This document shows positions 1 to 64,000 of a DNA stretch of 64,000 nucleotides, in pieces. Made by a program: the position numbers and the translations under genes. Source of the stretch: an uncultured virus (IMG/VR IMGVR_UViG_3300031841_005656) (taxonomy: Duplodnaviria > Heunggongvirae > Uroviricota > Caudoviricetes); IMG/VR virus record IMGVR_UViG_3300031841_005656. One strand, given 5' to 3'. The number at the start of each line of letters is the position of its first letter. Position 1 is the first letter of the stretch. The notes under the pieces are model-generated. The model ran no database searches. It had not been told where the DNA came from and saw only the letters and a list, made by a program, of their open reading frames with translations.

Positions 1-2
1 TT

Positions 3-320
3 AGTTGGGGCAAAGAAGATAATATTCGTAGTCATTCTGATTATGCCGCCGAAAATATTCCTGTTTACGATATGGAGATTGCATGGGAGATCGAGCTAAA
101 GGCGAAAGATTATGCGATTGAACAGTTGCAAAATTGGAAAGAAGAAATACACGGTAAGAAGCAGATTGCCCCCAAAGCTCAAGTAAAACCCAAGCCACAA
201 CCCAAGCCACAACCAAAAGTGCAACCCAAAAAACAAGAAAAGCCAGAAGTTTTAAAAAATATTGACAAGAAAGATGATGTTTATACCGCATACAATCATG
301 TATATGGAATAAATACATAA
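3..320 (+). CDS. UV-damage endonuclease UvsE/UvdE family, C-terminal part (5' truncated by window edge), with a P/Q/K-rich tail
   Basis: Frame is open from position 3: SWGKEDNIRSHSDYAAENIPVYDMEIAWEIELKAKDYAIEQL resembles the UvsE C-terminal 'R-A-H-S-D-Y...E-x-K-x-K-x-x-A' pattern. Confidence 0.65.
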   Translation, partial: SWGKEDNIRSHSDYAAENIPVYDMEIAWEIELKAKDYAIEQLQNWKEEIHGKKQIAPKAQVKPKPQPKPQPKVQPKKQEKPEVLKNIDKKDDVYTAYNHVYGINT

Positions 321-327
321 AAAGTGC

Positions 328-361
328 TTGACGAACAAAAACTGATTGATAAAATTTCCGC
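328..361 (+). promoter_or_regulatory. sigma70-type promoter, leaderless (TTGACG-16-TAAAAT-6 nt-ATG)
   Basis: TTGACG 328-333, TAAAAT 350-355, ATG 362. Confidence 0.7.
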
Positions 362-580
362 ATGAGTTTGAACTTACTCGAAAGGCCAAAAGGCACTACT
401 CACGCACGAATCACCGTTGAACACGGTAAGAGAGGATTCGTGGCGATAAAAGATTTTGATTGTTTTCAAGGTGTTTCTGGACTCGTTACATTTTTGCGCG
501 AAACACGCAAAGGATACGAAGAATTAGGCACGATGGATTTTGATGGTATTTGGCCCATCGAAAAAACTGTTGAAGAATAA
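362..580 (+). CDS. hypothetical protein
   Basis: 72-aa ORF directly behind a consensus promoter. Confidence 0.7.
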   Translation: MSLNLLERPKGTTHARITVEHGKRGFVAIKDFDCFQGVSGLVTFLRETRKGYEELGTMDFDGIWPIEKTVEE

Positions 581-593
581 ATTTTTTAAAAAT

Positions 594-824
594 ATGAAAT
601 ACTTGTTAGCCGCGATTCTATTGACTACTGGTTGCACTCAAATCAAATACAAGCATCACGATCATGTTGATTATCGTTATTACGTTATGGATGTAAACGG
701 TACTGAGCCTGACGCTTCATTTGAAGATCGAAAGGACGCACAAAAATACGTTGACAAATTCAAAGAGTTCCACGAATATCGCATCGTAAAAGCGCAAAGC
801 TATACAAATACGAACGATAAATAA
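594..824 (+). CDS. small putative lipoprotein
   Basis: MKYLLAAILLTTGC lipobox-like signal; start moved to ATG 594. Confidence 0.6.
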   Translation: MKYLLAAILLTTGCTQIKYKHHDHVDYRYYVMDVNGTEPDASFEDRKDAQKYVDKFKEFHEYRIVKAQSYTNTNDK

Positions 825-830
825 GTTGCT

Positions 831-852
831 AAAGTTACTTTAAAGTTACTTT
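831..852. promoter_or_regulatory. tandem palindromic operator AAAGTTACTTT x2
   Basis: Two adjacent AAAGT-N-ACTTT palindromes 6 nt upstream of ORF 859; the same motif pair occurs at 38970-38992. Confidence 0.55.
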
Positions 853-858
853 GAAACA

Positions 859-1089
859 ATGCGGAAACCTAGAATCAGATTGGTAGACATTTATGATGTA
901 GTTGCAAAAGAAGTAGCATATCATCAAGATCAATCAAAAACTAATATTGCAAATATTATTAAAAATTATATTAAAACTTTGCGCTCAGAAGGATACATTG
1001 TTACGACTAGCGATAGCACAAGAGTTAACAGTAGTGCGAGAATCGTAAATCACTTATCATCAAAGACTTACGAAAAAAAAGTTTTTTAA
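859..1089 (+). CDS. putative ribbon-helix-helix DNA-binding protein
   Basis: N-terminal alternating strand PRIRL followed by two amphipathic helices (DIYDVVAKEVAYHQDQSKTNIANIIKNYI). Confidence 0.4.
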   Translation: MRKPRIRLVDIYDVVAKEVAYHQDQSKTNIANIIKNYIKTLRSEGYIVTTSDSTRVNSSARIVNHLSSKTYEKKVF

Positions 1090-1168
1090 GTCGTAAGTCT
1101 CTAATAATCAAAGAGTTACGATTATTGAAAATCAAAAGTTCTAAACCGTTAATAGTCAAAGAGTTATG
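1044..1168. repeat. three 29-bp imperfect palindromes at exact 48-bp period, each with an IHF-like core
   Basis: CGTAAATCACTTATCATCAAAGACTTACG (1044), CGTAAGTCTCTAATAATCAAAGAGTTACG (1092), TCTAAACCGTTAATAGTCAAAGAGTTATG (1140). Confidence 0.7.
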
Positions 1169-1172
1169 AGTT

Positions 1173-1304
1173 ATGAAAAAGAAAAAGATACGCAAGCAAG
1201 TTCCTTGGAACACGGGAGAAAGAGTTCATCAACCCAAAAAGGGTAAAGGCTCATACAATCGAAGCAAAAAAAATGATCGGCAAGATAAAGATACTAGAGA
1301 GTAA
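1173..1304 (+). CDS. 43-aa basic peptide with ArfA-like KKGKGSYxR motif (not in ORF track)
   Basis: MKKKKIRKQVPWNTGERVHQPKKGKGSYNRSKKNDRQDKDTRE. Confidence 0.6.
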   Translation: MKKKKIRKQVPWNTGERVHQPKKGKGSYNRSKKNDRQDKDTRE

Positions 1305-1542
1305 CAAGCCAGAAGTCATTCGCCCCAAGTTGTCAGTCGATGATGTTACATTGCATTTTTCTGGCTTGAATGAACATAAGTTGTCTTGGAGTACAGCAAA
1401 GACTTCAAAAGAATATATTGTTACGATTAGTTGCGTGACAGTTGAAGCTAAATCATTACTGATTGTTGCTTGCGTAAGTAAAGAAGGAAATGAGTTTTTT
1501 GATTTCGCAGATGTAGAATTTCGTTTTTATCCGAAAATATGA
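1273..1542 (+). CDS. hypothetical protein
   Basis: 89-aa ORF in co-oriented gene run. Confidence 0.55.
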   Translation: MIGKIKILESNKPEVIRPKLSVDDVTLHFSGLNEHKLSWSTAKTSKEYIVTISCVTVEAKSLLIVACVSKEGNEFFDFADVEFRFYPKI

Positions 1543-1668
1543 AAAAAGTTGAAATAATTGTTGACGAGCATGACATTGCTATGCTAGAGTTACTTCACGA
1601 CGAGATCGCGCCTCTCAAAACAGAGGAAGTTGCCTTGTTGAAAGTTTTAAATCAAATTGTTGCTAAAA

Positions 1669-2352
1669 ATGATTCAAACAGAAAAAGTTGAAAAGTTCTT
1701 TGATTCAATCAAAGATAAGGATATTGCCGCATATAATGATTATTGGGGCGAATTGAAACCACAATCGCAAAGCGCGATATTTCGCAGATATTTGTTTGCG
1801 TTTATGTCAGTACATACAAGTTGGAAAAACAACTGTAAAGGATATAATGCAATCAAACAATTCAGCAAATGGCAATACGAGGACGAACCGCAAATGCGAC
1901 TCTGGAATTATGATTCGGACGATTTATTCAGACGCATCAAAGAGACAAGGGTTGGTATGCAGAATAATCGAACTAATTATATCGGCAAGTTTTCTGATGC
2001 TTTTTGGGGCAATCCTAGTGACTACCTCGCTCGTAATACTGGTGAAGGATGGACTGAGTGGCGTGATCGGCTTGCCAAAAGCATTCTTGGGTTGGGCAAA
2101 GCGAAAACTTCGTTCGCAATCGAAATGATGTTTCCACTTGAAGCTCAAGTTGTTTGCATGGACACTCATTTGTTTCAAGTTTATGGATTAAACCAAAGCA
2201 AAAATGCCAAGTTATACAACGATATTGAGGCAGATTGGCTACAACGTAGTGCAGACCGTGACATTGCACCGTACATGGCACGTTGCATTTATTGGGATAA
2301 GAACCAGAATCGCAAAAATTCTCGCTACTGGAGCAAAGTTTTAGAGAAATGA
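1669..2352 (+). CDS. HhH-superfamily DNA N-glycosylase/AP lyase (Ogg-like)
   Basis: HhH motif ILGLGKAKTSF followed by VCMDTH (catalytic Lys and Asp positions). Confidence 0.7.
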   Translation: MIQTEKVEKFFDSIKDKDIAAYNDYWGELKPQSQSAIFRRYLFAFMSVHTSWKNNCKGYNAIKQFSKWQYEDEPQMRLWNYDSDDLFRRIKETRVGMQNNRTNYIGKFSDAFWGNPSDYLARNTGEGWTEWRDRLAKSILGLGKAKTSFAIEMMFPLEAQVVCMDTHLFQVYGLNQSKNAKLYNDIEADWLQRSADRDIAPYMARCIYWDKNQNRKNSRYWSKVLEK

Positions 2353-2552
2353 CCACATACGAAGGCATCCGACAAGCTCAAATCGCGGCTCGACATTATG
2401 CAAATTTGCTCGCAGAAAAGTCGAAGAAGCGTATTTCTAAAAAAAATTCCAAGCAAGACAAGGAATATTACAAATCTCAAGCAGCCAAATATGATGAAGC
2501 AGCATCAATTTTGTTGAGCGTTGTGAATAATTGGGATGACATTGACGATTAA
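2349..2552 (+). CDS. hypothetical protein
   Basis: ATGA-coupled to upstream gene. Confidence 0.6.
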   Translation: MTTYEGIRQAQIAARHYANLLAEKSKKRISKKNSKQDKEYYKSQAAKYDEAASILLSVVNNWDDIDD

Positions 2553-2557
2553 AAAAC

Positions 2558-2935
2558 ATGATCGGTGAAAATTATTTAAAATTTCAGAATGGCAACTCGC
2601 GTGATATAATTACATGGGTATTCTGCGAGGATTGTTATCGGGAAGATGAATCAAAGCGAGAAATACCAAACTATATGACAGAAGAAGTTGATATAGTAAA
2701 AGTAGATTCTGATTTTGATGGCCCGACTATTAAATTTAATTGCCCAAAATGCAAAGAGGCCAAGCGTCCTTGGAAGAAAGAGTCTCGCGTACAAATTACC
2801 GCAAATGAATTTCAAGCGCATCCGTTTTTAGACCCTGACTACGACCCCTCTAATAGCGATTTATCAGACGAATTTCTTTACGAAAATTTTCAAGAGCAAC
2901 TAGATATAGCGAAATTTGTTAAAGACAATGAATAA
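2558..2935 (+). CDS. hypothetical protein with two CxxC motifs (Zn ribbon)
   Basis: CEDC ... CPKC. Confidence 0.6.
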   Translation: MIGENYLKFQNGNSRDIITWVFCEDCYREDESKREIPNYMTEEVDIVKVDSDFDGPTIKFNCPKCKEAKRPWKKESRVQITANEFQAHPFLDPDYDPSNSDLSDEFLYENFQEQLDIAKFVKDNE

Positions 2936-3146
2936 AATAAAACTCAACTACGGCAAAGCATCAAATAGATTAAACGAATTAAATCAAAATATGCCGTTTG
3001 CTAAAGTAGAATTTGATCGCCTCATCAATAGCATAGCGAGTTGGCAAAATACCTACACGCTCAAAATGGAAGTCAAGTTGATAGATGATTTAAATAAATT
3101 GCAAAAAAAATGGGAACGCAAAGCCATTTTAGAAGCAAATAAATAA
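2928..3146 (+). CDS. hypothetical protein
   Basis: ORF overlapping upstream stop. Confidence 0.55.
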   Translation: MNKIKLNYGKASNRLNELNQNMPFAKVEFDRLINSIASWQNTYTLKMEVKLIDDLNKLQKKWERKAILEANK

Positions 3147-3149
3147 TTT

Positions 3150-3326
3150 ATGGGTAAAGGAGATAAACCAAGAAATTGTTTTTCGTCAGAATTTAAAAAA
3201 AATTTTGATGAAATCGACTGGAAAAAACCAGCAAAAAAGTATGATAAGTTTAGAGCAGTAGCAACTACTGACCAAGACGATATAGAAAATGGCGCATTTA
3301 ATTCAACTGACAGATCAAAACACTAA
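3150..3326 (+). CDS. small phage protein (MGKGDKPR...F..NFD.I.W type; not in ORF track)
   Basis: 58-aa ORF filling the gap; N-terminus resembles a common small phage protein family. Confidence 0.5.
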   Translation: MGKGDKPRNCFSSEFKKNFDEIDWKKPAKKYDKFRAVATTDQDDIENGAFNSTDRSKH

Positions 3327-3492
3327 TCAAGAAATATTATTTAATCTTGATACGGTTGTTTCAATCGAAAGAGCAGCAGGGCAAACGGTAATTACAACCC
3401 GTTGGGGTAGACAACAAGTGCAAGAATCGCTCGATTATATTTTGGTAAAAGCAAGGGAAAACTCAGCGACAGTCGCAGCAGGAGATATTTAA
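3289..3492 (+). CDS. FlbD-family-like small protein
   Basis: LIQLT...ILFNLDTVVSIE....TVIT...G...VQES pattern typical of FlbD. Confidence 0.55.
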   Translation: MAHLIQLTDQNTNQEILFNLDTVVSIERAAGQTVITTRWGRQQVQESLDYILVKARENSATVAAGDI

Positions 3493-3493
3493 T

Positions 3494-3712
3494 ATGGAAT
3501 TAGTTGAATCACATACAAGACAGGATGCCGATTTGGGAGGCACGTTTATTTCAGAAAAAGAAGTGACACTTAACTTCAAGGGAGACGATTTAAAATACTT
3601 GCACGAAATGTATCACGGCACAAGAAGCGAATATACAGAAGAACAAATTGAAACATTGAACGAATTATTGGGGCATATACTTGAAGGCGTAAGCAATTAC
3701 GATTTAGTTTAA
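3494..3712 (+). CDS. hypothetical protein
   Basis: 72-aa acidic ORF. Confidence 0.55.
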   Translation: MELVESHTRQDADLGGTFISEKEVTLNFKGDDLKYLHEMYHGTRSEYTEEQIETLNELLGHILEGVSNYDLV

Positions 3713-3855
3713 ATACATGGGCGAAAAACAAAAACTACAAATCGAAAAAGTTTTAAAAAAATTTAATGAGAATTTGCTGCTGATTTTGGTGCTTCTAGGG
3801 CTTATGTTCACCTCAATTTTAATCATTTCACTTGTTCATTACATTGTAATACATC

Positions 3856-4059
3856 ATGTCTAAACAACAATACGCCGCAAAATACAGAATAAAAGGCGCA
3901 AAAGATTGGAGCAATATCTATTTTTGGGCCGACAATGACGAAGAAGCGCAACAAGAATGGGAGAAAAGTTTTAAATATGAGTGGAGCAGCATGGAATATG
4001 CGTTGGAAAAAATTGAAAAAAAGTCTGAAAAAGATGTTGACGCATCGAAGGACGCATGA
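3856..4059 (+). CDS. hypothetical protein
   Basis: 67-aa ORF. Confidence 0.55.
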   Translation: MSKQQYAAKYRIKGAKDWSNIYFWADNDEEAQQEWEKSFKYEWSSMEYALEKIEKKSEKDVDASKDA

Positions 4060-4071
4060 TATTGTTTTTGC

Positions 4072-4488
4072 ATGACTACTGACATCAATCAGATCAAAGC
4101 TCAAATCAGCAAGTGCCAAGTTGAAATGTCTGCACCTCATAACGAGGGTTACACTCGCAAGTTCTACGAAGAACAGTATCACAAATTGACTGCTCTGGTG
4201 AACAAGCTGGAGACTGAGGGAGACATTGTTTCCAAGTCTGAACGGCGCATTGAATTGGAGGAAAATTTTCCTGAGTCAGTATTTGCTGATGGTTTTGATG
4301 ATGCTATTATTGGTTGGGATGGTAATTCGCAAAGTATTTCTTATTCTTACCATAAGTGTATTGATATTTTGCGTGAACGTGATGGTATGTCACTTGAAGA
4401 AGCGCATGAATTTATGGAATATAACGTAGTTTCAGCGTATGTTGGTGATTATACCCCATTATTCATTCATTGTTACGAAAATATATAA
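4072..4488 (+). CDS. conserved phage protein (ADGFDDAIIG...EEA.EF..YN...AYVG..TP.F domain)
   Basis: Recognisable widespread phage domain; leaderless promoter TTGACG(4037)-17-TATTGT-6-ATG. Confidence 0.75.
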   Translation: MTTDINQIKAQISKCQVEMSAPHNEGYTRKFYEEQYHKLTALVNKLETEGDIVSKSERRIELEENFPESVFADGFDDAIIGWDGNSQSISYSYHKCIDILRERDGMSLEEAHEFMEYNVVSAYVGDYTPLFIHCYENI

Positions 4489-4662
4489 TTCGTACATAAT
4501 TCTCTATAAGAATAAATAAATAACAATAGGTAAACATAAATAGAGTAGAAAGTAAATTATTTAAAATATTTAAAAAAATATAAGGAAATTTAAAAAATAT
4601 GTACTACGCCCCCTTTCTCTCTCGCCAGCCTCTCTCTTTCCCCAAAATTTATTAAAATTTAA

Positions 4663-4914
4663 ATGAATCAAATACAATATATAATACATAAGAATATAAT
4701 GTTAATATTAAGTGTGTTTTTATTACTTGCTTTAATTATAGGTAAAGTAGATTTAATAACAGGTATACTAATACATTGTATGTGGTTTATATTTGGTTTT
4801 ATTTCGTTCCAGAGGGGATACGAACAAAAGGTAGACGAAGAAATGACTCTATATTATAGACAAAAAATAGATAAAGAATATAATAAAATAAATAATGAAA
4901 TCAGTAACAATTAA
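4663..4914 (+). CDS. small membrane protein
   Basis: Two hydrophobic segments in a very AT-rich stretch. Confidence 0.45.
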   Translation: MNQIQYIIHKNIMLILSVFLLLALIIGKVDLITGILIHCMWFIFGFISFQRGYEQKVDEEMTLYYRQKIDKEYNKINNEISNN

Positions 4915-5068
4915 AATTGGAGACTATGATCTTGAAACATTAGAAAAAATATTTTCTAATGAGGCCGACTTCAAACCCAAAGACCCCCGCGACGAACTCA
5001 TCATCGAGATCATGCGTCAGGTTGTGAACAATCCGAAGATTGATTTGGGGCGCGACGAAAACGCCTAA
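4895..5068 (+). CDS. hypothetical protein (57 aa; not in ORF track)
   Basis: MKSVTIKIGDYDLETLEKIFSNEADFKPKDPRDELIIEIMRQVV... Confidence 0.5.
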   Translation: MKSVTIKIGDYDLETLEKIFSNEADFKPKDPRDELIIEIMRQVVNNPKIDLGRDENA

Positions 5069-5215
5069 TTGTGAATGAAATATTGCCAAATATAATGCCC
5101 AAAATTTTTTAAAATTTAAAAGCATTAAATTAAATTTTTTTAAATTTGTTGGAATTATGAACGATATTTTGCGAAATATAAGCATTCAAATTATGAACAA
5201 TATTATACCAAATAT

Positions 5216-5401
5216 ATGTATGACGAACAATTTTATGACAACGAGATAAATTTAAATAAAAATTTATTAAAATTTGGCGACAAGAAACAACGTAAACAAG
5301 CTGAAAAAAATTTATTAGAATTGCGCGGAAGGTTGATGTTTGAATTACGAGCGGCAAATAAACAAATAAAGGATATTTTAAATAACCCAAATTATGAATG
5401 A
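5216..5401 (+). CDS. hypothetical protein
   Basis: 61-aa ORF. Confidence 0.45.
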   Translation: MYDEQFYDNEINLNKNLLKFGDKKQRKQAEKNLLELRGRLMFELRAANKQIKDILNNPNYE

Positions 5402-5498
5402 TTTTTTGCTAAATAACAAGTATAGTTGAAAAGTAGTTTCATCGTATGTTTCACATTGTAAATACAAAAAGTGTATTTCTAATCATAAACATAGATGT

Positions 5499-5771
5499 TC
5501 AACGCCCCAATTTTTTTAAAATTTGTGAAAGTTTTTTAGCGAAATAAGTAATTTTTTCCTCGTCAGTTCCCCAGAAAAATGCGTGACTCAATTCATGAAT
5601 TAAAGTTTCATTGTAATTATCATCATCTTGATGAGGATTTATTAAAATTTTGGCGCAACCTCCGTCCTTGGGCGGATAGCAAATTCCCTCAGCCTCAATT
5701 TCTTTTCGCGGTTTACGTATTTTTAATTCATATTTTTGTCCCTCGTAATTGGTGAATTTAAGACTTGACAT
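5499..5771 (-). CDS. small zincin-like metallopeptidase (HExxH)
   Basis: EGIC...ILIN...ETLIHELSHAFF. Confidence 0.65.
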   Translation of the reverse strand: MSSLKFTNYEGQKYELKIRKPRKEIEAEGICYPPKDGGCAKILINPHQDDDNYNETLIHELSHAFFWGTDEEKITYFAKKLSQILKKLGR

Positions 5772-5860
5772 ACCACATATAATATACATCAAAAAAAGTT
5801 ATTAAAAAAAATATTTAAAAAAAAGTTGACATGATATGTTGACTGACATATATTTTTCGC

Positions 5861-6127
5861 ATGGCCAAGGTCACTTACAATAAAGACGGTACGCCGCGCA
5901 AGAAAGGCAGCGGACGTAAGAAAGGCAGCGTCAGTTTAATGACCGTAAAATTGCGCGATTTAATCGCAGCAGGACTTGGTGATGATGACGATGTTGTTAT
6001 TGGTAGAAAATTCAACGATGAACTTTTTAAAAAAATTGTTGACAAACCTGCTCCAGTAGAGGACACTTCTTCTGCTGCTGATGCGGTGCAAGAAAAAATC
6101 GCATACAAGTTAACCACATTCGATTGA
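5861..6127 (+). CDS. hypothetical protein with basic N-terminal DNA-binding-like motif
   Basis: GTPRKKGSGRKKGS; leaderless promoter TTGACA(5826)-17-TATATT-6-ATG. Confidence 0.65.
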   Translation: MAKVTYNKDGTPRKKGSGRKKGSVSLMTVKLRDLIAAGLGDDDDVVIGRKFNDELFKKIVDKPAPVEDTSSAADAVQEKIAYKLTTFD

Positions 6128-6128
6128 T

Positions 6129-7073
6129 ATGTCAGAACCATTTGCTGAACTGTTTGGACAAAACAACGTCAAGAAACGCTTAAAATTTTATTTAAAAGCG
6201 TTTGAAAATACAAGTATTTGCCCGTTCCTATTGCTCGTCGGGGCCAAGGGGTTGGGTAAAACTGAGTTTGCGCGGCAATTTGCCAGTAACTTGAGCAATC
6301 AAGATGGTAAGTCCCGCCCATTTCTTGAGCTTAACTGCTCCACAATAAAAAATCTGGAGGGATTCTTCGACCAGATTTATATTCCGCTCGTCATGGACAA
6401 CGAGATCACCGTATTGTTCGACGAGGCACATGAGTTGCCCAAGGACGTAACCAATGCGTTCCTCACGGTATTTAATACTGAGCGCGGACATACCCGCGAC
6501 TTTCGTTGGCGCGACGGCGAATACCCGTTTGACTTCAAGAAGCAGACTTTTTTGTTTGCTACAACCGAGCCAGACAAGTTGTTCCCGCCGCTCAAAGATC
6601 GCCTCACGACAGTTGATTTTGAGGATTATTCTGCATCTGAATTGGCAAAAATTCTTGAATCTCAATGCGAAGATATTTCGTTTGAGGAATCGGTGCTGGT
6701 CAAGTTGGCTGAAACGTCTCGCGGCAATGCGCGAGATTGTGTTAAACGAGCAAAAGATATTGAGTTGTTTTGCTCCGCGAAGGGGTCGAAGATATTCATG
6801 GAATCTGATTTCCCTGACTTCTGCGACCAGTTGGGTATCAATCCGTTGGGCGTGAGTCACATTGAGAAAAAAATTCTCAAGATTTTGCGCGAGGAAGGTC
6901 AGGCATCGTTGCAGGAGTTGTGCGCGAAAACTGGCATGAGTCGTACTGCGATTCAACGTGACGTTGAACTTTATTTGATGAAGAAAAATCTTATTAAGAT
7001 CGACGGCAAGCGGCATATCACCAAGGCAGGTAGCGATTATATTGATACAGATGTCAAGTCAAAAACAGCGTAA
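6129..7073 (+). CDS. ruvB: RuvB-like Holliday junction branch-migration AAA+ ATPase
   Basis: F.ELFGQ..VK, Walker A GAKGLGKT, Walker B FDEAH, ATT...L..PL.DR, SRG..R, C-terminal winged helix (VE.YL.....I.....R.IT..G). Confidence 0.85.
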   Translation: MSEPFAELFGQNNVKKRLKFYLKAFENTSICPFLLLVGAKGLGKTEFARQFASNLSNQDGKSRPFLELNCSTIKNLEGFFDQIYIPLVMDNEITVLFDEAHELPKDVTNAFLTVFNTERGHTRDFRWRDGEYPFDFKKQTFLFATTEPDKLFPPLKDRLTTVDFEDYSASELAKILESQCEDISFEESVLVKLAETSRGNARDCVKRAKDIELFCSAKGSKIFMESDFPDFCDQLGINPLGVSHIEKKILKILREEGQASLQELCAKTGMSRTAIQRDVELYLMKKNLIKIDGKRHITKAGSDYIDTDVKSKTA

Positions 7074-7242
7074 GCATATCGAGGATATGCGGAGGGAGGT
7101 CGTGGAGCTTTGCTCCACGACCTCCAACAAGGTGAAGATCTCTCGTATGTGGGAAGCGGCGACCGGCAACATGGCACTCAACGATTACGAAGATAGCGAA
7201 TATGTCAATGTAATAATATATAATGGGCCGGATAAAAAATAG
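7051..7242 (+). CDS. hypothetical protein
   Basis: ORF overlapping ruvB end. Confidence 0.45.
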   Translation: MSSQKQRKHIEDMRREVVELCSTTSNKVKISRMWEAATGNMALNDYEDSEYVNVIIYNGPDKK

Positions 7243-7402
7243 AATTGTAAATAATAAAAAGCTAAATAAATAAACACTAAATAAGTAAATAATATAATTG
7301 TAAATAAATAAATTGTAAATAAGGCAAATACAAATAAGTGAATTATAAATAACTTAATAACAAATAAAGGGCGCGATATATAATTATAAAATTTTAATAA
7401 AT
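7243..7402. other. very AT-rich non-coding tract with iterated TAAAT/CAAAT words
   Basis: Directly abuts 47-bp element copy 1; similar tract at 11320-11450 abuts copy 4. Confidence 0.7.
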
Positions 7403-7449
7403 TTGTAATCTAACGCGGCGCGGCGACCCCGCAGCCTGTTAGATGTCAA
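7403..7449 (+). repeat. 47-bp element copy 1 (degenerate left arm)
   Basis: TTGTAATCTAACG-CGGC-GCGG-CGACC-CCGC-AGCC-TGTTAGATGTCAA. Confidence 0.85.
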
Positions 7450-7451
7450 GG

Positions 7452-7481
7452 AAAAAAAATCTCCTTTCGGAGATTTTTTTT
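7452..7481. terminator. bidirectional intrinsic terminator
   Basis: A8-TCTCC-TTTC-GGAGA-T8. Confidence 0.75.
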
Positions 7482-7488
7482 ATCAACC

Positions 7489-8121
7489 TCAGTGCTTTTT
7501 GTAATTGATATTCTCAACCGAACCGTCCCAACAAGCGCGGCACTCGGCGCACTGGTTGTCCTGTTTTGAGGCTGGACAGTTGAACCCGTCAGGAGAAACA
7601 CCGCTTGTTGTTAATCCTAATTTTTTTGCCAAGCTAGTTGGCGGCTTGCCGTCTATCATGTAAGCGGACAGTCTTATTGTCAAATTTTTTGGCACTTTAG
7701 CGAATTTCATCCACTCCCGCACGAAACCGTATTCTCTGGTTGGCAACCAAAATTTAATGTTGGGCAATCGCCTTGCAACCTCTGCAATCTTCTCAAGATG
7801 CCAGACACCTTGAACATCGCCGCTATCATGCCAGCGAAAATATCCGCTCTTCTCTTGCTTGCCGATAAGAAAAACCATGTAGTCCACCCAATGCAAACTA
7901 CTTAAAGATTTTAACCGTTTTTCCATTGCCGCGATAACATTCGGAAAAACATAACGGCCTTTTTTGGCGTAGCAAATTGAACAGATAGAATCAACTATCT
8001 TGGCCAGCTTGCTGCCCGTGATACAATCTTTTGCTGGCGTGCTGTATCCGTGGCCCGGCATCTTGGACGGCTTGGACAACGAACCAACTTTCTGTGTGAC
8101 TTCTTTGACGGTCATTCTCAT
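7489..8121 (-). CDS. phage GP88-family protein (Cys-rich)
   Basis: LSKPSKMPG..YS.PA..C..G.......S.C..CYA.KG.Y, YFRWHDSGD, FWLPTRE, C-terminal CPA...C..CR.CW. Confidence 0.75.
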   Translation of the reverse strand: MRMTVKEVTQKVGSLSKPSKMPGHGYSTPAKDCITGSKLAKIVDSICSICYAKKGRYVFPNVIAAMEKRLKSLSSLHWVDYMVFLIGKQEKSGYFRWHDSGDVQGVWHLEKIAEVARRLPNIKFWLPTREYGFVREWMKFAKVPKNLTIRLSAYMIDGKPPTSLAKKLGLTTSGVSPDGFNCPASKQDNQCAECRACWDGSVENINYKKH

Positions 8122-8155
8122 AACAAAAAAAATTTAACAGCTATCTGTGCAAATG

Positions 8156-8365
8156 TCAACCCCCAAACACAGAATCTTGACACGTTTGACACAGCTTAGA
8201 TATGCCGTACTCTTTGCGTGAAATTTCATCACGGAAATGATTTGCATCTGCGCCGCATGAAATGCACAATTGGTTGTCGGAAGAAACCTCGCGACTGCGG
8301 CCAAACAATTGCTGGCCCATGTTTTCAAGAAAAGATTCCATTTGATGGCTCTTATTTGTTTCCAT
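8156..8365 (-). CDS. small Zn-finger phage protein
   Basis: CISCG...FRDEISRKEYGISKLCQTCQDSVFG; promoter TTGACA-16-TAGACT-6-ATG. Confidence 0.7.
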   Translation of the reverse strand: METNKSHQMESFLENMGQQLFGRSREVSSDNQLCISCGADANHFRDEISRKEYGISKLCQTCQDSVFGG

Positions 8366-8433
8366 GCCCCAAGTCTACAGTAAAGCGGCCGAATGTCAAA
8401 TTTTAAAAAAACTTTTTTTAAAAAAGTTTTTGG

Positions 8434-8480
8434 TTGACTTCTAACGCTTCGCGGGCGGCCCGCCGGCCGTTAGATGTCAA
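8434..8480 (+). repeat. 47-bp element copy 2
   Basis: TTGACTTCTAACG-CTTC-GCGG-GCGGC-CCGC-CGGC-CGTTAGATGTCAA. Confidence 0.95.
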
Positions 8481-8504
8481 GGGAAAAATCAAAAAAATTC
8501 AAAG

Positions 8505-8534
8505 AAAAACCTACCCGCTTGCGCGGGTAGGTTT
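8505..8534 (-). terminator. intrinsic terminator of DUF932 module
   Basis: AAACCTACCCGC-TTGC-GCGGGTAGGTTT with A-run on the left. Confidence 0.75.
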
Positions 8535-8577
8535 GCGTTATGAGGACATGGCCCTCCCCGCAGGGAGGGCCAAGGTG

Positions 8578-9345
8578 TTAGGCCTCCAGCACGACGTCAG
8601 CCTGACGCTCGAACTTGACCCCGCAGTGACCGTCCATGAAACCATGGAGAGCTTGCGTGCGCTTGGGCAACTCGTTGAGGTTGCCTTTCAACACCTCGGT
8701 GAAGGCATTGAACATTGACCACGCATTGCGCGGCTTGAACTCAGGGTGGTTTGGCGCGTGCCATTGATCAACCACCTTGCGAATCTGCGTGCTTGTACAA
8801 GCACCAGCGCGGAACGCCTCGATGATAACATCGTGCGCCTCGGAACGGGACAGCCCGTGATCGCGGTATGCGTTGAAGCGTTGCTTCTGCAAACCCCATG
8901 CGTCACCCAACTTGCCGATGGTGCGGGACACCAACTGTGGCAAATCGCGGAGGATGTGAACCGTATGCTTACGGCCTAACTTGACCTCGCCGTTGAAGGA
9001 GAGGTTGTCGCAGACAAAAACATTCGCACCAAACGCAAGCGCAGATGGAAAAGTTTTGTCGTGAGAATTACGCAGCCCCATGACTGCACCGTAATCCTGA
9101 GATTCACTGGATTCGCTACCAGTGCCGATGCGAAACAAACCGAAGTACCGATTTGCATCGTGAGTGAGAGCATGACTTTCCTCAAGGATAGCCATATTCG
9201 CACGGCCCAAACCATCGCGAACTAGGTCAACGAGGTGGGAATGGGGGATGGGCGTGTGCGTCCGAGTTGCCTCGGGCGTCACGGAATCCTGAACTTCGCC
9301 GTACTCGACTCGGTTCGCCCCGCAGTGTAACATTAAACCTGTCAT
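8578..9345 (-). CDS. DUF932-family protein
   Basis: LMLHCGA, TH.PIPH, GLRNSHDK.F....A.G..VFVCDNLSF.GE, RKHT, R.AWS.FNAFTE..K. Confidence 0.85.
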   Translation of the reverse strand: MTGLMLHCGANRVEYGEVQDSVTPEATRTHTPIPHSHLVDLVRDGLGRANMAILEESHALTHDANRYFGLFRIGTGSESSESQDYGAVMGLRNSHDKTFPSALAFGANVFVCDNLSFNGEVKLGRKHTVHILRDLPQLVSRTIGKLGDAWGLQKQRFNAYRDHGLSRSEAHDVIIEAFRAGACTSTQIRKVVDQWHAPNHPEFKPRNAWSMFNAFTEVLKGNLNELPKRTQALHGFMDGHCGVKFERQADVVLEA

Positions 9346-9448
9346 AACTTTGATAGGGTGTTGACCTCATTGCCAACGAAAAAATAATGCACCATTTGGA
9401 GATGAATTGCAACATAAAAAACACAATAATCGAAAAAAAATTACACTC

Positions 9449-9477
9449 AAAAAAAATGCACCGGAGGTGCATTTTTT
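9449..9477. terminator. hairpin flanked by A and T runs (bidirectional terminator-like)
   Basis: A8-TGCACC-GGA-GGTGCA-T6 immediately left of copy 3. Confidence 0.55.
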
Positions 9478-9479
9478 CC

Positions 9480-9526
9480 TTGACTTCTAACGTTTCGCGG
9501 CCGGCCCGCCGGCCGTTAGATGTCAA
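9480..9526 (+). repeat. 47-bp element copy 3
   Basis: TTGACTTCTAACG-TTTC-GCGG-CCGGC-CCGC-CGGC-CGTTAGATGTCAA. Confidence 0.95.
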
Positions 9527-9615
9527 GCAAAAAAACTTCCCTTCGGTAAGTTTTTTTTAAAATTTTTTTTAAAAAGACGGTTGACTCTATCTGTCTATGT
9601 AGTAAGATTTTGTGC

Positions 9616-10557
9616 ATGGAAACGACACTTTGCGTCAACGAGGAAAAGGCCAAGCAGCGCGTGTGGGTTATGAAAGCATTTAGCATTTGGCTAGATAGCT
9701 TGCAAAATTTTGTTAAGACTAGGCAAGGCACTAAATACACCGCGAAGGTTGGCACGGTTTACAGTTTGCCAGCCACACTTTGGGACTTTGAATCTTTTGT
9801 TGCTGCTAGAAGTTTGCAAATGTCCGAGATCAGCACAATGTTTGGTGTTAAGCATTCTGGCCAAATTAATTTGCATTGCTTTGAGAATGACGAATCCACA
9901 TATTGCGCCCAAACGGGGACACGCGCTTTTATGCGTAACGATAACGATCTTTATCCTAATTTCAGCGGCGAATATCATTTGAGTGACATTCCCAGCAACC
10001 AACACGCAAAAAATAATTTTGCTGCTTGGTATGATTTCACGGGCGTTCCGAGTCAATCCAATTTGGACATTGTGACTGACCCCAAAAATTTTGTCCATAA
10101 TAGTTTGGTGTTTGCCACGTTTGACGCTTGCGTCATTGCCAAGTCTTGTATGCCAGATGAAATTATTTCTGCTGTTGATTCTAGGATTGAGGAGCGCGGC
10201 GGCATCATGGCCGACCACATCACAGATGTGGTCGTCGATTACATTAACGAACGCACGGGCAATAAGGTCAAGTGCATCATGTCGGTCGAGTATCAAGCGC
10301 AAAAGCATCCGATGATGATGATCGGCTTCAGCAATTGTGCTGATGTTTTGAAGGTTTGCAATCCTATTCGTTCGCGCATCAACCGCGCCACTCCAAAATC
10401 TCCAAAATCTGCGCCGTTGAGCGACTCGAAAAAATCTCAGCTTGCCTCAGATTTAAAATATTTTCGTTTTACCCGTGATGAGTTGTGCGATATGTACAAA
10501 TGCACACCGGCTCAAGTCGGTGCGATCAAGGCCCATCACGGCGGAGGTTACGCTTGA
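9616..10557 (+). CDS. putative SAM-methyltransferase-like domain fused to a C-terminal HTH-like domain
   Basis: VYSLP...CFENDE...FAAWYDFTG...VFATF strand pattern; C-terminus LSDSKKSQLASDL...TRDELCDMYKCTPAQVGAIKAH; promoter TTGACT(9581)-16-TAAGAT-7-ATG 9616. Confidence 0.45.
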   Translation: METTLCVNEEKAKQRVWVMKAFSIWLDSLQNFVKTRQGTKYTAKVGTVYSLPATLWDFESFVAARSLQMSEISTMFGVKHSGQINLHCFENDESTYCAQTGTRAFMRNDNDLYPNFSGEYHLSDIPSNQHAKNNFAAWYDFTGVPSQSNLDIVTDPKNFVHNSLVFATFDACVIAKSCMPDEIISAVDSRIEERGGIMADHITDVVVDYINERTGNKVKCIMSVEYQAQKHPMMMIGFSNCADVLKVCNPIRSRINRATPKSPKSAPLSDSKKSQLASDLKYFRFTRDELCDMYKCTPAQVGAIKAHHGGGYA

Positions 10558-10662
10558 CATGAACCGAGCAACCGAGTATATTTCAGGCCGTGTATTTAGC
10601 AGTTATATTATTGGGGGGTTTATTGTTTGCTATTATGCTACACATTAAATCAAAAAATTAAA

Positions 10663-10782
10663 TTGAAAAAACTTGTTGACATATGGAAGAAGATACGTAA
10701 ACTTAGTGCGCCACCTGCAGTGGTGCACCGGGATAAAACGAAGTACACCCGGAAAGAAAAACACAAAAAAAGTTTGGATTAA
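10663..10782 (+). CDS. 39-aa basic peptide (IRK...PP..VH.DK.KY.RK.KH; not in ORF track)
   Basis: TTG start: MKKLVDIWKKIRKLSAPPAVVHRDKTKYTRKEKHKKSLD. Confidence 0.55.
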   Translation: MKKLVDIWKKIRKLSAPPAVVHRDKTKYTRKEKHKKSLD

Positions 10783-10899
10783 TCGTTGACATCATGAAGA
10801 CACTAGTGCAAACTTTTTGGAGTGCGGGATGCATAACGGAGCATTCGCGTGCTGGCCAAGTGGCCCTGATGCTAACCATGTAATGAAAGGAATATTCAA

Positions 10900-11133
10900 T
10901 TGAAATTGACTGAATCCCAACTTACCAAAATCGTCAGCGCAGTAGTTGACGCATTGACCGAGACTCCGACGTCTCGCCGTGCGACTGCTACAGGCAACGA
11001 CCGCAGCAACAACATTCGCGCCGCGATCCGCTCCGGCAAGAGCAAGTCTGCTGTTCGTCGCCAGTTCAAGCTGACCGATTACGAGTACCGTGGCCACAAG
11101 GCTACCGTGACCCGTATGGCCAACGGCAACTAA
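10900..11133 (+). CDS. small basic putative DNA-binding protein (HTH-like)
   Basis: TTG start after GAAAGGA; strongly biased codons; IRAAIRSGKSKSAVRRQFKLTDYEYRGHKA; promoter TTGACA(10786)-17-CAAACT. Confidence 0.65.
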   Translation: MKLTESQLTKIVSAVVDALTETPTSRRATATGNDRSNNIRAAIRSGKSKSAVRRQFKLTDYEYRGHKATVTRMANGN

Positions 11134-11289
11134 GCCGCAGCCAACAACCCACTCCCGTCCCAGAATCTGCTAGCCATCTGGGGCGGGAGGTGTCGGGCTC
11201 CGGTGTGAGCGTTACAAGTTACCATTGTTATTATATACATGATGTATTTCATTTAGGTTTCCGCTGGTTAGCATTGGGGATAGTTCGAT
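11134..11289 (+). ncRNA. candidate structured 3' UTR that pairs with the 5' leader
   Basis: 13-bp stem CTCCCGTCCCAGA/TCTGGGGCGGGAG; 11265-11279 complementary to 10864-10878. Confidence 0.45.
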
Positions 11290-11319
11290 AAAACCCCTCC
11301 CGCAAGGGAGGGGTTTTTT
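11290..11319 (+). terminator. intrinsic terminator
   Basis: CCCCTCCC-GCAA-GGGAGGGG-T6. Confidence 0.85.
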
Positions 11320-11421
11320 ATTTTATCTATAAATTATTTTATTGCAAATAGTAATCTCTGAAATAGTAAATAGTAAATACATAAATACTAAATAACCTGA
11401 AATATATAAATTATACTTTTG

Positions 11422-11446
11422 TAATATGTTGATAATCAGGCAATTA
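11422..11446. promoter_or_regulatory. IHF-consensus site inside AT-rich tract next to copy 4
   Basis: Minus strand TATCAACATATTA = WATCAA-N4-TTR; same TAA-N4-yTr-N5-CAr-N4-TTA layout as the 1044-1168 repeats. Confidence 0.5.
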
Positions 11447-11450
11447 TAAA

Positions 11451-11497
11451 AAAACATCTAATCTGTCACGGCGACCCCGCCGGCCGTTAGATGTCAA
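11451..11497 (+). repeat. 47-bp element copy 4 (degenerate left arm)
   Basis: AAAACATCTAATC-TGTC-ACGG-CGACC-CCGC-CGGC-CGTTAGATGTCAA. Confidence 0.85.
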
Positions 11498-11506
11498 CGA
11501 AAAAAA

Positions 11507-11722
11507 TTAATTTTTTTCGGGATCTTCCCATACGATTTCCCAATCGTACGGAGAGTTGGACAGGTCGCACGGGGCGACCTTGCACTTGACGGCGGACTTG
11601 GCCTCACGGGCGCAAGTGATCGCAGCCTCAAGACCCTCGTGGCTCGGAGCGAACCAATGGACAAACTCAAGCCGACCGGTGGCGGACTTGACCTCAACAA
11701 AGTATTTGGCATGAATCCTCAT
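11507..11722 (-). CDS. hypothetical protein (71 aa, MRIHAKY...)
   Basis: Start reassigned to GTT-ATG-AGG behind TTGACT-16-TATACT. Confidence 0.7.
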   Translation of the reverse strand: MRIHAKYFVEVKSATGRLEFVHWFAPSHEGLEAAITCAREAKSAVKCKVAPCDLSNSPYDWEIVWEDPEKN

Positions 11723-11756
11723 AACAAAAAACAGTATATCAAAATTTAAAAAAAAG

Positions 11757-11912
11757 TCAAGCGCATTCAGAGCATGACTCAAAAAACTTGCACCAGCACC
11801 GATCATCGGCCTCGGCCTCGACATCGTCGAAGCCGTTCGGGACAGTAACGTCCGCAACCCATGAATCCGCGTGCAACTCAAAAACCTCCTCACAAGTAAC
11901 ATTATCTCTCAT
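11757..11912 (-). CDS. acidic Cys-containing peptide (51 aa, MRDNVTCEEVF...)
   Basis: Start behind TTGACT-16-TATACT-10-ATG. Confidence 0.65.
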   Translation of the reverse strand: MRDNVTCEEVFELHADSWVADVTVPNGFDDVEAEADDRCWCKFFESCSECA

Positions 11913-11994
11913 AACAGAAATCAGTATACAGCATTTTTCAGATAAGTCAACCCCTAAAATGAAAAAAAATTTATTTTTATTTTTTGTTTTTTGT

Positions 11995-12041
11995 TTGACT
12001 TCTAACCGTTCGCGGCGTGCCCGCCCAGCGTTAGATGTCAA
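11995..12041 (+). repeat. 47-bp element copy 5
   Basis: TTGACTTCTAACC-GTTC-GCGG-CGTGC-CCGC-CCAG-CGTTAGATGTCAA. Confidence 0.95.
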
Positions 12042-12061
12042 GACTTTTTTTAAAAAAAATT

Positions 12062-12135
12062 TGGACGCGAGGGGCGGAATCGAACCGCCGATAAGAGTTT
12101 TGCAGACTCCCGCCTTACCACTTGGCTACCCCGCG
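12062..12135 (-). tRNA. tRNA-Cys (GCA) with encoded CCA
   Basis: CGCGGGG-TA-GCC-AAGTGGTAA-GGC-G-GGAGT-CTGCAAA-ACTCT-TATC-GGCGG-TTCGATT-CCGCC-CCTCGCG-T-CCA; U73 discriminator. Confidence 0.95.
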
Positions 12136-12141
12136 CGTACC

Positions 12142-12483
12142 TCAGTATCCTTCGATACTGAGGTTGCGGCCCATCGCCTCGAGCAGCCGCTTCCTAGTCA
12201 GGCTGCCGACGCTTTTGCCGTCGTTGATAGTCCAACGATTAGGACAGCCGAGCGAGAACCACATTTCCAGTTCGATGCTGGAGGGTTTGGAGTACGGCGA
12301 CCAGTCGAGATGGAACACGCGCTTGGTGGTGACAGCACAATGGATGTCGTGCCAGATCTTACTGACATCATCCTCGTGCTCGACCTCGGGGTCATAATAA
12401 AACTCATGACCGTCCTCGATTATCTGCAAACCTTCCGGTGTCATGTCGGTCTGCTTGAACTTATAGGTTTTCATTTCTCTCAT
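12142..12483 (-). CDS. hypothetical protein
   Basis: 113 aa; GTT-ATG-AGA start behind TTTACT-17-GATAAT. Confidence 0.75.
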   Translation of the reverse strand: MREMKTYKFKQTDMTPEGLQIIEDGHEFYYDPEVEHEDDVSKIWHDIHCAVTTKRVFHLDWSPYSKPSSIELEMWFSLGCPNRWTINDGKSVGSLTRKRLLEAMGRNLSIEGY

Positions 12484-12494
12484 AACAAAAAAGA

Positions 12495-12713
12495 TTATCG
12501 CACAAATTTTTCAACAAGTAAAGAAAATTTTTCCAATTCAGCCAATTTTTTTGGGCTTTTGGTGGGCTTGAATTCATTCAGCCAAAGCATCATAGCGGCA
12601 CGGCGCACGGCCACAGGAAAAGCCGGATCTGGCTTGCGCTTGGCGGGCGCGTCGCCCGTGGGAAAGGTGGACATATAGTCCGCCCAATCGATATCGGCAA
12701 ACGGGCTACCCAT
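12495..12713 (-). CDS. hypothetical protein (72 aa, MGSPFADIDW...)
   Basis: Start reassigned; GGAGG upstream; overlaps stop of the 12861 ORF. Confidence 0.6.
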   Translation of the reverse strand: MGSPFADIDWADYMSTFPTGDAPAKRKPDPAFPVAVRRAAMMLWLNEFKPTKSPKKLAELEKFSLLVEKFVR

Positions 12714-12861
12714 TGGACACCTCCTCATCCTGCGCGGCGATAGCTTCGTCGCGCCAGATGTCACACTGCGCCTCGTATTCAGCGCGAGCGTGGGGATCAT
12801 TGTGAAAAACCTCCTCAAGTGAAACTTGGGCCAACTCTGCGATCTGTTGATCTAACCTCAT
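12706..12861 (-). CDS. acidic peptide (51 aa, MRLDQQIAELAQ...; not in ORF track)
   Basis: TTGACA-16-TATTCT-9-ATG promoter. Confidence 0.7.
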   Translation of the reverse strand: MRLDQQIAELAQVSLEEVFHNDPHARAEYEAQCDIWRDEAIAAQDEEVSNG

Positions 12862-12944
12862 AACGGAATCAGAATACCACAAACTCAGAGAATGTCAACC
12901 CCTTAATACCAAAAAAAATAAAAAAACTTTTTTTATTTTTTTGC

Positions 12945-12991
12945 TTGACATCTAACGCTTCGCGGGGGCGCCGCCGACCGTTAGACGTCAA
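12945..12991 (+). repeat. 47-bp element copy 6
   Basis: TTGACATCTAACG-CTTC-GCGG-GGGCG-CCGC-CGAC-CGTTAGACGTCAA. Confidence 0.95.
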
Positions 12992-13003
12992 GACTTTTTT
13001 TAG

Positions 13004-13034
13004 AAAAAAAACACCCCGCCGAAGCGGGGTGTTT
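13004..13034 (-). terminator. intrinsic terminator
   Basis: A-run-CACCCCGC-CGAA-GCGGGGTG-TTT. Confidence 0.8.
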
Positions 13035-13046
13035 AGTGTTATGAGG

Positions 13047-13205
13047 TTATGATGGACAAGAAATTTTTTGCAGAGTTTTTGTGTCAGTCGATTCCATGAT
13101 TTTGACGAGGCGATTGGACAAGCCGCCAATCTGAATAATTTTTTTCAAGTAACAACGCAGCATTAGTTTTTCGTCGCTGTTCAGTTCGGGCAATGGTTTT
13201 TTCAT
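13047..13205 (-). CDS. hypothetical protein (52 aa, MKKPLPELNS...; not in ORF track)
   Basis: ATGA-coupled to the 13309 ORF. Confidence 0.55.
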   Translation of the reverse strand: MKKPLPELNSDEKLMLRCYLKKIIQIGGLSNRLVKIMESTDTKTLQKISCPS

Positions 13206-13309
13206 TTGAATATCTTTTTTAATTTGCGGTTACGATTTAAGCGTGCCTTGACTATATCAATTTCAATTTTTTTGTCAACTAAACTCCAGTTTATCTTAAT
13301 TGATCTCAT
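13202..13309 (-). CDS. basic peptide (35 aa, MRSIKINW...)
   Basis: GTTATGAGA start overlapping hydrolase stop. Confidence 0.5.
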   Translation of the reverse strand: MRSIKINWSLVDKKIEIDIVKARLNRNRKLKKIFK

Positions 13310-13785
13310 AACTTGTAGAATGCGTGTTGCCCAATTACTTTGACAGGCTTTTGGCCTTTTGCCCAATACGGTTTCTTTTTCATCCATGTTGCGTGGTAAT
13401 GATTAGCGAAGCCGATGAAATCACGCGACAGATGTTTGACATTTTTGGCCACGGTAATTGCATACTTGGCTTGCGGTACTTTCAACAGATGCTCAAGGTC
13501 TTTGACGGTTTTACCGTTCCAACAACTGAACTGCCATTTTTTAAGACAGACCTCCGATGGGGTTTGTTTTCTTTCAAATGCTCTCTGAGCGATGCAAGCA
13601 CCAACAGCATACATTCCCGCTTCCCCTTCCCCTCTGGCCTCCGCCAAAATGGTAATGGCGACAATTTTTTGCTCTCTAGTGAGTTGATGATTTTTGTGCG
13701 TGTTTCCATAAGCAGAGACGGTAACAATGGCCAAGCAGATCCAGTAAAAGATTCTAAAACTTTTGCTTAAAAGAATTTTTTTCAT
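13306..13785 (-). CDS. cell wall hydrolase, SleB/CwlJ (Hydrolase_2) family, with N-terminal signal/anchor
   Basis: TILAEARGEG..GM.AV, QFSCWN, ANHYHA...PYWA......IGQHAFY. Confidence 0.9.
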   Translation of the reverse strand: MKKILLSKSFRIFYWICLAIVTVSAYGNTHKNHQLTREQKIVAITILAEARGEGEAGMYAVGACIAQRAFERKQTPSEVCLKKWQFSCWNGKTVKDLEHLLKVPQAKYAITVAKNVKHLSRDFIGFANHYHATWMKKKPYWAKGQKPVKVIGQHAFYKL

Positions 13786-13796
13786 TTTATTGATTT

Positions 13797-14018
13797 TTAG
13801 TTTTCGACGGGGAACATACCTTCCAACCTATCCATGCGGAACCGCTTGTATTTGCCAGTCTCGGTGCAAGTGCCGCCGATGCCAGCGAACTTTTCGTTGT
13901 TTGAACGATTCTCGAAAGATTCGTCCAACTCAATCCGATAGCTGTGCAGGTCGTTGTTCTTGTTGATAACCCCGTTGTGGATTTCGGGCCGATAGAATAT
14001 GTTCATGATTTCTCTCAT
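13797..14018 (-). CDS. small WYL/SH3-like domain protein (73 aa)
   Basis: IFY...G.C.ETGKYKRFRMDRL ending; promoter TTGACT-16-TAAACT-10-ATG. Confidence 0.55.
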   Translation of the reverse strand: MREIMNIFYRPEIHNGVINKNNDLHSYRIELDESFENRSNNEKFAGIGGTCTETGKYKRFRMDRLEGMFPVEN

Positions 14019-14065
14019 AACAAAAATTAGTTTATCAGGTTTTTCGGTAAAGTCAACAATTATTT

Positions 14066-14305
14066 TTAGCCAAATTTGGGAAATCCTTGGTAGCGATAGA
14101 CTCCGAGCAGGTCGCCGTTGTTGCCGTGGGCAACTTGGCAACCGTCCTCTTCCAGCACCCACGGAAACCCATTCTTGTCGGCCTCTTCGGCCATCTCCAT
14201 TGCCGCGTTCATCGCAGAGTGATCCCAACCGGTCTTGTTGGAGAATTCTTCGCTGCGCACCCTATTGGTGTCTTCGTCCTTCCAGTATAACGTGTACGTC
14301 CTCAT
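14066..14305 (-). CDS. hypothetical protein (79 aa, MRTYTLYW...)
   Basis: Promoter TTGACT-17-TTTAAT-10-ATG. Confidence 0.7.
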   Translation of the reverse strand: MRTYTLYWKDEDTNRVRSEEFSNKTGWDHSAMNAAMEMAEEADKNGFPWVLEEDGCQVAHGNNGDLLGVYRYQGFPKFG

Positions 14306-14347
14306 AACTCCGTTTATTAAATCACAGTTTGCGCTCAAAGTCAACAA

Positions 14348-14509
14348 TTATTTTTTATTTTTTTGAGCTTCGGCATCGAGAAGCTTCCGCTTCTCGATGT
14401 TAAACTTACGAACTTTTAGCTGGTGGTCTTTGATCGGGTCAAAGGCCAGCCACTTGCCGAACATGATTTCCTTTTCCAGTTTTTGGATTTTGATGTCGAT
14501 TTCCCTCAT
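14348..14509 (-). CDS. basic peptide (53 aa, MREIDIKIQK...; not in ORF track)
   Basis: Promoter TTGCAA-16-TATACT-10-ATG. Confidence 0.65.
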   Translation of the reverse strand: MREIDIKIQKLEKEIMFGKWLAFDPIKDHQLKVRKFNIEKRKLLDAEAQKNKK

Positions 14510-14600
14510 AACGAAAAACAGTATATCACAGCTTCAGAAAATTGCAAGCACTTTTTTCACTTTTTTAAAAAAACTTTTTTAAATTTTTTGCATTTTAGGC

Positions 14601-14647
14601 TTGACATCTAACGTTTCGCGGCCGGCCCGCCGGCCGTTAGACGTCAA
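14601..14647 (+). repeat. 47-bp element copy 7
   Basis: TTGACATCTAACG-TTTC-GCGG-CCGGC-CCGC-CGGC-CGTTAGACGTCAA. Confidence 0.95.
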
Positions 14648-14648
14648 C

Positions 14649-14675
14649 AAAAAAAACGCACTTTGTGCGTTTTTT
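14649..14675. terminator. bidirectional intrinsic terminator
   Basis: A8-CGCAC-TTT-GTGCG-T6. Confidence 0.7.
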
Positions 14676-14883
14676 ATTCTAGCGCCTGACCAAATCGCAC
14701 AAGCATAGTTTTGGGCGTGCCATCATCGGGAGCTTTGACAAACTTATCCCATGACGGAGGATAATATACCGTTGTGACGCTGTTAGTATCGGCAAACGAT
14801 ATTTTACGATGCACAATTTCCTTCTCGGTAACCACGCAACCTGTTAAACAGATCGCACCAACTAAACAGATTATTTTTTTCAT
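14674..14883 (-). CDS. small putative lipoprotein
   Basis: MKKIICLVGAICLTGC lipobox. Confidence 0.6.
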   Translation of the reverse strand: MKKIICLVGAICLTGCVVTEKEIVHRKISFADTNSVTTVYYPPSWDKFVKAPDDGTPKTMLVRFGQALE

Positions 14884-14884
14884 T

Positions 14885-15349
14885 TTAACTCCAGCCGCGC
14901 ACTTCAATTATCAATTTTTTTATCTCGCTGACTATATTGTCGGGAATGACTTGAGTCAACCACTTTGTGCCGTACGTATAACCGCGATCAACATACAGAT
15001 CATTTTTTTTCAAAAATTCACATCGATCATCGTAATCTGTTGATGGACATTTTTTTAAAATTTCCGCTTGCTGTTGAGTGCCAGCTTGAAGATCATTTAG
15101 ATGATATTTTTTCCAGTATTTGTATATACGGCGAAAAAGATAGTTATCACCATTCAATCGATACATTTCATCGAGATTTTGCCCAAACGAATCATTTGAG
15201 ATTTCACCGGACGCGCTGAACGTATAAGCTGACTCAACGTTTTCAAGTGTGCGCCAATCGATGGAAGGACGGTCTCTCATTTCGAGACCGAAGTCCACCA
15301 CGCAACGCGATCCGTCGCTGCCGGTCATTGTTAATTTGGCCGACATCAT
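14885..15349 (-). CDS. conserved phage hypothetical protein
   Basis: FSASG....GQ.LDE...W..YHLND..AG...Q...Y.YG..WL pattern; start at ATGA overlap with the 15543 ORF. Confidence 0.7.
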   Translation of the reverse strand: MMSAKLTMTGSDGSRCVVDFGLEMRDRPSIDWRTLENVESAYTFSASGEISNDSFGQNLDEMYRLNGDNYLFRRIYKYWKKYHLNDLQAGTQQQAEILKKCPSTDYDDRCEFLKKNDLYVDRGYTYGTKWLTQVIPDNIVSEIKKLIIEVRGWS

Positions 15350-15543
15350 TTGGCACCTCCATTCTTTATGGTGGCAGAATGTATATTCGGCCAAACGACC
15401 TCGCCGCCGAAGGTCACCTCAGTATCCTCCCGCGCGGCCAACGTGATGGCCTTTTCAAGACCATCGTGAGAACGTGCGAAACCAGCAACATCACCAGAGT
15501 TGGCGATCCGAACCGTGTACATATTATCAAACATATCTCTCAT
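15346..15543 (-). CDS. hypothetical protein (65 aa, MRDMFDN...)
   Basis: Promoter TTGCTT-16-TATACT-10-ATG. Confidence 0.7.
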   Translation of the reverse strand: MRDMFDNMYTVRIANSGDVAGFARSHDGLEKAITLAAREDTEVTFGGEVVWPNIHSATIKNGGAK

Positions 15544-15584
15544 AACGAAAAAAAGTATATCAGACTCTCAGAAAAAAGCAAGCG

Positions 15585-15728
15585 TTAATTTGAATTTTTT
15601 TTCTTTTTTAAGCCGCGTTTGAACTGCTCCCATGTGGGGCGTTCGGCTTCGGGAATCATTTCCCATTCCTTTTTTTGCGCTTGGCGTATCCAGTTTGCAA
15701 ACTCAGCATTTTTAATCATATCTCTCAT
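15585..15728 (-). CDS. basic peptide (47 aa, MRDMIKN...)
   Basis: Promoter TTGCAA-16-TATACT-10-ATG. Confidence 0.65.
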   Translation of the reverse strand: MRDMIKNAEFANWIRQAQKKEWEMIPEAERPTWEQFKRGLKKKKNSN

Positions 15729-15810
15729 AACTGGAGACAGTATAGCACAGCCACAGAAAATTGCAACCCTTTTTTTAAAAAAAATAAAAAAACTTTTTTT
15801 ATTTTTCTTG

Positions 15811-15857
15811 TTGACATCTAACGTTTGGGCGCAAGGCCGCCGGCCGTTAGACGTCAA
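15811..15857 (+). repeat. 47-bp element copy 8
   Basis: TTGACATCTAACG-TTTG-GGCG-CAAGG-CCGC-CGGC-CGTTAGACGTCAA. Confidence 0.95.
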
Positions 15858-15878
15858 GCTTTTTCTTCACTTTTTTTC

Positions 15879-15910
15879 AAAAAAAACACCCCGCTTTCGC
15901 GGGGTGTTTT
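15879..15910 (-). terminator. intrinsic terminator
   Basis: A8-CACCCCGC-TTTC-GCGGGGTG-TTTT; near-identical to 13004-13034. Confidence 0.8.
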
Positions 15911-15921
15911 ACTGTTATGAG

Positions 15922-16089
15922 GTAGACAACGCACACACGGGTCCACAGATTATTGAGTCGCTGCCGCACCACCAGCAGTAAAACGGGCGCGAGCTGCCTA
16001 TAAAAACTCGCAGGGGTATTTAACTCCGCCGACTCAAAATTGTCGGGGTTAGCTTTACATCTGCCCCGCCAGATGCACATGGTGTCTAC
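15922..16089 (-). ncRNA. candidate ~170-nt multi-branch structured RNA
   Basis: Closing stem GTAGACA/TGTCTAC enclosing CATCTG/CAGATG, TTGAGTCG/CGACTCAA, GCGAGTT/AGCTCGC and CTGCTG/CGGCAG; G-U pairs favour the minus strand. Confidence 0.5.
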
Positions 16090-16090
16090 A

Positions 16091-16306
16091 CTAACTGACC
16101 GGCTCAAGGATACCGATTTGGTCGATGTTGAATCGACGAATGCCGCAGCTTTCGCCGTTCTGGAACTTGTAGCCGATAATGTGGTCGGCGTGACGCTCGG
16201 TGATGGCTACCGTGTATTCGTTGGTGCGGCCATCCTGCCGAGTGTAGGTGATGTGGTGGCGTGGTACGCTCTCTATTTCCTTTAGGATTTGTTCAGTTGT
16301 CATCAT
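16091..16306 (-). CDS. small WYL/SH3-like domain protein (71 aa; frame is also open from ATG 16495)
   Basis: ITYTRQDGRTNEYTV.......IIGY......IRRFNIDQI; own promoter TTGACT-17-TAAGCT with hairpin leader. Confidence 0.6.
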   Translation of the reverse strand: MMTTEQILKEIESVPRHHITYTRQDGRTNEYTVAITERHADHIIGYKFQNGESCGIRRFNIDQIGILEPVS

Positions 16307-16494
16307 AACTTTTTTTGTGTTTGGGTTCTTCCGAACCGCTGAGAAAAGCTTATTCCATATTGAGCGCAGAGTCAACCCTTTTGATAACTTTTTTTCAACT
16401 TTTTTTTCTGCGCGGGGCGGGTCGAATCGTTGATTAAATTCTCTTATCTTTTGCTCAATTGCCTTTAGGTCGGGCTTTACGTTTATTTGGTTCA

Positions 16495-16722
16495 TTATTT
16501 GAATTTTGTTGTGATGTGGTAGTTTCCACAGATTTTGCATTGGTAGATACGTGACTTGGTCTTGTAATACTTTTGCTGATTCTTAACATGCTTTTGTGCA
16601 TCCGACACTTTTTCAAATACTTTTTTGTCAAAGCATTGTATATAATATTTTTCTCTCAACTGCATATCCGGTTCTCCTTGGATAAAATCGTTAAAGACTT
16701 CGCTCTTCGTTCGCTTCTTCAT
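16495..16722 (-). CDS. small phage protein with YxCxxCGxYH Zn-binding motif
   Basis: C..KK.F....A...IYQCKICGNYHIT; TTGACA-17-TACAAT upstream. Confidence 0.65.
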   Translation of the reverse strand: MKKRTKSEVFNDFIQGEPDMQLREKYYIQCFDKKVFEKVSDAQKHVKNQQKYYKTKSRIYQCKICGNYHITTKFK

Positions 16723-16788
16723 GGCATTGTAGATGTTCGCATTTCGTTTGTCAAGTACGGGGTGCGCTTGCGCGCACCCCGTCAAGGA

Positions 16789-17088
16789 TTACATTGTGCC
16801 GTTGCTCGGCAGGTCTTTGCTGCCGTAGTTGTAGTTGCCCGCGTTGTACGGGTTGCGCATATGGCTACGGTCTACTTTTTTGCCGTAGATGTTGCGGTCT
16901 TTGTGGATGAACTTTTGGAAGCCCGCCGCGATAGCCTCCTTGATACCGCGCAGGTCTTCCGCGCTGATATTGGCCATTCCTTCGCAGCGTTCGGCCTCAT
17001 TGTTCAGCCGCTTGCTGAAATCTTTTTCGCCGAGGTTGCGTTGATGCGGCTCGAAGCCGCCCGTTTCGTTATTGTCTCTTGTTCTCAT
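16789..17088 (-). CDS. hypothetical protein (99 aa)
   Basis: GTT-ATG-AGA start behind TTGACT-17-AATAAT; followed by hairpin at about 16757-16782. Confidence 0.7.
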   Translation of the reverse strand: MRTRDNNETGGFEPHQRNLGEKDFSKRLNNEAERCEGMANISAEDLRGIKEAIAAGFQKFIHKDRNIYGKKVDRSHMRNPYNAGNYNYGSKDLPSNGTM

Positions 17089-17141
17089 AACCAGAAAAAT
17101 TATTGTCTATTCAGATGTTAAAGTCAACAGGAAATTTTTTT

Positions 17142-17408
17142 TTATTTGCTGAAGTAGCCGTGATCCTCAAAGCAGTTGACAATTTCAACGACGCGGTGAA
17201 TGTCACCAGCCAAAACTTTGTTGCCGTCGATATCTTTCTCCAACACCACTTGGTTGTGGTACTGGTCGATCATTTCCTGCTCGGTTGTGCCAAGCGGGAA
17301 AGTGCAGCCCTTGACACGGTTAACACGGGCCGAGAAGTGGTTGCCGGTGTAGGTTGGGTTCTTCTCCACTTTGAAGGTAACATTTAAAAATGGTTTCTTA
17401 TCTCTCAT
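17142..17408 (-). CDS. hypothetical protein (88 aa, MRDKKPF...)
   Basis: Promoter TTGACT-16-TATACT-10-ATG. Confidence 0.7.
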   Translation of the reverse strand: MRDKKPFLNVTFKVEKNPTYTGNHFSARVNRVKGCTFPLGTTEQEMIDQYHNQVVLEKDIDGNKVLAGDIHRVVEIVNCFEDHGYFSK

Positions 17409-17465
17409 AACGGGGATCAGTATATCAGAATTTTTTTGAAAGTCAACAAGTTTTTTCAACTTTTT

Positions 17466-17612
17466 TTATTCGCACTCCCAGCACATGAAGTTGTCGAATC
17501 CGTGATCCCATTGATCATGCTCTTCTTTTGACAAGCAAACTGTCTCGCCGCATCCGGTGCAAACTTCCTCGTAACCCTGCTCCATCTTATCTGTATTGTT
17601 CATGTCTTTCAT
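17466..17612 (-). CDS. 48-aa CxxC..CxxC Zn-finger peptide (not in ORF track)
   Basis: MKDMNNTDKMEQGYEEVCTGCGETVCLSKEEHDQWDHGFDNFMCWECE; promoter TTGCAA-16-TATACT with hairpin leader. Confidence 0.6.
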   Translation of the reverse strand: MKDMNNTDKMEQGYEEVCTGCGETVCLSKEEHDQWDHGFDNFMCWECE

Positions 17613-17907
17613 AACTTTTTTTTATGTTGTGCGGGTCTTCCCCCGCTTGCTGAAAACAGTATAGCAGAACCACAGAAAATTGCAAGCCCTAAATCAAAAA
17701 AAATTAAAAAAATTTTAGGCCTAAAATTATTGTTTTTGACAATAACCCTACCCATTTTTTGAAATTTTATACTATGATATGTTTATAATAACGGCGGGGG
17801 GTGCTTTTTTTCAATATGTAAACCAAAACCAAACAAAACAAAATTTTACTAAATCAAAAAAATCGGCGGCCCTATTTAAATTCAAACAAAAAAATATACA
17901 ATCAACA

Positions 17908-18564
17908 ATGGTTATTTCGCATAAATATAAATTTATTTATTTCTGTCCAGTGGGAAATTGCGCCACTTCTTCTATACAAGCTGCTTTAGGGCCATATCAT
18001 GACGACGCAAAACAATATGATGATAACAATGGAACTAAACACATTTGTCCTCGAGATTTTTTTAATGAATCTAATCAAGAACTTAAAAAATATTTCAAAT
18101 TTGCTGTGGTGAGAAACCCATGGGATTGGGTTTTAGCGACTTTTAGTAAAAATCTAACTTATATTAAACAGGGATCTTTGAACCCAGATGGATCACCTAA
18201 TTATGAGAGCGCTAAAGTAGTTAAAGCAAGTTTAAACGAGGCTATGGACGTTTATGATAATTGTGCTCGCGGTTGGGCTGTAGAAGCTACTAGCTTTGTT
18301 AAACAAAATTTTGCTTCTCAATACGAAGCTCATTGTGATGATTTTAAATGCCTTGTGGATAAATTTTTACATTTTGAGAATTTAAAAACAGAATTCGAAG
18401 ATACACTGAAGAATTTGGGGCTACCTGACTTAAAGCTTCCACATAAGCAAAACAACAATAATGAAGCTCAAAAAAAATACCAAGCTTGGTACGGAGAAAA
18501 AGAAAAACAAATTATTTACGATCATTTTAAGGTAGATGTAGATATTTTTAAATATGAGTTTTAA
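17908..18564 (+). CDS. sulfotransferase family protein (Sulfotransfer_2-like)
   Basis: MVISHKYKFIYF, A.SSI, YFKFAVVRNPWD.V, FENL..EF, D...F.YEF. Confidence 0.75.
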   Translation: MVISHKYKFIYFCPVGNCATSSIQAALGPYHDDAKQYDDNNGTKHICPRDFFNESNQELKKYFKFAVVRNPWDWVLATFSKNLTYIKQGSLNPDGSPNYESAKVVKASLNEAMDVYDNCARGWAVEATSFVKQNFASQYEAHCDDFKCLVDKFLHFENLKTEFEDTLKNLGLPDLKLPHKQNNNNEAQKKYQAWYGEKEKQIIYDHFKVDVDIFKYEF

Positions 18565-18607
18565 AATTTTTCTTGACAATCCAAACAAAAACAAACAAAC
18601 TTTTCGC

Positions 18608-19342
18608 ATGACGAAATTATATTTATTTTTAATAATACTTTTTAGCGCCGTTTCTTTAATGGCTGGACCAAATACTTACAAGCTGATTAATGATAAAACG
18701 TATACGTGGCTAGAAGCAAAAGCGGACGCTGAATCAAGAGGAGGTTATTTAGTAACCATCACTACTACAGAAGAAGAAGATAAATTAAAAAAATTATTTC
18801 CTTTAATGATTTCTTCAGTTGATATTTCATGGGCTATAGGGGCTACCACAGAAAATGGAGGCTCTTGGATCACAGGCGAATCTTCGCATTATATACCTTG
18901 GCGAGTAGGCTATGGACCGGGAAAATACTCTAATGATCATAAATATGGAGAATGGCATGGAGGGGGCATGAGAAATATGGAAAATGATCATGTTTATAAT
19001 GGTTATATATTAGAAATAGGAAATACTTCAGCTATATATAAATTAAGAAAATCTATACCTTCAGGATTTTCCATGCTGCATATACCGTTTTCTTATCACA
19101 ATAATACTGTAACTGACATTTTTGGGGCAACACCTAATTTTGTTTTATACGAATACACCAACAATAAATGGATAATCAACTCTTACGACCCAGACTTTGA
19201 AGAATGGGACTATCCATCACATTTCTTACCTGCTGGAACAGCAGTTTGGGTTTTAAACAATTCGCTTCAAGCTAAAACAATTGAATTCACCGGACGTATG
19301 CCGCAAAACTGGAGAAAAGTCATTGAAATATCAAATCCATAA
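18608..19342 (+). CDS. secreted C-type lectin-domain protein
   Basis: Signal peptide; TW.EAK.DAESRGGYLVTIT..EE, WITGE...Y..W, GYILE; leaderless promoter TTGACA(18573)-17-CAAACT-6-ATG. Confidence 0.75.
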   Translation: MTKLYLFLIILFSAVSLMAGPNTYKLINDKTYTWLEAKADAESRGGYLVTITTTEEEDKLKKLFPLMISSVDISWAIGATTENGGSWITGESSHYIPWRVGYGPGKYSNDHKYGEWHGGGMRNMENDHVYNGYILEIGNTSAIYKLRKSIPSGFSMLHIPFSYHNNTVTDIFGATPNFVLYEYTNNKWIINSYDPDFEEWDYPSHFLPAGTAVWVLNNSLQAKTIEFTGRMPQNWRKVIEISNP

Positions 19343-19374
19343 TAGAAATTAAAATCTAATACTTATTATACCAT

Positions 19375-19536
19375 ATGGAAAATAAAGAAAAAGAAATTGT
19401 TGACCTTGTTAAACAAGTCATTCAACTCAAAACAGAACTAAAATCTACAGCCGCCGGTTATCGTGAAGAAATCAAAGAATTAGAAAAACAGATTTCAGAT
19501 TTGATAGATGAAGCCGCCGAAAAGAATGAAGATTAA
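19375..19536 (+). CDS. 53-aa coiled-coil peptide (not in ORF track)
   Basis: MENKEKEIVDLVKQVIQLKTELKSTAAGYREEIKELEKQISDLIDE... Confidence 0.6.
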   Translation: MENKEKEIVDLVKQVIQLKTELKSTAAGYREEIKELEKQISDLIDEAAEKNED

Positions 19537-19551
19537 GTGTAATAATATTAC

Positions 19552-21093
19552 ATGGGAGATATCCATACTTTAGCGAGTACAGGCAATATCAAAGGAATCA
19601 AGAAAGCTCTCTCTAACAAGAGGGCTTTTTTGTCGTTAGATGATGAACAAGGCTGGAGTCCGCTTCATTATGCTGCAAACTATAGTAAAGCCAAGATAGT
19701 TCAAATTATTTTGGATGCAGGTGTCAATCCAAACATAAAAAGCAAACCTCCTCAACCAAAAAAACAAAATGATTGGAATTTGGCATTAGAAGATAATAAA
19801 GAACATAAAATTTCCATTGTTCATCCTATGGACGTTGCCGAAGGTCCTCATCGAACAAAAATACTAAACAATCTCATATCAAAGGGTGGAGAATTTTGCG
19901 CAGAAGAATTGAACTTGCATCAAGCAGTTCAAATGCAAGATATCGATGAAATCGAATGTTTACTTGAAGATGACTCTATAAAAATAAATGAAAGAGATAA
20001 TAGAGGTTGGATGCCCATACATTATGCTGTTGAGATAGGTAATTTTGATATAGTTAAATTATTAGTAGAAAACAAAGCTAATGTAAACGGATCTACATTT
20101 GAGCCAGAGCTAGACCAACTTAATCCTTGGGAAATAGCAAACGATAATGAAAATGAGGAGATGCTAAAATATTTGGTTTCCAAAGGCGCAATGAAGCATT
20201 CTACAAGAGGCCAAGTAAAATATAAAAAATCCGCAGGTCAAATTAAAGTTGGTAATGATGAGCCGGAATTCAAAGGTCTAACATACGAAGATGTTCCTAA
20301 GCAACCAGAAGGATTGTTGGGCAAATTATTCGAGTCTAAATCTGATAAAATAAAAAGATTAGAGGCGGCAGCCGCACAAATGAAACAAAAAGAAGATCAG
20401 GCCGCCGAAGCTAGAAAGAAAATACAACAAGAAGAAGAAAAGAAAAAAAGACAGCGAGTTATTAAATGGAAGTGGGGAGAAGATCCATTTAAATTAAAAG
20501 GCGAATCGCTCGAGTACGATAGACCGTGCGAAGCTCATACATTTTTTATGGATATAGTTGGATATTCCAAAAAAAGTACGGCAGAGCAAAAAAAAGTAAC
20601 AGATGAACTTATATCGTATGTAAAAGGCACCCAAAGCTTTCAGCAAGCTCAAAGACAAGGTAAATTGATTATATTGCCTACCGGAGACGGTATGGCTTTA
20701 GTTTTTTTTAATTCGGTTCACGCTGCATTTAAATGCGCCGTGGACGTAGGAAAAAAAGTATATAAACATGCTCAAATTGGATTAAGAATGGGTTTGTATA
20801 CCGGACCGGTAGTTCCGGTAAAAGATATCAACGATAACCCTAATGTTTCGGGCGATGGCATCAACATGGCCCAGCGTTGCATGGACGCTGGGGATAATGA
20901 TCATATTTTAGTTTCTAATCATGTGCATCAATATGTTTGTGAAATGGATATCCCCGGATTGAAGTTCGAAGATTGGGGGCAGGTCATAGTTAAGCATGGG
21001 TCTACAGTTCATATGTGGACGGCATATGGTCCGGGCTTCGGCAGAACAGAGTTTCCGGACTGGAGAGGTACAAAAAGAGTTGAACTTGAATGA
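19552..21093 (+). CDS. ankyrin-repeat protein with C-terminal class III nucleotide cyclase domain
   Basis: GWSPLHYAA and GWMPIHYAV ankyrin repeats; coiled-coil linker; FMDIVGYS, TGDGMAL, RMGLYTGPV, GDGINMAQR. Confidence 0.85.
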   Translation: MGDIHTLASTGNIKGIKKALSNKRAFLSLDDEQGWSPLHYAANYSKAKIVQIILDAGVNPNIKSKPPQPKKQNDWNLALEDNKEHKISIVHPMDVAEGPHRTKILNNLISKGGEFCAEELNLHQAVQMQDIDEIECLLEDDSIKINERDNRGWMPIHYAVEIGNFDIVKLLVENKANVNGSTFEPELDQLNPWEIANDNENEEMLKYLVSKGAMKHSTRGQVKYKKSAGQIKVGNDEPEFKGLTYEDVPKQPEGLLGKLFESKSDKIKRLEAAAAQMKQKEDQAAEARKKIQQEEEKKKRQRVIKWKWGEDPFKLKGESLEYDRPCEAHTFFMDIVGYSKKSTAEQKKVTDELISYVKGTQSFQQAQRQGKLIILPTGDGMALVFFNSVHAAFKCAVDVGKKVYKHAQIGLRMGLYTGPVVPVKDINDNPNVSGDGINMAQRCMDAGDNDHILVSNHVHQYVCEMDIPGLKFEDWGQVIVKHGSTVHMWTAYGPGFGRTEFPDWRGTKRVELE

Positions 21094-21320
21094 TAGGGAA
21101 AGTTCAACTGGTTTCCCAATTGTATAAGCCATGGACAATACAAGATAATGATATGTACTCAAAGGGAATACAATCGTGGCAAGACAGACGGGTGCGTGAA
21201 GCTGACTTTGCGGCCAACTCGCTACAAAGACGCGCAAACGAAAAAACACTTTTTGAGGAATATGTTGCAAGTAAAATACAGCTATCAACACAATTTGAGT
21301 TGTTGAATATTACAATATGA
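21090..21320 (+). CDS. hypothetical protein
   Basis: ATGA-coupled to cyclase. Confidence 0.55.
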   Translation: MIGKVQLVSQLYKPWTIQDNDMYSKGIQSWQDRRVREADFAANSLQRRANEKTLFEEYVASKIQLSTQFELLNITI

Positions 21321-21456
21321 ATGATAAGCAAAAACATTTTGTCTTGTGTCTGATAGGGCTTATATTTATTATAGCGGTGTCAGTTTCGTCTTGTGAGCCT
21401 AGAGGCGATATGGCAACTAAAGACTTAATGTTCGAAAAAGTAGGCTCAGGTATTAG

Positions 21457-21663
21457 ATGAAAATATATTGTATTTCTTGGAAAGACGAAAGATGGACGGC
21501 AGACGAAAAAGCGCTAAAAAATATAAATCAACTCATAAATCAAGAAAAAAGACAAATGAATAAAATACAAAAGATCTTAGAGGTATTTTTTATGTTTTTA
21601 GGTTGGGTGTTTGTGGCCCCACGGTACATTATAAACATTTTAAAGTGTAAATTTAAAAAATGA
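21457..21663 (+). CDS. small membrane protein
   Basis: C-terminal hydrophobic helix. Confidence 0.45.
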   Translation: MKIYCISWKDERWTADEKALKNINQLINQEKRQMNKIQKILEVFFMFLGWVFVAPRYIINILKCKFKK

Positions 21664-22001
21664 AAAAAATTTTTAAAAATAACGCAAATATAGCATTTGA
21701 TTGTCTAAAAGTAATAATAGCAGGCATGTCAGCATTTTTATTGTTATTTTTATTGACAGGGTGTGCTAATTGGGAAGTTGTCGATTGCGATCATCATCAT
21801 TGTGACCATCATCACCATTTTGATCACCATGTAGATCACCATCACTATCATCACTATACCCCAAGGCAAATACATTACCATGAGCATGTGACTAAGTCGA
21901 AGCCGCTCCCAAATAGGCCACAGCGGCCCGTAAATGCCCCTAGCAGGCCGATTAGCAAAGGTGTGCCCCCCAAGCGCACCCCAACAAGAAAAGACGACTG
22001 A
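21660..22001 (+). CDS. His-rich putative lipoprotein
   Basis: LLTGC lipobox, then DCDHHHCDHHHHFDHHVDHHHYHH and a Pro/Arg tail. Confidence 0.6.
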   Translation: MKKIFKNNANIAFDCLKVIIAGMSAFLLLFLLTGCANWEVVDCDHHHCDHHHHFDHHVDHHHYHHYTPRQIHYHEHVTKSKPLPNRPQRPVNAPSRPISKGVPPKRTPTRKDD

Positions 22002-22003
22002 GC

Positions 22004-22243
22004 GTGGATATTGACAAAGAAATAAAATTTTTAGAAAGGTGGACTTTATATATCCCCATAATAGGCTTGACTTTATGTTTAATGACTGTAGGATGCGCTG
22101 GCAAATGGGTTTGGCAAGAAGATTATCCAAAACATAGAACTATGTCTTTAAAATGCCCAAGATGGAATTATAATGAAGCATATGATGAATTACATCATAT
22201 ATACACAACAAGGCAGCATGAACCTATAAAAGTAAAAAAATGA
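22004..22243 (+). CDS. small membrane/lipoprotein
   Basis: Hydrophobic stretch ending TVGC. Confidence 0.5.
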   Translation: MDIDKEIKFLERWTLYIPIIGLTLCLMTVGCAGKWVWQEDYPKHRTMSLKCPRWNYNEAYDELHHIYTTRQHEPIKVKK

Positions 22244-22455
22244 ATAATATTACTCACGATGTAATTACCGACTGCGACTGTCAAGCCCATCTCTTGAGAA
22301 TAACTAAGTTTGACGATGAGGAGAGTATTTCTATTACCCATTACTCTTGTAGCCCTGAAGAAGTTGATGATTCTAAAAATCTTTGTTGGGACGTTGTTTT
22401 GAACAAAGAAAAAGCTATTAACCTAGCTGAGTCCATATTTAAAATTTATAGTTAG
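22240..22455 (+). CDS. hypothetical protein
   Basis: ATGA-coupled ORF. Confidence 0.55.
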   Translation: MNNITHDVITDCDCQAHLLRITKFDDEESISITHYSCSPEEVDDSKNLCWDVVLNKEKAINLAESIFKIYS

Positions 22456-22463
22456 TAAAAGAA

Positions 22464-23153
22464 ATGAAGAAATTGTTATTACCTTTATTATTGGCTAGTT
22501 CTGTCAGCGCAGAGCAGAGAAATTATGACGTAATTACTGATAGAAATGCTTTTTCGCTATTAGACAAACCTCCAGCTAAAGTCGAGCTACCAAAGCTCCT
22601 AGAGAAACCACCTATCAAACTAAACCTTACTGGAATTATAACTAGGAGAGGAGTTACCAATGTCTACATGTTTTCTAAAGATGTGCCAAAAAGGTTCTTG
22701 ACCTTGTCCTCCAAAAGGAGAACAGATAGCGGAGTAACACTGTTAAGTGTAGAGAGAGGATTAGTGAAAGTAGATAATAATGGGGTGACAGAGCTACTTT
22801 CGTTTGACACTCACAAGCTACCGTCCATCGTCACATTACCCAAGCTCAACGCTAAACCCACAATCATAAAAAAGAAAGACGACAAGCGTGAATTAGTTAA
22901 AATTGCTGCACCAGCACCAACAACCCCTAAGCCAAACGTTATCACTGTTCCTTCTAGGCGACCAAAAGTAGATCCAAGAATTATACAAAAGGGCTTAGAG
23001 TATATAGATAGAATAGACGATAAAGAAAAAAAAGAATATATTCTTCAGAGGCTTGAAAGACTTCAAAGCGGACAAGAAAAAATAGACCGCAAAATAGAAA
23101 CTAATGAGAGACGTAGGCAATACGACGAAAGAAGCCGAGATCGAAAAAAATAA
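22464..23153 (+). CDS. secreted protein, GspC/PilP-like beta domain
   Basis: Signal peptide; NY.VI.DRN.F.L...PP...L.LTGI... then a Pro-rich and charged tail. Confidence 0.5.
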   Translation: MKKLLLPLLLASSVSAEQRNYDVITDRNAFSLLDKPPAKVELPKLLEKPPIKLNLTGIITRRGVTNVYMFSKDVPKRFLTLSSKRRTDSGVTLLSVERGLVKVDNNGVTELLSFDTHKLPSIVTLPKLNAKPTIIKKKDDKRELVKIAAPAPTTPKPNVITVPSRRPKVDPRIIQKGLEYIDRIDDKEKKEYILQRLERLQSGQEKIDRKIETNERRRQYDERSRDRKK

Positions 23154-23155
23154 AA

Positions 23156-23377
23156 ATGCAGTTCCCGACAAAAGGATACAAAGATTTAACAGAGGATTGC
23201 CCTGAAATACCGGGGGATACGTGTCCCTTTATCGATAAAGCACAACAAGAACTTGAAGCTTTACGAGATCAGAACGAAGCTTTGCGAGATGTAGGAAAAT
23301 ATTGGAGAACCACCGCTATTAATTTACTTGAAGAGTGTTGCGATTTAAATAGATATATAAACGAATTGGAAAAATGA
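23156..23377 (+). CDS. hypothetical protein
   Basis: P..TCP.ID....LE.LR.QN..LR..G..W coiled coil. Confidence 0.6.
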   Translation: MQFPTKGYKDLTEDCPEIPGDTCPFIDKAQQELEALRDQNEALRDVGKYWRTTAINLLEECCDLNRYINELEK

Positions 23378-23712
23378 AGTTCAATGTTTATATCAAAGAG
23401 TATAGATTAAAGTATTTTAAGAACCTTGATAAATTTGTTAAAATATTAGGAGTGAAAAAAACTATGTGGCGCAAAATAGAAAGAGGAATAAACCCACCGC
23501 CTCGTAGAACACTTTTAAAAAAGTTTGCTAACTTGACACATATGTTTGAATATGAAGAAGCTCAAATGTATCAACTAGCAAGAAGATGGACTCCATCCGA
23601 AGACACAAACACGGGTAATCACATTTTACTTTCTGAACATTCTAAAGCAGAGTGGCGAGAAACCCTTCTAAAAGAAAACACACCTGATTATGAGCATAAA
23701 TACTGGAGATAA
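23374..23712 (+). CDS. XRE-type HTH protein
   Basis: F..YIKEYR....L..F...LGV.......IERG..PP....L.K.A. Confidence 0.7.
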   Translation: MKFNVYIKEYRLKYFKNLDKFVKILGVKKTMWRKIERGINPPPRRTLLKKFANLTHMFEYEEAQMYQLARRWTPSEDTNTGNHILLSEHSKAEWRETLLKENTPDYEHKYWR

Positions 23713-24682
23713 ATTAAAATTACATTTTATTGATTTTTGGCCAAACTTTTGGCACAACAATAATTATTTTTACTATTTGCTAGATACTGTTTACGATGTA
23801 GAACTGGACAAAGAAAATCCAGATATATTATTTTTATCATCTGACCCTTGGCGAAAAATAGAAAGAGATTCATTTAAAGACACTAATGCAAAAAAAGTTT
23901 TCTATACTATAGAAGGCGTTCCTCCGTTATTCGATAAAAGCACCTATCCTCCGCCAGTAAGCATAAAGACAAGAAAAAACGGAAAATTAATAAGTTTTAA
24001 CGAAGGCTCGGGAGATAGAGATTATTTTTATGGTCAATGTGATTTTGCTTTGGCTCACGATGTAATAGATGATTCTAGATATTATAGATTTCCTTGGTGG
24101 GCTTATCAAATAAATTGGTTTAACAAAGAGGCTTTCGGTGAGCCAGACTTTTTATTGCCAGAAGATCAAATCAACGACAATGAGTACAAAAGAACTGAGA
24201 AGACGAAGTTCTGCGTTCAAATTTTTAATAATAGTTGGCAAAATCCCAGAGAAGAAATTCATGAAAAATTAAGCGCTTACAAAAAAGTTGATGGTTATGG
24301 GCAATTGTTTGGTAATGATTTTTACCCATACGAAAAAAGAAAGTACGAAATTTATAAAGATTATAAGTTTGTGATATGTTTTGAGAATGCTATTCGTGAG
24401 GGCTATCACACAGAAAAACTTTTTCACGCTAAAACTGCTGGAGCGGTACCTATATACTGGGGGCACTCTAGCGTTTCAAATGATTTCAATCCTCAATCAT
24501 TTATTAATTTGAATGATTTTGAGTCGGTGGACGCTTTGGTGGAAAGAATTAAAGAAATAGACCAAGACGACTCACTTTATCAACAATATGTAGATGCTCC
24601 TCTATTTACAGGAGGAGTTGTCGCCGATAAATTCAAACCTGCAGCCGTTTTAGACTTTTTTCAAAACACTATCTTAGCATGA
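23690..24682 (+). CDS. glycosyltransferase family 10 (alpha-1,3-fucosyltransferase-like)
   Basis: F.DFW, YKFVICFEN...GY.TEKL..A..AGAVPIYWG, FIN..DF. Confidence 0.9.
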   Translation: MSINTGDKLKLHFIDFWPNFWHNNNYFYYLLDTVYDVELDKENPDILFLSSDPWRKIERDSFKDTNAKKVFYTIEGVPPLFDKSTYPPPVSIKTRKNGKLISFNEGSGDRDYFYGQCDFALAHDVIDDSRYYRFPWWAYQINWFNKEAFGEPDFLLPEDQINDNEYKRTEKTKFCVQIFNNSWQNPREEIHEKLSAYKKVDGYGQLFGNDFYPYEKRKYEIYKDYKFVICFENAIREGYHTEKLFHAKTAGAVPIYWGHSSVSNDFNPQSFINLNDFESVDALVERIKEIDQDDSLYQQYVDAPLFTGGVVADKFKPAAVLDFFQNTILA

Positions 24683-24894
24683 GTTTTGATCCATTCCAAA
24701 AACCAAAAGAAGCTAGAAAATGGTTTTGCGCTTGTGGTCATGTAACCCAAAACCCAATTAGATGGGTCACTGGAGCTAAAACTAAATTCGAGTGCGACAG
24801 ATGCCGAAGAGAAATTAAGGAAATGAAAAACTACTCCAACCTAGAGTGGCCTTTAATGAGCGAATGTGTCGATCGTAAAAATCAAAATCAATAA
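24679..24894 (+). CDS. small Zn-ribbon protein
   Basis: CACG...CDRC. Confidence 0.5.
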   Translation: MSFDPFQKPKEARKWFCACGHVTQNPIRWVTGAKTKFECDRCRREIKEMKNYSNLEWPLMSECVDRKNQNQ

Positions 24895-25739
24895 AGTAAA
24901 GCTATATCAAAGTCAGCATCAACCGCCCCGTTGTTACCATTCGCTGATACAACATTTACGATAATATCTGTTTTTGGAGGTAGTTGTAATGGAAATGGAT
25001 AAGAGTTTTCAGCTAAGGAGCTGGTAGTCACAGATGTAACTTCTTGAACACGAAAGACTTTGCCATATTCTCTTGTTTTAACTTGCGCCGTGTATCCAAT
25101 TTCAGTTGCACTGCCCGGATTATGCGCAGACATATGATATCCTAATAAATAACCGGTGCAAGTTGCAGGCACAGTATAAACAGCCATTAAAGTTTGGTTA
25201 TTGCCAGCTAATGATTTTGCATAAACAGTAGAAGCATCACCGCTGGCGTGAATGTCAACAGTTCCTCCGTAATCAGTTGTTCCGTTATTGTAAGCTCTAA
25301 AAACCCTACTCCAAGTTCCATCTATATTTACAGCATTCGTGCCATTTAAATTACCTGTCCAGTATTGACTTTCAAAATTCTCATCTAAACCTTGAACAAC
25401 AAATTCTTGAGTATCTGCTTGCGATGATTTTATTTGTATTCCGGTTCCTCCGTCAGGCGGAAAAGTATATTCATCAGAGCCATCCCAAACAGTTTCGGGC
25501 GAAGTGGAGCTAACTGTATTAGATACATCAGGATTACTTCCAAATTTATGTATATGATCTTTTGCTTGGCCAATAATTGACTCATAAGTTAAAGAACTTC
25601 CTTTTTCTGGAGTCCAATATTGGTTGTTTTCGTCCCAAACGTAATTAAGATTGACGTTAAGATTTCTAGATGGAGCTAAATTAAATCCATCTGGAAGATT
25701 GGGATGAGATCCGTAAGGTGGTCCGTAGTCAACGCCCAT
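24888..25739 (-). CDS. beta-rich putative virion protein
   Basis: HKFG.NPDV...ETVW.G, GLD.N, QT.MA.YTVPA, P.KTDI pattern common in aquatic phages. Confidence 0.55.
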   Translation of the reverse strand: MGVDYGPPYGSHPNLPDGFNLAPSRNLNVNLNYVWDENNQYWTPEKGSSLTYESIIGQAKDHIHKFGSNPDVSNTVSSTSPETVWDGSDEYTFPPDGGTGIQIKSSQADTQEFVVQGLDENFESQYWTGNLNGTNAVNIDGTWSRVFRAYNNGTTDYGGTVDIHASGDASTVYAKSLAGNNQTLMAVYTVPATCTGYLLGYHMSAHNPGSATEIGYTAQVKTREYGKVFRVQEVTSVTTSSLAENSYPFPLQLPPKTDIIVNVVSANGNNGAVDADFDIALLY

Positions 25740-25748
25740 AATTTATAC

Positions 25749-26831
25749 CTATATATCGCCGTCAGCCTTCCTGTAAGAGTCTTTTACTTTGCCGCCTCTC
25801 TTCATCTTCAAAAACATATTAACTCTCGCCATAGCCCATCCTCCGCGGCTCATGCCCGGTCTGTGAGACGAAGAGAACGCTCCAGCTCCTCTGCGATAAA
25901 CTTTCTTTAATTGACCGAGCGTTACCTTCTTTGAGTATTTCGCATTATGTTTTTTTACTTTTTCTTTTAATGAAGTAATTATGCTTTCTGAAAAATTAAT
26001 CTTACCACCTTTACTTCCAGCGCTTCCCGGCTTGTTTTTACTTGATCCTTTTCTTCTTTCGCTAGGTTTGGCTGGAGTTTGAGCTGCAGATTTTGGGCCG
26101 GGCCTTGCAGCGCTAATAATATCCTCAATGGTCATAACTTCGTCATATTCCTCTGAAGTCATGTCATAATTAAAAGACGCTTCCATTTCATCATCGGATT
26201 CGTAATATTTAATATAACTATGTACGCTATTTACATAATCAGCAATTTTTGTAAATTTTGATTGAACCCAACCTTCAAAGTCTGCGTCTTCAGGCATTGC
26301 ATTGATCATCGATTTTAGTTCAGTAAGCTGATCTATAGATTTAGAAATTTGAGATAAAATCATGCCAGATTCTTGATCATCATCAGCAGCTTGAGCTTCT
26401 TTGCATCCACAGCCGCCGCAACCACAATCATCTTCTCCTTCGGTAACCTCTTCTTCAACAAAAGCTAACTCTGGATCAATACTCAATAATTCATCATGGT
26501 CAGCTAAACTAACTCCATCCCAATCTGCAGAACCCTTGGTGTAATCAGTGACAGATTTGCCAGCTTCCCACATTTTACAGGACCAGTATCGAGCTTTGGT
26601 TTTTGGTCCGGGATTGGAGCAATTATGGCGTGCGCGAAAGTTGCGGCGACGATCGGGATCATCTCTTTTGATCTCCATATTTGGATCGCCAAAATTTACC
26701 TTAACAACATTGCCCTTCTCGTTCTTGACGTACACAGAGAACTTTTTGGGGCCTTTTGGTGTCCTGAAAGGCTTGTTAAGAGTTTTATTTTCGTTGGCCG
26801 CTAGAATCTTCTTTGTAAAATCGATTTCCAT
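25749..26831 (-). CDS. multi-domain conserved phage protein (basic N- and C-terminal domains, acidic middle)
   Basis: KKFSVYVK...V.FGDPNM.I..D...RR.FRARH.C...ARYWSC..W and LKKVYRRG.GAF...RPG.....WAMARVN.FL; AAGTGTA motif upstream. Confidence 0.7.
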   Translation of the reverse strand: MEIDFTKKILAANENKTLNKPFRTPKGPKKFSVYVKNEKGNVVKVNFGDPNMEIKRDDPDRRRNFRARHNCSNPGPKTKARYWSCKMWEAGKSVTDYTKGSADWDGVSLADHDELLSIDPELAFVEEEVTEGEDDCGCGGCGCKEAQAADDDQESGMILSQISKSIDQLTELKSMINAMPEDADFEGWVQSKFTKIADYVNSVHSYIKYYESDDEMEASFNYDMTSEEYDEVMTIEDIISAARPGPKSAAQTPAKPSERRKGSSKNKPGSAGSKGGKINFSESIITSLKEKVKKHNAKYSKKVTLGQLKKVYRRGAGAFSSSHRPGMSRGGWAMARVNMFLKMKRGGKVKDSYRKADGDI

Positions 26832-26855
26832 TTTTCTTTAAAATGTATACACTTG

Positions 26856-27176
26856 TTATGATATTTTGCTTAAAATAAAATTTAAATTATCCCAAGATAT
26901 CCTATCTATTTTAAAGCAAGGTGAACGCCTCATTGTTTCTGATAAACGCAAACCTTTTATATTATATTCTGGATGTATGATTTCTTCTATAAAATCGTTA
27001 ATACCTGTTTTTTTAAGCCAGTTGTAATATAAATCGGTAGTATCTTTTTCAGTCTCAAATAAAAACGAAGGGGAATCGCTGAAAACATCTAAATACAAAC
27101 ATAAACTTCTAACCGCTAAACTTTCTGTAGGTGGCTCAACAATACCTTCGCAAAATATCAAAGTATTAGAAATCAC
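26856..27176 (-). CDS. hypothetical protein
   Basis: 106 aa, GTG start with a GTGTA motif upstream. Confidence 0.55.
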   Translation of the reverse strand: MISNTLIFCEGIVEPPTESLAVRSLCLYLDVFSDSPSFLFETEKDTTDLYYNWLKKTGINDFIEEIIHPEYNIKGLRLSETMRRSPCFKIDRISWDNLNFILSKIS

Positions 27177-27244
27177 ATAAGTATTTACACAAAAAACCCC
27201 CGGAGTTCATCCGAGGGTTTTGAACTAATATTTTAAATTAGTTT

Positions 27245-27976
27245 TTAGAACTTATATTTCATGCCAAGCCAAACAGAAACCTGTTCGTCGGCCTTAAGTC
27301 CGTCTACGTCGACATCATTATCAAGATAAGTGATGTTAACGTTCGGCTCCCAAGTTGTACCAAAAAGCTCAATGTCAGTAGAAGCACCTAAAGACAATTG
27401 AGTATAGTCGTACTCGTCGCCAATTCCCCAAGCTACAGAAGGAGTTAAAGACAAATCTTTTCCTAAAAGATTTAAACCAAAATCCTTCTCTACTTTCCAT
27501 GTAGCGCCAGTGAACCCGTAATCTACATCCTTCCAAAGCGAAATCGATGGAGTCACCCATTCGCTAACACCTAAAGGATCAGAAGCTAACTTCACAGTTC
27601 CTTGTACAGCCACGCTGCTATCAATGGCAGGATTGGCAATCTGGTGACTGCTGATTCCGCCTGAAGTTTTCAGGCCAAAACCGCCAATCTCCCAGCCTCT
27701 ACCAAGGCCGATATGAAAATGCGACTGCGTTTCTTCTTCTGAAGCTAACAGATGGTAAGCTCCAGAATCAATAGTCCAACTTTGGTCTAGAAGTGTAACT
27801 GGGAACTTACCGTTAATCCCTGCAAGGAAACCATCTCCACCATAAGATAAACCGCGAATGTTGATCTCATCGGCGTAGCCGGCGATTGCAGTAAACGAGG
27901 GCTTAGGAGCCACTTCTTGCGCACTCAAAGAGAGGCAAGAACCAATCAATAATGTTGTAAGAAATAATTTCTTCAT
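27245..27976 (-). CDS. outer-membrane beta-barrel protein
   Basis: Signal peptide, alternating amphipathic strands, C-terminal GMKYKF barrel signal; followed by terminator at about 27191-27221. Confidence 0.7.
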   Translation of the reverse strand: MKKLFLTTLLIGSCLSLSAQEVAPKPSFTAIAGYADEINIRGLSYGGDGFLAGINGKFPVTLLDQSWTIDSGAYHLLASEEETQSHFHIGLGRGWEIGGFGLKTSGGISSHQIANPAIDSSVAVQGTVKLASDPLGVSEWVTPSISLWKDVDYGFTGATWKVEKDFGLNLLGKDLSLTPSVAWGIGDEYDYTQLSLGASTDIELFGTTWEPNVNITYLDNDVDVDGLKADEQVSVWLGMKYKF

Positions 27977-28079
27977 ATTTTGTAAAAAAACCTTTTAAAG
28001 GTAGGTCAAAACCTGCTAAGATAATAGTGAGTTGACACGTGCATGTCAAGTCTTTTATATTACACTCAAAAGAATCAAA

Positions 28080-28805
28080 ATGGCTCAATTAAATGCAAAT
28101 ACCCCATACATCGAATGTTTCATAAGAAACAAATATATTTTTGGAAATGATGACCCCGGACTAACCGAAGGTTACATTTTCGGTGTAAAATCTATGATCA
28201 ATAGGCCGATGCACTTTCACTTTCAATCGTGCTTTGGCGCTATTTTTTGGCAAATGCCTATATCTGCTTTTTGCCATAAAGAGGATTATGATCCGTTGCA
28301 CGAAGATGAACAAAGAAGATTATCTCTACTACAGACGTGGGATTGTCAGGATAATGACATTGCAGTTACAACGTTCGGCTTTTTGCAAAACCGTAGAGTT
28401 GACGTATTCTGCCGCGACAGAGTATGGCGTTCTGGTCAGTATGTTTTTACTATTGACGACTACGAGGGAGATCTTAACGAGCTCAATATCGGATACGCTA
28501 ACGACCAAGATTCAAAGTGTTATCACTTTTTACAATTGGACGATGGAAATTACGCCATACCTCCTAATAATCTACTTCGCTGGCATAACCCTGATTTTAT
28601 TGTTCCTTATCCTGTGGATAACCCGCCAAAAGTAAAAATATTTAAAGACGCAATGACGTCTGAAGACATCGATCGTTCATATGGTAATAGCCCTTATTTT
28701 TTCTATAATCACTATCCTGAAGAAGATAAGGAAGAGACTAAAGAGCCTAGTCCGTTAAGATCTAAAATGTATACCGAAGATTTGCCAGAGTATCCTTCCG
28801 CATGA
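28080..28805 (+). CDS. conserved phage hypothetical protein
   Basis: LNANTPY..C..R, GA.F..MPISAF, Q.WDC, Y.FTID, LDDGN.A..PNN..W. Confidence 0.7.
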   Translation: MAQLNANTPYIECFIRNKYIFGNDDPGLTEGYIFGVKSMINRPMHFHFQSCFGAIFWQMPISAFCHKEDYDPLHEDEQRRLSLLQTWDCQDNDIAVTTFGFLQNRRVDVFCRDRVWRSGQYVFTIDDYEGDLNELNIGYANDQDSKCYHFLQLDDGNYAIPPNNLLRWHNPDFIVPYPVDNPPKVKIFKDAMTSEDIDRSYGNSPYFFYNHYPEEDKEETKEPSPLRSKMYTEDLPEYPSA

Positions 28806-29404
28806 TGAAAAATATTTCTTTTATTGTCGATAAAGTTTTGGACGAAAAAGAGTTTGAAGAATATAAAAATTATTTACAAAATGTTGCTGTCTATCGAATG
28901 GTAGAGGGGGATAATAATAAAAAATTTTATATAACAGATATGCCGTACGGATTGCAAGAATCCATAGTTAAAACTTTAGAAAAAATTCATCATTGCAAAA
29001 TTGAGGTGGTATTATCTACAATTCGTAAAGCTACGCAATATCTGGATAAAAACTGGGCGATACATTCTGATCTATCTGTTGGCGTTGATAAAATTCCAGA
29101 TTATGGAGCTGTATTTTATATTAGCCAAAACGATCAAGATTTAAGTGGGACAGCACTCTGGAGGCATAAAGAATTAGGATACTCAATGCCTAGAGATATC
29201 CCGCAAAAAGAAATGTTAGAAATTTCCAATAAAGACTATAATAATATTGAAAAGTGGGAATTAAGCTCTGTCATTGGGGGAATTGAAAATAGATTGACTG
29301 CATATCCGGCTGAATATTTTCATTCAAAATTCCCAAAACAAGCGTGGGGAGCAACGCAAAAAGATTGCCGATTAGTTGCCGCAATATTTTATCAACTAAC
29401 ATAA
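28802..29404 (+). CDS. 2OG-Fe(II) oxygenase-like protein
   Basis: IHSD, V.Y+S, GTA.W.H, NRL..Y....FHS, R. Confidence 0.7.
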   Translation: MMKNISFIVDKVLDEKEFEEYKNYLQNVAVYRMVEGDNNKKFYITDMPYGLQESIVKTLEKIHHCKIEVVLSTIRKATQYLDKNWAIHSDLSVGVDKIPDYGAVFYISQNDQDLSGTALWRHKELGYSMPRDIPQKEMLEISNKDYNNIEKWELSSVIGGIENRLTAYPAEYFHSKFPKQAWGATQKDCRLVAAIFYQLT

Positions 29405-29578
29405 AGAAATGCACAACGAAGAAAAACGACATGAAGCATATGCGTACACATGTCAATTAGTCTCGCAGTTAATGTATTGTTCTTCTAAAATGGATGAAGA
29501 GGATTTTGAAAATGTAGCTGATGAAATTATAGCGCTAATTTCAAAATACAAAAATAGAATTGAAATTATTAAAAAATC

Positions 29579-29776
29579 TTAGCCTTTACTGACCAGTCCT
29601 ACACCACTTCCATTTAGTTCAAAACCACAAGCGATAGTGAAACTCTCAACGCCACTTAAAACAGCATCTAAAGTTAAATTAGTGGCATCACCGTTTATTG
29701 CTGTGCTAATATTTTCTACGACTTGGCCTGTAGGGTCCACGTCTTCATCTCGATTAAAATTGTAATTATATTTCAT
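29579..29776 (-). CDS. hypothetical protein
   Basis: 65 aa in a minus-strand run. Confidence 0.55.
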   Translation of the reverse strand: MKYNYNFNRDEDVDPTGQVVENISTAINGDATNLTLDAVLSGVESFTIACGFELNGSGVGLVSKG

Positions 29777-29777
29777 G

Positions 29778-30059
29778 TTATTTTATAATAAAATTTTCTG
29801 TTATTTTTTCTAACGCCTTATCTTTTAGCTTTTCTGTGGCGTCATCAATTACATGTTCTACAGCTTTTTCAGCAATTTTTTCTTTTATTTCTTGCTTTTT
29901 GCCAAATGTGAATGCGCAGGCAACAGAGATAACAATAACTATTATACCTAAAATAATTTTCTTTTTTAAAGATTTTTTCTTTTCTAGAGCTTCGGCTCTT
30001 TGTTGTTTTGCCAAGAGTTTTCTTCTTTTCATTTTGAGTTTTTGTTGAGATTTACTCAC
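29778..30059 (-). CDS. small single-pass membrane protein
   Basis: Basic N-terminus, TM IILGIIVIVISVACAF. Confidence 0.6.
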   Translation of the reverse strand: MSKSQQKLKMKRRKLLAKQQRAEALEKKKSLKKKIILGIIVIVISVACAFTFGKKQEIKEKIAEKAVEHVIDDATEKLKDKALEKITENFIIK

Positions 30060-30499
30060 TTTTTACTTGAGCTTGGTTTTTCAAACTCAGGGTCATTGCC
30101 TTTAGGTAGATACGGAGATCCGCCGTTGAGCGGTAAAGTTTTTTCAATTGTAAGCTCCTTAAGCTGTTCGTTCGGTACGACCATTTTCGTTTTGCGGTCT
30201 GTCATGTAAAACGTAGTAGTGGTCAAGCCTACTCTTACTATTCTTGCTTGACGTCCACTAATATAAATTATATCGTCGTTATTAAAATGAGAGCCATAGA
30301 ATATAAGAATTCCTTTAGCAAAATTCATCATAACATCTTTAATCAGAATAACTGCGACACCTGCGGCAAAAAGCCACCCGTACTCGGAAAATAAAGTTTT
30401 GGCTATATTTTCTGCTTGACTTTTGTCAAAAGATTGTAGTTGATTTAATACGTTAGTATTAACTAAATTTGTTAAATTATTTAAAAGTTGAGTTTCCAT
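30056..30499 (-). CDS. MscS mechanosensitive-channel-like domain protein
   Basis: TM helix, KD..MNF..G+.+...F...D+I.I.G...+..VGL.TT......VPN..L. Confidence 0.7.
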   Translation of the reverse strand: METQLLNNLTNLVNTNVLNQLQSFDKSQAENIAKTLFSEYGWLFAAGVAVILIKDVMMNFAKGILIFYGSHFNNDDIIYISGRQARIVRVGLTTTTFYMTDRKTKMVVPNEQLKELTIEKTLPLNGGSPYLPKGNDPEFEKPSSSKK

Positions 30500-30766
30500 T
30501 TATTTTCCCCCTTTGGTCATGTCCATCAATTTGGGCATTATCCCTACCCCCGGAATTTCAATTTCTTCTTTTGATACAGGTGTAAAACTTGTAGTTTTTG
30601 TCATCCCTTCTGGATTTTTATTTTCTTGATCTTTGTAATAATCCATCTCTATAGACAAAAACGCGGGAATTGAAACGCGTATTTTTTCTACTCTGCCATC
30701 GCCTTCGATCGACTTGCAGCCCGATAAAACAAAAAAACAAAACAATATGATTATTCTTTTGAACAC
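30500..30766 (-). CDS. small lipoprotein
   Basis: VLSGC lipobox. Confidence 0.6.
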   Translation of the reverse strand: MFKRIIILFCFFVLSGCKSIEGDGRVEKIRVSIPAFLSIEMDYYKDQENKNPEGMTKTTSFTPVSKEEIEIPGVGIMPKLMDMTKGGK

Positions 30767-30858
30767 TTCTCCAAAAAGAATTTACACTCACAAAGAATAT
30801 TTGGCGCCAAATATTTTTATGTAACTAAAAAGCCCCTATGGTGTATATTATGTTAAGT

Positions 30859-31257
30859 ATGAAATACTTATCTAAAATCTTATTGGTTGCGATTATCGCA
30901 ATGTCATTATCTACAGTTCAAGCGCGCCCTAATAAACATAAAGATAAGCCGGACAAACCTCGTCCGGAAAAGAAGGTTGATAGAGAAAAAGTCAAAGAGC
31001 GTTTAAAAGCTGCTGCCGAAAAAAGAAAAAAGCAGCGTGGAACTAAAAAGCCTAAACATTTTGGCAGATGGGATGGTAAACGTATACAAAGTGAAGAATT
31101 AAATGAGCTTCGTGAAAAAATGCGCGAGCTTACCAAAGAGCTTCACGAACTGCGCAAGAAACATGCAGAAGAAATGAAAAAGCGTATGACTGAGATCAAA
31201 AAAGAATTTGCAAACAAACGCGACAAAGTAATTGAGGGTAATAAGCCCGGCGAATAA
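30859..31257 (+). CDS. secreted highly charged coiled-coil protein
   Basis: Signal peptide, then K/E/R-rich. Confidence 0.6.
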   Translation: MKYLSKILLVAIIAMSLSTVQARPNKHKDKPDKPRPEKKVDREKVKERLKAAAEKRKKQRGTKKPKHFGRWDGKRIQSEELNELREKMRELTKELHELRKKHAEEMKKRMTEIKKEFANKRDKVIEGNKPGE

Positions 31258-31269
31258 TACCAATTACAT

Positions 31270-31300
31270 AAAAAAGAAGCCCCGCTTTTGCGGGGCTTTT
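31270..31300. terminator. bidirectional terminator between convergent genes
   Basis: AAGCCCCGC-TTTT-GCGGGGCTT. Confidence 0.8.
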
Positions 31301-31302
31301 CT

Positions 31303-31728
31303 TTATTCATCTTCTGGATTAACAGGGGGTATCCCGTCGTGAGGAAATGGAAAATCTGACCATGGGATCGGCGTATGCAATTTGCTATAAATCTGATCTT
31401 CTAGTTGATGCAGCCACCCTAGTCCAGAAACATATTCATTAGCCAGTCCGCTAATATTTCCAGATACATATTCAGGGGTGTAATTAACACTAATATAACC
31501 AGAACTTGAGGGGTGCGTACCAGTATCTAAATCAGTATACCATTGAGAAAATCCTGTGGTGCCGTCAATATATGCGCCTTCAACAACAGATACTCCGTTT
31601 TCATCAAGACCGCTATATTGACAGCTTAAGCCCACAACCAAAGATTCAACTCCGGTTTTCAAGGAGTTATTGTACATCGGATCTAACCGGCTAAAAGTAT
31701 AAGTGTATGTTCCTGATAAGTGTGCCAT
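31303..31728 (-). CDS. hypothetical (possibly virion-associated) protein
   Basis: 141 aa, S/G/Y-rich. Confidence 0.6.
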   Translation of the reverse strand: MAHLSGTYTYTFSRLDPMYNNSLKTGVESLVVGLSCQYSGLDENGVSVVEGAYIDGTTGFSQWYTDLDTGTHPSSSGYISVNYTPEYVSGNISGLANEYVSGLGWLHQLEDQIYSKLHTPIPWSDFPFPHDGIPPVNPEDE

Positions 31729-31758
31729 TTGTTATAATATTTTTTAAAATTTGTTTTT

Positions 31759-32061
31759 CTATGGGTTTTTTGTTTTTAGAGCTGAGGGGTGATGTTGCGC
31801 TAATTTTAATTCTATCTCTCTCAATCTTGCGTTTAAATCTCTAATTTCGGACGTATTGTTTGAAGTGTCTTTTTGAAGAATTGTAATTTCTGTTATTTTT
31901 TTATCCATTTGAATTAAATGGTCTTCTAACTTTTCGAATTCAACTTTACTAGGAAACAATGTTTGAAGGTAAGCTAAAATAGCTAGCCCAATAATTGGCG
32001 CTATTTTAAGAAATGTATCAAGATCACCAAAGCTTATTTTGTTTTTTCCTTGCTCTCCCAT
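31759..32061 (-). CDS. membrane-anchored coiled-coil protein (holin/spanin-like possible)
   Basis: One TM segment followed by coiled coil. Confidence 0.5.
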   Translation of the reverse strand: MGEQGKNKISFGDLDTFLKIAPIIGLAILAYLQTLFPSKVEFEKLEDHLIQMDKKITEITILQKDTSNNTSEIRDLNARLREIELKLAQHHPSALKTKNP

Positions 32062-32108
32062 ATTACGGATATATTATACACAGATTTTTTAAAAATACTA
32101 TTATATTT

Positions 32109-33212
32109 TTATTTGACAATAAAATTGCACTTTTCAAGGACGTAGTTCGGTCCTTGATATTTTTTTAAATTTATAACAGAAGAAAAATACCTTTCGTACG
32201 TGGCCATGATATCAGAAATCGCAAAATTATCTTCCGCATGTTTTCTGCAATCTTGAGGTCGAATTTGAGCACTTTGATTAACAGCATGCACAAACTCATT
32301 TAAAGACCTGCATCTGAATCCGGTTTTTCTGTGAATGTTGTACTCAGACATTCCACCCCAATCTGTAGAAATTACTGGAGTGCCAGAGATGAAAGATTCT
32401 ATCATAGTCCATCCGCAAGGCTCAGAATATAAACTTGGCATTATCAAACATCTAGCTTTTGCCAAAAAATTTTTTCTTTCATCAAAACTAACAGTGTGAA
32501 TATATTCGGCTCTTGGATTATCTTTAGCCAGACTGTTTTTCATATTTTGTGGGCCAACAAATTTTATTGGTAATTTTAATATTTTTGAAACTTCTTGGGC
32601 CAGAATTATACCTTTAGCATCTACCATTCTGCCTAGAAAAAGCATATAGTCATTTTTTTGTTTTTCGTAAATAAAGTCGTCAAAGTAGAAGCCCGGAGGT
32701 ATGACAGCGTCACCAAAAGATGGTATATTGTTTTTATATAACTGATGTTGTAACTTATGCAATTGAGCATAACTTTCAAATACTTTGAATGGAGCAAATC
32801 CAGAATCATATCCTACGCTTGGCTCAACTATTATAAAGTCTTTCAATTGATTGCAGCAGTTAGCATGTCCAAAACCCCAAAAAGCTAAAACTAGATCGCT
32901 CTCGCTTTGCTTGTTTTTTTGAATTAATTTGGAAGCATTTTTATTAAATTCATTATGAACTTCGTTATCAACATTTTGGTTGTGAAATTCTTTCCAGCTT
33001 TGTTTACCGTAAACTTTGTTGTAAGTGTTCCTTGAGACTACATCAAAATGTTTTGTACAATTTACGTCTGAATCAGGATGCCCGTAATGAAATACCGTAT
33101 GACCTCTTTTTGTCATTTCGGTGCAAAATTTATAAACTTTTTGCGTGAATGCACAAAGTGTTATTTCTTTTCGTGTAGGGTAAATTGGAACTGACAGAAC
33201 ATGGAAAATCAT
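32109..33212 (-). CDS. GT-B glycosyltransferase (GT4-like)
   Basis: LFLGR....KG..A, PSLYSEPCG..MIES...GTPVI.TD.G. Confidence 0.85.
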   Translation of the reverse strand: MIFHVLSVPIYPTRKEITLCAFTQKVYKFCTEMTKRGHTVFHYGHPDSDVNCTKHFDVVSRNTYNKVYGKQSWKEFHNQNVDNEVHNEFNKNASKLIQKNKQSESDLVLAFWGFGHANCCNQLKDFIIVEPSVGYDSGFAPFKVFESYAQLHKLQHQLYKNNIPSFGDAVIPPGFYFDDFIYEKQKNDYMLFLGRMVDAKGIILAQEVSKILKLPIKFVGPQNMKNSLAKDNPRAEYIHTVSFDERKNFLAKARCLIMPSLYSEPCGWTMIESFISGTPVISTDWGGMSEYNIHRKTGFRCRSLNEFVHAVNQSAQIRPQDCRKHAEDNFAISDIMATYERYFSSVINLKKYQGPNYVLEKCNFIVK

Positions 33213-33266
33213 ATCTTCTTTATATTTTAAAAGGTATTTTACCTAAGTCAAGTGTAATATTATGTA

Positions 33267-33989
33267 ATGAGCAGACGGAAGAAGTCTTCAGCGTCGGAAA
33301 AGATAATAGCATTAAATGAAAATAAGTACAAGCTTTATCTGAAAAATTTTGAGTTAACAAAAAAGCAACATGAGTTCTTAAAAATAGCTTTTGATAAAAA
33401 TACAAAAATAATTTTTGTTTCAGGACCAGCAGGGTCTTCGAAAACTTTTGTTTCTATTTATGCGGCTTTACAGCTTTTTAACATGAATATGAACCAAGAT
33501 GTTTTTTATGTTAGAACAATAGCAGAAAGTGGAGAAAAGAATTTAGGCAGCTTGCCGGGAGATGTAGATGAAAAATTTCATCCTTTCATGATGCCGCTTC
33601 AAGATAAACTTGAAGAGCTTTTGGAAAAAGATCAAATAAAAATGCTAATAGAGGAAAATATTATACAGTGCGCCCCAATAAATTATTTAAGGGGTGCTAG
33701 CTGGGCTAATAAACTGATTATCGCAGATGAGTCTCAAAACTTTACAAGAAAAGAGTTGATAACCTTGATAACAAGGATAGGTGAAAATTCCAAGTACTTC
33801 ATATGCGGTGACCCGATGCAATCTGACATAAATGGAAAAACTGGATTTGCTCCGATTATGGAAATATTTGACAATGAAGAATCTAAAGAGCAAGGAATCT
33901 ACACTTTTCGTTTTACAGACGAGGATATTGTTCGCAGCGAAATATTAAAATTTATTGTAAATAAATTAGAAAATAACCTACAAAAATAA
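33267..33989 (+). CDS. phoH: PhoH-family ATPase
   Basis: GPAGSSKT, LGSLPG, P+.YLRG, ADESQN, TRIGE.SK..ICGDP.QSD, DIVRS. Confidence 0.95.
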   Translation: MSRRKKSSASEKIIALNENKYKLYLKNFELTKKQHEFLKIAFDKNTKIIFVSGPAGSSKTFVSIYAALQLFNMNMNQDVFYVRTIAESGEKNLGSLPGDVDEKFHPFMMPLQDKLEELLEKDQIKMLIEENIIQCAPINYLRGASWANKLIIADESQNFTRKELITLITRIGENSKYFICGDPMQSDINGKTGFAPIMEIFDNEESKEQGIYTFRFTDEDIVRSEILKFIVNKLENNLQK

Positions 33990-33999
33990 AATATAAAAA

Positions 34000-34392
34000 A
34001 TGGCTAGTATATTTTGTCCAGAGTGTGGAGCTAAAAATCACTTCACTTTAAAGAAGCCGAACTTTTGTCAAAGTTGCGGTGAGACTTTTTCGGCATTTGG
34101 AATGGCTAAAGGCTCAACAGTAAAATCTGAGTCTTCTGCCAGTTCACGAGACGAGGATTCCGTGCCTAACATTTCAAAATTAGAGTATGAAATCGATTTG
34201 CCAAAAAGTAAAGTTACAATTGAAACTTTGGTAAATAATCCAATTAATCCGGAAGAAATTGCATACAATGCTGAAGCCACTGAGGGGTACAAAAAAATGA
34301 CCAAGGAGGATTTTTTAAAAGTGTCCCAACGCGAATGCGGCAGCTCTCGCGGGAATTACGAGGATGTAGGTGGCAGTGCCGGACAACAATAA
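34000..34392 (+). CDS. double Zn-ribbon protein
   Basis: FCPECG...KPNFCQSCG. Confidence 0.7.
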   Translation: MASIFCPECGAKNHFTLKKPNFCQSCGETFSAFGMAKGSTVKSESSASSRDEDSVPNISKLEYEIDLPKSKVTIETLVNNPINPEEIAYNAEATEGYKKMTKEDFLKVSQRECGSSRGNYEDVGGSAGQQ

Positions 34393-35092
34393 ACAAACGT
34401 ACGAAGATAAATTTGAGGTAATTGATAACGAGATTAGAAAGCGATACTACAAGTGGCATTTACATGCTCTCGCTTGGTTAGATTTCGACGACGTATCGCA
34501 AATTATCAGAGCTCACATTTATAACAAATGGGATCAATGGGACCAGTCTAGACCTATAGAGCCGTGGGTCAACAAAATTATATCCAACCAGCTCAAAAAT
34601 ATTTTACGTAATAATTATTCTAATTTTGCAAGGCCTTGCGTTAGCTGTAAACACAACCAATCAAAAGAACAAGCCGCGGGCCAAGTCTCTAATTTATGCT
34701 CTCTGACATCTAGCGGATTGCAATCCGACGAATGTCCAGATTACGCAAAGTGGTATAAAACTAGAAAACAGGCTTATGATATAAAGATACCAGTTTCACT
34801 CGAAACTAATGATTTCGATCGCCACACTTCGCCGGAAGATCATTATAAAATTGACAAAGCTGTAAATCATATGCATCTGAAAATGAGGCAGTATTTGAAT
34901 GATAGGCATTACATAATTTATAAAATGTTATTTATAGATTATATTGATGAAGAACTGGTTGCCAAAGTTTTAGGTTACAAAAGTAACGAAAAAGGCAGGA
35001 AAGCCGGTTACAAACAAATCAAAAATCTTAAAAATTTTTACAAGAAAATAGCTAAAAGAATTTGCCTTGAAACAGATATATTTTTCGAATGA
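34370..35092 (+). CDS. phage sigma70-family (ECF-like) sigma factor with Cys4 insertion
   Basis: Region 2-like FDDVSQIIRAHIYNKWDQWDQSRPIEPWVNKIISNQLKNILR; CVSC...C...C; VSLE; region 4-like LND.HY.IY.MLF.....EE.VAK.LG. Confidence 0.7.
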   Translation: MAVPDNNKQTYEDKFEVIDNEIRKRYYKWHLHALAWLDFDDVSQIIRAHIYNKWDQWDQSRPIEPWVNKIISNQLKNILRNNYSNFARPCVSCKHNQSKEQAAGQVSNLCSLTSSGLQSDECPDYAKWYKTRKQAYDIKIPVSLETNDFDRHTSPEDHYKIDKAVNHMHLKMRQYLNDRHYIIYKMLFIDYIDEELVAKVLGYKSNEKGRKAGYKQIKNLKNFYKKIAKRICLETDIFFE

Positions 35093-36159
35093 AGCAGTAT
35101 ACCTTAACAGACGAAGAAAAAAAGCGTAGCTTAGAATTATTTCAAGAGCTAGATGGAGATTTAAGCGAAGCCACTAAAAAATTATTCAAAGACGAAAATG
35201 AAAAAGGCAGCACTGTTAGAGGTAGGGCTCTGCGAAAGTATTGGGTCGAAAAAGGGCTGAGCTACAGAACAAAAGTTAAAAAAAGAGTTGTTAAACATTT
35301 TTTAAATGATGATGAAAAATCTTTTGTAAAGCAGCACTATTGCCCTGAAATGACAAAGCTCGAACTTGGTCAACTGTTGTGGCCAAAAGACGCTGAGAGC
35401 AAAGGCTTTAGTGAGACAGATAAGTTCATCGCTCTTTGCGAATATATCAACAAAGAATTTCCATCCACAACCAATCTTCGTGACGATGCGGCTGGAGAAA
35501 AGTATGTACCGCCCACAATAATTTCAACTGCCATCAAAAGATTGAATAAAGTTGCGTCAAGATCTTTTGAGCCAACCAAGCTAAATGTGCAAGACAAAAA
35601 ATGCGTAGAAAAATTAATCTCTTATCTATGCGCGCCTAGGTTCATGCAAGTTATAAATTCTTACATTACAAAACAGAACCGAGAATTGTTTGAATCAGAA
35701 TATATTAGAAGCACTTGGGACAAGCCTGATTTAACTTCTGATGAACTAAATTTGTATGTTAATGTATGCATGGATTATGTCAATCTAAAAGAGATAGAGC
35801 AGCAGAAGCAAAAATTAAATTTAATGTTCGATGACACTGAGGGTCAAAATGATTTGACCATGAGATTGACCGAGATGTTAAAAACTAAAGCTGAAGAGTA
35901 TAACCAATGCATCAACAGAATCGATAAAATGTTAGCCAAGCTAAATGGCGAAAGAGCAAAGAGGGTTGCAAATCAACAGCAACGCAATGCCTCTATTCTT
36001 TCGTTAGTGCAGTTATTTCAAGATGAAAATGAAAGAAAGCTGATGATCAAAATGGCAGATATGCAAAAGCAAGCGATCAGAAAAGAGGCGGACGAAATAG
36101 AGAAAATGTCCGACTGGAAAGCTAGGGTCTTGGGTATCAGCAAGGAAGATGCGATATAA
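35089..36159 (+). CDS. conserved hypothetical protein with C-terminal coiled coil (position compatible with terminase small subunit)
   Basis: 356 aa, upstream of nuclease and terminase. Confidence 0.55.
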   Translation: MKQYTLTDEEKKRSLELFQELDGDLSEATKKLFKDENEKGSTVRGRALRKYWVEKGLSYRTKVKKRVVKHFLNDDEKSFVKQHYCPEMTKLELGQLLWPKDAESKGFSETDKFIALCEYINKEFPSTTNLRDDAAGEKYVPPTIISTAIKRLNKVASRSFEPTKLNVQDKKCVEKLISYLCAPRFMQVINSYITKQNRELFESEYIRSTWDKPDLTSDELNLYVNVCMDYVNLKEIEQQKQKLNLMFDDTEGQNDLTMRLTEMLKTKAEEYNQCINRIDKMLAKLNGERAKRVANQQQRNASILSLVQLFQDENERKLMIKMADMQKQAIRKEADEIEKMSDWKARVLGISKEDAI

Positions 36160-37115
36160 TGGAAGTGGTGGAGTCCAAAGTTTTTACCTGTGCAGAATGC
36201 GGCAAAGAGTTTGCAAGTAGAGCTTCATTGCACAAACATTTTAAACAGCATGGTTTAAATTTAGCTTCTTACTATACCAAACACTTTCCAAGAAAAAACA
36301 AATTAACAGGTGACCCATTGCCCTTCAAAAGATATGAAGAATATTTTGAACGAGACTTTTCCACCAAGCAGCAATTATTCAAATGGTGCGAAGAGAATTC
36401 TTCAGAAGAAGTCAAAAAATACGCAATGTCACTTCTTGAAAAAAGACATAACAAGAAAAATAGAAAGTATGGCGCGTTTCATTTAGAGACTAAAAATTCT
36501 TTTTTGCCGCCTCTTTCCGTCTACAAAAAGATTTTTGGCAGTTATAATGCGGCTTGCGAAGTTTTAGGCTGCGAACCTTTGTTTGACAAAAACTTGCCTA
36601 AAAATTTTTTTACAGATAAGATTCCTGAAGATCTAAAAATCGCTATAGACACAAGGGAGCAAAAACCTTTGAGTTTTGATTTTTGCCAATCAGAAGTGCT
36701 GAAGTTAGATATAGGGGATTATACTACATTAGGCAAATATTACAATTACACTTTTGTAGATAGAAAATCTGGCAACGATTTGCAAGGGACTTTAAATAAA
36801 CATAACATAGAAAGATTTAGAAGAGAGATACAAAGAGCGCAAGAAATGGATTCCTATTTATTTATTGTGATAGAATCCAATGTAGAAAAGATGATTAAAG
36901 AAAATAAAATTTTTAATCGGCGTAGCAATGTAGATTTCACGCTTAGGCAGATTAAAGATTTATGTCATGATTTTCCTAGGTGTTGCCAATTTGTATTTGT
37001 TGATGACAGAGAAAGTGCTTCAAAATTTATCCCAAGAGTTTTAATGCACGGTAAAAATATTTGGCGTACTGACATGCAATATTTTTGGGACCAAAAAAAA
37101 CATGAGCTGGCATGA
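36159..37115 (+). CDS. C2H2 Zn finger plus ERCC4/XPF-type nuclease
   Basis: CAECGKEF...LHKH...H; IDTREQKP, L..GDY, V.RKS..DL.GTL...RF.RE+.R. Confidence 0.8.
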   Translation: MEVVESKVFTCAECGKEFASRASLHKHFKQHGLNLASYYTKHFPRKNKLTGDPLPFKRYEEYFERDFSTKQQLFKWCEENSSEEVKKYAMSLLEKRHNKKNRKYGAFHLETKNSFLPPLSVYKKIFGSYNAACEVLGCEPLFDKNLPKNFFTDKIPEDLKIAIDTREQKPLSFDFCQSEVLKLDIGDYTTLGKYYNYTFVDRKSGNDLQGTLNKHNIERFRREIQRAQEMDSYLFIVIESNVEKMIKENKIFNRRSNVDFTLRQIKDLCHDFPRCCQFVFVDDRESASKFIPRVLMHGKNIWRTDMQYFWDQKKHELA

Positions 37116-38967
37116 AGGAAATCAAGGCAAGCCTTCGCATCAATTAAGAGATAATGAAGAGCTTTTAAAAGTAGATGGCTTCTTGGAAGAAAAGGAAGCC
37201 AAGCTGGCTCTTTATGAATTTTTACGAAATAACATTACTTTTTCTGCGGACCTTATATTAGGAGTCAAGCTTTTTCCATTTCAGCATATGGCTATCAAGT
37301 CCATGTTTGAAAGAGATTATTTTATGGGCGTATGGAGCCGTGGGATGTCAAAGTCTTTTACAACTGGTATCTATGCAGCTCTTGATGCTGTACTAAATCA
37401 AGGGGTTGAAATTGGAATACTGTCAAAATCTTTCAGGCAGGCCAAAATGATTTTCAAAAAGATTGAAGATATAGCGGTCAAGCCAGAGGCAGGTTTTTTT
37501 AGACAATGTATAACTAAGACTTCAAAAAGTAATGATGAGTGGTTGATGGAAATTGGTTCAAGCAGAATAAGAGCGTTACCTTTGGGTGATGGTGAAAAAC
37601 TGCGTGGCTTTCGTTTTCATAGAATAATTATTGATGAGTTTCTTTTGATGCCAGAACGAATTTACAACGAAGTCATTGTTCCGTTTTTGTCTGTTGTAGA
37701 AAATCCAACTCAAAGAGACGACTTGTACAAATTAGAAAATAGGCTTATAGAGGAGGGTAAAATGACGGAAGATGAAAGGTATGTTTGGCCCAATAATAAA
37801 CTCATAGCTCTTTCTTCTGCGTCTTATAAATTTGAATATTTATATAAGCTCTATACTCAATTTGAAAATTTAATCGTAGCAGAAAAACAAAAAGACAAAG
37901 CTTCTCGTTGTATTATGCAATACAGTTATGATTGCGCTCCGAAGCAACTATATGATGAAAACTTAATTAACCAAGCAAAAGCAACGATGAGCCAATCTCA
38001 GTTTGAAAGAGAATTTGGGGCTATATTTACAGATGATAGTTCTGGTTATTTTAAAACTAGCAAGATGGCGCTGTGCACTATTCCAGATGGAGACTTGCCG
38101 TGCATTGAAGTTCAAGGCGAGCCAGATTCAGAATATATTTTAGCCTTTGACCCATCTTGGTCTCAAACGGAAAGTTCTGACGATTTCGCCATACAAATTT
38201 TGAAATTACATCCAGAACAACAAAAAACAACTCTCGTGCACAGTTATGCATTGTCGGGCACTTCACTCAAGCATCATATAAATTATTTTTTATTTTGTTT
38301 GCAAAACTTTAACGTTGTTGGAGTATGCGGTGACTATAACGGCGGCGTGCAATTTTTACAAGCTTGCAATGAAAGCGAAACTTTCAAAGAAAAAAATATA
38401 AAACTCCAAACGATAGACGTAGGGCTAGATAAACCTGAAGAATATCAAAATGATCTTAAAAAATACAAGAACGAATACAATTCTAAAGAGCATAAGTACG
38501 TCATTTTAAGAAAGCCAACAAGCAATTGGATTAGGCAGGCCAACGAATTGCTGCAGGCAAATTTCGACCATAGGCGTATATATTTTGCAAGTCGGGCCAC
38601 AGACGACTCATATACAAAACAAAAAAACAAAAGCATTCCTATACAAGATATAAAGTTTTTGCGTACCGCGGAAGAAGCGAAGCAAAGCGCCGGAGCTAAA
38701 ATGATTGATTTTATTGAGCACCAGTCAGATATGATAGATTTGACAAAAAATGAGTGCGCTTTAGTTCAGATTACTACAACTTCACAAGGCACTCAAACAT
38801 TTGATTTACCTTCAAATCTTAGAAGGCAAACTGGTCCAGACAAAGCAAGAAAAGACTCTTACTCAGCTTTAGTTTTAGCAAATTGGATGGCCAAAGTCCA
38901 CTTTGACTCTCAGCATGTGCAACAAGAAGATGTTATAGAAACATTCGTTCCTGAGTTTATAATGTAA
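37102..38967 (+). CDS. terL: terminase large subunit
   Basis: L.PFQ, SRGMSKS Walker A, IIIDE Walker B, SSA motif, F.REF.A.F, RNase H-like LAFDPS...DD, KDSYSAL. Confidence 0.9.
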   Translation: MSWHEGNQGKPSHQLRDNEELLKVDGFLEEKEAKLALYEFLRNNITFSADLILGVKLFPFQHMAIKSMFERDYFMGVWSRGMSKSFTTGIYAALDAVLNQGVEIGILSKSFRQAKMIFKKIEDIAVKPEAGFFRQCITKTSKSNDEWLMEIGSSRIRALPLGDGEKLRGFRFHRIIIDEFLLMPERIYNEVIVPFLSVVENPTQRDDLYKLENRLIEEGKMTEDERYVWPNNKLIALSSASYKFEYLYKLYTQFENLIVAEKQKDKASRCIMQYSYDCAPKQLYDENLINQAKATMSQSQFEREFGAIFTDDSSGYFKTSKMALCTIPDGDLPCIEVQGEPDSEYILAFDPSWSQTESSDDFAIQILKLHPEQQKTTLVHSYALSGTSLKHHINYFLFCLQNFNVVGVCGDYNGGVQFLQACNESETFKEKNIKLQTIDVGLDKPEEYQNDLKKYKNEYNSKEHKYVILRKPTSNWIRQANELLQANFDHRRIYFASRATDDSYTKQKNKSIPIQDIKFLRTAEEAKQSAGAKMIDFIEHQSDMIDLTKNECALVQITTTSQGTQTFDLPSNLRRQTGPDKARKDSYSALVLANWMAKVHFDSQHVQQEDVIETFVPEFIM

Positions 38968-38969
38968 AT

Positions 38970-38992
38970 AAAGTAACTTTCAAAGTCACTTT
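38970..38992. promoter_or_regulatory. tandem AAAGT-N-ACTTT palindromes upstream of the portal gene
   Basis: AAAGTAACTTT-C-AAAGTCACTTT, 9 nt before AAGTGTA (39002). Confidence 0.55.
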
Positions 38993-39018
38993 AATAACTT
39001 TAAGTGTAATTTTTAAAT

Positions 39019-41049
39019 ATGGCCGAAAAAAGAAGATATACCAAAAGATCGGATTATTGGAATAAGTTCAAAGAAAAGCATGAAAAATCTTTGGAGAGTA
39101 TGATGCATAGCACGGCTCAAGAAAAATATGAGCCAGAATTGCTCGGTGAGTCGTTCTACAACTACGAGTCAAAAGCTTACGGAAGAGCTAATTCCCCAAG
39201 CTCTACAACCACAACACGTAGAAATAATATTTCAATTGCTCCAAAACTTTTCAAATACAATAATATTAGAGCGGGAATGCTGCCATACGAGTATGGTTTA
39301 GATGGCGTAAATGTTAGAGATGCTATCGAATTGACTCAAAAAGCTTATTGCAATATTGCTGTAGTTAGAAATGCTATAGACATGATGTCAGATTTTGCAA
39401 ACTCTAGTTTGTATTTAGAGGGAGGCAACGCCAAGTCAAGAGCTTTTATTAATGCTTGGCTCAAAAAGATAAAAATTTGGAATTTAAAAGATCAATTTTT
39501 CAGGGAGTTTTATAGAAGCGGCAATGTATTTTTGTATACAGTCGAAGGTAAAATTAATTTAGAAGATTTTGCAAAGGTTAGAAATTTAGGTTTAACTTTA
39601 AAAACTAACAAATTACCCGTCAGATATATCCTTTTAAATCCATACGATATCACAATGAAGCGCTCTACTTCTTTTGACATGGGAGTTTACGCTAAAGTTT
39701 TAAGTGAGTATGAGTTAGAGAGATTGAAAAATCCAAAAACTGACGAAGATAGAGAATTGTATGATGCATTGGACCCAGAGATCAAAAAAAGAATTAAGAA
39801 TGACTCTTGGAATACAAATGGAGTAAAAATAGATTTAGATCCTAAACGACTGCGTTACGCTTTCTTCAAGAAGCAAGACTATGAGCCATTTGCGGTGCCT
39901 TTTGCTTTTCCAGTTTTAGATGATATTGAATTTAAAATGGAGATGAAAAAGATTGATCAAGCTATTTGCCGCACCATCGAAAACGTAGTCTTAATGATAA
40001 CCATGGGAACTACGCCCGACAAGGGAGGTGTAAATCCAAGGAATATCAGGGCTATGCAAAACTTATTTCAAAATCAAAGTGTTGGTCGCATTTTAGTTAG
40101 CGATTATACGACTAAAGCAGAATTTGTTATACCTGACATACAAAAGGTCATTGGCCCATCAAAATATGAAGTGGTCAATCAAGATATCAAAGAAGGGCTT
40201 CAGAATATTATCTTAAGTCAAGAAAAATTTGCCAGCACAGAAGTTAAAGCTCAGATGTTCTTACAAAGATTAAAGGAATCTAGAGACGCATTTCTTAATA
40301 GCTTTTTGCAGCCTGAAATCAAACAGATTTGCAAAAACTATGGCTTCAAAAATGCACCCGTTGCTAAGTTCGAAACTATCGACCTTCAAGATCAAGCTCA
40401 AATTCAAAGAGTTATCACCAGAATGATGGAGTTGGGCATTTTGCCTCCAAACGAAGGCATAAAGGTTATTGAGACTGGCGTATTTCCTTCAGCCTCAGAA
40501 CTAGAAAAGTCTCAAGAGAAATTTGTCGAAGATAGATTAAAAGGATACTACAATCCTATAGTTGGAGGAGCACCTGTACCAATGACTTTTGAAGAAGAAG
40601 AGCAAATTGAAGAAATTAAACATCCTCAAGGCGCGGCTCAAGTTGCCAATAACAATAGAGCTAGAAGTGCTTCCAATCCGGGCAGACCAGCAGGATCAAG
40701 ATCAACTGCCAAATCCAAAGAAACATATTCTGTTTCTGCCATTAAGGATACGGCAGATATTACAAATCAACTTTATGTAACTTTGACAAGCGAAGCTAAA
40801 AAAGTATTTAAAAAGAAAAGATTGAGCAAAGTTCAAAAACAAATGCTAGAAAGAGTATGCGAATCTGTAGTTGTAGCTAAAGATAAAAAAGATTGGGTGG
40901 ATACCGGCAAAGCCTGCATTAAAAATCCAGATAAAATCTTATCTCTAAAACCGTTGCCTGCCGTATTGGAAATCAGTGCAAAACATGAGCTAGATGATTA
41001 CGCTGCAGCGATTTTGCATCACAGTAGAAAAAATTCTCTGGATAAATAA
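39019..41049 (+). CDS. portal protein
   Basis: Position after terL; AY...AVVRNAID.M.DF, FFREFY.SGNVF, portal-like length. Confidence 0.75.
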   Translation: MAEKRRYTKRSDYWNKFKEKHEKSLESMMHSTAQEKYEPELLGESFYNYESKAYGRANSPSSTTTTRRNNISIAPKLFKYNNIRAGMLPYEYGLDGVNVRDAIELTQKAYCNIAVVRNAIDMMSDFANSSLYLEGGNAKSRAFINAWLKKIKIWNLKDQFFREFYRSGNVFLYTVEGKINLEDFAKVRNLGLTLKTNKLPVRYILLNPYDITMKRSTSFDMGVYAKVLSEYELERLKNPKTDEDRELYDALDPEIKKRIKNDSWNTNGVKIDLDPKRLRYAFFKKQDYEPFAVPFAFPVLDDIEFKMEMKKIDQAICRTIENVVLMITMGTTPDKGGVNPRNIRAMQNLFQNQSVGRILVSDYTTKAEFVIPDIQKVIGPSKYEVVNQDIKEGLQNIILSQEKFASTEVKAQMFLQRLKESRDAFLNSFLQPEIKQICKNYGFKNAPVAKFETIDLQDQAQIQRVITRMMELGILPPNEGIKVIETGVFPSASELEKSQEKFVEDRLKGYYNPIVGGAPVPMTFEEEEQIEEIKHPQGAAQVANNNRARSASNPGRPAGSRSTAKSKETYSVSAIKDTADITNQLYVTLTSEAKKVFKKKRLSKVQKQMLERVCESVVVAKDKKDWVDTGKACIKNPDKILSLKPLPAVLEISAKHELDDYAAAILHHSRKNSLDK

Positions 41050-41072
41050 TTAGGTGTAACATTTTATATAAA

Positions 41073-42683
41073 ATGCCAAAGAATATGAAAAATACATCAT
41101 GTAAGTATACCACAACTTATGACTGTGAGGTGTACGCAACTACCGATTTAGAAAATGATTTAAATATCAGCCGAGCTTCTTTGGAAAACTTAAAGCCGCT
41201 TATCCCTAAATCAATAGACCTAGAAAGGAACATCGATTTGGTCGGAGCCGCATTTAATGCCGCAGTAGTCAACAAGTTTAATAAAAATGGAGACGGAATT
41301 AATTCTGAAACCGCAGTGGACTTGATTGACTATTTTGTAAACAAACCCACCAACATCGAACACAAAAAGCAAAAAGTGGTTGGCCACATTGTAAATGCCG
41401 GTTTTACAGACCTTAACAACGAAAAAATTATTGGAAATGCTGCGGCGTTATCTAACAACGGGCCATATTATATTTCCCTTGCAGCCGTAATTTACAAAAC
41501 AGTAAACAAAGATTTTGCGGATATATTGCTAAAGTCTAGCGATGAAGAAAGCGACTACTTTAAAAAAATCTCCGCCAGTTGGGAGTTAGGATTTAATGAC
41601 TTCGTTTTGGCGGTTGGATCTAAAGATTTAAACGATGCCGAGATTATATCAAACCCTAATCATATTGAAGAAATGAAGCATTATTTAAAAGCTTTTGATG
41701 GAAATGGGGCTTTAAATGATGGAACTCCTATTTATCGTTTAGTTGTTGGAGATGTTTATCCTTTAGGAATTGGATTCACTACAAATCCAGCTGCAGATGT
41801 TAGCGGTTTGATAGTCGAAAAGAACATCAACCTAGACGTCAAAGATAAAAGAGACGCATCAGTAGAAAAAAATAATTTTAAAAATAATTTTAAAAATAAT
41901 ATTTTAAAAATTTCACAAAGTGAAATAACTAATGTAAAAAATACTAATACTATGGATATTACAGAGTTCAAAACCGAGTTCGAGAAGGTCCTCGATTCGA
42001 AGTTAGCGGACAATGCTGAATTCACTCAGGAAGCCGTAGCTACTATCACTTCTCACGTGGTCGAAAAGATTCGCGAGAAGGATCAGGAGTATAAGGCTGA
42101 AAGAGAGGCTATTGAGGCTGAAAAGGCTCAAGCCGAGAAGGATGCAGTTGAAGCTAAAGCTTCCATGGAAGATCTTCAGAAAAAGTTGGAAGAAGCAAAT
42201 GAGAAAATTGATTCTTTAGAGTCTTCCATCAACGCTGCTGCTGCAGAACAATTATTCAATAGTCGCATGGAAGCTATCGATGAGCTTTACGACCTTTCCG
42301 ATCAAGACCGCACGGTTTTGGCGAATGAGGTTAAAAGTTTAGAAGCTTCTGACGAGGCTTTTGAATCGTATCAGGGCAAATTGTCTTCTCTTCTTCATCA
42401 TAAGAGCAAAGCTTTTAAATTGGAGCAGGAAAAACAGTTTGAGGCAAAGGTTCAGGAAGAGCTTGAGAAACGCTTGGCTTCCGCTTCTACAGAAGAAGCG
42501 GTTGCTAACGTGACTGAAGAGGCTGTTGCTGAAGCCGATGAAAGTGTTGAAGAAGTAGTTGAAAATGTTGAAGTCCCGCACTCCAGCATGGCCAACAACA
42601 ATGAGGCTTCGTCAACTGAAGAGTCTTTATCTGACCAGTTCAAAAAGGCTTTTAACACCGAAAATATTTCAATAACCTATTAA
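41073..42683 (+). CDS. prohead protease fused to acidic coiled-coil scaffold
   Basis: N.NGD, F..KP.N.EH....VG.I, SASWE, G.G.T.NPA; long E/A-rich C-terminus. Confidence 0.7.
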   Translation: MPKNMKNTSCKYTTTYDCEVYATTDLENDLNISRASLENLKPLIPKSIDLERNIDLVGAAFNAAVVNKFNKNGDGINSETAVDLIDYFVNKPTNIEHKKQKVVGHIVNAGFTDLNNEKIIGNAAALSNNGPYYISLAAVIYKTVNKDFADILLKSSDEESDYFKKISASWELGFNDFVLAVGSKDLNDAEIISNPNHIEEMKHYLKAFDGNGALNDGTPIYRLVVGDVYPLGIGFTTNPAADVSGLIVEKNINLDVKDKRDASVEKNNFKNNFKNNILKISQSEITNVKNTNTMDITEFKTEFEKVLDSKLADNAEFTQEAVATITSHVVEKIREKDQEYKAEREAIEAEKAQAEKDAVEAKASMEDLQKKLEEANEKIDSLESSINAAAAEQLFNSRMEAIDELYDLSDQDRTVLANEVKSLEASDEAFESYQGKLSSLLHHKSKAFKLEQEKQFEAKVQEELEKRLASASTEEAVANVTEEAVAEADESVEEVVENVEVPHSSMANNNEASSTEESLSDQFKKAFNTENISITY

Positions 42684-42696
42684 AAATTAAAACATT

Positions 42697-43359
42697 ATGG
42701 CACTTAGATTATACCCATTTAGGCAATATAACGATTCGGATGTCGTCAACTTGTTTGCAAACAACGTAGTAGACGACAATCCCACGACCAATGGTAACGG
42801 TAGTGCAGGTGTGATGGTTAAGGTATTGAGCGGTAATCTGAACCAAGACACTTTCGATTTAATTGGAAGTGACTACTTGGGTAAAACTGATTATCCGTTC
42901 TTGGGAGCTGATAAGTACCCAGTCGTACCTTTACGTGTCGTAGCTGCTACAACTGGTGCTCCGGTATTAGGCGTCACTCTTAATCAGACGATTAAGAACG
43001 ACGAGAATGGAGAAAAGCTCCTTTATAACCCCGTCAAAAGAGACGAGCTTCAAGCAGTTCTCAGCGGTCAGGCTTGCCCGGTCGCAACACGAGGCCTGTT
43101 TACGTTCGACGAAACTGCATACGAGAAAGACTCTAACTGGGTTCCCGGTAATGTCGCAGCTATCTCGGCTAATGCTGGCAAATTGACAGGTGTTACCCGC
43201 GAAGGTCTCGCTGATCTTGTTGGCACTCTGGTTGGTCACATTTTGGCTACCGGTAACCGCCAATCTCAGAATGGTCAGTCCGATCAGTTCGCTGGTACAG
43301 GTACTGCGCAGTACGCGTTAGTAGCGTTAGAATGCTCTAATTCTATTGATGTTGCTTAA
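42697..43359 (+). CDS. head decoration/cement protein (putative)
   Basis: Between scaffold and capsid genes; highly biased codons. Confidence 0.6.
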   Translation: MALRLYPFRQYNDSDVVNLFANNVVDDNPTTNGNGSAGVMVKVLSGNLNQDTFDLIGSDYLGKTDYPFLGADKYPVVPLRVVAATTGAPVLGVTLNQTIKNDENGEKLLYNPVKRDELQAVLSGQACPVATRGLFTFDETAYEKDSNWVPGNVAAISANAGKLTGVTREGLADLVGTLVGHILATGNRQSQNGQSDQFAGTGTAQYALVALECSNSIDVA

Positions 43360-43391
43360 TCATTTAACTAAAGAAAGGATATTTAATTAAA

Positions 43392-44549
43392 ATGAAAATT
43401 ACATTAAAAAGAACTGACGAGCAAGTGGAATTGGTAAAAGCAATGGGCTCTCGTAACAGAGAGACTGCTTTCGCAGCTCAGGTTGCATTAGCAGAGTTTA
43501 TTGGCCCTGTTTTAGCCGAAGTCATTAACAACGCTCCTACTCTCAGTAACTTATTTACTGCTTTAGAGTACAACGCAGACGACAATCCTTCGATTCCGTT
43601 GGATTTGTATTATGATGTTTTCGACGAAGATTATATTCGAGTCTACAGCCAGTCTGTAGCAGGCGGTCTTCCGACAAACTACGTTCAGCCTACAGCTTCC
43701 GAGCTGAAGTTCGCTACTTACAACTTGGACAGCGCAGTTTCTTTCGATAGAAAGTATGCTACGCGCTCACGCCTTGATGTGATTGGTAAGACTTTCACTC
43801 GCGTGGCTCAGGAAGTTCTCCTCAAGCAGGAAAGAACTTCTTCTAACTTGGTTATGACGGCTTTGGCTAACGCTACGAATGGTAAAGCAGCTTTCACTGC
43901 TTCTAATCGTAACGTTTTCAGAACCGCTCAGGCAAACCGCTTCTTATTGGATGACTTAAACAAGTTGTTCACTAAGATGAAGAGAGTTAACGCTTCTTTC
44001 TCTGGTGGCACTCCCGCTGGCGCTCGTAAAGCCTTGACTGATCTTTTGGTTTCACCTGAAGTTGTTGAGCAGATTCGCTCCATGGCTTACAACCCGGTTA
44101 GCACTTTAGGTCCTGACGGAACCGCTGCTACTCACGGTGACGGCGCTGGTATCGCTGCTACCGACACTGTTAGAAACTCTGTGTTCGGCCAGAGTGGTTT
44201 AACCGAATTCTTCGGTGTTGCCATTATGGAAGTTCTGGAGATGGGTGTTGGTAAGAGATTCAACGACGTGTTCGACACGGTCGCTGGAACTACCGATTAT
44301 CTTGATCACGGTTCTACTTCCGCTTCTAGCGCATTCAATGGTGCTTCAGAGGAAATTATCGTTGGTTTGGATCGCAGCAGAGATGCAATGATTCGCGCTA
44401 TCGCGGTTGACTCCGAAACTGGCTCTCAGTTCAACTTAGTCGCTGACGATCAGTTCTCTTCTAGACAGCAGAGAATTGGTTACTACGGTGCCTTGGAAGA
44501 GGGACGCATGGTGTTGGATAACCGAGCCTTAGTGGGCTTAATCATGTAA
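43392..44549 (+). CDS. major capsid protein
   Basis: 385 aa, strongest codon bias, position after protease/decoration genes, strong terminator downstream. Confidence 0.8.
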   Translation: MKITLKRTDEQVELVKAMGSRNRETAFAAQVALAEFIGPVLAEVINNAPTLSNLFTALEYNADDNPSIPLDLYYDVFDEDYIRVYSQSVAGGLPTNYVQPTASELKFATYNLDSAVSFDRKYATRSRLDVIGKTFTRVAQEVLLKQERTSSNLVMTALANATNGKAAFTASNRNVFRTAQANRFLLDDLNKLFTKMKRVNASFSGGTPAGARKALTDLLVSPEVVEQIRSMAYNPVSTLGPDGTAATHGDGAGIAATDTVRNSVFGQSGLTEFFGVAIMEVLEMGVGKRFNDVFDTVAGTTDYLDHGSTSASSAFNGASEEIIVGLDRSRDAMIRAIAVDSETGSQFNLVADDQFSSRQQRIGYYGALEEGRMVLDNRALVGLIM

Positions 44550-44560
44550 TTCAGGTCTCA

Positions 44561-44580
44561 TCGCGGCCGGCCCGCCGGCC
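44561..44580 (+). repeat. isolated 20-bp core of the 47-bp element
   Basis: TCGCGGCCGGCCCGCCGGCC, identical to 9495-9514 and 14616-14635. Confidence 0.9.
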
Positions 44581-44585
44581 TCCTT

Positions 44586-44617
44586 AACTCCGCCTCGAAA
44601 GAGGCGGAGTTTTTTTT
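44586..44617 (+). terminator. intrinsic terminator after capsid gene
   Basis: ACTCCGCCTC-GAAA-GAGGCGGAGT-T7. Confidence 0.9.
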
Positions 44618-44650
44618 GGAAAAATACGTTTTTAGTTGTAATATATTAAC

Positions 44651-45049
44651 ATGGCAGCGAAGAAAAGAAAAACAGCAAAGAAAAAAGCCAATCTTGAAGA
44701 TTTGCAAAATTTTACAACTGGCAGATTAGAAGATGATGCTATCGAAAAAGTAAAGCGATTAGAGGAGGTTCTTGGGATCAAACAGGTAAACCCATTTGGT
44801 ACTAACGACCCAAACATATTTGAAGATAAATTAAAAGACTCTAATTTGAGTGATTTGCAAAATTTAGCCATGAAAATTGGACTCTTTCCAGATGGCAGCC
44901 TACCAAGGCTAAAAGAAAAGTTGAGATCAGAGTTTAAAAGAATTACAAAAGGATCTCGCACTGTTAGTATGGAAGATCCGCTTCCTATTCACGACCCTAA
45001 TCATCCAAACCACGAAAAAGCAAAAAAATTAATGAGCGAAGGTTTTTGA
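44651..45049 (+). CDS. hypothetical protein (head module)
   Basis: 132 aa. Confidence 0.65.
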   Translation: MAAKKRKTAKKKANLEDLQNFTTGRLEDDAIEKVKRLEEVLGIKQVNPFGTNDPNIFEDKLKDSNLSDLQNLAMKIGLFPDGSLPRLKEKLRSEFKRITKGSRTVSMEDPLPIHDPNHPNHEKAKKLMSEGF

Positions 45050-45070
45050 TTTTAAGTGTAAATATATTAT

Positions 45071-45625
45071 ATGCCAGACAGGTCAAAAACACCTTATTTA
45101 GTTAGTACTATAGCCACAGGGATCTTTAATGATGAGTTTGATTCCGACACTGGCTTTGCGACAATAGCATCTATTTCAGGTTGGTTAGCTAATAATGTAG
45201 GCCTTCTAAATACCACTCTCTATACGGCATTTTCTGGATCAGGATCTGTAACTGAATACCCAGATGATACGGTAGTGCAACCTTCGGGCAGTTTCCGTTT
45301 TGAAGAGGCTGATATATACAAGCAAGTATATCTAACAAACTATTATACCAAAAAAGCTCGGGCTGTCTTAAAAGGCATTGACAGCTCTGTAGATTTCATA
45401 TCTTTGAGAGAGGGCGATTCTGTAATCACCAGAACAAACAAAAATGAAATCGCTAAGACTTACAGAGGCTTCGCTAAGGACGCTCAGGAGCGTCTAGACG
45501 ACCTTGTAGCAAAATATAATATCTACGCAGCGGAGCCTATCCAAGTTGCTGGTACAGACGCTTCTACGAACGCTAGCGGTGATATTTATGCGGCTTATGA
45601 TTATAGAGGAAGGGTCGGTTACTGA
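45071..45625 (+). CDS. putative head-tail adaptor/connector
   Basis: Position; S+.EGD..I...N adaptor-like motif; AAGTGTA 10 nt upstream. Confidence 0.55.
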   Translation: MPDRSKTPYLVSTIATGIFNDEFDSDTGFATIASISGWLANNVGLLNTTLYTAFSGSGSVTEYPDDTVVQPSGSFRFEEADIYKQVYLTNYYTKKARAVLKGIDSSVDFISLREGDSVITRTNKNEIAKTYRGFAKDAQERLDDLVAKYNIYAAEPIQVAGTDASTNASGDIYAAYDYRGRVGY

Positions 45626-47154
45626 CCACCGTCTCCTTTGTAAGCTGCATCTAAAGTTTTCTTAGTTCCCAACGGATAATAATTGATTGTCGGGAATCTG
45701 AAATAACTACCTTCCATAAATAAACCGTTGTCGGTATCATTAGAGCCGCCTACTTGCGTACTAAAAGTCATATCAACTGTTTCGTTGTCTCCAATTGCGC
45801 TGGTAAAGCTTTCGCTGTCTAACCTAGCGCCTTTGACTTTAAATACTAATGCTGTATCGCCCGCAGTTCCATCTAAGGCGTTTGGGGTACGCAATGTCAA
45901 AGTAAAGTCATGTTTTTGCGTAGAGGCTAAATTTTCAAAAAGATTATTTTTGTTAAATTCTGAAAGAACAGCAGAAAGTGACACATCTACATTAAGAGGC
46001 AAATCAATAACTCTGCTATAACCAAAAGTATTACCAAGTCTTTGCAAGATAGTTCTGCTCATTGGTACACTAATGTCCATGCTTTGAAGATGAGCATTTC
46101 CGTCTCCATTCATATCAGTAAAACCAATATAATCTCCAGAATTACCCATTGAAAACAATATATCTCCGGGTCTTAATGCGGCAACATCTGCGTTACCAGT
46201 GCTATAAGTTGGCACTGCGTATCTAGCAAAACGAGGTATACTAGCCCAAGAAGAGCCCCCGAAATTGGCAGTGTCAGATAATTGTATACCTGTTGTGCCA
46301 TTCGTTTGATCTACAGCGGGAATAGAAGGAAAATTTAAACCATTTCCAGATGTCAACGGGCCTGTGCTGTTAGTTAGATGAGCCGTTGAGTTACCGGAAG
46401 CGTTATTATCTGTTTTAATATTAAATGCTTCAACAGTCACAGATGCGGTTGGCACAGCGCCGACAGAAGCCGAAACGCTATAATCGCTAATAAATCCGTT
46501 GCCTATGCTAATTACATCAAAATTTGTAGAGTCCGAAACATATGAAGTGATAGCTTCGCCTTCAACATCTTTACCTTCTTTGCCCACCAAAATAAAATAA
46601 TTATTTCCAATTGTATCGTCTATCAAACCGGACAAGGCGCTATAACCAGACAATGCTAAATCGCCTGTCCAGTAATCTGCACTTGAGGGGCGAAAACCTC
46701 CGTCTCCATTACTAGTGGGCACATTAAATCCCATTTTTCTTTCATTTTCTCCGTCGGTCAAATAGTAATCAAAACTTAGATTGACCGTAGGGGATTCCAT
46801 TACAATTGAATCTATTCTAGCTAACCTACCAAATTCATTAATATCTTGTCTATTAATATTAAAATCAAAGTTTATAGTTTGAACGCGATTGATTGGCTCT
46901 ATCAATGATCTGTAAATTGATCCGCTAGGCCCAAGGTAGGAAGTACTATTTCCTGTAGCTGGGTCATTGACACCGCTCCATCTTAAAGAGCCGCTTTGAT
47001 AAGCTGAGTCTTGGGACAGGTTTGCGTTATAATCCCATTTGCCCGGTCCACTAGCTTCATCAACACTACCTTGACCAGACTGCAAATGATACCCTGTCGA
47101 AGCTGGTGAGATGTACAGGGCTTGACTTTGATAAATTACTCTATTGCGTGCCAC
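45619..47154 (-). CDS. major tail tube protein paralogue B (putative)
   Basis: Collinear paralogue of 47235-48692 (MARNRVIYQSQAL, RQD.NEFG.LARID, VPMSRTILQRLG); GTG start 9 nt after AAGTGTA. Confidence 0.65.
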   Translation of the reverse strand: MARNRVIYQSQALYISPASTGYHLQSGQGSVDEASGPGKWDYNANLSQDSAYQSGSLRWSGVNDPATGNSTSYLGPSGSIYRSLIEPINRVQTINFDFNINRQDINEFGRLARIDSIVMESPTVNLSFDYYLTDGENERKMGFNVPTSNGDGGFRPSSADYWTGDLALSGYSALSGLIDDTIGNNYFILVGKEGKDVEGEAITSYVSDSTNFDVISIGNGFISDYSVSASVGAVPTASVTVEAFNIKTDNNASGNSTAHLTNSTGPLTSGNGLNFPSIPAVDQTNGTTGIQLSDTANFGGSSWASIPRFARYAVPTYSTGNADVAALRPGDILFSMGNSGDYIGFTDMNGDGNAHLQSMDISVPMSRTILQRLGNTFGYSRVIDLPLNVDVSLSAVLSEFNKNNLFENLASTQKHDFTLTLRTPNALDGTAGDTALVFKVKGARLDSESFTSAIGDNETVDMTFSTQVGGSNDTDNGLFMEGSYFRFPTINYYPLGTKKTLDAAYKGDGGQ

Positions 47155-47187
47155 GTTATATTATACACTTTTATTGCGCATTTTCAC

Positions 47188-47214
47188 AAAAAAAACCCCG
47201 CCCGAAGGCGGGGT
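47188..47214 (-). terminator. intrinsic terminator between the tail tube paralogues
   Basis: ACCCCGCC-CGAA-GGCGGGGT with A-run on the left. Confidence 0.85.
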
Positions 47215-47234
47215 CTTGTGATCTTTAATTTTTA

Positions 47235-48692
47235 TTAAGCGCCCGGTACAAGAACCTCGTTGGCAAGACCGCCCTTTTGAGACTTTTGCGCACCCAAGTT
47301 CCAATATGGAATGCTAGTCCATCGAGCATAAGAACCCTTCATGAAGATTCCGTTTTCTTGGTCGTTAGCACCACCAACTTGGGTAGAGAACGTAACATCT
47401 ACAGTCTCGTTATCTCCGATAGCGTTACTGTAACTTTCTCCCTCAAGCCTCGCACCTTTAACATCAATGATTAAGGCATCCGCCCCTGAAGCACCTGTGC
47501 CAGCAGAGCGGCGCATAGTTAAACGGAAGTTGTGCTTATCAGTGCTAGCCAATTTTTCGAAAAGATTGTTTTGCCTTAACTCGGAAAGGATAGCTGACAC
47601 ACTAACATCGATATTTAGTGGAAGATCGATAACTCGAGCATAACCAAAGGTATTTCCGAGTCTTTGCAGAATGGTACGACTCATTGGCACCGATACAGTG
47701 AAGCTTTGAACGTGAGCTTTGCCGTTTCCGCTTAATACTGCGAAACCATCCGTATTAAATGAACCATCTTGGTTTGGATCAAGGAACTCAAGCAGAAGAT
47801 CTCCCGGACGCAATGCCGTGATTGTATTATCTGCGATATCACTACCTGCGACAAAGTCACCAGTTGTTTGCAAAGCGCCACCACGGAATTCATAGTTAAC
47901 TTCAACTTGTTGACCGTCAGTATCATTAACGCCCGGAATCCTGTTTCCAGTTCCTTCGGTTGAAAGCTGCCCAGATATATAATTATCAGCACGAATATTG
48001 AATGCTTCAACTGTTACACTAGCAGTCGGAAGAGCTCCGACAGAAGCATCAATTGAATAATCGCTGATAAAGCCATTGCCAATAGAAATTACATCAAAAT
48101 CTGCACTGCCACTTGTAACAGTATCACCTTGAACGTCTTTACCTTCTTTAGAAGTAACAATGAAATAGTTATTTCCTTGAGTATCTTCAATTAAACCAGA
48201 AAGTGCAGAATAACCAGAAATAGCACCATCTCCGGTCCATGCATATGTATTTTCATCGGTTCGACCCGGCAAAAATCCAGTGCTTCCAGACATATTTGTT
48301 GGAATATTAAAGCCCATCTTTCTTTCATTACCGCCGTCGGTCATATAATAATTAAAATCTAAACCAACGGTAGGCGACTCCATAACGATAGAATCGATAC
48401 GAGCTAATTTGCCAAACTCATTCACATCTTGACGATTAATCGTGAAGTTAAAGTTTGCAGATTGAACTCGATGAAGAGGTTCAATTAATGTTCTGTTTAA
48501 CACAGGCAAGGCCAATCCGTTAGCAGCATCTACCGCTCCGTCCGGAAAAGATCTTCCTGTAACTCCAGTCCAGTTTGTATTACCTGCAGCATCTACGGAA
48601 TTTGATGTATTCCCTGTTTGCATATGGTAACCAGTGGATGTGGGCGCGATAAATAGCGCCTGACTTTGATAAATTACTCTGTTTCTAGCCAT
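47235..48692 (-). CDS. major tail tube protein paralogue A (putative)
   Basis: Beta-rich; RVQSANF.F.INRQDVNEFG tail-tube-like pattern; own terminator. Confidence 0.7.
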   Translation of the reverse strand: MARNRVIYQSQALFIAPTSTGYHMQTGNTSNSVDAAGNTNWTGVTGRSFPDGAVDAANGLALPVLNRTLIEPLHRVQSANFNFTINRQDVNEFGKLARIDSIVMESPTVGLDFNYYMTDGGNERKMGFNIPTNMSGSTGFLPGRTDENTYAWTGDGAISGYSALSGLIEDTQGNNYFIVTSKEGKDVQGDTVTSGSADFDVISIGNGFISDYSIDASVGALPTASVTVEAFNIRADNYISGQLSTEGTGNRIPGVNDTDGQQVEVNYEFRGGALQTTGDFVAGSDIADNTITALRPGDLLLEFLDPNQDGSFNTDGFAVLSGNGKAHVQSFTVSVPMSRTILQRLGNTFGYARVIDLPLNIDVSVSAILSELRQNNLFEKLASTDKHNFRLTMRRSAGTGASGADALIIDVKGARLEGESYSNAIGDNETVDVTFSTQVGGANDQENGIFMKGSYARWTSIPYWNLGAQKSQKGGLANEVLVPGA

Positions 48693-48748
48693 AATAGTAT
48701 ATTGTAAATTTAAAATAATTTACAACTTTTTTTCGAATTTGAGAACTT

Positions 48749-49603
48749 TTAACTTCTTGGGAATCTATATTTGTATATTTCAAAATCAACAAATCCAACA
48801 AATAAGTCAACAGGTATTACTTTATTTGAACTATCTGATATTTTTGATACATTAACTTTATTGATAATATATTGATCTCCGCTAGCTTCAGACGCTACAT
48901 TCCCATAATCATATCCAGTTGAATATGCTGATTTTACATCTCCATATTCATCTAACGGTGAGCCTGTAAATGGAATATTGCCAAAAACTTCTTCAGAAGA
49001 ATCAGCCATAATAGACAAAGCTCCATCAAGTTGATATATATTTTCTGCAAAAACTACCGCAGTAACATCTGTAATTGTATTATCGTATCCACCAAACGCA
49101 AATGGTTCATTAGTTGTAGCGCCCAAAGAAAGAAAAGCGGCAGGAGTAGCTTGATCGTACGGCGGAACATAAGTCAAAGTGCGGCCATATCTGCTATTCG
49201 TTTTGTATTTGCCGGCGGTTATCATCGTCTCTTCAGTTTCATTAGCAATGTAAATATTAAAATCTTTAACGGTATAGGTCCCGCTAATATTAGTCCCTGT
49301 CGCAAAATCAGAGTCAAATAGCACGCGCCCATTATCAAAATCAAATTTCAGCCCACTAGTTCCTTCTGATATTGCACCAGAATCTCCGCTAATCACAGGG
49401 TTGACTTGAGCCGAGCTAATATTCTTATCATAAACCCACTGTTTGTACGGAGAGCCAAATACTGTTTTGTTTTGCACTCGCTCGTCAGCATAGTAATAAA
49501 AGTCGGTGCTATAAGTTTTGTAAGCCTCACCTTTTTTAACAAGAAAATTGTCAAACCAAAGGTAAAAACTGTTTAATAATTCGTGTTGATATACGGTTTT
49601 CAT
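48749..49603 (-). CDS. putative tail completion/terminator protein
   Basis: Position immediately before tail tube in the neck block. Confidence 0.5.
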   Translation of the reverse strand: MKTVYQHELLNSFYLWFDNFLVKKGEAYKTYSTDFYYYADERVQNKTVFGSPYKQWVYDKNISSAQVNPVISGDSGAISEGTSGLKFDFDNGRVLFDSDFATGTNISGTYTVKDFNIYIANETEETMITAGKYKTNSRYGRTLTYVPPYDQATPAAFLSLGATTNEPFAFGGYDNTITDVTAVVFAENIYQLDGALSIMADSSEEVFGNIPFTGSPLDEYGDVKSAYSTGYDYGNVASEASGDQYIINKVNVSKISDSSNKVIPVDLFVGFVDFEIYKYRFPRS

Positions 49604-50205
49604 GAAAATGCTTTTCTTTCTAAATTTTTTATCTTTTTATAGTAATCATTTAGCAATGTAGATAAGTAAGGCACGTTACTGAATTTGCCATTTCTAACTT
49701 TTGACTTAGCTTGAATTGCAAAACCCGATTTAGATTTTGCTACTCTAGTGTCTTTTACTAAATACTTACCGAGGCCTGATATACCTCTTTCTATTCCTCT
49801 TGCCCAGCTTCTACCTGTTGCCCAAGGCATAGGGGTTACAGCAAAAACCTCTTGTTTGGTGGGTAATTCGATTCGGGCCATTAAAAAATTTTTACGAGGA
49901 TGAAAGTTTATTTCGTACTTTTCTAGCACTTTCCTCAAAGGCCTTATAGGATTTTCCCCAATACTAAAACCTATATAAGTAAACAAATTTCCTACACCGC
50001 TTAATGTTTTGCTGATATTTGTAGCGGATGGACCTCCCGCGATTTCTTGAGTGACAGGATGATTGTCAAAGGCATCTAAAAATTCTTTCTGTATTTCCAA
50101 AAATTCTTTTTTTATAGTACTCTTGGCAGATTTTATAAAAGCTGGCTGCTTGACTGCCGCTGCAGTTATTTTTTGCAATTCTGAATTAGGTAAATTTAAG
50201 GCCAT
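49600..50205 (-). CDS. putative neck/tail completion protein
   Basis: Basic C-terminus, SW..GIE.G; position. Confidence 0.5.
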   Translation of the reverse strand: MALNLPNSELQKITAAAVKQPAFIKSAKSTIKKEFLEIQKEFLDAFDNHPVTQEIAGGPSATNISKTLSGVGNLFTYIGFSIGENPIRPLRKVLEKYEINFHPRKNFLMARIELPTKQEVFAVTPMPWATGRSWARGIERGISGLGKYLVKDTRVAKSKSGFAIQAKSKVRNGKFSNVPYLSTLLNDYYKKIKNLERKAFS

Positions 50206-50657
50206 TATGTTATTTTTTTCAGCATTATTGTGTAAAACTTGGTGTCGAAAAGTCCGTGCCCTCTAAAATCACTGTATATGGAAAAATCTTGATTATCGAA
50301 TCTGATTCTTTTTGCGTCTGATACAGTATCATAATCTGAGGCTTTAATCTTCATTCTAACTAAACCTTCAGGAATATCTATTTTTAATTGATTTGGAGAC
50401 TGGGAGCTGCTGAAATAATCTTCTCCGAAACTTGATCCATATTGTATCCTTGCTTGAACTGTAGATTCTTGGGCGGTATAAACTATCGGAGTTGTTGCTC
50501 CTGCGTTGCCATATATGGAGTTAAATGACGAACTTGGGGTAGGAACGGTTTTAATTGGATCTTTTATTACCGTGACCGCTCTTGCAAAAGTATCATGCTG
50601 ATCGTCCATCACTTCATTGAGTGAGGTTTTTTCGCTATCTGAGATTAAACTTGCCAT
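50205..50657 (-). CDS. putative head-closure protein
   Basis: 150 aa; start reassigned to ATG 50657, 10 nt after AAGTGTA. Confidence 0.5.
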   Translation of the reverse strand: MASLISDSEKTSLNEVMDDQHDTFARAVTVIKDPIKTVPTPSSSFNSIYGNAGATTPIVYTAQESTVQARIQYGSSFGEDYFSSSQSPNQLKIDIPEGLVRMKIKASDYDTVSDAKRIRFDNQDFSIYSDFRGHGLFDTKFYTIMLKKIT

Positions 50658-50727
50658 GTTTATATTATACACTTTTTAAAAAAACTTTGGAAAAAAACTG
50701 TATATAGAATATTATTTTTACTAATTT

Positions 50728-51504
50728 ATGTTTAAGGAAATATACTCTTTTACAGTGGAAGATGTGCGCGAAGTCCAAGAAAAGACTAAGGAAAAGCGCA
50801 AAAATGATAAGGGCGTCGAAGAAGAAGTGGAAATTACTAAAAAAGTAGAAAAAAAAGTACCTTTTACCATTGGCATTAAAGAGCCTACTCGTCGTGAACT
50901 CGAAGAAGCCGATATGGAATTTTCTATTGAAATGAGTAATTGTATTAAAAAGGGAATTTTAACCAAAGCTATGCTTGCCAAAAAATATTCAGATACTGGA
51001 GGTTTATTGGCGGAAGCCGATGCCAATAAACTCGTAGATCTTTATGCTGAATTAGCTGACGCTGAAGCTGAATATACACGGCGCACCCTTCAAAATAAAA
51101 ATGTTAAGCGTCTAAATGAAAAAGTTAAAAAAGAGCTAGATAAATTAAGTGCAAGGGTAGGTATCTGTCGTCGCGATATTGTACAATTAGAATCTTCTTA
51201 TCAAAGTTTATTCAATCACACGGCTGACACAAAAGCTCAAAATAGAATAGTTATGTGGTATGTAACTCATTTAAGTTATTTAAAGAAAAGCGACGACCAA
51301 GAGGCCGAATGGGAGCCTTTATTTAAAGGAGATACATTTGAGGCAAAAATCGACTCCTACTATGAAAAAGATGAGAAACAAGATTCTTTATTTGAATTAG
51401 TGTCGGGCAAGTTGGCGGCTTTACTAAGTTACTGGTATTTTAGCAATGAGACTACCAAACAAGATTTCGATAAAATTATAAATGATATCGACAACCCAAG
51501 CTAA
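50728..51504 (+). CDS. putative tail assembly chaperone
   Basis: Charged protein two genes upstream of tape measure. Confidence 0.55.
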   Translation: MFKEIYSFTVEDVREVQEKTKEKRKNDKGVEEEVEITKKVEKKVPFTIGIKEPTRRELEEADMEFSIEMSNCIKKGILTKAMLAKKYSDTGGLLAEADANKLVDLYAELADAEAEYTRRTLQNKNVKRLNEKVKKELDKLSARVGICRRDIVQLESSYQSLFNHTADTKAQNRIVMWYVTHLSYLKKSDDQEAEWEPLFKGDTFEAKIDSYYEKDEKQDSLFELVSGKLAALLSYWYFSNETTKQDFDKIINDIDNPS

Positions 51505-52474
51505 TGTTAATTTTCGACATTTATTTAAAGACATAGTATTTGGTTGGTCTGCAATTAATTATAGAAAATCCCCCGCTTACTTAAAACATTTATCTGTTTT
51601 TGATCAGGTAGATATTGAAGAGGTGCGCAACGCTTTTTACGAAAAAGCGAAAGCAAGAGGACTTCCCACTAAAGCTGAAGCGTTAGACCGGCTAAAAGAA
51701 GAACAACTATGGCTACCTTCTGATGAAGCCAAAATTACAGAGCAAAAGAAATACCTTTCTCAAGCTCAAAATACTAAAAAAGAACTTTATCTAAAGGCAG
51801 AAATTGATCGAGCTAATGAAGAAATACTAGAAGCGCAAAAAAAGATAAGTTTTTATGAAGGCAAAAAAGACGAATTAATCGGTCAAACTTGTGAAAAATA
51901 TGCTGATAGTAGAGTTTCCGATCACTATATTGTCCGTTCGTTATATCAAGATTCAAAATTACTTAAAACTTACTATAATCAAAAACAAGTAGATGAAATG
52001 ACTCGAAGTGAAATGGCTGAAATTGTTCGGCTTTATAATTCTTCTTATGGAGTATTTGATGATTTAAATATACAAAAAATTGTACTTCAAGATTTTTTTC
52101 AACCTTATATGCCTTTTTGTGAAAATGTAAATAATATGTTTTCCGCGCCTCTTTTTGAGCTTTCTATTAATCAAGTTAAATTAATAATCTATGCGAGAAT
52201 GTTTAAAAATATTTTTGAAAACTATACTAAAATTCCGGATAGGATACGAACTAATCCTGAAAAAATCTTAGATTATGTGAATGCCCAAGAAAAAGCAAAA
52301 GACAAATTAAAGAATATTGACAAAGACGGAGCTTCTACAATAGTAGGAGCCACAAAGGAAGATTACGATTATTTAGGGATCGGAGGCTCCGAAGGAGAAA
52401 GCCTCTCCGCAAAATTAAAAGAAAAAGGTGGCAAAATGGACATGAAAGATCTAATGAATGTATTAAAGGGCTAA
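51482..52474 (+). CDS. putative tail assembly chaperone 2 / pre-tape-measure protein
   Basis: Directly upstream of tape measure. Confidence 0.5.
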   Translation: MISTTQANVNFRHLFKDIVFGWSAINYRKSPAYLKHLSVFDQVDIEEVRNAFYEKAKARGLPTKAEALDRLKEEQLWLPSDEAKITEQKKYLSQAQNTKKELYLKAEIDRANEEILEAQKKISFYEGKKDELIGQTCEKYADSRVSDHYIVRSLYQDSKLLKTYYNQKQVDEMTRSEMAEIVRLYNSSYGVFDDLNIQKIVLQDFFQPYMPFCENVNNMFSAPLFELSINQVKLIIYARMFKNIFENYTKIPDRIRTNPEKILDYVNAQEKAKDKLKNIDKDGASTIVGATKEDYDYLGIGGSEGESLSAKLKEKGGKMDMKDLMNVLKG

Positions 52475-52501
52475 AAAAAGTGTATAAATTAGATTAGAAT
52501 T

Positions 52502-55500
52502 ATGTCTATAGATCTAAAAGTAGGTATTGACCAAAAGCACTGGCTGCGTGAAGTTGAGCGTGGAAGAAAAATGGCGCAACAAGCGCTTAATAAGTCTGGT
52601 GCAGAACTCAAGCTTAAAATTAATGAGAAGGGGTTTCGTCAACCTTTAGGTCGTATTACCGGAGACTTAAAACAATTTGACTCAGCGTTAGCAGCTTCTA
52701 ATGCTCGTGTTATTGCGTTTGGTGCATCTACAGCCGTTATAGGAGGAATTTCTAAAGCGTTCAAAGAACTGGCTAAAACTACAGTTGAAGTAGGGAAAGC
52801 TTTTGCAGATATCAATCGTATTCTCCAAATGTCAAATAAAGATTTGTCTAAATTTGGAAATGATCTTTTTGAGATTGGTAAGAAAAACGCTACTGCATTT
52901 CAAGATACAACCAAAGCTGCTCTAGAGTTTGCTCGTCAAGGTTTAAAAACAGAAGAAACCCTCAAAAGAACTTCTGATGCTTTAACGTTAGTTCGTTTGA
53001 CGGGTATTAATGCAGATAAAGCGGTGAGTTCTTTAACTGCGACAGTCAACGCTTTTGATAATGCGATGGTGACTACCACCAGTTCAGTAAATAAGTTTGT
53101 AGCTGTAGAAACAAAATTTGCTGTTGGCGCTCGAGATCTCGTAGAGGCGATTGGTCGTGTGGGATCTTCAGCTAAAGATGCTAAAGTAGGTTTCGATGAA
53201 TTAAATGCTATGGTCACTGCTGTTCAGCAAACCACTGGTCGAGGCGGCGCTGTTATTGGTAACGCCATGAAAACTATTTTTACGCGTTTGCAACGTCAAA
53301 GTACTTTAGAAGCATTGGAGGCTTATGGTGTAGCTGTAAAAGATGTGGAAGGCGCAACGTTGCCCGCAATACGAATTTTAGATAATTTCGCTAAATCTTA
53401 CAAAGGCCTAGCTGATCAAAACCAAGCTTATCTACGTGAGCAGGTAGCTGGGGTTTTCCAAGCTAACATTCTGTCTGCAATATTAAGAGATTTAAATAAG
53501 CAGCAATCTACATTTAGCCAAGCATTAAAAGTATCTGTAAATGCTACCAATGAGGCTGATCAAGCTACCGCCCAGTTAAATAAAACTTTATCTGCTTTAA
53601 CCACTCAAACTGGTTTAGAATTCAAAAGGCTCCAAGAAAATATTGGTAGAGCTACATTTGAACCGATAGCTAAAGCTTTACTAGACCCTCTGTCAAGTAT
53701 GATGAAAGGGTTGAATGATATTATAGATGGGGAAGGAGCGGGCAGCGAAATAGCCAATGGACTTTTAAAAGGAATTAAAAATGTTATCGGTGGCCCCGGC
53801 TTTGTGGCTATCGTGGGACTCATTGGTAAAGTTTTCATTAATACTACTTCATATTTGTTAAAATCTTTACCTGCGTTAGCTGGTATTACAACCGAAACCC
53901 AAAAAAGAGCTCAGTTTGAACAAATCATTGAAACTGCAATGAGATCCGAGGCTGGCTTGGCTGATATGATAGCAGCAGAAGAAGGCAATGCCGCGAGACA
54001 AGCTGGTATATTTGCGGCACATGCTGAAGCAGCGAAACAAGATTTAGACGCTCAAGAAAAGTCAATACGTAATATTGCGGCCACATTAATGCGCATGCCT
54101 AAAGGCACTCAAACTACTGTGTTAGCAGCAGGAGGAGGTAAAGGTGCAGGACGAGGAGCTAGCGGATTTATACCCGGTGTGGCTGGAGAAGCTCATGATA
54201 TAGCACGCGGAGTAGGAGGGGTTAGTCGTTCCGCCAAGCCTGTAGTTATTCCTAATTTTGCTTTTGGTGGCGGCGTTCGTGGGACTATGATCGCTAATAC
54301 TGGAGAGCATATAGTTCCTAATTTTAAAGGCGGCGGTTCTGCTATTTTTAATCCTAACATGATTGCGCAGTACGGAATGCCTGCTGGCGCAAAGCCTATC
54401 AGAGGAGCGGGAGGATATGTTCCTAATTTTGTTGGAGGAGGAGATGTCAATAGAGCTATCACTACTTTGAAAGGTTTAACAGGAAGAAGGTTGACCGATG
54501 CAGAGAAAATCGAAGGAGATAAAGCTGCTGCAGCTTTAGGTGTTCCAGCTTCGCTATATCCTTCAGCAGCAAAAGGTTCAGCTAAAGTTGCTTTAAGTAG
54601 ATATGAAAAAGACTCTGCGAAACGAGAAAGTCAAAAAGCAAAGATGTTTGACGCTACAAGCTTTGCAGATATGCTCGTACCAACAAGGGGTCACAAAAGC
54701 AGCAAATTTCTTAAATTTAAAAGCGCAGATAAAGTAAAACAATACGGTGCAGAAGGAGTTATTTTTAATAGAAGAGGTATTGCTAATAATGCAGAAAATC
54801 AACTTAGCAATTTAGTAAAAATTGATGAAGTTTTGGATGATAGTATAGTTAGCGCAGCTAACACTGTGATCAGTAGTATACACCCTGAATTTGTCAAAAA
54901 AATTCCTGTTTCAGAGCAAGAATTGCAACCATTCATGAGCAAAGAAGGTGCTCCCGGTGCAATAGCTGCTCTTAAGGGAGCATTTTTTGAAGCTTTGATC
55001 GGCCGAATGGTCAACGATAAAAATGCTACTCCAGACGGAATGACTTTAGATACGGTCATGAGCCCTGCTGTAAAAAAATTATTTGTTGGAGGCATGAAGA
55101 CCTCAGCAAGATTTGGAGATTTTAAAGGTTCGGTTAGCCAAGGTAATGACGGCAAGTTTGCAGAGCAGGTATTAAAAAATAGAGGGCGCGCTGCGGGAGG
55201 TTATGTTCCTAATTTTGCTGCACTTGGAGATGCGGTAGAAAGAGAGGCTGCCGCAGGAGTTCCTTTGGGATCTATTCGTGTGGGGCGTTCAAGCAGATTG
55301 GCTGGGCCTAATAACCCAGCTGGATTAGCTGTAACAAACACACGGGATGAGCCTAGAGGATTAAAAGATGTAGTTGGAGCTTCCAAAGGATATGTCCCAA
55401 ATTACGCTTTAAATTTGCCGGGAGGACTAACAGCTAAAAAAGGAAAAGGCCATGCTGCTTTAATAGAATCGCTACAAAAACAACTTGCCACAGAATTAAA

Positions 55501-58500
55501 TGATGCTATAAATGATTATCGTAAAGGTAACATGAGTCGTGAACAGTTGAATGCAAAAACTAAACAATTAACGCAAAGTATGCAGCTGACTAATGCGGCA
55601 GAAAAAAAAGTAACTGCAGCTGTCAACCGTAGAGCTGCTGCAGCAGATAGATTAGCAGCTAGTAGGGGTGGTGCAGTAGGTATAGGAGGTCGTATGAGCG
55701 CTTTGAACGCACGCATGAGCCGTGGCCCTATGGGCGGTATGGGAGTAGGAATGGGTTTAACAATGGGGGCTCCTATGTTGGCTGGAGCCATTGAGCAAGG
55801 ATTCGGAGAAGGCAATGCAACAGGCCAAGTTTTATCTGGAGCTTTGACAGGTGCGGGTACAGGCGCGGCCATGGGCATGATGTTTGGTCCATTGGGAGCC
55901 GCTATTGGTGGAGTGGGAGGAGCTTTGATTGGTCTAGGGGTGTCTGCAATGGATGCTGGAAAAAGTCTTGAGCAATTAGAAAGAGAATCCAAAGAATACC
56001 AACAAGAAACTGATAACAACACTAACGCGGCGCGTGAATATATTCAGGCGTCACGAGATTTAGCTGCGGCTATTTCACCAGAAGAATTTGAAGACGCGCA
56101 AAAACGTTTAGCTAAAAACTTTGATGAGATTAAAGATGTAAATCTTCAAACTGCTTTCAGTGAAGCGGGCACCAGTGTTGACGAAATGGTTAAAAAATTA
56201 GAAGCATATGAGTTAAGGAGAGAATCTGGAGCGATTGGAGGAAGAGTAGCTACTAATATTAAACGTTTGCAAGAAGAAGGCGGGGGGATAGGGACGGAAA
56301 AGGACGCAAATCGTATTTTAACAAGATCGATTGGGCCAGACGGAATACGCTTTGATTTAGACAAAACAGCTTTAAGTAATCTTAAAAAACAATATGGTGA
56401 TTTTTTCAAGCTTATGGGCAATTTAAATGAAGCCCAAATGAAAGAATTAAGTGACCTGCTTGCTGAAGAAGGCGGGAGTGGTATAATGGCACTGTTTGGA
56501 GAAGGTAGAGGAGATTTCGCTTTTGATGCGAGCGCAATAGCAGATAAATTAGTAGGTTTTCGAGCTGGGTTTGACGAAAAAGATGCGGAGAATTTAGGCA
56601 ATTTCTTTCAACGTTTGCAGGAGGTTACAGATGGAAGATTTTTTGCAGATGAAATTCAGGTTAATAATCAATTTACAAAACAAAGTTTCGTGGGTTTTGC
56701 GGAGGTAGTAAAATTAGTAAATGATTTTCAGCAAACCACAAAATCACTGGGGGACTCCAGCAGCGCTCTTGGTAAGGAAATAGATTTTGCTCAAGAAAGC
56801 TTTATAAATGCAAAATCTAATATCACCCGCCTTACCGAAAGTTTAGGCTCGATGGTTAAATCACTTGATAACATAGCAAAAGTTAGAAAAGCATTCACCA
56901 CAGAAAGGATAGATTTATTAAGCGGGGCTGGTAGGGGGTTATCAATCGGAAGTTTGGCGCAGGGCCAAGCTAGTGCTGGTTTTGCAGATCAGCGCGCTAA
57001 ATTAATAGCCACAACCGCGCAAGCAAATTCTACCAGAATAATGGATGCAATTAAAGCAGGCCAATCGGCTGCTGGAGATATAAGCATAAGAAAGTTAGAG
57101 GCAGCTGCCAATCTTTTTTCTCAAGACATTAACGCCGGATTAGACGCTTTCGCTGAATTTACTTCGGCTAATAGTAAAGAACAAGAAAAGCTCACCAAAC
57201 TAATAAATGAATTACGCATTACTTATAATGACCAATTAACAAATATTAATTTAGACGAAAAAATAACACAGGCCAAATTAGAAGTAGAACAAAAACGAAG
57301 AGAAAATACTGAAAGACAGGCTATTTTAACTGATGCAATGAGCGCTATGGAAAATCGTCGCGCAATGAATTTAGTAGATGAGAATGCGACACGCCAACGT
57401 AGAATAAATATATTGCAAGGCAGCCTTGAAGATCCTCGTAATTTTCGCGGCACAGGACTTAATACGGAAAGTAGACGCATAAAAGCAAGAGCAGCAATTC
57501 AGCGGCAAATATCAGATTTAGAATTTGAAGGAAGAAGGGCGGAGGCTACTCAAAGTAGCGTACAAAAAGCAAATGCCTTATTGGTACAGAAGCAACAAAT
57601 CGCATTAGATAATGAGCTTCTCAAATCACAAAATTCTTTAAATGATACTATGCAAGAATTGATATTTGAGTTTCAAAAACAAAGTGACTTAGTGGCTATG
57701 GGATCTCGTCCCAATTTCACAGAAGCTGATGCTACAAGGCTTGGATATGCAAACCTTAAAGATGCCCGGATGGCTGGTGCAGATATGTTCGCTACTCCAG
57801 CTCAAGCAGCATTTGATGCAAAAAGAAAAGGTATTTTAAACCGTAAGATGGGGGGAGGCGCCTCCGCGATACCTGAAAGTGGAAGTTTACCTCCGGTAAG
57901 AGTAGATAATCCTTTAGGCGAAAGAAAATTTGATTATGAAACTGAAGAAAAGGCAGCAAAAAATTTAGCCGCAACATTAGAAGATGTTAAAACTCAAGAA
58001 GAAGTAATAACAAAGTTGAATGAGCGTCGAGCACAATTAGAAGACGATCAGGTAGGAAAAGCAGAAAAAAGAAGAATAGACGCTTTACTAAGAGAAATCA
58101 ATTTAGGTAAAAAGAAACTAGATACTGAACAAGCTATATCTGACGAACTACGCGAACAAACTAATAATAGAAAAATAAGTTTGGATCAGGATGCGCGTTC
58201 TTTTAGAACCCAATTTACAGAAGGTATGCTAGATATATACGAAGAAACAGAATATATATATGGTAGATTGGGAAGAGATTTGCCAACTGCATTCAGAGAC
58301 GGAATGGTTAATGCACTTGAAGTGTCATTAGACAAGGCTGAAACTTTTGGAGATGCTATGAGAGGCGTTGCTATTGATATGTTGAAAATGATTCGTCGCG
58401 CTTCACTTGAGTATTCGATGAGTAACTTTACTAATTTGCTTGGAATGGCAGATTCGGGCTTTCGTAATTCTCAAAACGGAGGAATTATAAAAGCAAGAAA

Positions 58501-59665
58501 CGGAATGTATATTTCTGGCAACAGAACTGGAGATAGAAATCCTGCCTTACTTGAAGATGGAGAATATGTTTTAAATCGAAAGGCTGTTCGAGGAATGGGA
58601 GGCAAAGCGGTTTTAGATAGCTTAAATTTTGGTTCATTTCCTCGCTTTGCAAACGGTGGAATGATGACGCTAAACGAAAGCGTAAAAAGCGATCGTATGA
58701 GTGGTTACTTTTTAGCTTCTGATAATCCGGAATTGGCCGAAGCTAGAGAAAAAGCTATGGAAGAGTACCAAAAGAAGCAGCAAAAGAAAGCGGAAAGAAA
58801 AGCCCTGAAAACACAGTTTTTGAGCACCTTAATGAGCGTGGGAATTTCCAAGGGAATTAGCGCTATCAGCGGAAGAATCCAAGAAGGACAAAACGCTAAA
58901 CAGATGGAACAAATGACAGCTGGAACCACAAATGATGCCGGTGAAAGTTTAGCGCTAACGCGAACAGGTTCATTTTTGAAAGGTTATAATATAGAAGGTA
59001 GTGACGCAGCACTTGCTCAATTTAAAGGCCAAAAGTTCTTAACTGGTGTTCAGGCAACTAACTTGGGGTTAGACCCTTCAATGAAACACAGGGTACCTAA
59101 GTCATTTAAGAGGGCGTTGAATGCCCGCATTGACGCTAGGCTCGAGAATGCGTTCGATGAGATGAGTTATCTGGGCACCGGTCCAGACGCAAGAAGAAAC
59201 TTTTTCAATATACATGGTCAAGCTCATGCTAAAGGTAAAGGTGGGGGTAAAATTTCTGGCGGCTTCATAAATAGAGACAGCGTTCCAGCTTACATGGCAG
59301 GTGGCGAATTTGTAATGAATAATCGCGCTGTACGCAAGTACGGTCTTGGCTTCATGGGTCGATTAAACGGAGGATTGATTCCGACTATGCAAGCAGGAGG
59401 TATGGTCGGTCCACAAGCTGCACCATTGAACAATCAAACTGGCGCTAATACAAACAACATTTCAATAAATGTAAACGTTGGTGGCGCAGGTTCAAACCAA
59501 GGCTCCGACAACACTGGCAACAAAAACGCTAACGAAGAAAGCAACAGAGATCGAGCTACAGAAGGAAAAGAGTTGAGCGAAAGAATTCGCTCAGCCGTTC
59601 TTCAAGTTATACAAGATGAACAAAGGCTAGGAGGCTCTCTTAGCAAAACATCAAGACAAGGATAA
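52502..59665 (+). CDS. tail tape measure protein (TP901-like core)
   Basis: 2387 aa, A/G-rich helical; EFARQG, G..IGNAMKTIFTRL core; C-terminal GG...D.VPA....GE.V.N..AV repeats. Confidence 0.95.
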   Translation: MSIDLKVGIDQKHWLREVERGRKMAQQALNKSGAELKLKINEKGFRQPLGRITGDLKQFDSALAASNARVIAFGASTAVIGGISKAFKELAKTTVEVGKAFADINRILQMSNKDLSKFGNDLFEIGKKNATAFQDTTKAALEFARQGLKTEETLKRTSDALTLVRLTGINADKAVSSLTATVNAFDNAMVTTTSSVNKFVAVETKFAVGARDLVEAIGRVGSSAKDAKVGFDELNAMVTAVQQTTGRGGAVIGNAMKTIFTRLQRQSTLEALEAYGVAVKDVEGATLPAIRILDNFAKSYKGLADQNQAYLREQVAGVFQANILSAILRDLNKQQSTFSQALKVSVNATNEADQATAQLNKTLSALTTQTGLEFKRLQENIGRATFEPIAKALLDPLSSMMKGLNDIIDGEGAGSEIANGLLKGIKNVIGGPGFVAIVGLIGKVFINTTSYLLKSLPALAGITTETQKRAQFEQIIETAMRSEAGLADMIAAEEGNAARQAGIFAAHAEAAKQDLDAQEKSIRNIAATLMRMPKGTQTTVLAAGGGKGAGRGASGFIPGVAGEAHDIARGVGGVSRSAKPVVIPNFAFGGGVRGTMIANTGEHIVPNFKGGGSAIFNPNMIAQYGMPAGAKPIRGAGGYVPNFVGGGDVNRAITTLKGLTGRRLTDAEKIEGDKAAAALGVPASLYPSAAKGSAKVALSRYEKDSAKRESQKAKMFDATSFADMLVPTRGHKSSKFLKFKSADKVKQYGAEGVIFNRRGIANNAENQLSNLVKIDEVLDDSIVSAANTVISSIHPEFVKKIPVSEQELQPFMSKEGAPGAIAALKGAFFEALIGRMVNDKNATPDGMTLDTVMSPAVKKLFVGGMKTSARFGDFKGSVSQGNDGKFAEQVLKNRGRAAGGYVPNFAALGDAVEREAAAGVPLGSIRVGRSSRLAGPNNPAGLAVTNTRDEPRGLKDVVGASKGYVPNYALNLPGGLTAKKGKGHAALIESLQKQLATELNDAINDYRKGNMSREQLNAKTKQLTQSMQLTNAAEKKVTAAVNRRAAAADRLAASRGGAVGIGGRMSALNARMSRGPMGGMGVGMGLTMGAPMLAGAIEQGFGEGNATGQVLSGALTGAGTGAAMGMMFGPLGAAIGGVGGALIGLGVSAMDAGKSLEQLERESKEYQQETDNNTNAAREYIQASRDLAAAISPEEFEDAQKRLAKNFDEIKDVNLQTAFSEAGTSVDEMVKKLEAYELRRESGAIGGRVATNIKRLQEEGGGIGTEKDANRILTRSIGPDGIRFDLDKTALSNLKKQYGDFFKLMGNLNEAQMKELSDLLAEEGGSGIMALFGEGRGDFAFDASAIADKLVGFRAGFDEKDAENLGNFFQRLQEVTDGRFFADEIQVNNQFTKQSFVGFAEVVKLVNDFQQTTKSLGDSSSALGKEIDFAQESFINAKSNITRLTESLGSMVKSLDNIAKVRKAFTTERIDLLSGAGRGLSIGSLAQGQASAGFADQRAKLIATTAQANSTRIMDAIKAGQSAAGDISIRKLEAAANLFSQDINAGLDAFAEFTSANSKEQEKLTKLINELRITYNDQLTNINLDEKITQAKLEVEQKRRENTERQAILTDAMSAMENRRAMNLVDENATRQRRINILQGSLEDPRNFRGTGLNTESRRIKARAAIQRQISDLEFEGRRAEATQSSVQKANALLVQKQQIALDNELLKSQNSLNDTMQELIFEFQKQSDLVAMGSRPNFTEADATRLGYANLKDARMAGADMFATPAQAAFDAKRKGILNRKMGGGASAIPESGSLPPVRVDNPLGERKFDYETEEKAAKNLAATLEDVKTQEEVITKLNERRAQLEDDQVGKAEKRRIDALLREINLGKKKLDTEQAISDELREQTNNRKISLDQDARSFRTQFTEGMLDIYEETEYIYGRLGRDLPTAFRDGMVNALEVSLDKAETFGDAMRGVAIDMLKMIRRASLEYSMSNFTNLLGMADSGFRNSQNGGIIKARNGMYISGNRTGDRNPALLEDGEYVLNRKAVRGMGGKAVLDSLNFGSFPRFANGGMMTLNESVKSDRMSGYFLASDNPELAEAREKAMEEYQKKQQKKAERKALKTQFLSTLMSVGISKGISAISGRIQEGQNAKQMEQMTAGTTNDAGESLALTRTGSFLKGYNIEGSDAALAQFKGQKFLTGVQATNLGLDPSMKHRVPKSFKRALNARIDARLENAFDEMSYLGTGPDARRNFFNIHGQAHAKGKGGGKISGGFINRDSVPAYMAGGEFVMNNRAVRKYGLGFMGRLNGGLIPTMQAGGMVGPQAAPLNNQTGANTNNISINVNVGGAGSNQGSDNTGNKNANEESNRDRATEGKELSERIRSAVLQVIQDEQRLGGSLSKTSRQG

Positions 59666-60603
59666 TGCCCAACAACGCCTCACCAAGTTACGAACAAATT
59701 TTTTACCTCGGTGGAACCGGTGTATCTGGTATACGTAATTTAAGTGCGGGGTATAGCGTTGCTCAAAAAACAATTAGGGCTTTAGGTGCAGGCTTCGTGC
59801 AAGAAGTGATAGCCGAGCCTCTTCGTGGCGAAATGTCAATGACCCGCGACATGCTGTATCAAGATCCAGTTTTAGGCTTGACTGGAGAAGCTCCAGTTTC
59901 TGGCACTTTATTATATGGAGTTGAATTAGACGGAGCAGAAAAAGTATATGGATTTAACACCGGTTATCTAACCAGTTATAGTATAAATTGCGATGTGCAA
60001 GACGTCCCGACAATCGAGTCAAGTTTTGCTGTTTTTGGCCAGTTGGGGAGCGGCGTCAGAGAAGGTGAATTAGACTACTCGGGCGTTGCTCCCCTTCAAA
60101 ATTTAGGTGTCGTTAATCATGAATCAGTATTTTTAACTTTTGATGGTTCGGGCACTAATAGAGCAGTTTCGGCCTCTCAAAGTTATAACATCAACCGCAT
60201 TCCTATTTATACGTTAGATCAAAAGACTAGCGAAATATATTATGCGCCGTCTGAAGTATTAACTGAATATCCGATAGAAATTACAACCAACTTAACTATT
60301 GAGATGGATGATTATGAAACAGCCAACATGATCGACAATATTAGAAGTGGTAATTATCAAACTTTGGGCGTTGAAATTAGACTTGGCAAAAAATCAGAAA
60401 CCTTAGATGGCCATGCAGTAGTTGGAGACAAGCTTTGTTTGCAGGATAATAATGGAGATTGTTTGGGAGACGACGGCGACGGCATAACAAGATATGAATT
60501 TTTAAGCACGACTGGACATTTGGTGTCAGAGAGTATTGAATCAAGTGTTGATGGTGTTTTAAGTGTAAATTTAGAATTTAAAGACTATTACAATAAAGAC
60601 TAA
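59665..60603 (+). CDS. putative distal tail/hub protein
   Basis: Directly after tape measure; beta-rich. Confidence 0.55.
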   Translation: MPNNASPSYEQIFYLGGTGVSGIRNLSAGYSVAQKTIRALGAGFVQEVIAEPLRGEMSMTRDMLYQDPVLGLTGEAPVSGTLLYGVELDGAEKVYGFNTGYLTSYSINCDVQDVPTIESSFAVFGQLGSGVREGELDYSGVAPLQNLGVVNHESVFLTFDGSGTNRAVSASQSYNINRIPIYTLDQKTSEIYYAPSEVLTEYPIEITTNLTIEMDDYETANMIDNIRSGNYQTLGVEIRLGKKSETLDGHAVVGDKLCLQDNNGDCLGDDGDGITRYEFLSTTGHLVSESIESSVDGVLSVNLEFKDYYNKD

Positions 60604-60605
60604 CA

Positions 60606-62471
60606 ATGGGCAAAATATTAGAATATAACGATTTAGGTGGACCTCCAAACGTAAATGATTTGTTATTTATTGGGGATTATAATGAATCATCTACAAATCC
60701 GACTACAAAACATGTCTCCATCACCAACCTTAACAAAAAATATCAAATATGGGCAGCAGATGGCGGTGGGCTAAAAATTACTGATGATGGTGGCAATTAT
60801 GGTCTTTTTATCAAAGATGGCGGGAATGTTGGAGTCGGAACAAACACGCCGGATTATAAGTTAGATTTAGAAACTACAGCTGTGGCAACAGCTAATTTAA
60901 GAATTTATTCTAATGCTACAAATGGATATCCTCATTTAGTCATGAAAAATGATGCGCAAACATGGTCCATTTATGCGCCTCATGGAAATTTTACAGGAGC
61001 AGGAGTAGCTGATTTATTTTCAATTTATAATGGCAGTTCACATGTCTTAATTATTCAAACCAACGGTAATGTAGGAATTGGAGTAAATCCGTCAAGCGCA
61101 ACTGTTGGCTATCAATTAGAAGTAGTAGGTGATTTAGCTGCGACTGGAACTAATAACGTAATTCTTGATCCGAGTACAGGAGAAGTTAAATCACAAAGCG
61201 GATTATTTTTAGAGAAATCTGCTAGTCAAGACGTTCACATAGTTGGAGATACAAGCGCTGCGGCTATATTTGCAAAAAGTTCGAATAAAAGAGTTGGAAT
61301 AAATGAGCTATCTCCAGATGCAAGATTACACGTTTATGAAAGCTCTGGGGCAGATAATGTAGCATTAAAATTAGAAAACAGAGTTGCTAGCGGATCCCCC
61401 AATTCAATTTTACGATTTACAAGAACAGTCGGTTCTACATCCTTAGAGCAACAAATGGTTTGGGACGGAACTAATTTAGGAATACGAAATGTTTCTGCAG
61501 TTACTCTTGGTTCTGATTCTGTTAATTTTAGAGCAGGCAGCTTGGATGTGGGTGCAACTGGATTTACTCGCAAGTTTAATGTTACTGACAGTAATAATAT
61601 TGTGGGTGAGTTTAATTCCTCTGACAACAATGGAACTAAAATATTAATAAGAAATACTTCGAATGCTGCGGCTGCGGATCAGCATAGTTTAATTGCATTT
61701 CCCAATAAAATTGGATCTAATGAAATAGCAAATTGGATGACTGGGGCATACAAAGACAATGCCAATCCAGACAACAATTATTTTATGATTCATTATAGTA
61801 GTCAGGCAGCGCCAACTGATGGTCAATATGTTTTCGACACGAATACTACAAACAACGCAATGCGTTTGGATACTAGCGGCAACGTTAGATTTAAAGGCAC
61901 AATGGAAGCGTCTGCATATTATGATCAAGGAGGGAATACTGCTGGAAATTATTGTAGAGGAAGATTTTTACAAACTTTTTCAGTGCCTTATTACGCCTCT
62001 GCATTGCAGCCTTTCAGTCCTCTTTTGGCGCCCCCATTCGACCGAACCGATGATACAGAAGGAAATACTATAACTGCCAAATGGGCATCAATTGCGCCAC
62101 ATGATGGAAGAATTTTGTCTATTCGGGCTGCCGCTAAAAATAACCAGTCAAGCCAAACTAACATGACCTTGTATGTATACACCGGCAGTAGCTTGCCCGC
62201 CGGTACAAAATTAACAACAACTGATTCAGCTTACGTGCAAGGCTTTGATGATGAGGGCACAACGGCTAATAGCCAATTACATCTGGCTGCTGACGCGAAC
62301 CAAAAAGTGACATTAGGTTATAGTAATTTTGCAGGCAGTAATGCTGGCGGCCAATCTAACTTAGATTTTAGCCAAGGAGATTATTTGATGTTTTCTTTTG
62401 ATTGTGATAGCGGGAATGCAAATTTAAATGTTCAATTTACTGTTGAATTTTATATAGATGATACTCTTTAA
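60606..62471 (+). CDS. tail fibre / receptor-binding protein (putative)
   Basis: Repeated GNVG+GT..P...L.V motifs; MRLDTSGNV. Confidence 0.7.
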   Translation: MGKILEYNDLGGPPNVNDLLFIGDYNESSTNPTTKHVSITNLNKKYQIWAADGGGLKITDDGGNYGLFIKDGGNVGVGTNTPDYKLDLETTAVATANLRIYSNATNGYPHLVMKNDAQTWSIYAPHGNFTGAGVADLFSIYNGSSHVLIIQTNGNVGIGVNPSSATVGYQLEVVGDLAATGTNNVILDPSTGEVKSQSGLFLEKSASQDVHIVGDTSAAAIFAKSSNKRVGINELSPDARLHVYESSGADNVALKLENRVASGSPNSILRFTRTVGSTSLEQQMVWDGTNLGIRNVSAVTLGSDSVNFRAGSLDVGATGFTRKFNVTDSNNIVGEFNSSDNNGTKILIRNTSNAAAADQHSLIAFPNKIGSNEIANWMTGAYKDNANPDNNYFMIHYSSQAAPTDGQYVFDTNTTNNAMRLDTSGNVRFKGTMEASAYYDQGGNTAGNYCRGRFLQTFSVPYYASALQPFSPLLAPPFDRTDDTEGNTITAKWASIAPHDGRILSIRAAAKNNQSSQTNMTLYVYTGSSLPAGTKLTTTDSAYVQGFDDEGTTANSQLHLAADANQKVTLGYSNFAGSNAGGQSNLDFSQGDYLMFSFDCDSGNANLNVQFTVEFYIDDTL

Positions 62472-63292
62472 TGGCCACTAAATTTATAAAATACGAAAAA
62501 GCTTTACTTAAAATCGCAGACCAAAGCATTATGGCCGAATCTGCGGAGTTAGGAGTAGAAGCTTCTTTGCAGCCAATCACAAACGTTACTGGTTCACTTG
62601 TTCGTTATGCTCCAAGTTCTCCGGTTAAAGGCACGCTCTCTTTTTCTCACTATTGCACAGGAGCTTTTCATGACTTTTTAAATCCTCTTACCGCTATCGA
62701 ACATACTGGTGAGCCGGTAGAGGGTAGTTTAGCTGGCGTCACTTTTTCCAGCGGTTACATAAAAAGTTTAAGTTTTTCAGTCTCACCTTTTAGTCCCATA
62801 TTGTTTAAATCTCAGATGGATATATACGGAGAGCTGCAAGCTCCAAGTCCATCACTAACAGAAGTGTTAGATAACGAAGGCCAAACTGACAACCTATTGA
62901 GAAATGAAAGAAACGTGTCACATGGACTAAAAACGTATATGGCAGGAACAGATATAGGAGTTAATAAAAAAGTATCGTTCGATTATTCAGTGTCTTGTTC
63001 CAGAAACCCTGTTGTTACTGTAGGAAATGAGTTGCCCTCCAGAGTAACAAAAGAAGATGTTAGAATTAGCTTATCTATTGCAGGTGAAGATATTGGTGAG
63101 GCGATAGGGATAACAGGAAATTATGCAGCATTAAACATAAATGTTTTCGATGCTTACGGAAATACTGCTTTGGCCAATTTTGGTTGCACAGGTCAAATTT
63201 TTAATCAAAATTTATCTGTTTCCGAGGGAGGTTATATAGATGGTACAGTATCAGCATCTCAAGAATACTTAACGGGAAGGGTCTTTTACTAA
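62471..63292 (+). CDS. putative tail protein
   Basis: Beta-rich; pattern similar to the 59665 ORF. Confidence 0.55.
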   Translation: MATKFIKYEKALLKIADQSIMAESAELGVEASLQPITNVTGSLVRYAPSSPVKGTLSFSHYCTGAFHDFLNPLTAIEHTGEPVEGSLAGVTFSSGYIKSLSFSVSPFSPILFKSQMDIYGELQAPSPSLTEVLDNEGQTDNLLRNERNVSHGLKTYMAGTDIGVNKKVSFDYSVSCSRNPVVTVGNELPSRVTKEDVRISLSIAGEDIGEAIGITGNYAALNINVFDAYGNTALANFGCTGQIFNQNLSVSEGGYIDGTVSASQEYLTGRVFY

Positions 63293-64000
63293 TGGCAAAC
63301 CAATCTTACGTTTTAGGCTCTGGTGTCACCAATATACATGGGGTTGATTCTTTTGAAATTGGCAACAGCTATTCAAAATATGATATTGTATTTTTTAGCG
63401 GTTATACCAATGGCGGCACGGAATATTTTCCAGCAGTTACTGGCCATTATTATTATAGCGGAGATACAGCAGCCACTTCTACCACGGCAAATTCTCCCGT
63501 AGGGGCAGATAGCGTCTGGACTCAAAAGTTATTTTTCGAGCCTTCTTATGGAGCATCCGTGTCGTATGAAAACCAAACTTATAACGCCACTTATGGAGAT
63601 GGATATTATAATTTTGCGAACAAAAGCGAAAACTCTTTAAAAGTAAAATTCAATTTGCCATACAATAAAAGAAGCGATAAAGAAACCAGAGCTTTGATTC
63701 ATTTATTTGAAGATTCGTTTAATAAAGGGCAAAAAGGCACTCCACCAAGCGGAGCTTATACTGGCATATATTATACTCCATTTGCTCCTTATGATAACGA
63801 GCATGAATTTTACATAGAAGATTTTTCTCGTGGTTTTGATTACCCTAATGTCAATTCAGCTTCGACCACTTTACATAGAGAAGATCAATCTACATTAAAT
63901 TGGCAAGAATATTATATACCATTTAATCAAACTAGAAAATTTTGGTCCGCAGGGCAAACATACAACACACATGATATAGCTTATTTAAGCGGCGATGGAG
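63292..64000 (+). CDS. minor tail protein, lambda gpM/Dit-like domain (3' truncated)
   Basis: Open frame MANQSYVLGSG...FEPSYGASV......YGDGY......NSL...F.L.Y..RSD.E..A+..F.E to window end. Confidence 0.6.
   Translation, partial: MANQSYVLGSGVTNIHGVDSFEIGNSYSKYDIVFFSGYTNGGTEYFPAVTGHYYYSGDTAATSTTANSPVGADSVWTQKLFFEPSYGASVSYENQTYNATYGDGYYNFANKSENSLKVKFNLPYNKRSDKETRALIHLFEDSFNKGQKGTPPSGAYTGIYYTPFAPYDNEHEFYIEDFSRGFDYPNVNSASTTLHREDQSTLNWQEYYIPFNQTRKFWSAGQTYNTHDIAYLSGDG

Follow-up and report, generated by a model that had tools for sequence, protein, structure and literature searches.

A 47-bp palindromic element in the linkers of a shuffled early-gene array of an uncultured marine phage

The closest described system is that of the promoter-early stem-loop (PeSL) cassettes of T4-like phages (Arbiol et al. 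2010, PMC2839356; Comeau et al. 2014, PMC4122927). In excerpts of the first account (PMC2839356), these are repeated promoter/stem-loop cassettes by which modules are shuffled, and their stem-loops are described as G runs followed by C runs. A second point of reference is provided by the stoperators of Cluster A mycobacteriophages, associated with L5 gp71 and Bxb1 gp69 in excerpts of PMC3029335, PMC9283540 and PMC6550527.

We analysed a 64,000-nucleotide stretch of DNA from an uncultured marine phage (the window), in which a 47-bp palindromic element occurs in eight copies between small early genes. As far as the excerpted accounts describe PeSL cassettes, the linkers carrying the element are alike in being a repeated intergenic motif, roughly 100 bp long, within an early region that is hyperplastic, in combining a sigma70-like promoter with an A+T-rich upstream tract and a G+C-rich stem-loop, and in lying upstream of ORFans; in both systems relatives differ by motif-bounded modules, including motif versus motif-gene-motif. 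The PeSL comparison made in the original prediction fits well with these parts of PMC2839356. Measured against the same excerpts, the differences are that the phage studied here, with its long tape-measure protein and distant terminase, does not belong to the T4-like group, that its linker has a separate canonical terminator, that its stem-loop is a palindrome of fixed 47-bp length in which distant relatives conserve a 13-nt arm, and that a common gene-start motif serves as an additional, frequent junction point.

The arm also resembles stoperators, which, in the excerpts, are likewise intergenic and numerous and share the -35-like TTGACA: GTTAGATGTCAAG is identical at 11 of 13 positions to the L5 site GGTGGMTGTCAAG and, equally, at 11 of 13 to the Bxb1 site GTTACGWDTCAAG, both as given in the part of PMC3029335 consulted. 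The polarity of the element relative to transcription is that of the L5 right arm, where all 12 stoperator sites have the same polarity relative to genes. In contrast to stoperators, the 13-mer does not occur by itself: GTTAGR follows it after 17–25 nt in 63 of 63 cases, and the arm always lies within a palindrome with a G+C-rich centre. In a further contrast, the copies are confined to the early array. An L5 gp71-type repressor was looked for and not found, and the similarity may reflect convergence on a -35 mimic.

Eight element copies in an early-gene array

The array, the copies and the features that adjoin them are as follows.

7489..17408, minus strand: early-gene array of 13 genes with a common promoter and the near-leaderless start motif GTTATGAGR
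7232..7368, no strand assigned: A+T-rich TAAATAA-type repeats with a 15-nt period, between the ATPase gene described below and copy 1
7403..7449, minus strand: element copy 1, distal arm decayed (TTGTAATCTAAC), right arm intact; downstream of the terminator-like hairpin 7451-7480 of the GP88-family gene 7489-8121, with the 15-nt A+T-rich repeats on its opposite side
8434..8480, minus strand: element copy 2, exact pattern match; downstream of the minus-strand terminator 8534-8507 of the DUF932 gene, with promoter 8399-8372 lying 35 bp farther on
8578..9345, minus strand: DUF932-family gene (PF06067, E 3e-6), the module between copies 2 and 3
9480..9526, minus strand: element copy 3, exact pattern match; at the divergent junction with the plus-strand gene 9610-10557, hairpins on either side
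11451..11497, minus strand: element copy 4, distal arm decayed (AAACATCTAATC), right arm intact; A+T-rich repeats 11361-11411 on the distal side
11995..12041, minus strand: element copy 5, exact pattern match; immediately after the tRNA gene
12062..12135, minus strand: tRNA-Cys, belonging to one module
12945..12991, minus strand: element copy 6, exact pattern match; after terminator 13034-13009, with promoter 12898-12871 beyond
14601..14647, minus strand: element copy 7, exact pattern match; adjoins terminator hairpin 14650-14675; promoter 14547-14520
15811..15857, minus strand: element copy 8, exact pattern match; terminator hairpin 15880-15908, promoter 15766-15739; orthologous copy in both related records G002 and G004

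All eight 47-bp copies were recovered at the predicted starts, with start-to-start spacings of 1031, 1046, 1971, 544, 950, 1656 and 1210 bp, and the 64-kb window holds no further copy with at most one mismatch. Six of them match the strict pattern TTGACWTCTAAC-N23-GTTAGAYGTCAA exactly, a pattern with no match in 100 dinucleotide shuffles (0 expected by chance). The identical orientation that had been claimed was also found, the right arm GTTAGAYGTCAA being on the plus strand in 8/8 copies and the array genes on the minus strand. The proposed layout of two 13-bp arms around GCGG-N5-CCGC stood in part: the right arm is present throughout, the left arm is decayed in two copies, and the central motif occurs in six of eight, copy 4 reading ACGG and copy 8 being shifted to GGCG. 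The heptamers are as originally reported, GTTRRRY in every copy and ATCTAAC (RYYYAAC) in copies 1, 6, 7 and 8.

Read on the minus strand, the array follows the predicted order of promoter, gene(s), terminator, element, A+T tract and next promoter. Thirteen genes (7489-17408) begin with TTGACW-N16-17-TATACT-N~11-GTTATGAGR, and the start motif has 17 matches in the window against 0.73 expected. The modules carry their own promoters and terminators, and the claim that the elements delimit self-contained early-gene modules is supported. The element itself occupies the untranscribed gap from the intrinsic terminator to the next sigma70-like early promoter. One arm, reading CTTGACATCTAAC in the direction of the genes, is its invariant part and abuts the terminator T-run; a terminator hairpin lies at most 25 nt away in six of the eight copies. 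This arm contains a -35-like TTGACA with no -10 partner, and the arms never score as promoters in a consensus scan.

We favour, with moderate confidence, a reading in which the element forms part of a PeSL-like linker and acts as a polar protein-binding site that insulates modules, the linkers recombining homologously. In the direction of transcription such a linker would comprise gene, intrinsic terminator, T-run, element, A+T tract, sigma70-like early promoter and GTTATGAGR. Neither flanking transcript should cover the element, so that its most likely role is at the DNA level. We infer that the palindrome is probably bound, in a polar manner, by a protein: this would recognise the terminator-proximal arm CTTGACATCTAAC by sequence and, as a roadblock or operator backing the terminator, would keep each early module insulated in a stoperator-like manner. 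As the many copies of the linker are direct repeats, general homologous recombination from one to another could delete, insert, reorder and occasionally invert modules, which would be the process described for the PeSL cassettes of T4-like phages.

Conservation and folding of the element

The 47-bp repeat is real and widespread: at least 75 distinct copies were collected from the window and 40 other marine contigs. In a search permitting 17–25 nt, 72 of 75 copies had a G+C-rich centre of 23 nt and the other three one of 22 nt; the length of the centre is fixed and its sequence variable. An A- or T-run (at least 6 of 7 bases) lies within 12 nt of the conserved arm in 58 of the 75. The invariance of both arms in the main set is partly due to the search pattern itself, and a profile search recovered the arm variants GTTAGGTGTCAAG and GTTAGATGTCCAG as well as 1-nt indels. 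The conserved arm is retained in relatives whose neighbouring proteins share just 30–60% identity, and the inner core ATCTAAC...GTTAGAY persists even in copies that lack TTGAC. Within an array all copies are direct repeats; a crude ORF-strand test across contigs detected no orientation bias (33 vs 21 and 28 vs 29).

Such an element could also be purely structural, an equivalent of the PeSL stem-loop that serves as a second attenuator or a stabiliser of RNA 3' ends and needs no dedicated protein, its sequence being conserved through concerted evolution of the repeats. We consider this unlikely. All eight window copies do fold as hairpins with DNA parameters (z -3.1 to -5.2), as is expected of any inverted repeat. 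Their centres consist of G runs then C runs, like the PeSL stem-loops in the excerpts of PMC2839356. Copies 3 and 7 share an identical 23-nt centre and differ in their arms, which suggests inter-copy conversion, and one copy (Ga0208299) carries changes in its two arms that match each other (TGTAAC with GTTACA), which either pairing in a hairpin or a symmetric binder could explain. Several observations speak against a structural role. The element lies downstream of the terminator T-run and itself lacks one. The outer half of the conserved arm is often unpaired, its pairs with the outer distal arm (13-59, 14-58 and 15-57) forming in 26–41 of 75 copies; across these copies compensatory covariation in the stems does not exceed that of shuffles, and RNAalifold retains only six invariant pairs. 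The conserved feature is sequence, not pairing, and both the divergence of the neighbouring proteins around a constant arm and a centre fixed in length alone argue in the same direction.

Module shuffling and the search for a recombinase

The proposed comparison between relatives revealed the same modules in different order, number and orientation in the window, G002 and G004. The 1046-bp DUF932 module lies between copies 2 and 3 in the window; G004 has a single element at this place, its left flank matching copy 2 and its right flank copy 3. The module itself is translocated in G004, where it is inverted together with the element that follows its terminator.

One G002 junction falls exactly at CTCATAAC, and junctions occur at several points of the linker. 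The original prediction proposed testing for breakpoints inside the element: some lie within the arm, and others at the 5' edge, at the 3' edge, at promoters and, most commonly, at the gene-start motif GTTATGAGR. Of 30 joint ends in public seawater contigs, eight were no more than 15 nt from a start motif, where 3.4% would be expected (p about 5e-6). At elements there were 3/30 against 5.1% (p about 0.2), which is no enrichment, in a search that masked repeats and used k-mer contigs as runs, so element-to-element joints are under-detected.

These rearrangements could instead mean that the element is the dedicated site of a recombinase that is unseen and specific for site or structure, with integron-like or other cassette exchange via circles, which we regard as improbable. 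The element shares with integron attC the inverted core heptamers (GTTRRRY in all window copies, RYYYAAC in half), an imperfect hairpin in which an internal stretch is unpaired, a location at the 3' end of the module, with which it inverts in G004, and direct orientation within the array. The survival of the inner core in copies without TTGAC and the replacement of element-module-element by a single element in G004 would also be compatible with such a site, as would the two of 15 listed joints that "go back", in the way that circles or reordered variants would. Unlike attC, the element has a fixed length and a conserved arm sequence, and its predicted folds show no conserved bulged bases. Its central bases differ between copies, which would block strand exchange by tyrosine and serine recombinases. 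Unlike in an integron, each module is self-expressed, junctions are scattered over edges, arm, promoters and start motifs without a single crossover point, and no integrase was found. The absence of a recombinase from the window was confirmed, no recombinase domain being present in its 81 ORFs. The suggestion that one might lie elsewhere found no support: the 101 ORFs of element-bearing contigs contain no tyrosine, serine or HUH recombinase, and PF00589, PF00239 and PF01797 have no match in the four related records G001-G004, the genomes searched being 15–42% complete. With no recombinase, no covariation and junctions at several points, the integron-like site-specific mechanism of the original prediction is not supported.

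Genes in and beside the array

Under the preferred reading, in which a protein binds the linker element and insulates modules, candidate binders encoded in or beside the array would be p77, the tail of p315 and an AAA+ winged-helix protein.

6129..7073, plus strand: AAA+ ATPase carrying a winged helix at its C-terminus, convergent with the array end
9610..10557, plus strand: p315, with a methyltransferase-like fold and a three-helix tail at its C-terminus; antisense to the array
10900..11133, plus strand: p77, small basic four-helix protein, candidate DNA binder

The predicted p315 model (pLDDT 81) gave Foldseek matches to class I SAM methyltransferases (E about 1e-5), and p315 homologues adjoin elements in eight contigs. 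Its tail has weak similarity to the helix-turn-helix of L5 gp71, and this helix-turn-helix tail is absent from distant p315 homologues. p77 is conserved beside p315 in at least 10 element-bearing contigs, and its C-terminal helices are modelled with a pLDDT of 93. In a fold search its helix-turn-helix-like matches were weak and insignificant (E 1.3 or worse), and a profile search against the PDB returned a weak uS14-like match alone (E 0.9).

A transposase encoded elsewhere might have spread the element as a selfish miniature palindrome, REP- or MITE-like, which seems very improbable. REP/BIME-type palindromes are short, G+C-rich and extragenic, occur in many copies and lie downstream of genes near terminators; the element shares these traits, is found in 40 contigs besides the window and forms tandem double copies in one contig. 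Unlike in REP/BIME systems, no RAYT-type transposase was found, nor a Y1 or other transposase, and placement and polarity are strict, every copy occupying the same place in the promoter-terminator linker within one region of the phage genome. No filled/empty pair differing by 47 bp alone was seen, the one filled/empty pair, with G004, differing by a whole module plus one element.

It seems equally improbable that the copies are replication-related binding sites or polar fork barriers tied to the AAA+ protein and the A+T-rich repeats: the two features do flank the array in the window, homologues of the AAA+ gene flank it in related contigs (eight ORFs) and the window copies share one orientation, but in G004 the element flips with its gene, so its orientation follows transcription rather than the genome axis, and no direct sign of an origin was found.

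The likely hosts are not clearly actinobacteria. The arrays contain homologues of L5 gp82 and gp88, and the best-matching GP88 homologues belong to Pelagibacter, Caulobacter and Roseobacter phages together with Streptomyces phages.

The element and its place in the early array

The 47-bp palindrome is a real, widespread and previously undescribed component of a promoter–terminator linker resembling PeSLs, the promoter-early stem-loop cassettes of T4-like phages. As originally predicted, eight copies were found (copies 1–8, starting at 7403, 8434, 9480, 11451, 11995, 12945, 14601 and 15811), all in the same orientation, with the right arm on the + strand in 8/8. The 64-kb window holds no additional copy, and all lie within 7.4–15.9 kb. 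The exact pattern TTGACWTCTAAC-N23-GTTAGAYGTCAA occurred in six of the eight copies and in none of 100 shuffles. The two 13-bp arms attributed to every copy are intact in six; in copies 1 and 4 the right arm is preserved and the outer left arm has decayed. The proposed GCGG-N5-CCGC centre is present in six copies and absent from the remaining two. A hairpin fold was predicted for all eight copies (z of -3.1 to -5.2), as expected for any inverted repeat.

Read in gene direction, the unit follows the order first described: gene, terminator hairpin, T-run, element, A+T tract and next promoter. In the window, 35–65 bp separate the element from the next -35, and in one related contig more than 100 bp do so; the element–terminator spacing is far tighter than this. 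Because the element sits between a terminator and the next promoter, neither predicted transcript should cover it, and a role at the DNA level is indicated. This placement disfavours a function in RNA, and no RNA runs were among the public runs that contain the window. The arms were also rejected as promoters, having no -10 partner at 16–18 bp of TTGACA and being missing from the consensus promoter scan. Most likely, the element serves chiefly as a polar, sequence-recognised DNA site at the 3' end of each early module, an insulator or roadblock, a role that we infer.

The window is a portion of a tailed phage genome encoding a terminase (37102–38967), a tape-measure protein of 2387 residues and PhoH. 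IMG/VR record G001 is 99.9% identical and represents the same phage. No near DNA match was found among named phages, and the terminase shares less than 30% identity with those of Bacillus and Clostridium phages. Sequence of the window is present in 20 public runs from nine studies, and in 17 of these half or more of the sampled words were recovered; the labelled runs are seawater, ballast-water and biofilm metagenomes. The G+C content is ~35% in the backbone versus 39–51% in the array region (7.4–17.7 kb).

The array genes lie on the minus strand, and 13 of them carry TTGACW-N16-17-TATACT, ~11 nt and the motif GTTATGAGR, whose ATG is the start codon; this 9-mer has 17 occurrences in the window where 0.73 would be expected. 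With ~11 nt between -10 and ATG, these genes would have very short leaders. No Shine-Dalgarno sequence is present at the minus-strand gene starts of 7489–17408, and the early mRNAs would be nearly leaderless. Nearly all array products are ORFans, the exceptions being GP88-family, DUF932 and cell-wall hydrolase proteins.

A pattern scan recovered true relatives of the element in two more viral contigs and many metagenome contigs. Once chance matches were removed, 75 distinct copies could be aligned, drawn from the window plus 40 further contigs. Their conserved part is asymmetric, comprising CTTGACATCTAAC, a G+C-rich centre and GTTAGA, beyond which the distal arm varies (TGTCAA, CGTTTT, CATACG, TGTTGA and others). 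The centre measures 23 nt in 72/75 copies and 22 nt in the other three, in a pattern that permitted 17–25. An A- or T-run adjoins the conserved arm, the arm against the terminator, in 58/75. The invariance of TCTAAC and the right arm in this set is partly imposed, since the pattern fixed both. A profile search without forced exact arms returned the variants GTTAGGTGTCAAG and GTTAGATGTCCAG, 1-nt indels and a single copy in which the two arms carry matched changes. A search of viral contigs with p77, a + strand gene antisense to the array, reached record G004, which has at least nine elements in 13.5 kb, mostly with the arm variant GTTAGGTGTCAAG. A literature search with the arm 12-mers returned four matches, all of them unrelated primers, and one for pelagiphage intergenic repeats returned nothing relevant. 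Pelagibacter phage HTVC033P encodes the best GP88 homologue, yet lacks the element.

When the full hairpin was imposed on the alignment, 78.5% of cells paired. Only one pair showed a double change (2 cells), and every shuffle equalled or exceeded this covariation. RNAalifold retained just six invariant pairs. The outer three pairs form in 26–41 of the 75 copies, so the TTGAC of the proximal, terminator-side arm is not maintained for pairing. Taken together, the alignment fits recognition of a sequence with fixed spacing better than it fits a pure hairpin.

Three proteins encoded within or beside the array are candidate binders of the element.

Candidate binders of the element
p315: 9610–10557, + strand, antisense to the array; homologues in 8 contigs beside elements
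p77: 10900–11133, + strand, antisense to the array; small, basic, four-helical protein, conserved beside elements in at least 10 contigs
AAA+ winged-helix ATPase: encoded next to the array; also present in 8 ORFs of related contigs

The p315 model (pLDDT 81) combines a class I methyltransferase-like core with a three-helix tail that is absent from distant homologues and weakly resembles the helix-turn-helix of gp71, the repressor of mycobacteriophage L5 (pairwise E 0.002). A gp71-type repressor was rejected for p315, its predicted fold being methyltransferase-like. A tblastn search with p315 found no match among named phages. The final 23 residues of p315 are similar to a single TALE repeat (PDB phmmer E 0.004), a match too weak to use. 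At least 10 related contigs share a nearly invariant p77 motif, SG(R/K)SK...FKL(T/A)(D/E)Y(E/Q)YRG. The p77 fold is weakly matched by helix-turn-helix proteins (E 1.3 or worse), and a PDB profile match is weakly uS14-like, a ribosomal protein (E 0.9).

Junctions between modules in related phages

Comparison of module order, proposed as a check on shuffling, showed that, outside the array, the related records G002 (~72% nucleotide identity) and G004 align collinearly with the window, and that their modules inside it are reordered. In a third record, G003, ~0.9 kb stands in place of window 8.1–17.7 kb.

The junctions fall at several parts of the linker. At the start motif, G002 has a homologue of 14066–14305 joined at CTCATAAC to the promoter that in the window serves gene 12142–12483. 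At the promoter repeat, two metagenome contigs differ by a 1.8-kb indel, with an overlap of ~37 bp at a repeat 116–153 nt past the element. At element edges, homology between contigs begins at -3, -7 or +5, the last inside the arm, or stops at +46. Integron exchange uses a single point in R'. The positions recorded here are -7, -3, +5 and +46 of the element, together with promoters and start motifs, with no resolution in invariant stretches.

One module difference involves the DUF932 gene. At G004 3922–3972, a single element has a left flank similar to that of copy 2 and a right flank similar to that of copy 3, where the window has a 1046-bp DUF932 module between the two. The PeSL study describes just this configuration, motif–gene–motif versus a single motif (PMC2839356). 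In G004 the DUF932 module is positioned after p77 and inverted (83% identity); the element 3' of its terminator is inverted alongside it, with the conserved arm abutting the T-run.

Joints in public data were taken from contigs of four runs, 15 of 20 joints being listed (30 joint ends). Among the listed ends, a start motif is no more than 15 nt away in 8/30 versus 3.4% expected (p ~5e-6), and an element is equally near in 3/30 versus 5.1% expected (p ~0.2). Element-internal joints are under-detected because repeats were masked and all four runs consist of k-mer contigs; run contigs indeed terminate within elements (e.g., 9498–9515), as repeats would predict. Uncovered parts and missing element-to-element joints were given no weight, these being assembled contigs. 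The joint 8489|9455, on opposite strands, is compatible with the DUF932 inversion, and two 'goes back' joints among those listed are ambiguous as signs of the mini-circles that arise in PeSL systems when neighbouring motifs exchange. Repetition of the element would supply homology for this modular shuffling, by a homologous mechanism that we infer from the observed junctions.

Relation to known repeat systems

Several PeSL features are present. The linker carries a sigma70-like early promoter preceded by an A+T-rich tract (39 promoter-like sites versus 18.4 expected) and a G+C-rich stem-loop within a repeated motif (repeat family D1, 91 nt, 63–84% identity). The region is hyperplastic, its neighbours are ORFans, and indels and replacements between relatives are motif-bounded. 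PeSL carriers are T4-like myoviruses, whereas no T4-like relatives were found here and the long tape-measure protein is of siphovirus type. The linker is analogous to PeSLs and structurally distinct from them, and the variable early region that it organises belongs to a phage family unrelated to the T4-like one. Such a parallel suggests that self-contained modules with conserved regulatory linkers are a general phage route for exchanging host-takeover genes. The palindrome is unusually long, sequence-conserved and polar, and its stoperator-like arm offers a concrete, testable site for a putative regulator. As a simple tag, the element could also help to locate hypervariable early regions in virome sequence.

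The arm itself invites comparison with stoperators, the repressor sites of Cluster A mycobacteriophages, which are 13 bp long and asymmetric (PMC3029335). The arm GTTAGATGTCAAG agrees at 11/13 positions with both the published L5 site GGTGGMTGTCAAG and the published Bxb1 site GTTACGWDTCAAG, much of the shared part being a -35 mimic. Polarity also matches the L5 right arm, where genes lie on the minus strand and 12/12 sites on the + strand, as do 8/8 window copies; a contig-wide test of polarity against ORF strand was confounded by spurious antisense ORFs in G+C-rich genes and by double-counted palindromic copies. The arrays repeatedly contain homologues of L5 gp88 and gp82. Unlike stoperators, the 13-mer never stands alone, its context being palindromic in 63/63 cases, and the elements are restricted to the array rather than spread genome-wide. 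A gp71-type repressor was searched for and not found: tblastn with L5 gp71 gave only the weak helix-turn-helix match to the p315 tail in these incomplete genomes. GP88 homologues are equally close in Pelagibacter, Caulobacter and Roseobacter phages. On these grounds the relation is best worded as "works like", possibly through convergence on a -35 mimic.

The original prediction had read the array as an integron-like cassette system. Of the core heptamers, GTTRRRY occurs in 8/8 and RYYYAAC in 4/8 window copies; across relatives, TCTAAC is preceded by A, G, T or C. The absence of a recombinase from the window was upheld, with no recombinase or transposase domain among its 81 ORFs, and none was found in 101 ORFs (at least 110 residues) of element-bearing contigs. 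PF00589, PF00239 and PF01797 were absent from G001–G004, fragments that are 15–42% complete; G004 added no new genome territory.

In attC sites, it is the folded structure with extrahelical bases that is conserved, while sequence and length vary (about 57–141 bp). The element differs in its fixed length, with a 23-nt centre in 72/75 copies and no covariation, and the internal loops in its predicted folds are symmetric, no single-base bulge being conserved. Unlike an integron, the system has no PF00589 integrase in the 182 ORFs or in G001–G004 (genomes 15–42% complete). Integron cassettes are mostly promoterless and served by a common promoter, whereas here each of 13 genes is served by a promoter and start motif of its own, and the array contains several terminators. 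An integron-like mechanism is not supported by these incomplete genomes and assembled contigs. We consider it very improbable that a putative site- or structure-specific enzyme recognises ATCTAAC...GTTAGAY and mobilises self-expressed early modules as circles through cassette exchange in an abundant marine phage family; if it did, such elements would be a phage-borne functional analogue of the integron with very short sites.

Other features of the array and its surroundings

Most products of the array genes (7489–17408, minus strand) begin with M-R-(D/E/T). The reverse complement of the start motif, CCTCATAAC on the mRNA strand, occurs on the + strand at 8537–8545, 13038–13046 and 15914–15922, in each case between the stop codon and terminator of a module adjoining copy 2, 6 or 8. 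By complementarity, the 5' GUUAUGAGG carried on early mRNAs might base-pair with it.

A tRNA-Cys gene (12062–12135, minus strand) lies inside the array, closing its module immediately ahead of copy 5; the X19 contigs have a different tRNA-like sequence at this site, on loose contig ends. An Rfam scan of 7–18 kb returned only this tRNA above threshold, the remainder being sub-threshold terminator look-alikes.

A+T-rich repeats of the TAAATAA type occupy 7232–7368 (period ~15 nt), after the AAA+ winged-helix gene, and 11361–11411 (period 7–8 nt). Both are found distal to the decayed copies 1 and 4, at the borders between minus-strand blocks and + strand genes. Similar repeats occur 3' of double elements in related contigs. 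In Ga0255772_10003021 (loci L089–L094; merged stretch ~6808–6914 and 10653–10745), tandem doubles consist of a full copy, ~17 nt and a second copy without TTGAC on both arms, followed by A+T-rich repeats and an antisense gene. The A+T-rich repeats of the window may be an origin or a transcription barrier.

Just beyond the array, the + strand ORF at 19552–21093 encodes an ankyrin-repeat protein whose C-terminus weakly matches an adenylate/guanylate cyclase domain (E 2e-4, short of the Pfam cut-off). Upstream of the terminase, both on the + strand, are a weak sigma-70 region 2 match at 34370–35092 (E 7e-4, below cut-off) and an ERCC4-type nuclease domain at 36159–37115. Finally, two adjacent large ORFs of 511 and 485 residues at 45619–48692 (minus strand) share DNA segments that are ~75% identical (repeat families D5, D10 and D18; spacing ~1.58 kb), which suggests that a gene of the structural region has been duplicated in tandem.

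Follow-up and report, generated by a model that had tools for sequence, protein, structure and literature searches.

A 20-nt GC-rich sequence that forms the centre of hairpin elements in a gene array of an uncultured marine phage appears to have been copied about 30 kb away, into an unrelated hairpin in the 3′ untranslated region (UTR) of a major-capsid-like gene. Close relatives of the phage lack it at this place. We consider this core probably to be a young templated insertion from the GC interior of an array element, which would have replaced one post-stop hairpin with a stronger one. On this reading, the DNA of an uncultured marine phage lineage would preserve the direct footprint of a non-reciprocal transfer of a short patch. 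The absence of the core from close relatives points to a by-product of recombination and not to a conserved signal, and by comparison of the loci the capsid-site core is not a conserved regulatory or recombination site.

The capsid-like gene and the core downstream of it

The window (the whole stretch of DNA analyzed, 64,000 nt) is a tailed-phage genome, in which a large terminase is encoded at 37102-38967, along with PhoH and a tape-measure-like protein of 2,387 aa; a weak Sigma70_r2 match points to a possible sigma factor. The terminase matches a T4-type model with its N-terminal domain alone. Downstream of the terminase gene, the head-gene block contains the capsid-like gene, and neither the 385-aa product of this gene nor the block had a significant match in Pfam or PHROGs. 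In the ESM Atlas, the protein was placed near Phage_capsid_4 clusters with a score of 0.97. Folding the single sequence gave a pLDDT of 35, and folding with a 32-row alignment gave 53; with this latter model, which is still poor, Foldseek returned weak matches (best E, 0.041), nearly all of them to capsids of the HK97 fold or encapsulins. Uricase matches found with phmmer against the PDB sequences (E about 0.005) were judged spurious, and a nucleotide search of positions 43000 to 46000 against a phage collection gave no match. We regard the major capsid protein as the probable product of this 385-aa ORF. The features of the site are as follows.

43392-44549 (+): major-capsid-like ORF (P0001, 385 aa), stop codon TAA at 44547-44549
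44551-44555 (+): what is left of the ancestral post-stop hairpin TCAGG-N6-CCTGA, namely its 5′ arm, TCAGG; from the alignment to L005 and L007
44561-44580 (+): 20-nt GC core, a net +18-nt replacement relative to close relatives
44565-44580 (+): predicted RNA hairpin, GGCCGG, loop CCCG, CCGGCC, fold −12.6 kcal/mol
44586-44617 (+): intrinsic terminator of the capsid-like gene, 11-bp stem at 44586-44611, GAAA loop, T8

The core, TCGCGGCCGGCCCGCCGGCC, lies on the plus strand 3′ of the stop codon and 5′ of the terminator, which agrees with an earlier note on this DNA; the capsid identity assumed there has moderate support. Exact matches to the 20-mer were found in the window at 9495-9514, 14616-14635, and 44561-44580, all on the plus strand, with a further site at 8449-8468 that has one mismatch, and none were found in dinucleotide-preserving shuffles (0/100). 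The copy at 44.5 kb is identical to the interior of two array elements, 9480-9526 and 14601-14647 (copies 3 and 7), in the same orientation and lacks the TTGAC...GTCAA arms, so that both of these observations of the earlier note were confirmed. The same is true of its description of the genome as AT-rich, the GC content being 0.31 to 0.51 per kb and highest in the array region.

A G/C-cluster scan of the window found 44561-44580 to be the sole arm-less cluster of its type, and among the exact repeats of at least 15 nt, the core was the only GC-rich one joining the array to a distant place. Avoidance of restriction sites was dropped as a candidate explanation, as the G/C palindromes GGCC, CCGG, GCGC, and CGCG are present at near-expected counts in the window (observed/expected, 0.86 to 0.98). 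In a search of the window with Rfam 15, a tRNA-Cys was the sole match at or above the gathering score, and nothing was found at the core site; two sub-threshold sRNA matches at 44450-44700 both rested on the terminator.

Two other short sequences were observed in this part of the genome. The stretch following the terminator (44618-44653), TTTTAGTTGTAATATATTA(A/C)CATGG, ends at the start codon (44651) of the gene after the capsid gene and is kept in relatives (L005 to L053) to about 84% capsid identity. It has no visible Shine-Dalgarno sequence and may be a late promoter or a leaderless start. Farther downstream, two neighboring genes on the minus strand, 45619-47154 and 47235-48692, share an exact 20-nt direct repeat close to their 5′ ends (47123-47142 and 48661-48680) and may be paralogues.

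Presence and absence of the core among relatives

Among 296 IMG/VR relatives of the capsid-like protein, 80 loci were kept, and the DNA after the stop codon could be read in 75 of them (L026, L033, L055, L058, and L062 were dropped, as they end within the gene). The core was missing in 74 of the 75, the exception being L006, which belongs to the near-identical record G001. A G/C-cluster scan of the 80 loci (502,199 nt) gave 32 clusters, with the core in L006 alone; the remaining clusters were, by eye, terminator stems or coding DNA. Four close relatives, L005, L007, L008, and L009, encode a 100% identical capsid protein and have 96 to 98% DNA identity over 6.6 to 7.2 kb, and they have no core. 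Three metagenome contigs of the same lineage (L133, L135, and L136) were likewise without it; a fourth match from that scan, L134, was unrelated to the lineage and was set aside. As records very near the window may be missing, these counts may carry a bias and are not usable as allele frequencies.

The window and L005/L007 differ by three indels only: the core site, the length of the T-run at the terminator (by one T), and a tandem unit of 12 nt at 41868. The last of these, AAAAATAATTTT (41868-41879), lies inside an ORF (41073-42683) as an in-frame length polymorphism and is found in the window but not in L005/L007. Over approximately 35 kb aligned to another close core-less relative, G003, there were five indels of at least 6 nt, of which the core site was the largest and the sole one matching a distant locus.

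The array and the capsid gene are present on one contig in three relatives, G007, G010, and G011, whose capsid proteins are 91%, 84%, and 82% identical to that of the window, respectively. The core was found after the stop codon in none of them (0/3). The earlier note had proposed that the GC core has its own function and had named its absence from array-bearing relatives as what would speak against this; with array-carrying relatives lacking the core after the capsid gene, that main inference fails, and a function of the core at the capsid site is unsupported across the 75 loci. Apart from one chance match, there were no other arm-less copies in G003, G007, G010, or G011; that match, an extra CCGCCGGCC in G011 (27789), lies within an apparent P-loop-like coding motif. 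Similarly, the exact 18-mer core was found in IMG/VR outside G001 at nine loci only, which we took as chance occurrences, as they are 66 to 77% GC and coding-looking by eye.

The core allele is real: in two studies, three samples gave Logan contigs (X1, X2, and X8) that cross 44561-44580 with no differences there, although X1 and X2 are possible sources of the window DNA themselves. X8 differs from the window by an additional TT in the T-run alone, which makes it a distinct variant or assembly, and the IMG/VR record G001 also carries the core. An assembly or sequencing artefact, which the earlier note had allowed for, is therefore ruled out for all practical purposes, even though repeats may break the assemblies of this phage group near the array. 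The G003 contig, for example, breaks off at window position 16405 before reaching the array, and the contigs behind L133 and L136, judged from their lengths and match positions, would likewise end before it. The arrays of the core-less relatives with 96 to 98% identity are unassembled, and the repeated elements may break assemblies in a way that hides them.

The array elements and the origin of the capsid-site copy

The array holds eight elements in the window.

7403-7449 (+): array element copy 1, left arm degenerate
8434-8480 (+): copy 2, core 1 nt off the 20-mer
9480-9526 (+): copy 3, arms and 23-nt interior, candidate donor, core at 9495-9514
11451-11497 (+): copy 4, left arm degenerate
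11995-12041 (+): copy 5, adjoining tRNA-Cys
12945-12991 (+): copy 6, between a terminator at 13009-13034 (−) and a promoter-like site at 12898-12871 (−)
14601-14647 (+): copy 7, candidate donor, core at 14616-14635
15811-15857 (+): copy 8

Together with those of four other phage records (four in G007, one in G009, three in G010, and six in G011), 22 armed elements were compared. The interior is exactly 23 nt long in all 22, lying between TAAC (TAAT in window copy 4) and GTTA, and the arms are paired in 81.8% of cells, versus 12 to 43% when the partner is slid by one to three columns. At pair 8-40, 18 elements have C-G, and the other four, all from G007, have G-C. Arm identity is 10.0 to 11.5 of 12 within a genome and 8.6 to 9.7 of 12 when the window is compared with G007, for orthologous and non-orthologous elements alike; the inner arms read TCTAAC/GTTAGA in the window, CGTAAC/GTTACR in G007, and mostly TCTAAC/GTTAGG in G010 and G011. 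Interior identity, on the other hand, is 19.0 of 23 for orthologues (n = 3, a small sample), 15.5 of 23 for non-orthologues (n = 29), and 15.9 of 23 for window paralogues (n = 28). On these identities, the interiors are inherited locus by locus and the arms are genome-specific, so that the arms look like the part that is recognized or homogenized genome-wide. This pattern suggests either coevolution with a sequence-specific factor or homogenization restricted to the arms. As the arms are likely the recognized part, an arm-less core is unlikely to keep the function of the element. Within the interiors, different copies pair in different registers by eye, as expected of a G/C-only sequence.

On the minus strand, promoter-like sites (consensus matches only) are located 45 to 60 nt beyond copies 5 to 8, at 11950-11923, 12898-12871, 14547-14520, and 15766-15739, with A/T tracts between these copies and the sites. 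At least copies 6, 7, and 8 are placed past the terminator of the previous gene and before the A/T tract and sigma-70-like promoter. The gene order of the array differs among relatives: G007 has window segments in rearranged order, and G009 passes almost directly from a GP88-like gene to window position ~17.7 kb.

Several other observations were made in and around the array. The region 8001-17000 has 42 to 51% G+C per kb, versus about 31 to 39% in most of the first 42 kb, and its genes include those for GP88-like, DUF932, and cell-wall-hydrolase proteins; its GC content and gene content are compatible with acquired genes. The window has 18 occurrences of GTTATGAG, where 1.55 would be expected, and 16 of the 18 are in the array region (8117-17411). 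Of these 16, 13 have the minus-strand orientation, several coinciding with the ATG of a listed array ORF, and the three on the plus strand lie just past the terminators by copies 2, 6, and 8, heading ORFs of 2 to 13 codons. Inside the array, at 12062-12135 (−), is a tRNA-Cys (GCA) gene, about 20 nt from copy 5. Upstream of the array, 6129-7073 encodes an AAA+ ATPase with a RuvB-C-like winged helix by Pfam, which is clamp-loader-like by PHROGs, and approximately seven AT-rich repeats spaced by 15 nt (7218-7367) lie between this gene and copy 1; judging from this layout, 6129-7367 could be a replication origin with its initiator. A scan of a genome collection found one element on L141, a 2.1-kb contig in a Flavobacteriaceae metagenome bin; its left arm and 23-nt GC interior are present, and its right arm is truncated. 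L141 is probably a phage fragment and gives a weak lead to the host, too slight for assigning one. Sigma-70-like promoters of the TTGACA/TATAAT type, as predicted in the array, would be unusual for Bacteroidota.

The junction at the capsid site is exact in the alignments to L005 and L007. The relatives read CATCCTGA followed by TAAC, and the window reads CATC-GCGGCCGGCCCGCCGGCC-TCCT followed by TAAC, a net gain of 18 nt. At this site, seven core-less contigs of the same lineage carry the small hairpin TCAGG-N6-CCTGA, of which the insertion kept the 5′ arm (44551-44555) and replaced the 3′ arm. A T>C change and a loss of 2 nt (GA) lie within 10 nt of the insert, and the junction is also readable as an 18-nt insert with a TC...TC duplication at its flanks. 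Related clades have hairpin variants in which the pairing is kept (TCAG/CTGA, TCGGTA/TACCGA, and TCTG/CAGA), and farther relatives have no consistent post-stop hairpin. An intrinsic terminator ends nearly all of the 43 distinct 3′ UTRs folded, and that of the window is intact. The predicted energy of the core hairpin is −12.6 kcal/mol versus −6.4 kcal/mol for the ancestral hairpin, and the fold of the terminator is the same with both. The new hairpin, with six G-C pairs and a CCCG loop, is positioned 5 nt upstream of the terminator and is followed by TCCTTAAC instead of a T-run; it thus falls outside the definition of an intrinsic terminator, the real one being the next hairpin with T8.

The templated insertion that we favor would have had the GC interior of copy 3 or 7 as its donor, these being the sole exact 20-nt matches in the genome. 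A short patch would have been copied into the capsid-like 3′ UTR, overwriting the 3′ arm of the ancestral hairpin, by a replication template switch or by break repair primed by 2 nt of microhomology (TC); of this process, we see the product, and the mechanism is inferred. It would have been a single event, akin to the short-patch, non-reciprocal transfer that may lie behind the identity of copies 3 and 7. These two copies share an exact 35 nt between unrelated flanks, and the interior of the copy 7 orthologue in G007 differs at 3 of 23 positions, which together argue for a short-patch transfer in the window lineage. That orthologue also differs from the 20-mer at two positions, and the capsid copy is thus younger than the split from G007. 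The new hairpin most likely just substitutes for the lost one, with an effect between neutral and mildly protective of the 3′ end. As one event is known, the mechanism is not generalizable. The two alleles form a natural pair, a weak ancestral hairpin versus a strong GC hairpin upstream of the same terminator, in which capsid mRNA stability is testable. Among the possibilities listed in the earlier note was a recombination scar, which comes near the reading given here; the standalone function that the note attached to the site does not hold.

A functional cis-site, at which a protein or RNA partner of the array interiors also acts on the capsid 3′ UTR and for which the insertion was selected as a means of coupling the capsid transcript to that partner, is unlikely in our assessment, although several observations suit it. 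The interior 3′ half, CCGCCGGCC, is highly conserved, being present in most array elements of the five records (14/22 by eye from the alignment), the interior length never varies, and a factor binding this half is possible on that basis. Furthermore, GGCCGGCC is confined in the window to the three 20-mer sites (3/3), and the occurrence of the allele in at least three samples, from two studies, is compatible with positive selection. However, the distribution of the core among the 75 loci and the three array-bearing relatives is at odds with a selected site, the genome-specific and likely recognized arms are missing here while the interiors follow the locus, and the core fold is no stabler than same-composition shuffles (z, −1.3). 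Pairing between the core in the plus-strand capsid mRNA and minus-strand read-through transcripts of copies 3 and 7, a late-early link that the earlier note had raised, is very unlikely. The complementarity between the capsid transcript and minus-strand array transcripts through the elements would be perfect over 20 nt, but elements past an upstream minus-strand terminator, as at least copies 6, 7, and 8 are, should be little transcribed, the capsid site is not conserved among relatives, and the core would be sequestered in its own stable predicted hairpin. The RNA contig X15 spans only 44294-44536 and ends 5′ of the UTR, so that no RNA contig covers the UTR. The core gives no evidence of a new late-early regulatory link.

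We give a slim chance to the core being a miniature mobile GC-rich palindrome that is moved in trans into hairpin loops, with the array elements as older insertions, because the TC...TC flank and the neighboring changes can be read at the junction. Such a palindrome in an AT-rich genome, inserted where a hairpin already had its loop and 3′ arm and with small changes beside it, recalls the yeast GC clusters, for which 2- to 3-nt flanking repeats and putative co-conversion tracts are described (PMC4478555). By this analogy, the duplication can be read as fitting a transposition-like step, and the nearby T>C change and GA loss could be co-conversion marks of an active insertion process. The core would then be a self-sufficient hairpin unit actively copied into loops, a phage counterpart of the mitochondrial clusters, which we find similarly improbable, and the capsid-site copy would be a freshly seeded element beside a core structural gene. 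Against this, the window has one arm-less copy, with no further site in the 502 kb of capsid loci from the 80 relatives or in the ~35 kb that was aligned to G003; a search of IMG/VR for "empty" arms separated by 0 to 18 nt gave 0 matches, and the 2-nt repeat is not significant. Neither a Y1 transposase (PF01797, Y1/RAYT) nor a tyrosine recombinase (PF00589) was found in five partial records (0/5 for each; G001, G003, G007, G010, and G011, 29 to 43% complete), and PF00589 was detected in 14 of 14 control genomes. Among the ORFs of the window that were scanned (50 with Pfam and 72 with PHROGs), neither enzyme turned up, the genome being incomplete.

These searches bear equally on an integron-like attI partner for the cassette array, another suggestion of the earlier note, which is hardly credible. 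The core-site consensus of integron attC is RYYYAAC / GTTRRRY. The inner arms of the window, ATCTAAC ... GTTAGAT, fit it, and the gene order of the array varies among relatives, but the arms of G007, ACGTAAC ... GTTACAT, depart from it, the cassettes have promoter-like sites and terminators of their own, the capsid copy has no arms, and no integrase was found; nor is the capsid site conserved.

Comparison with known systems

As a short, imperfectly palindromic sequence placed between a stop codon and a terminator, the core resembles the bacterial REP/BIME elements, some of which stabilize mRNA 3′ ends and whose transposase is the Y1 protein RAYT. It differs from them in not being dispersed (one arm-less copy in 64 kb, none in relatives) and in having, by eye, no REP-type conserved 5′ tetranucleotide, and no Y1 transposase was detected. 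The likeness to integrons is limited to inner arms near the attC consensus and to a cassette-like array. In place of promoterless cassettes with a common promoter, individual promoter-like sites and terminators flank the array genes; moreover, the arms of relatives differ, no integrase was found, and the capsid copy is arm-less.

With regard to the inferred event, templated short insertions reported for MMBIR/MMEJ in yeast and human cells (PMC8421209 and PMC11724301) are similar in the scale of the insert (5 to 34 nt), its identity with a sequence elsewhere, the minimal homology at the junction, and the small deletion. Those cases come from yeast and human cells, and phage enzymes and a lesion are hypothetical here. 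The mobile GC clusters of yeast mitochondria, with tens of dispersed copies and many polymorphic sites as described by Wu and Hao (2015, PMC4478555), are comparable as GC-rich hairpins in an AT-rich genome that vary in presence and absence, with a 2-nt flank repeat and nearby changes. Here, in contrast, we found one arm-less copy at one polymorphic site, a TC...TC repeat too short to count, and no empty arms, and the possible sources are embedded in larger palindromes.

The array elements themselves resemble in layout the promoter-early stem-loop (PeSL) cassettes of T4-type phages (Arbiol et al. 2010, PMC2839356; Comeau et al. 2014, PMC4122927). They are intergenic stem-loops in multiple copies, G/C-rich at the centre and accompanied by an A/T tract and, by consensus matches, a sigma-70-like promoter, a combination absent from the capsid-site core; the genes around them are small, early, and for the most part unknown, and belong to a variable region where gene order changes. 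Unlike the PeSL phages, this phage is not recognizably T4-type, given its capsid-like protein without a Pfam or PHROG match, and the array stem-loop, instead of serving as the terminator, stands beside a distinct one as a separate palindrome of 47 nt whose interior is fixed at 23 nt and whose ends are TTGAC/GTCAA. The capsid-site copy, without promoter or arms, lies in the core structural module, where PeSLs are not described. In the PeSL system, recombination between copies yields mini-circles. The transfer proposed here supports the view of such stem-loops as recombinogenic "linkers" and may extend it past the T4-type phages.
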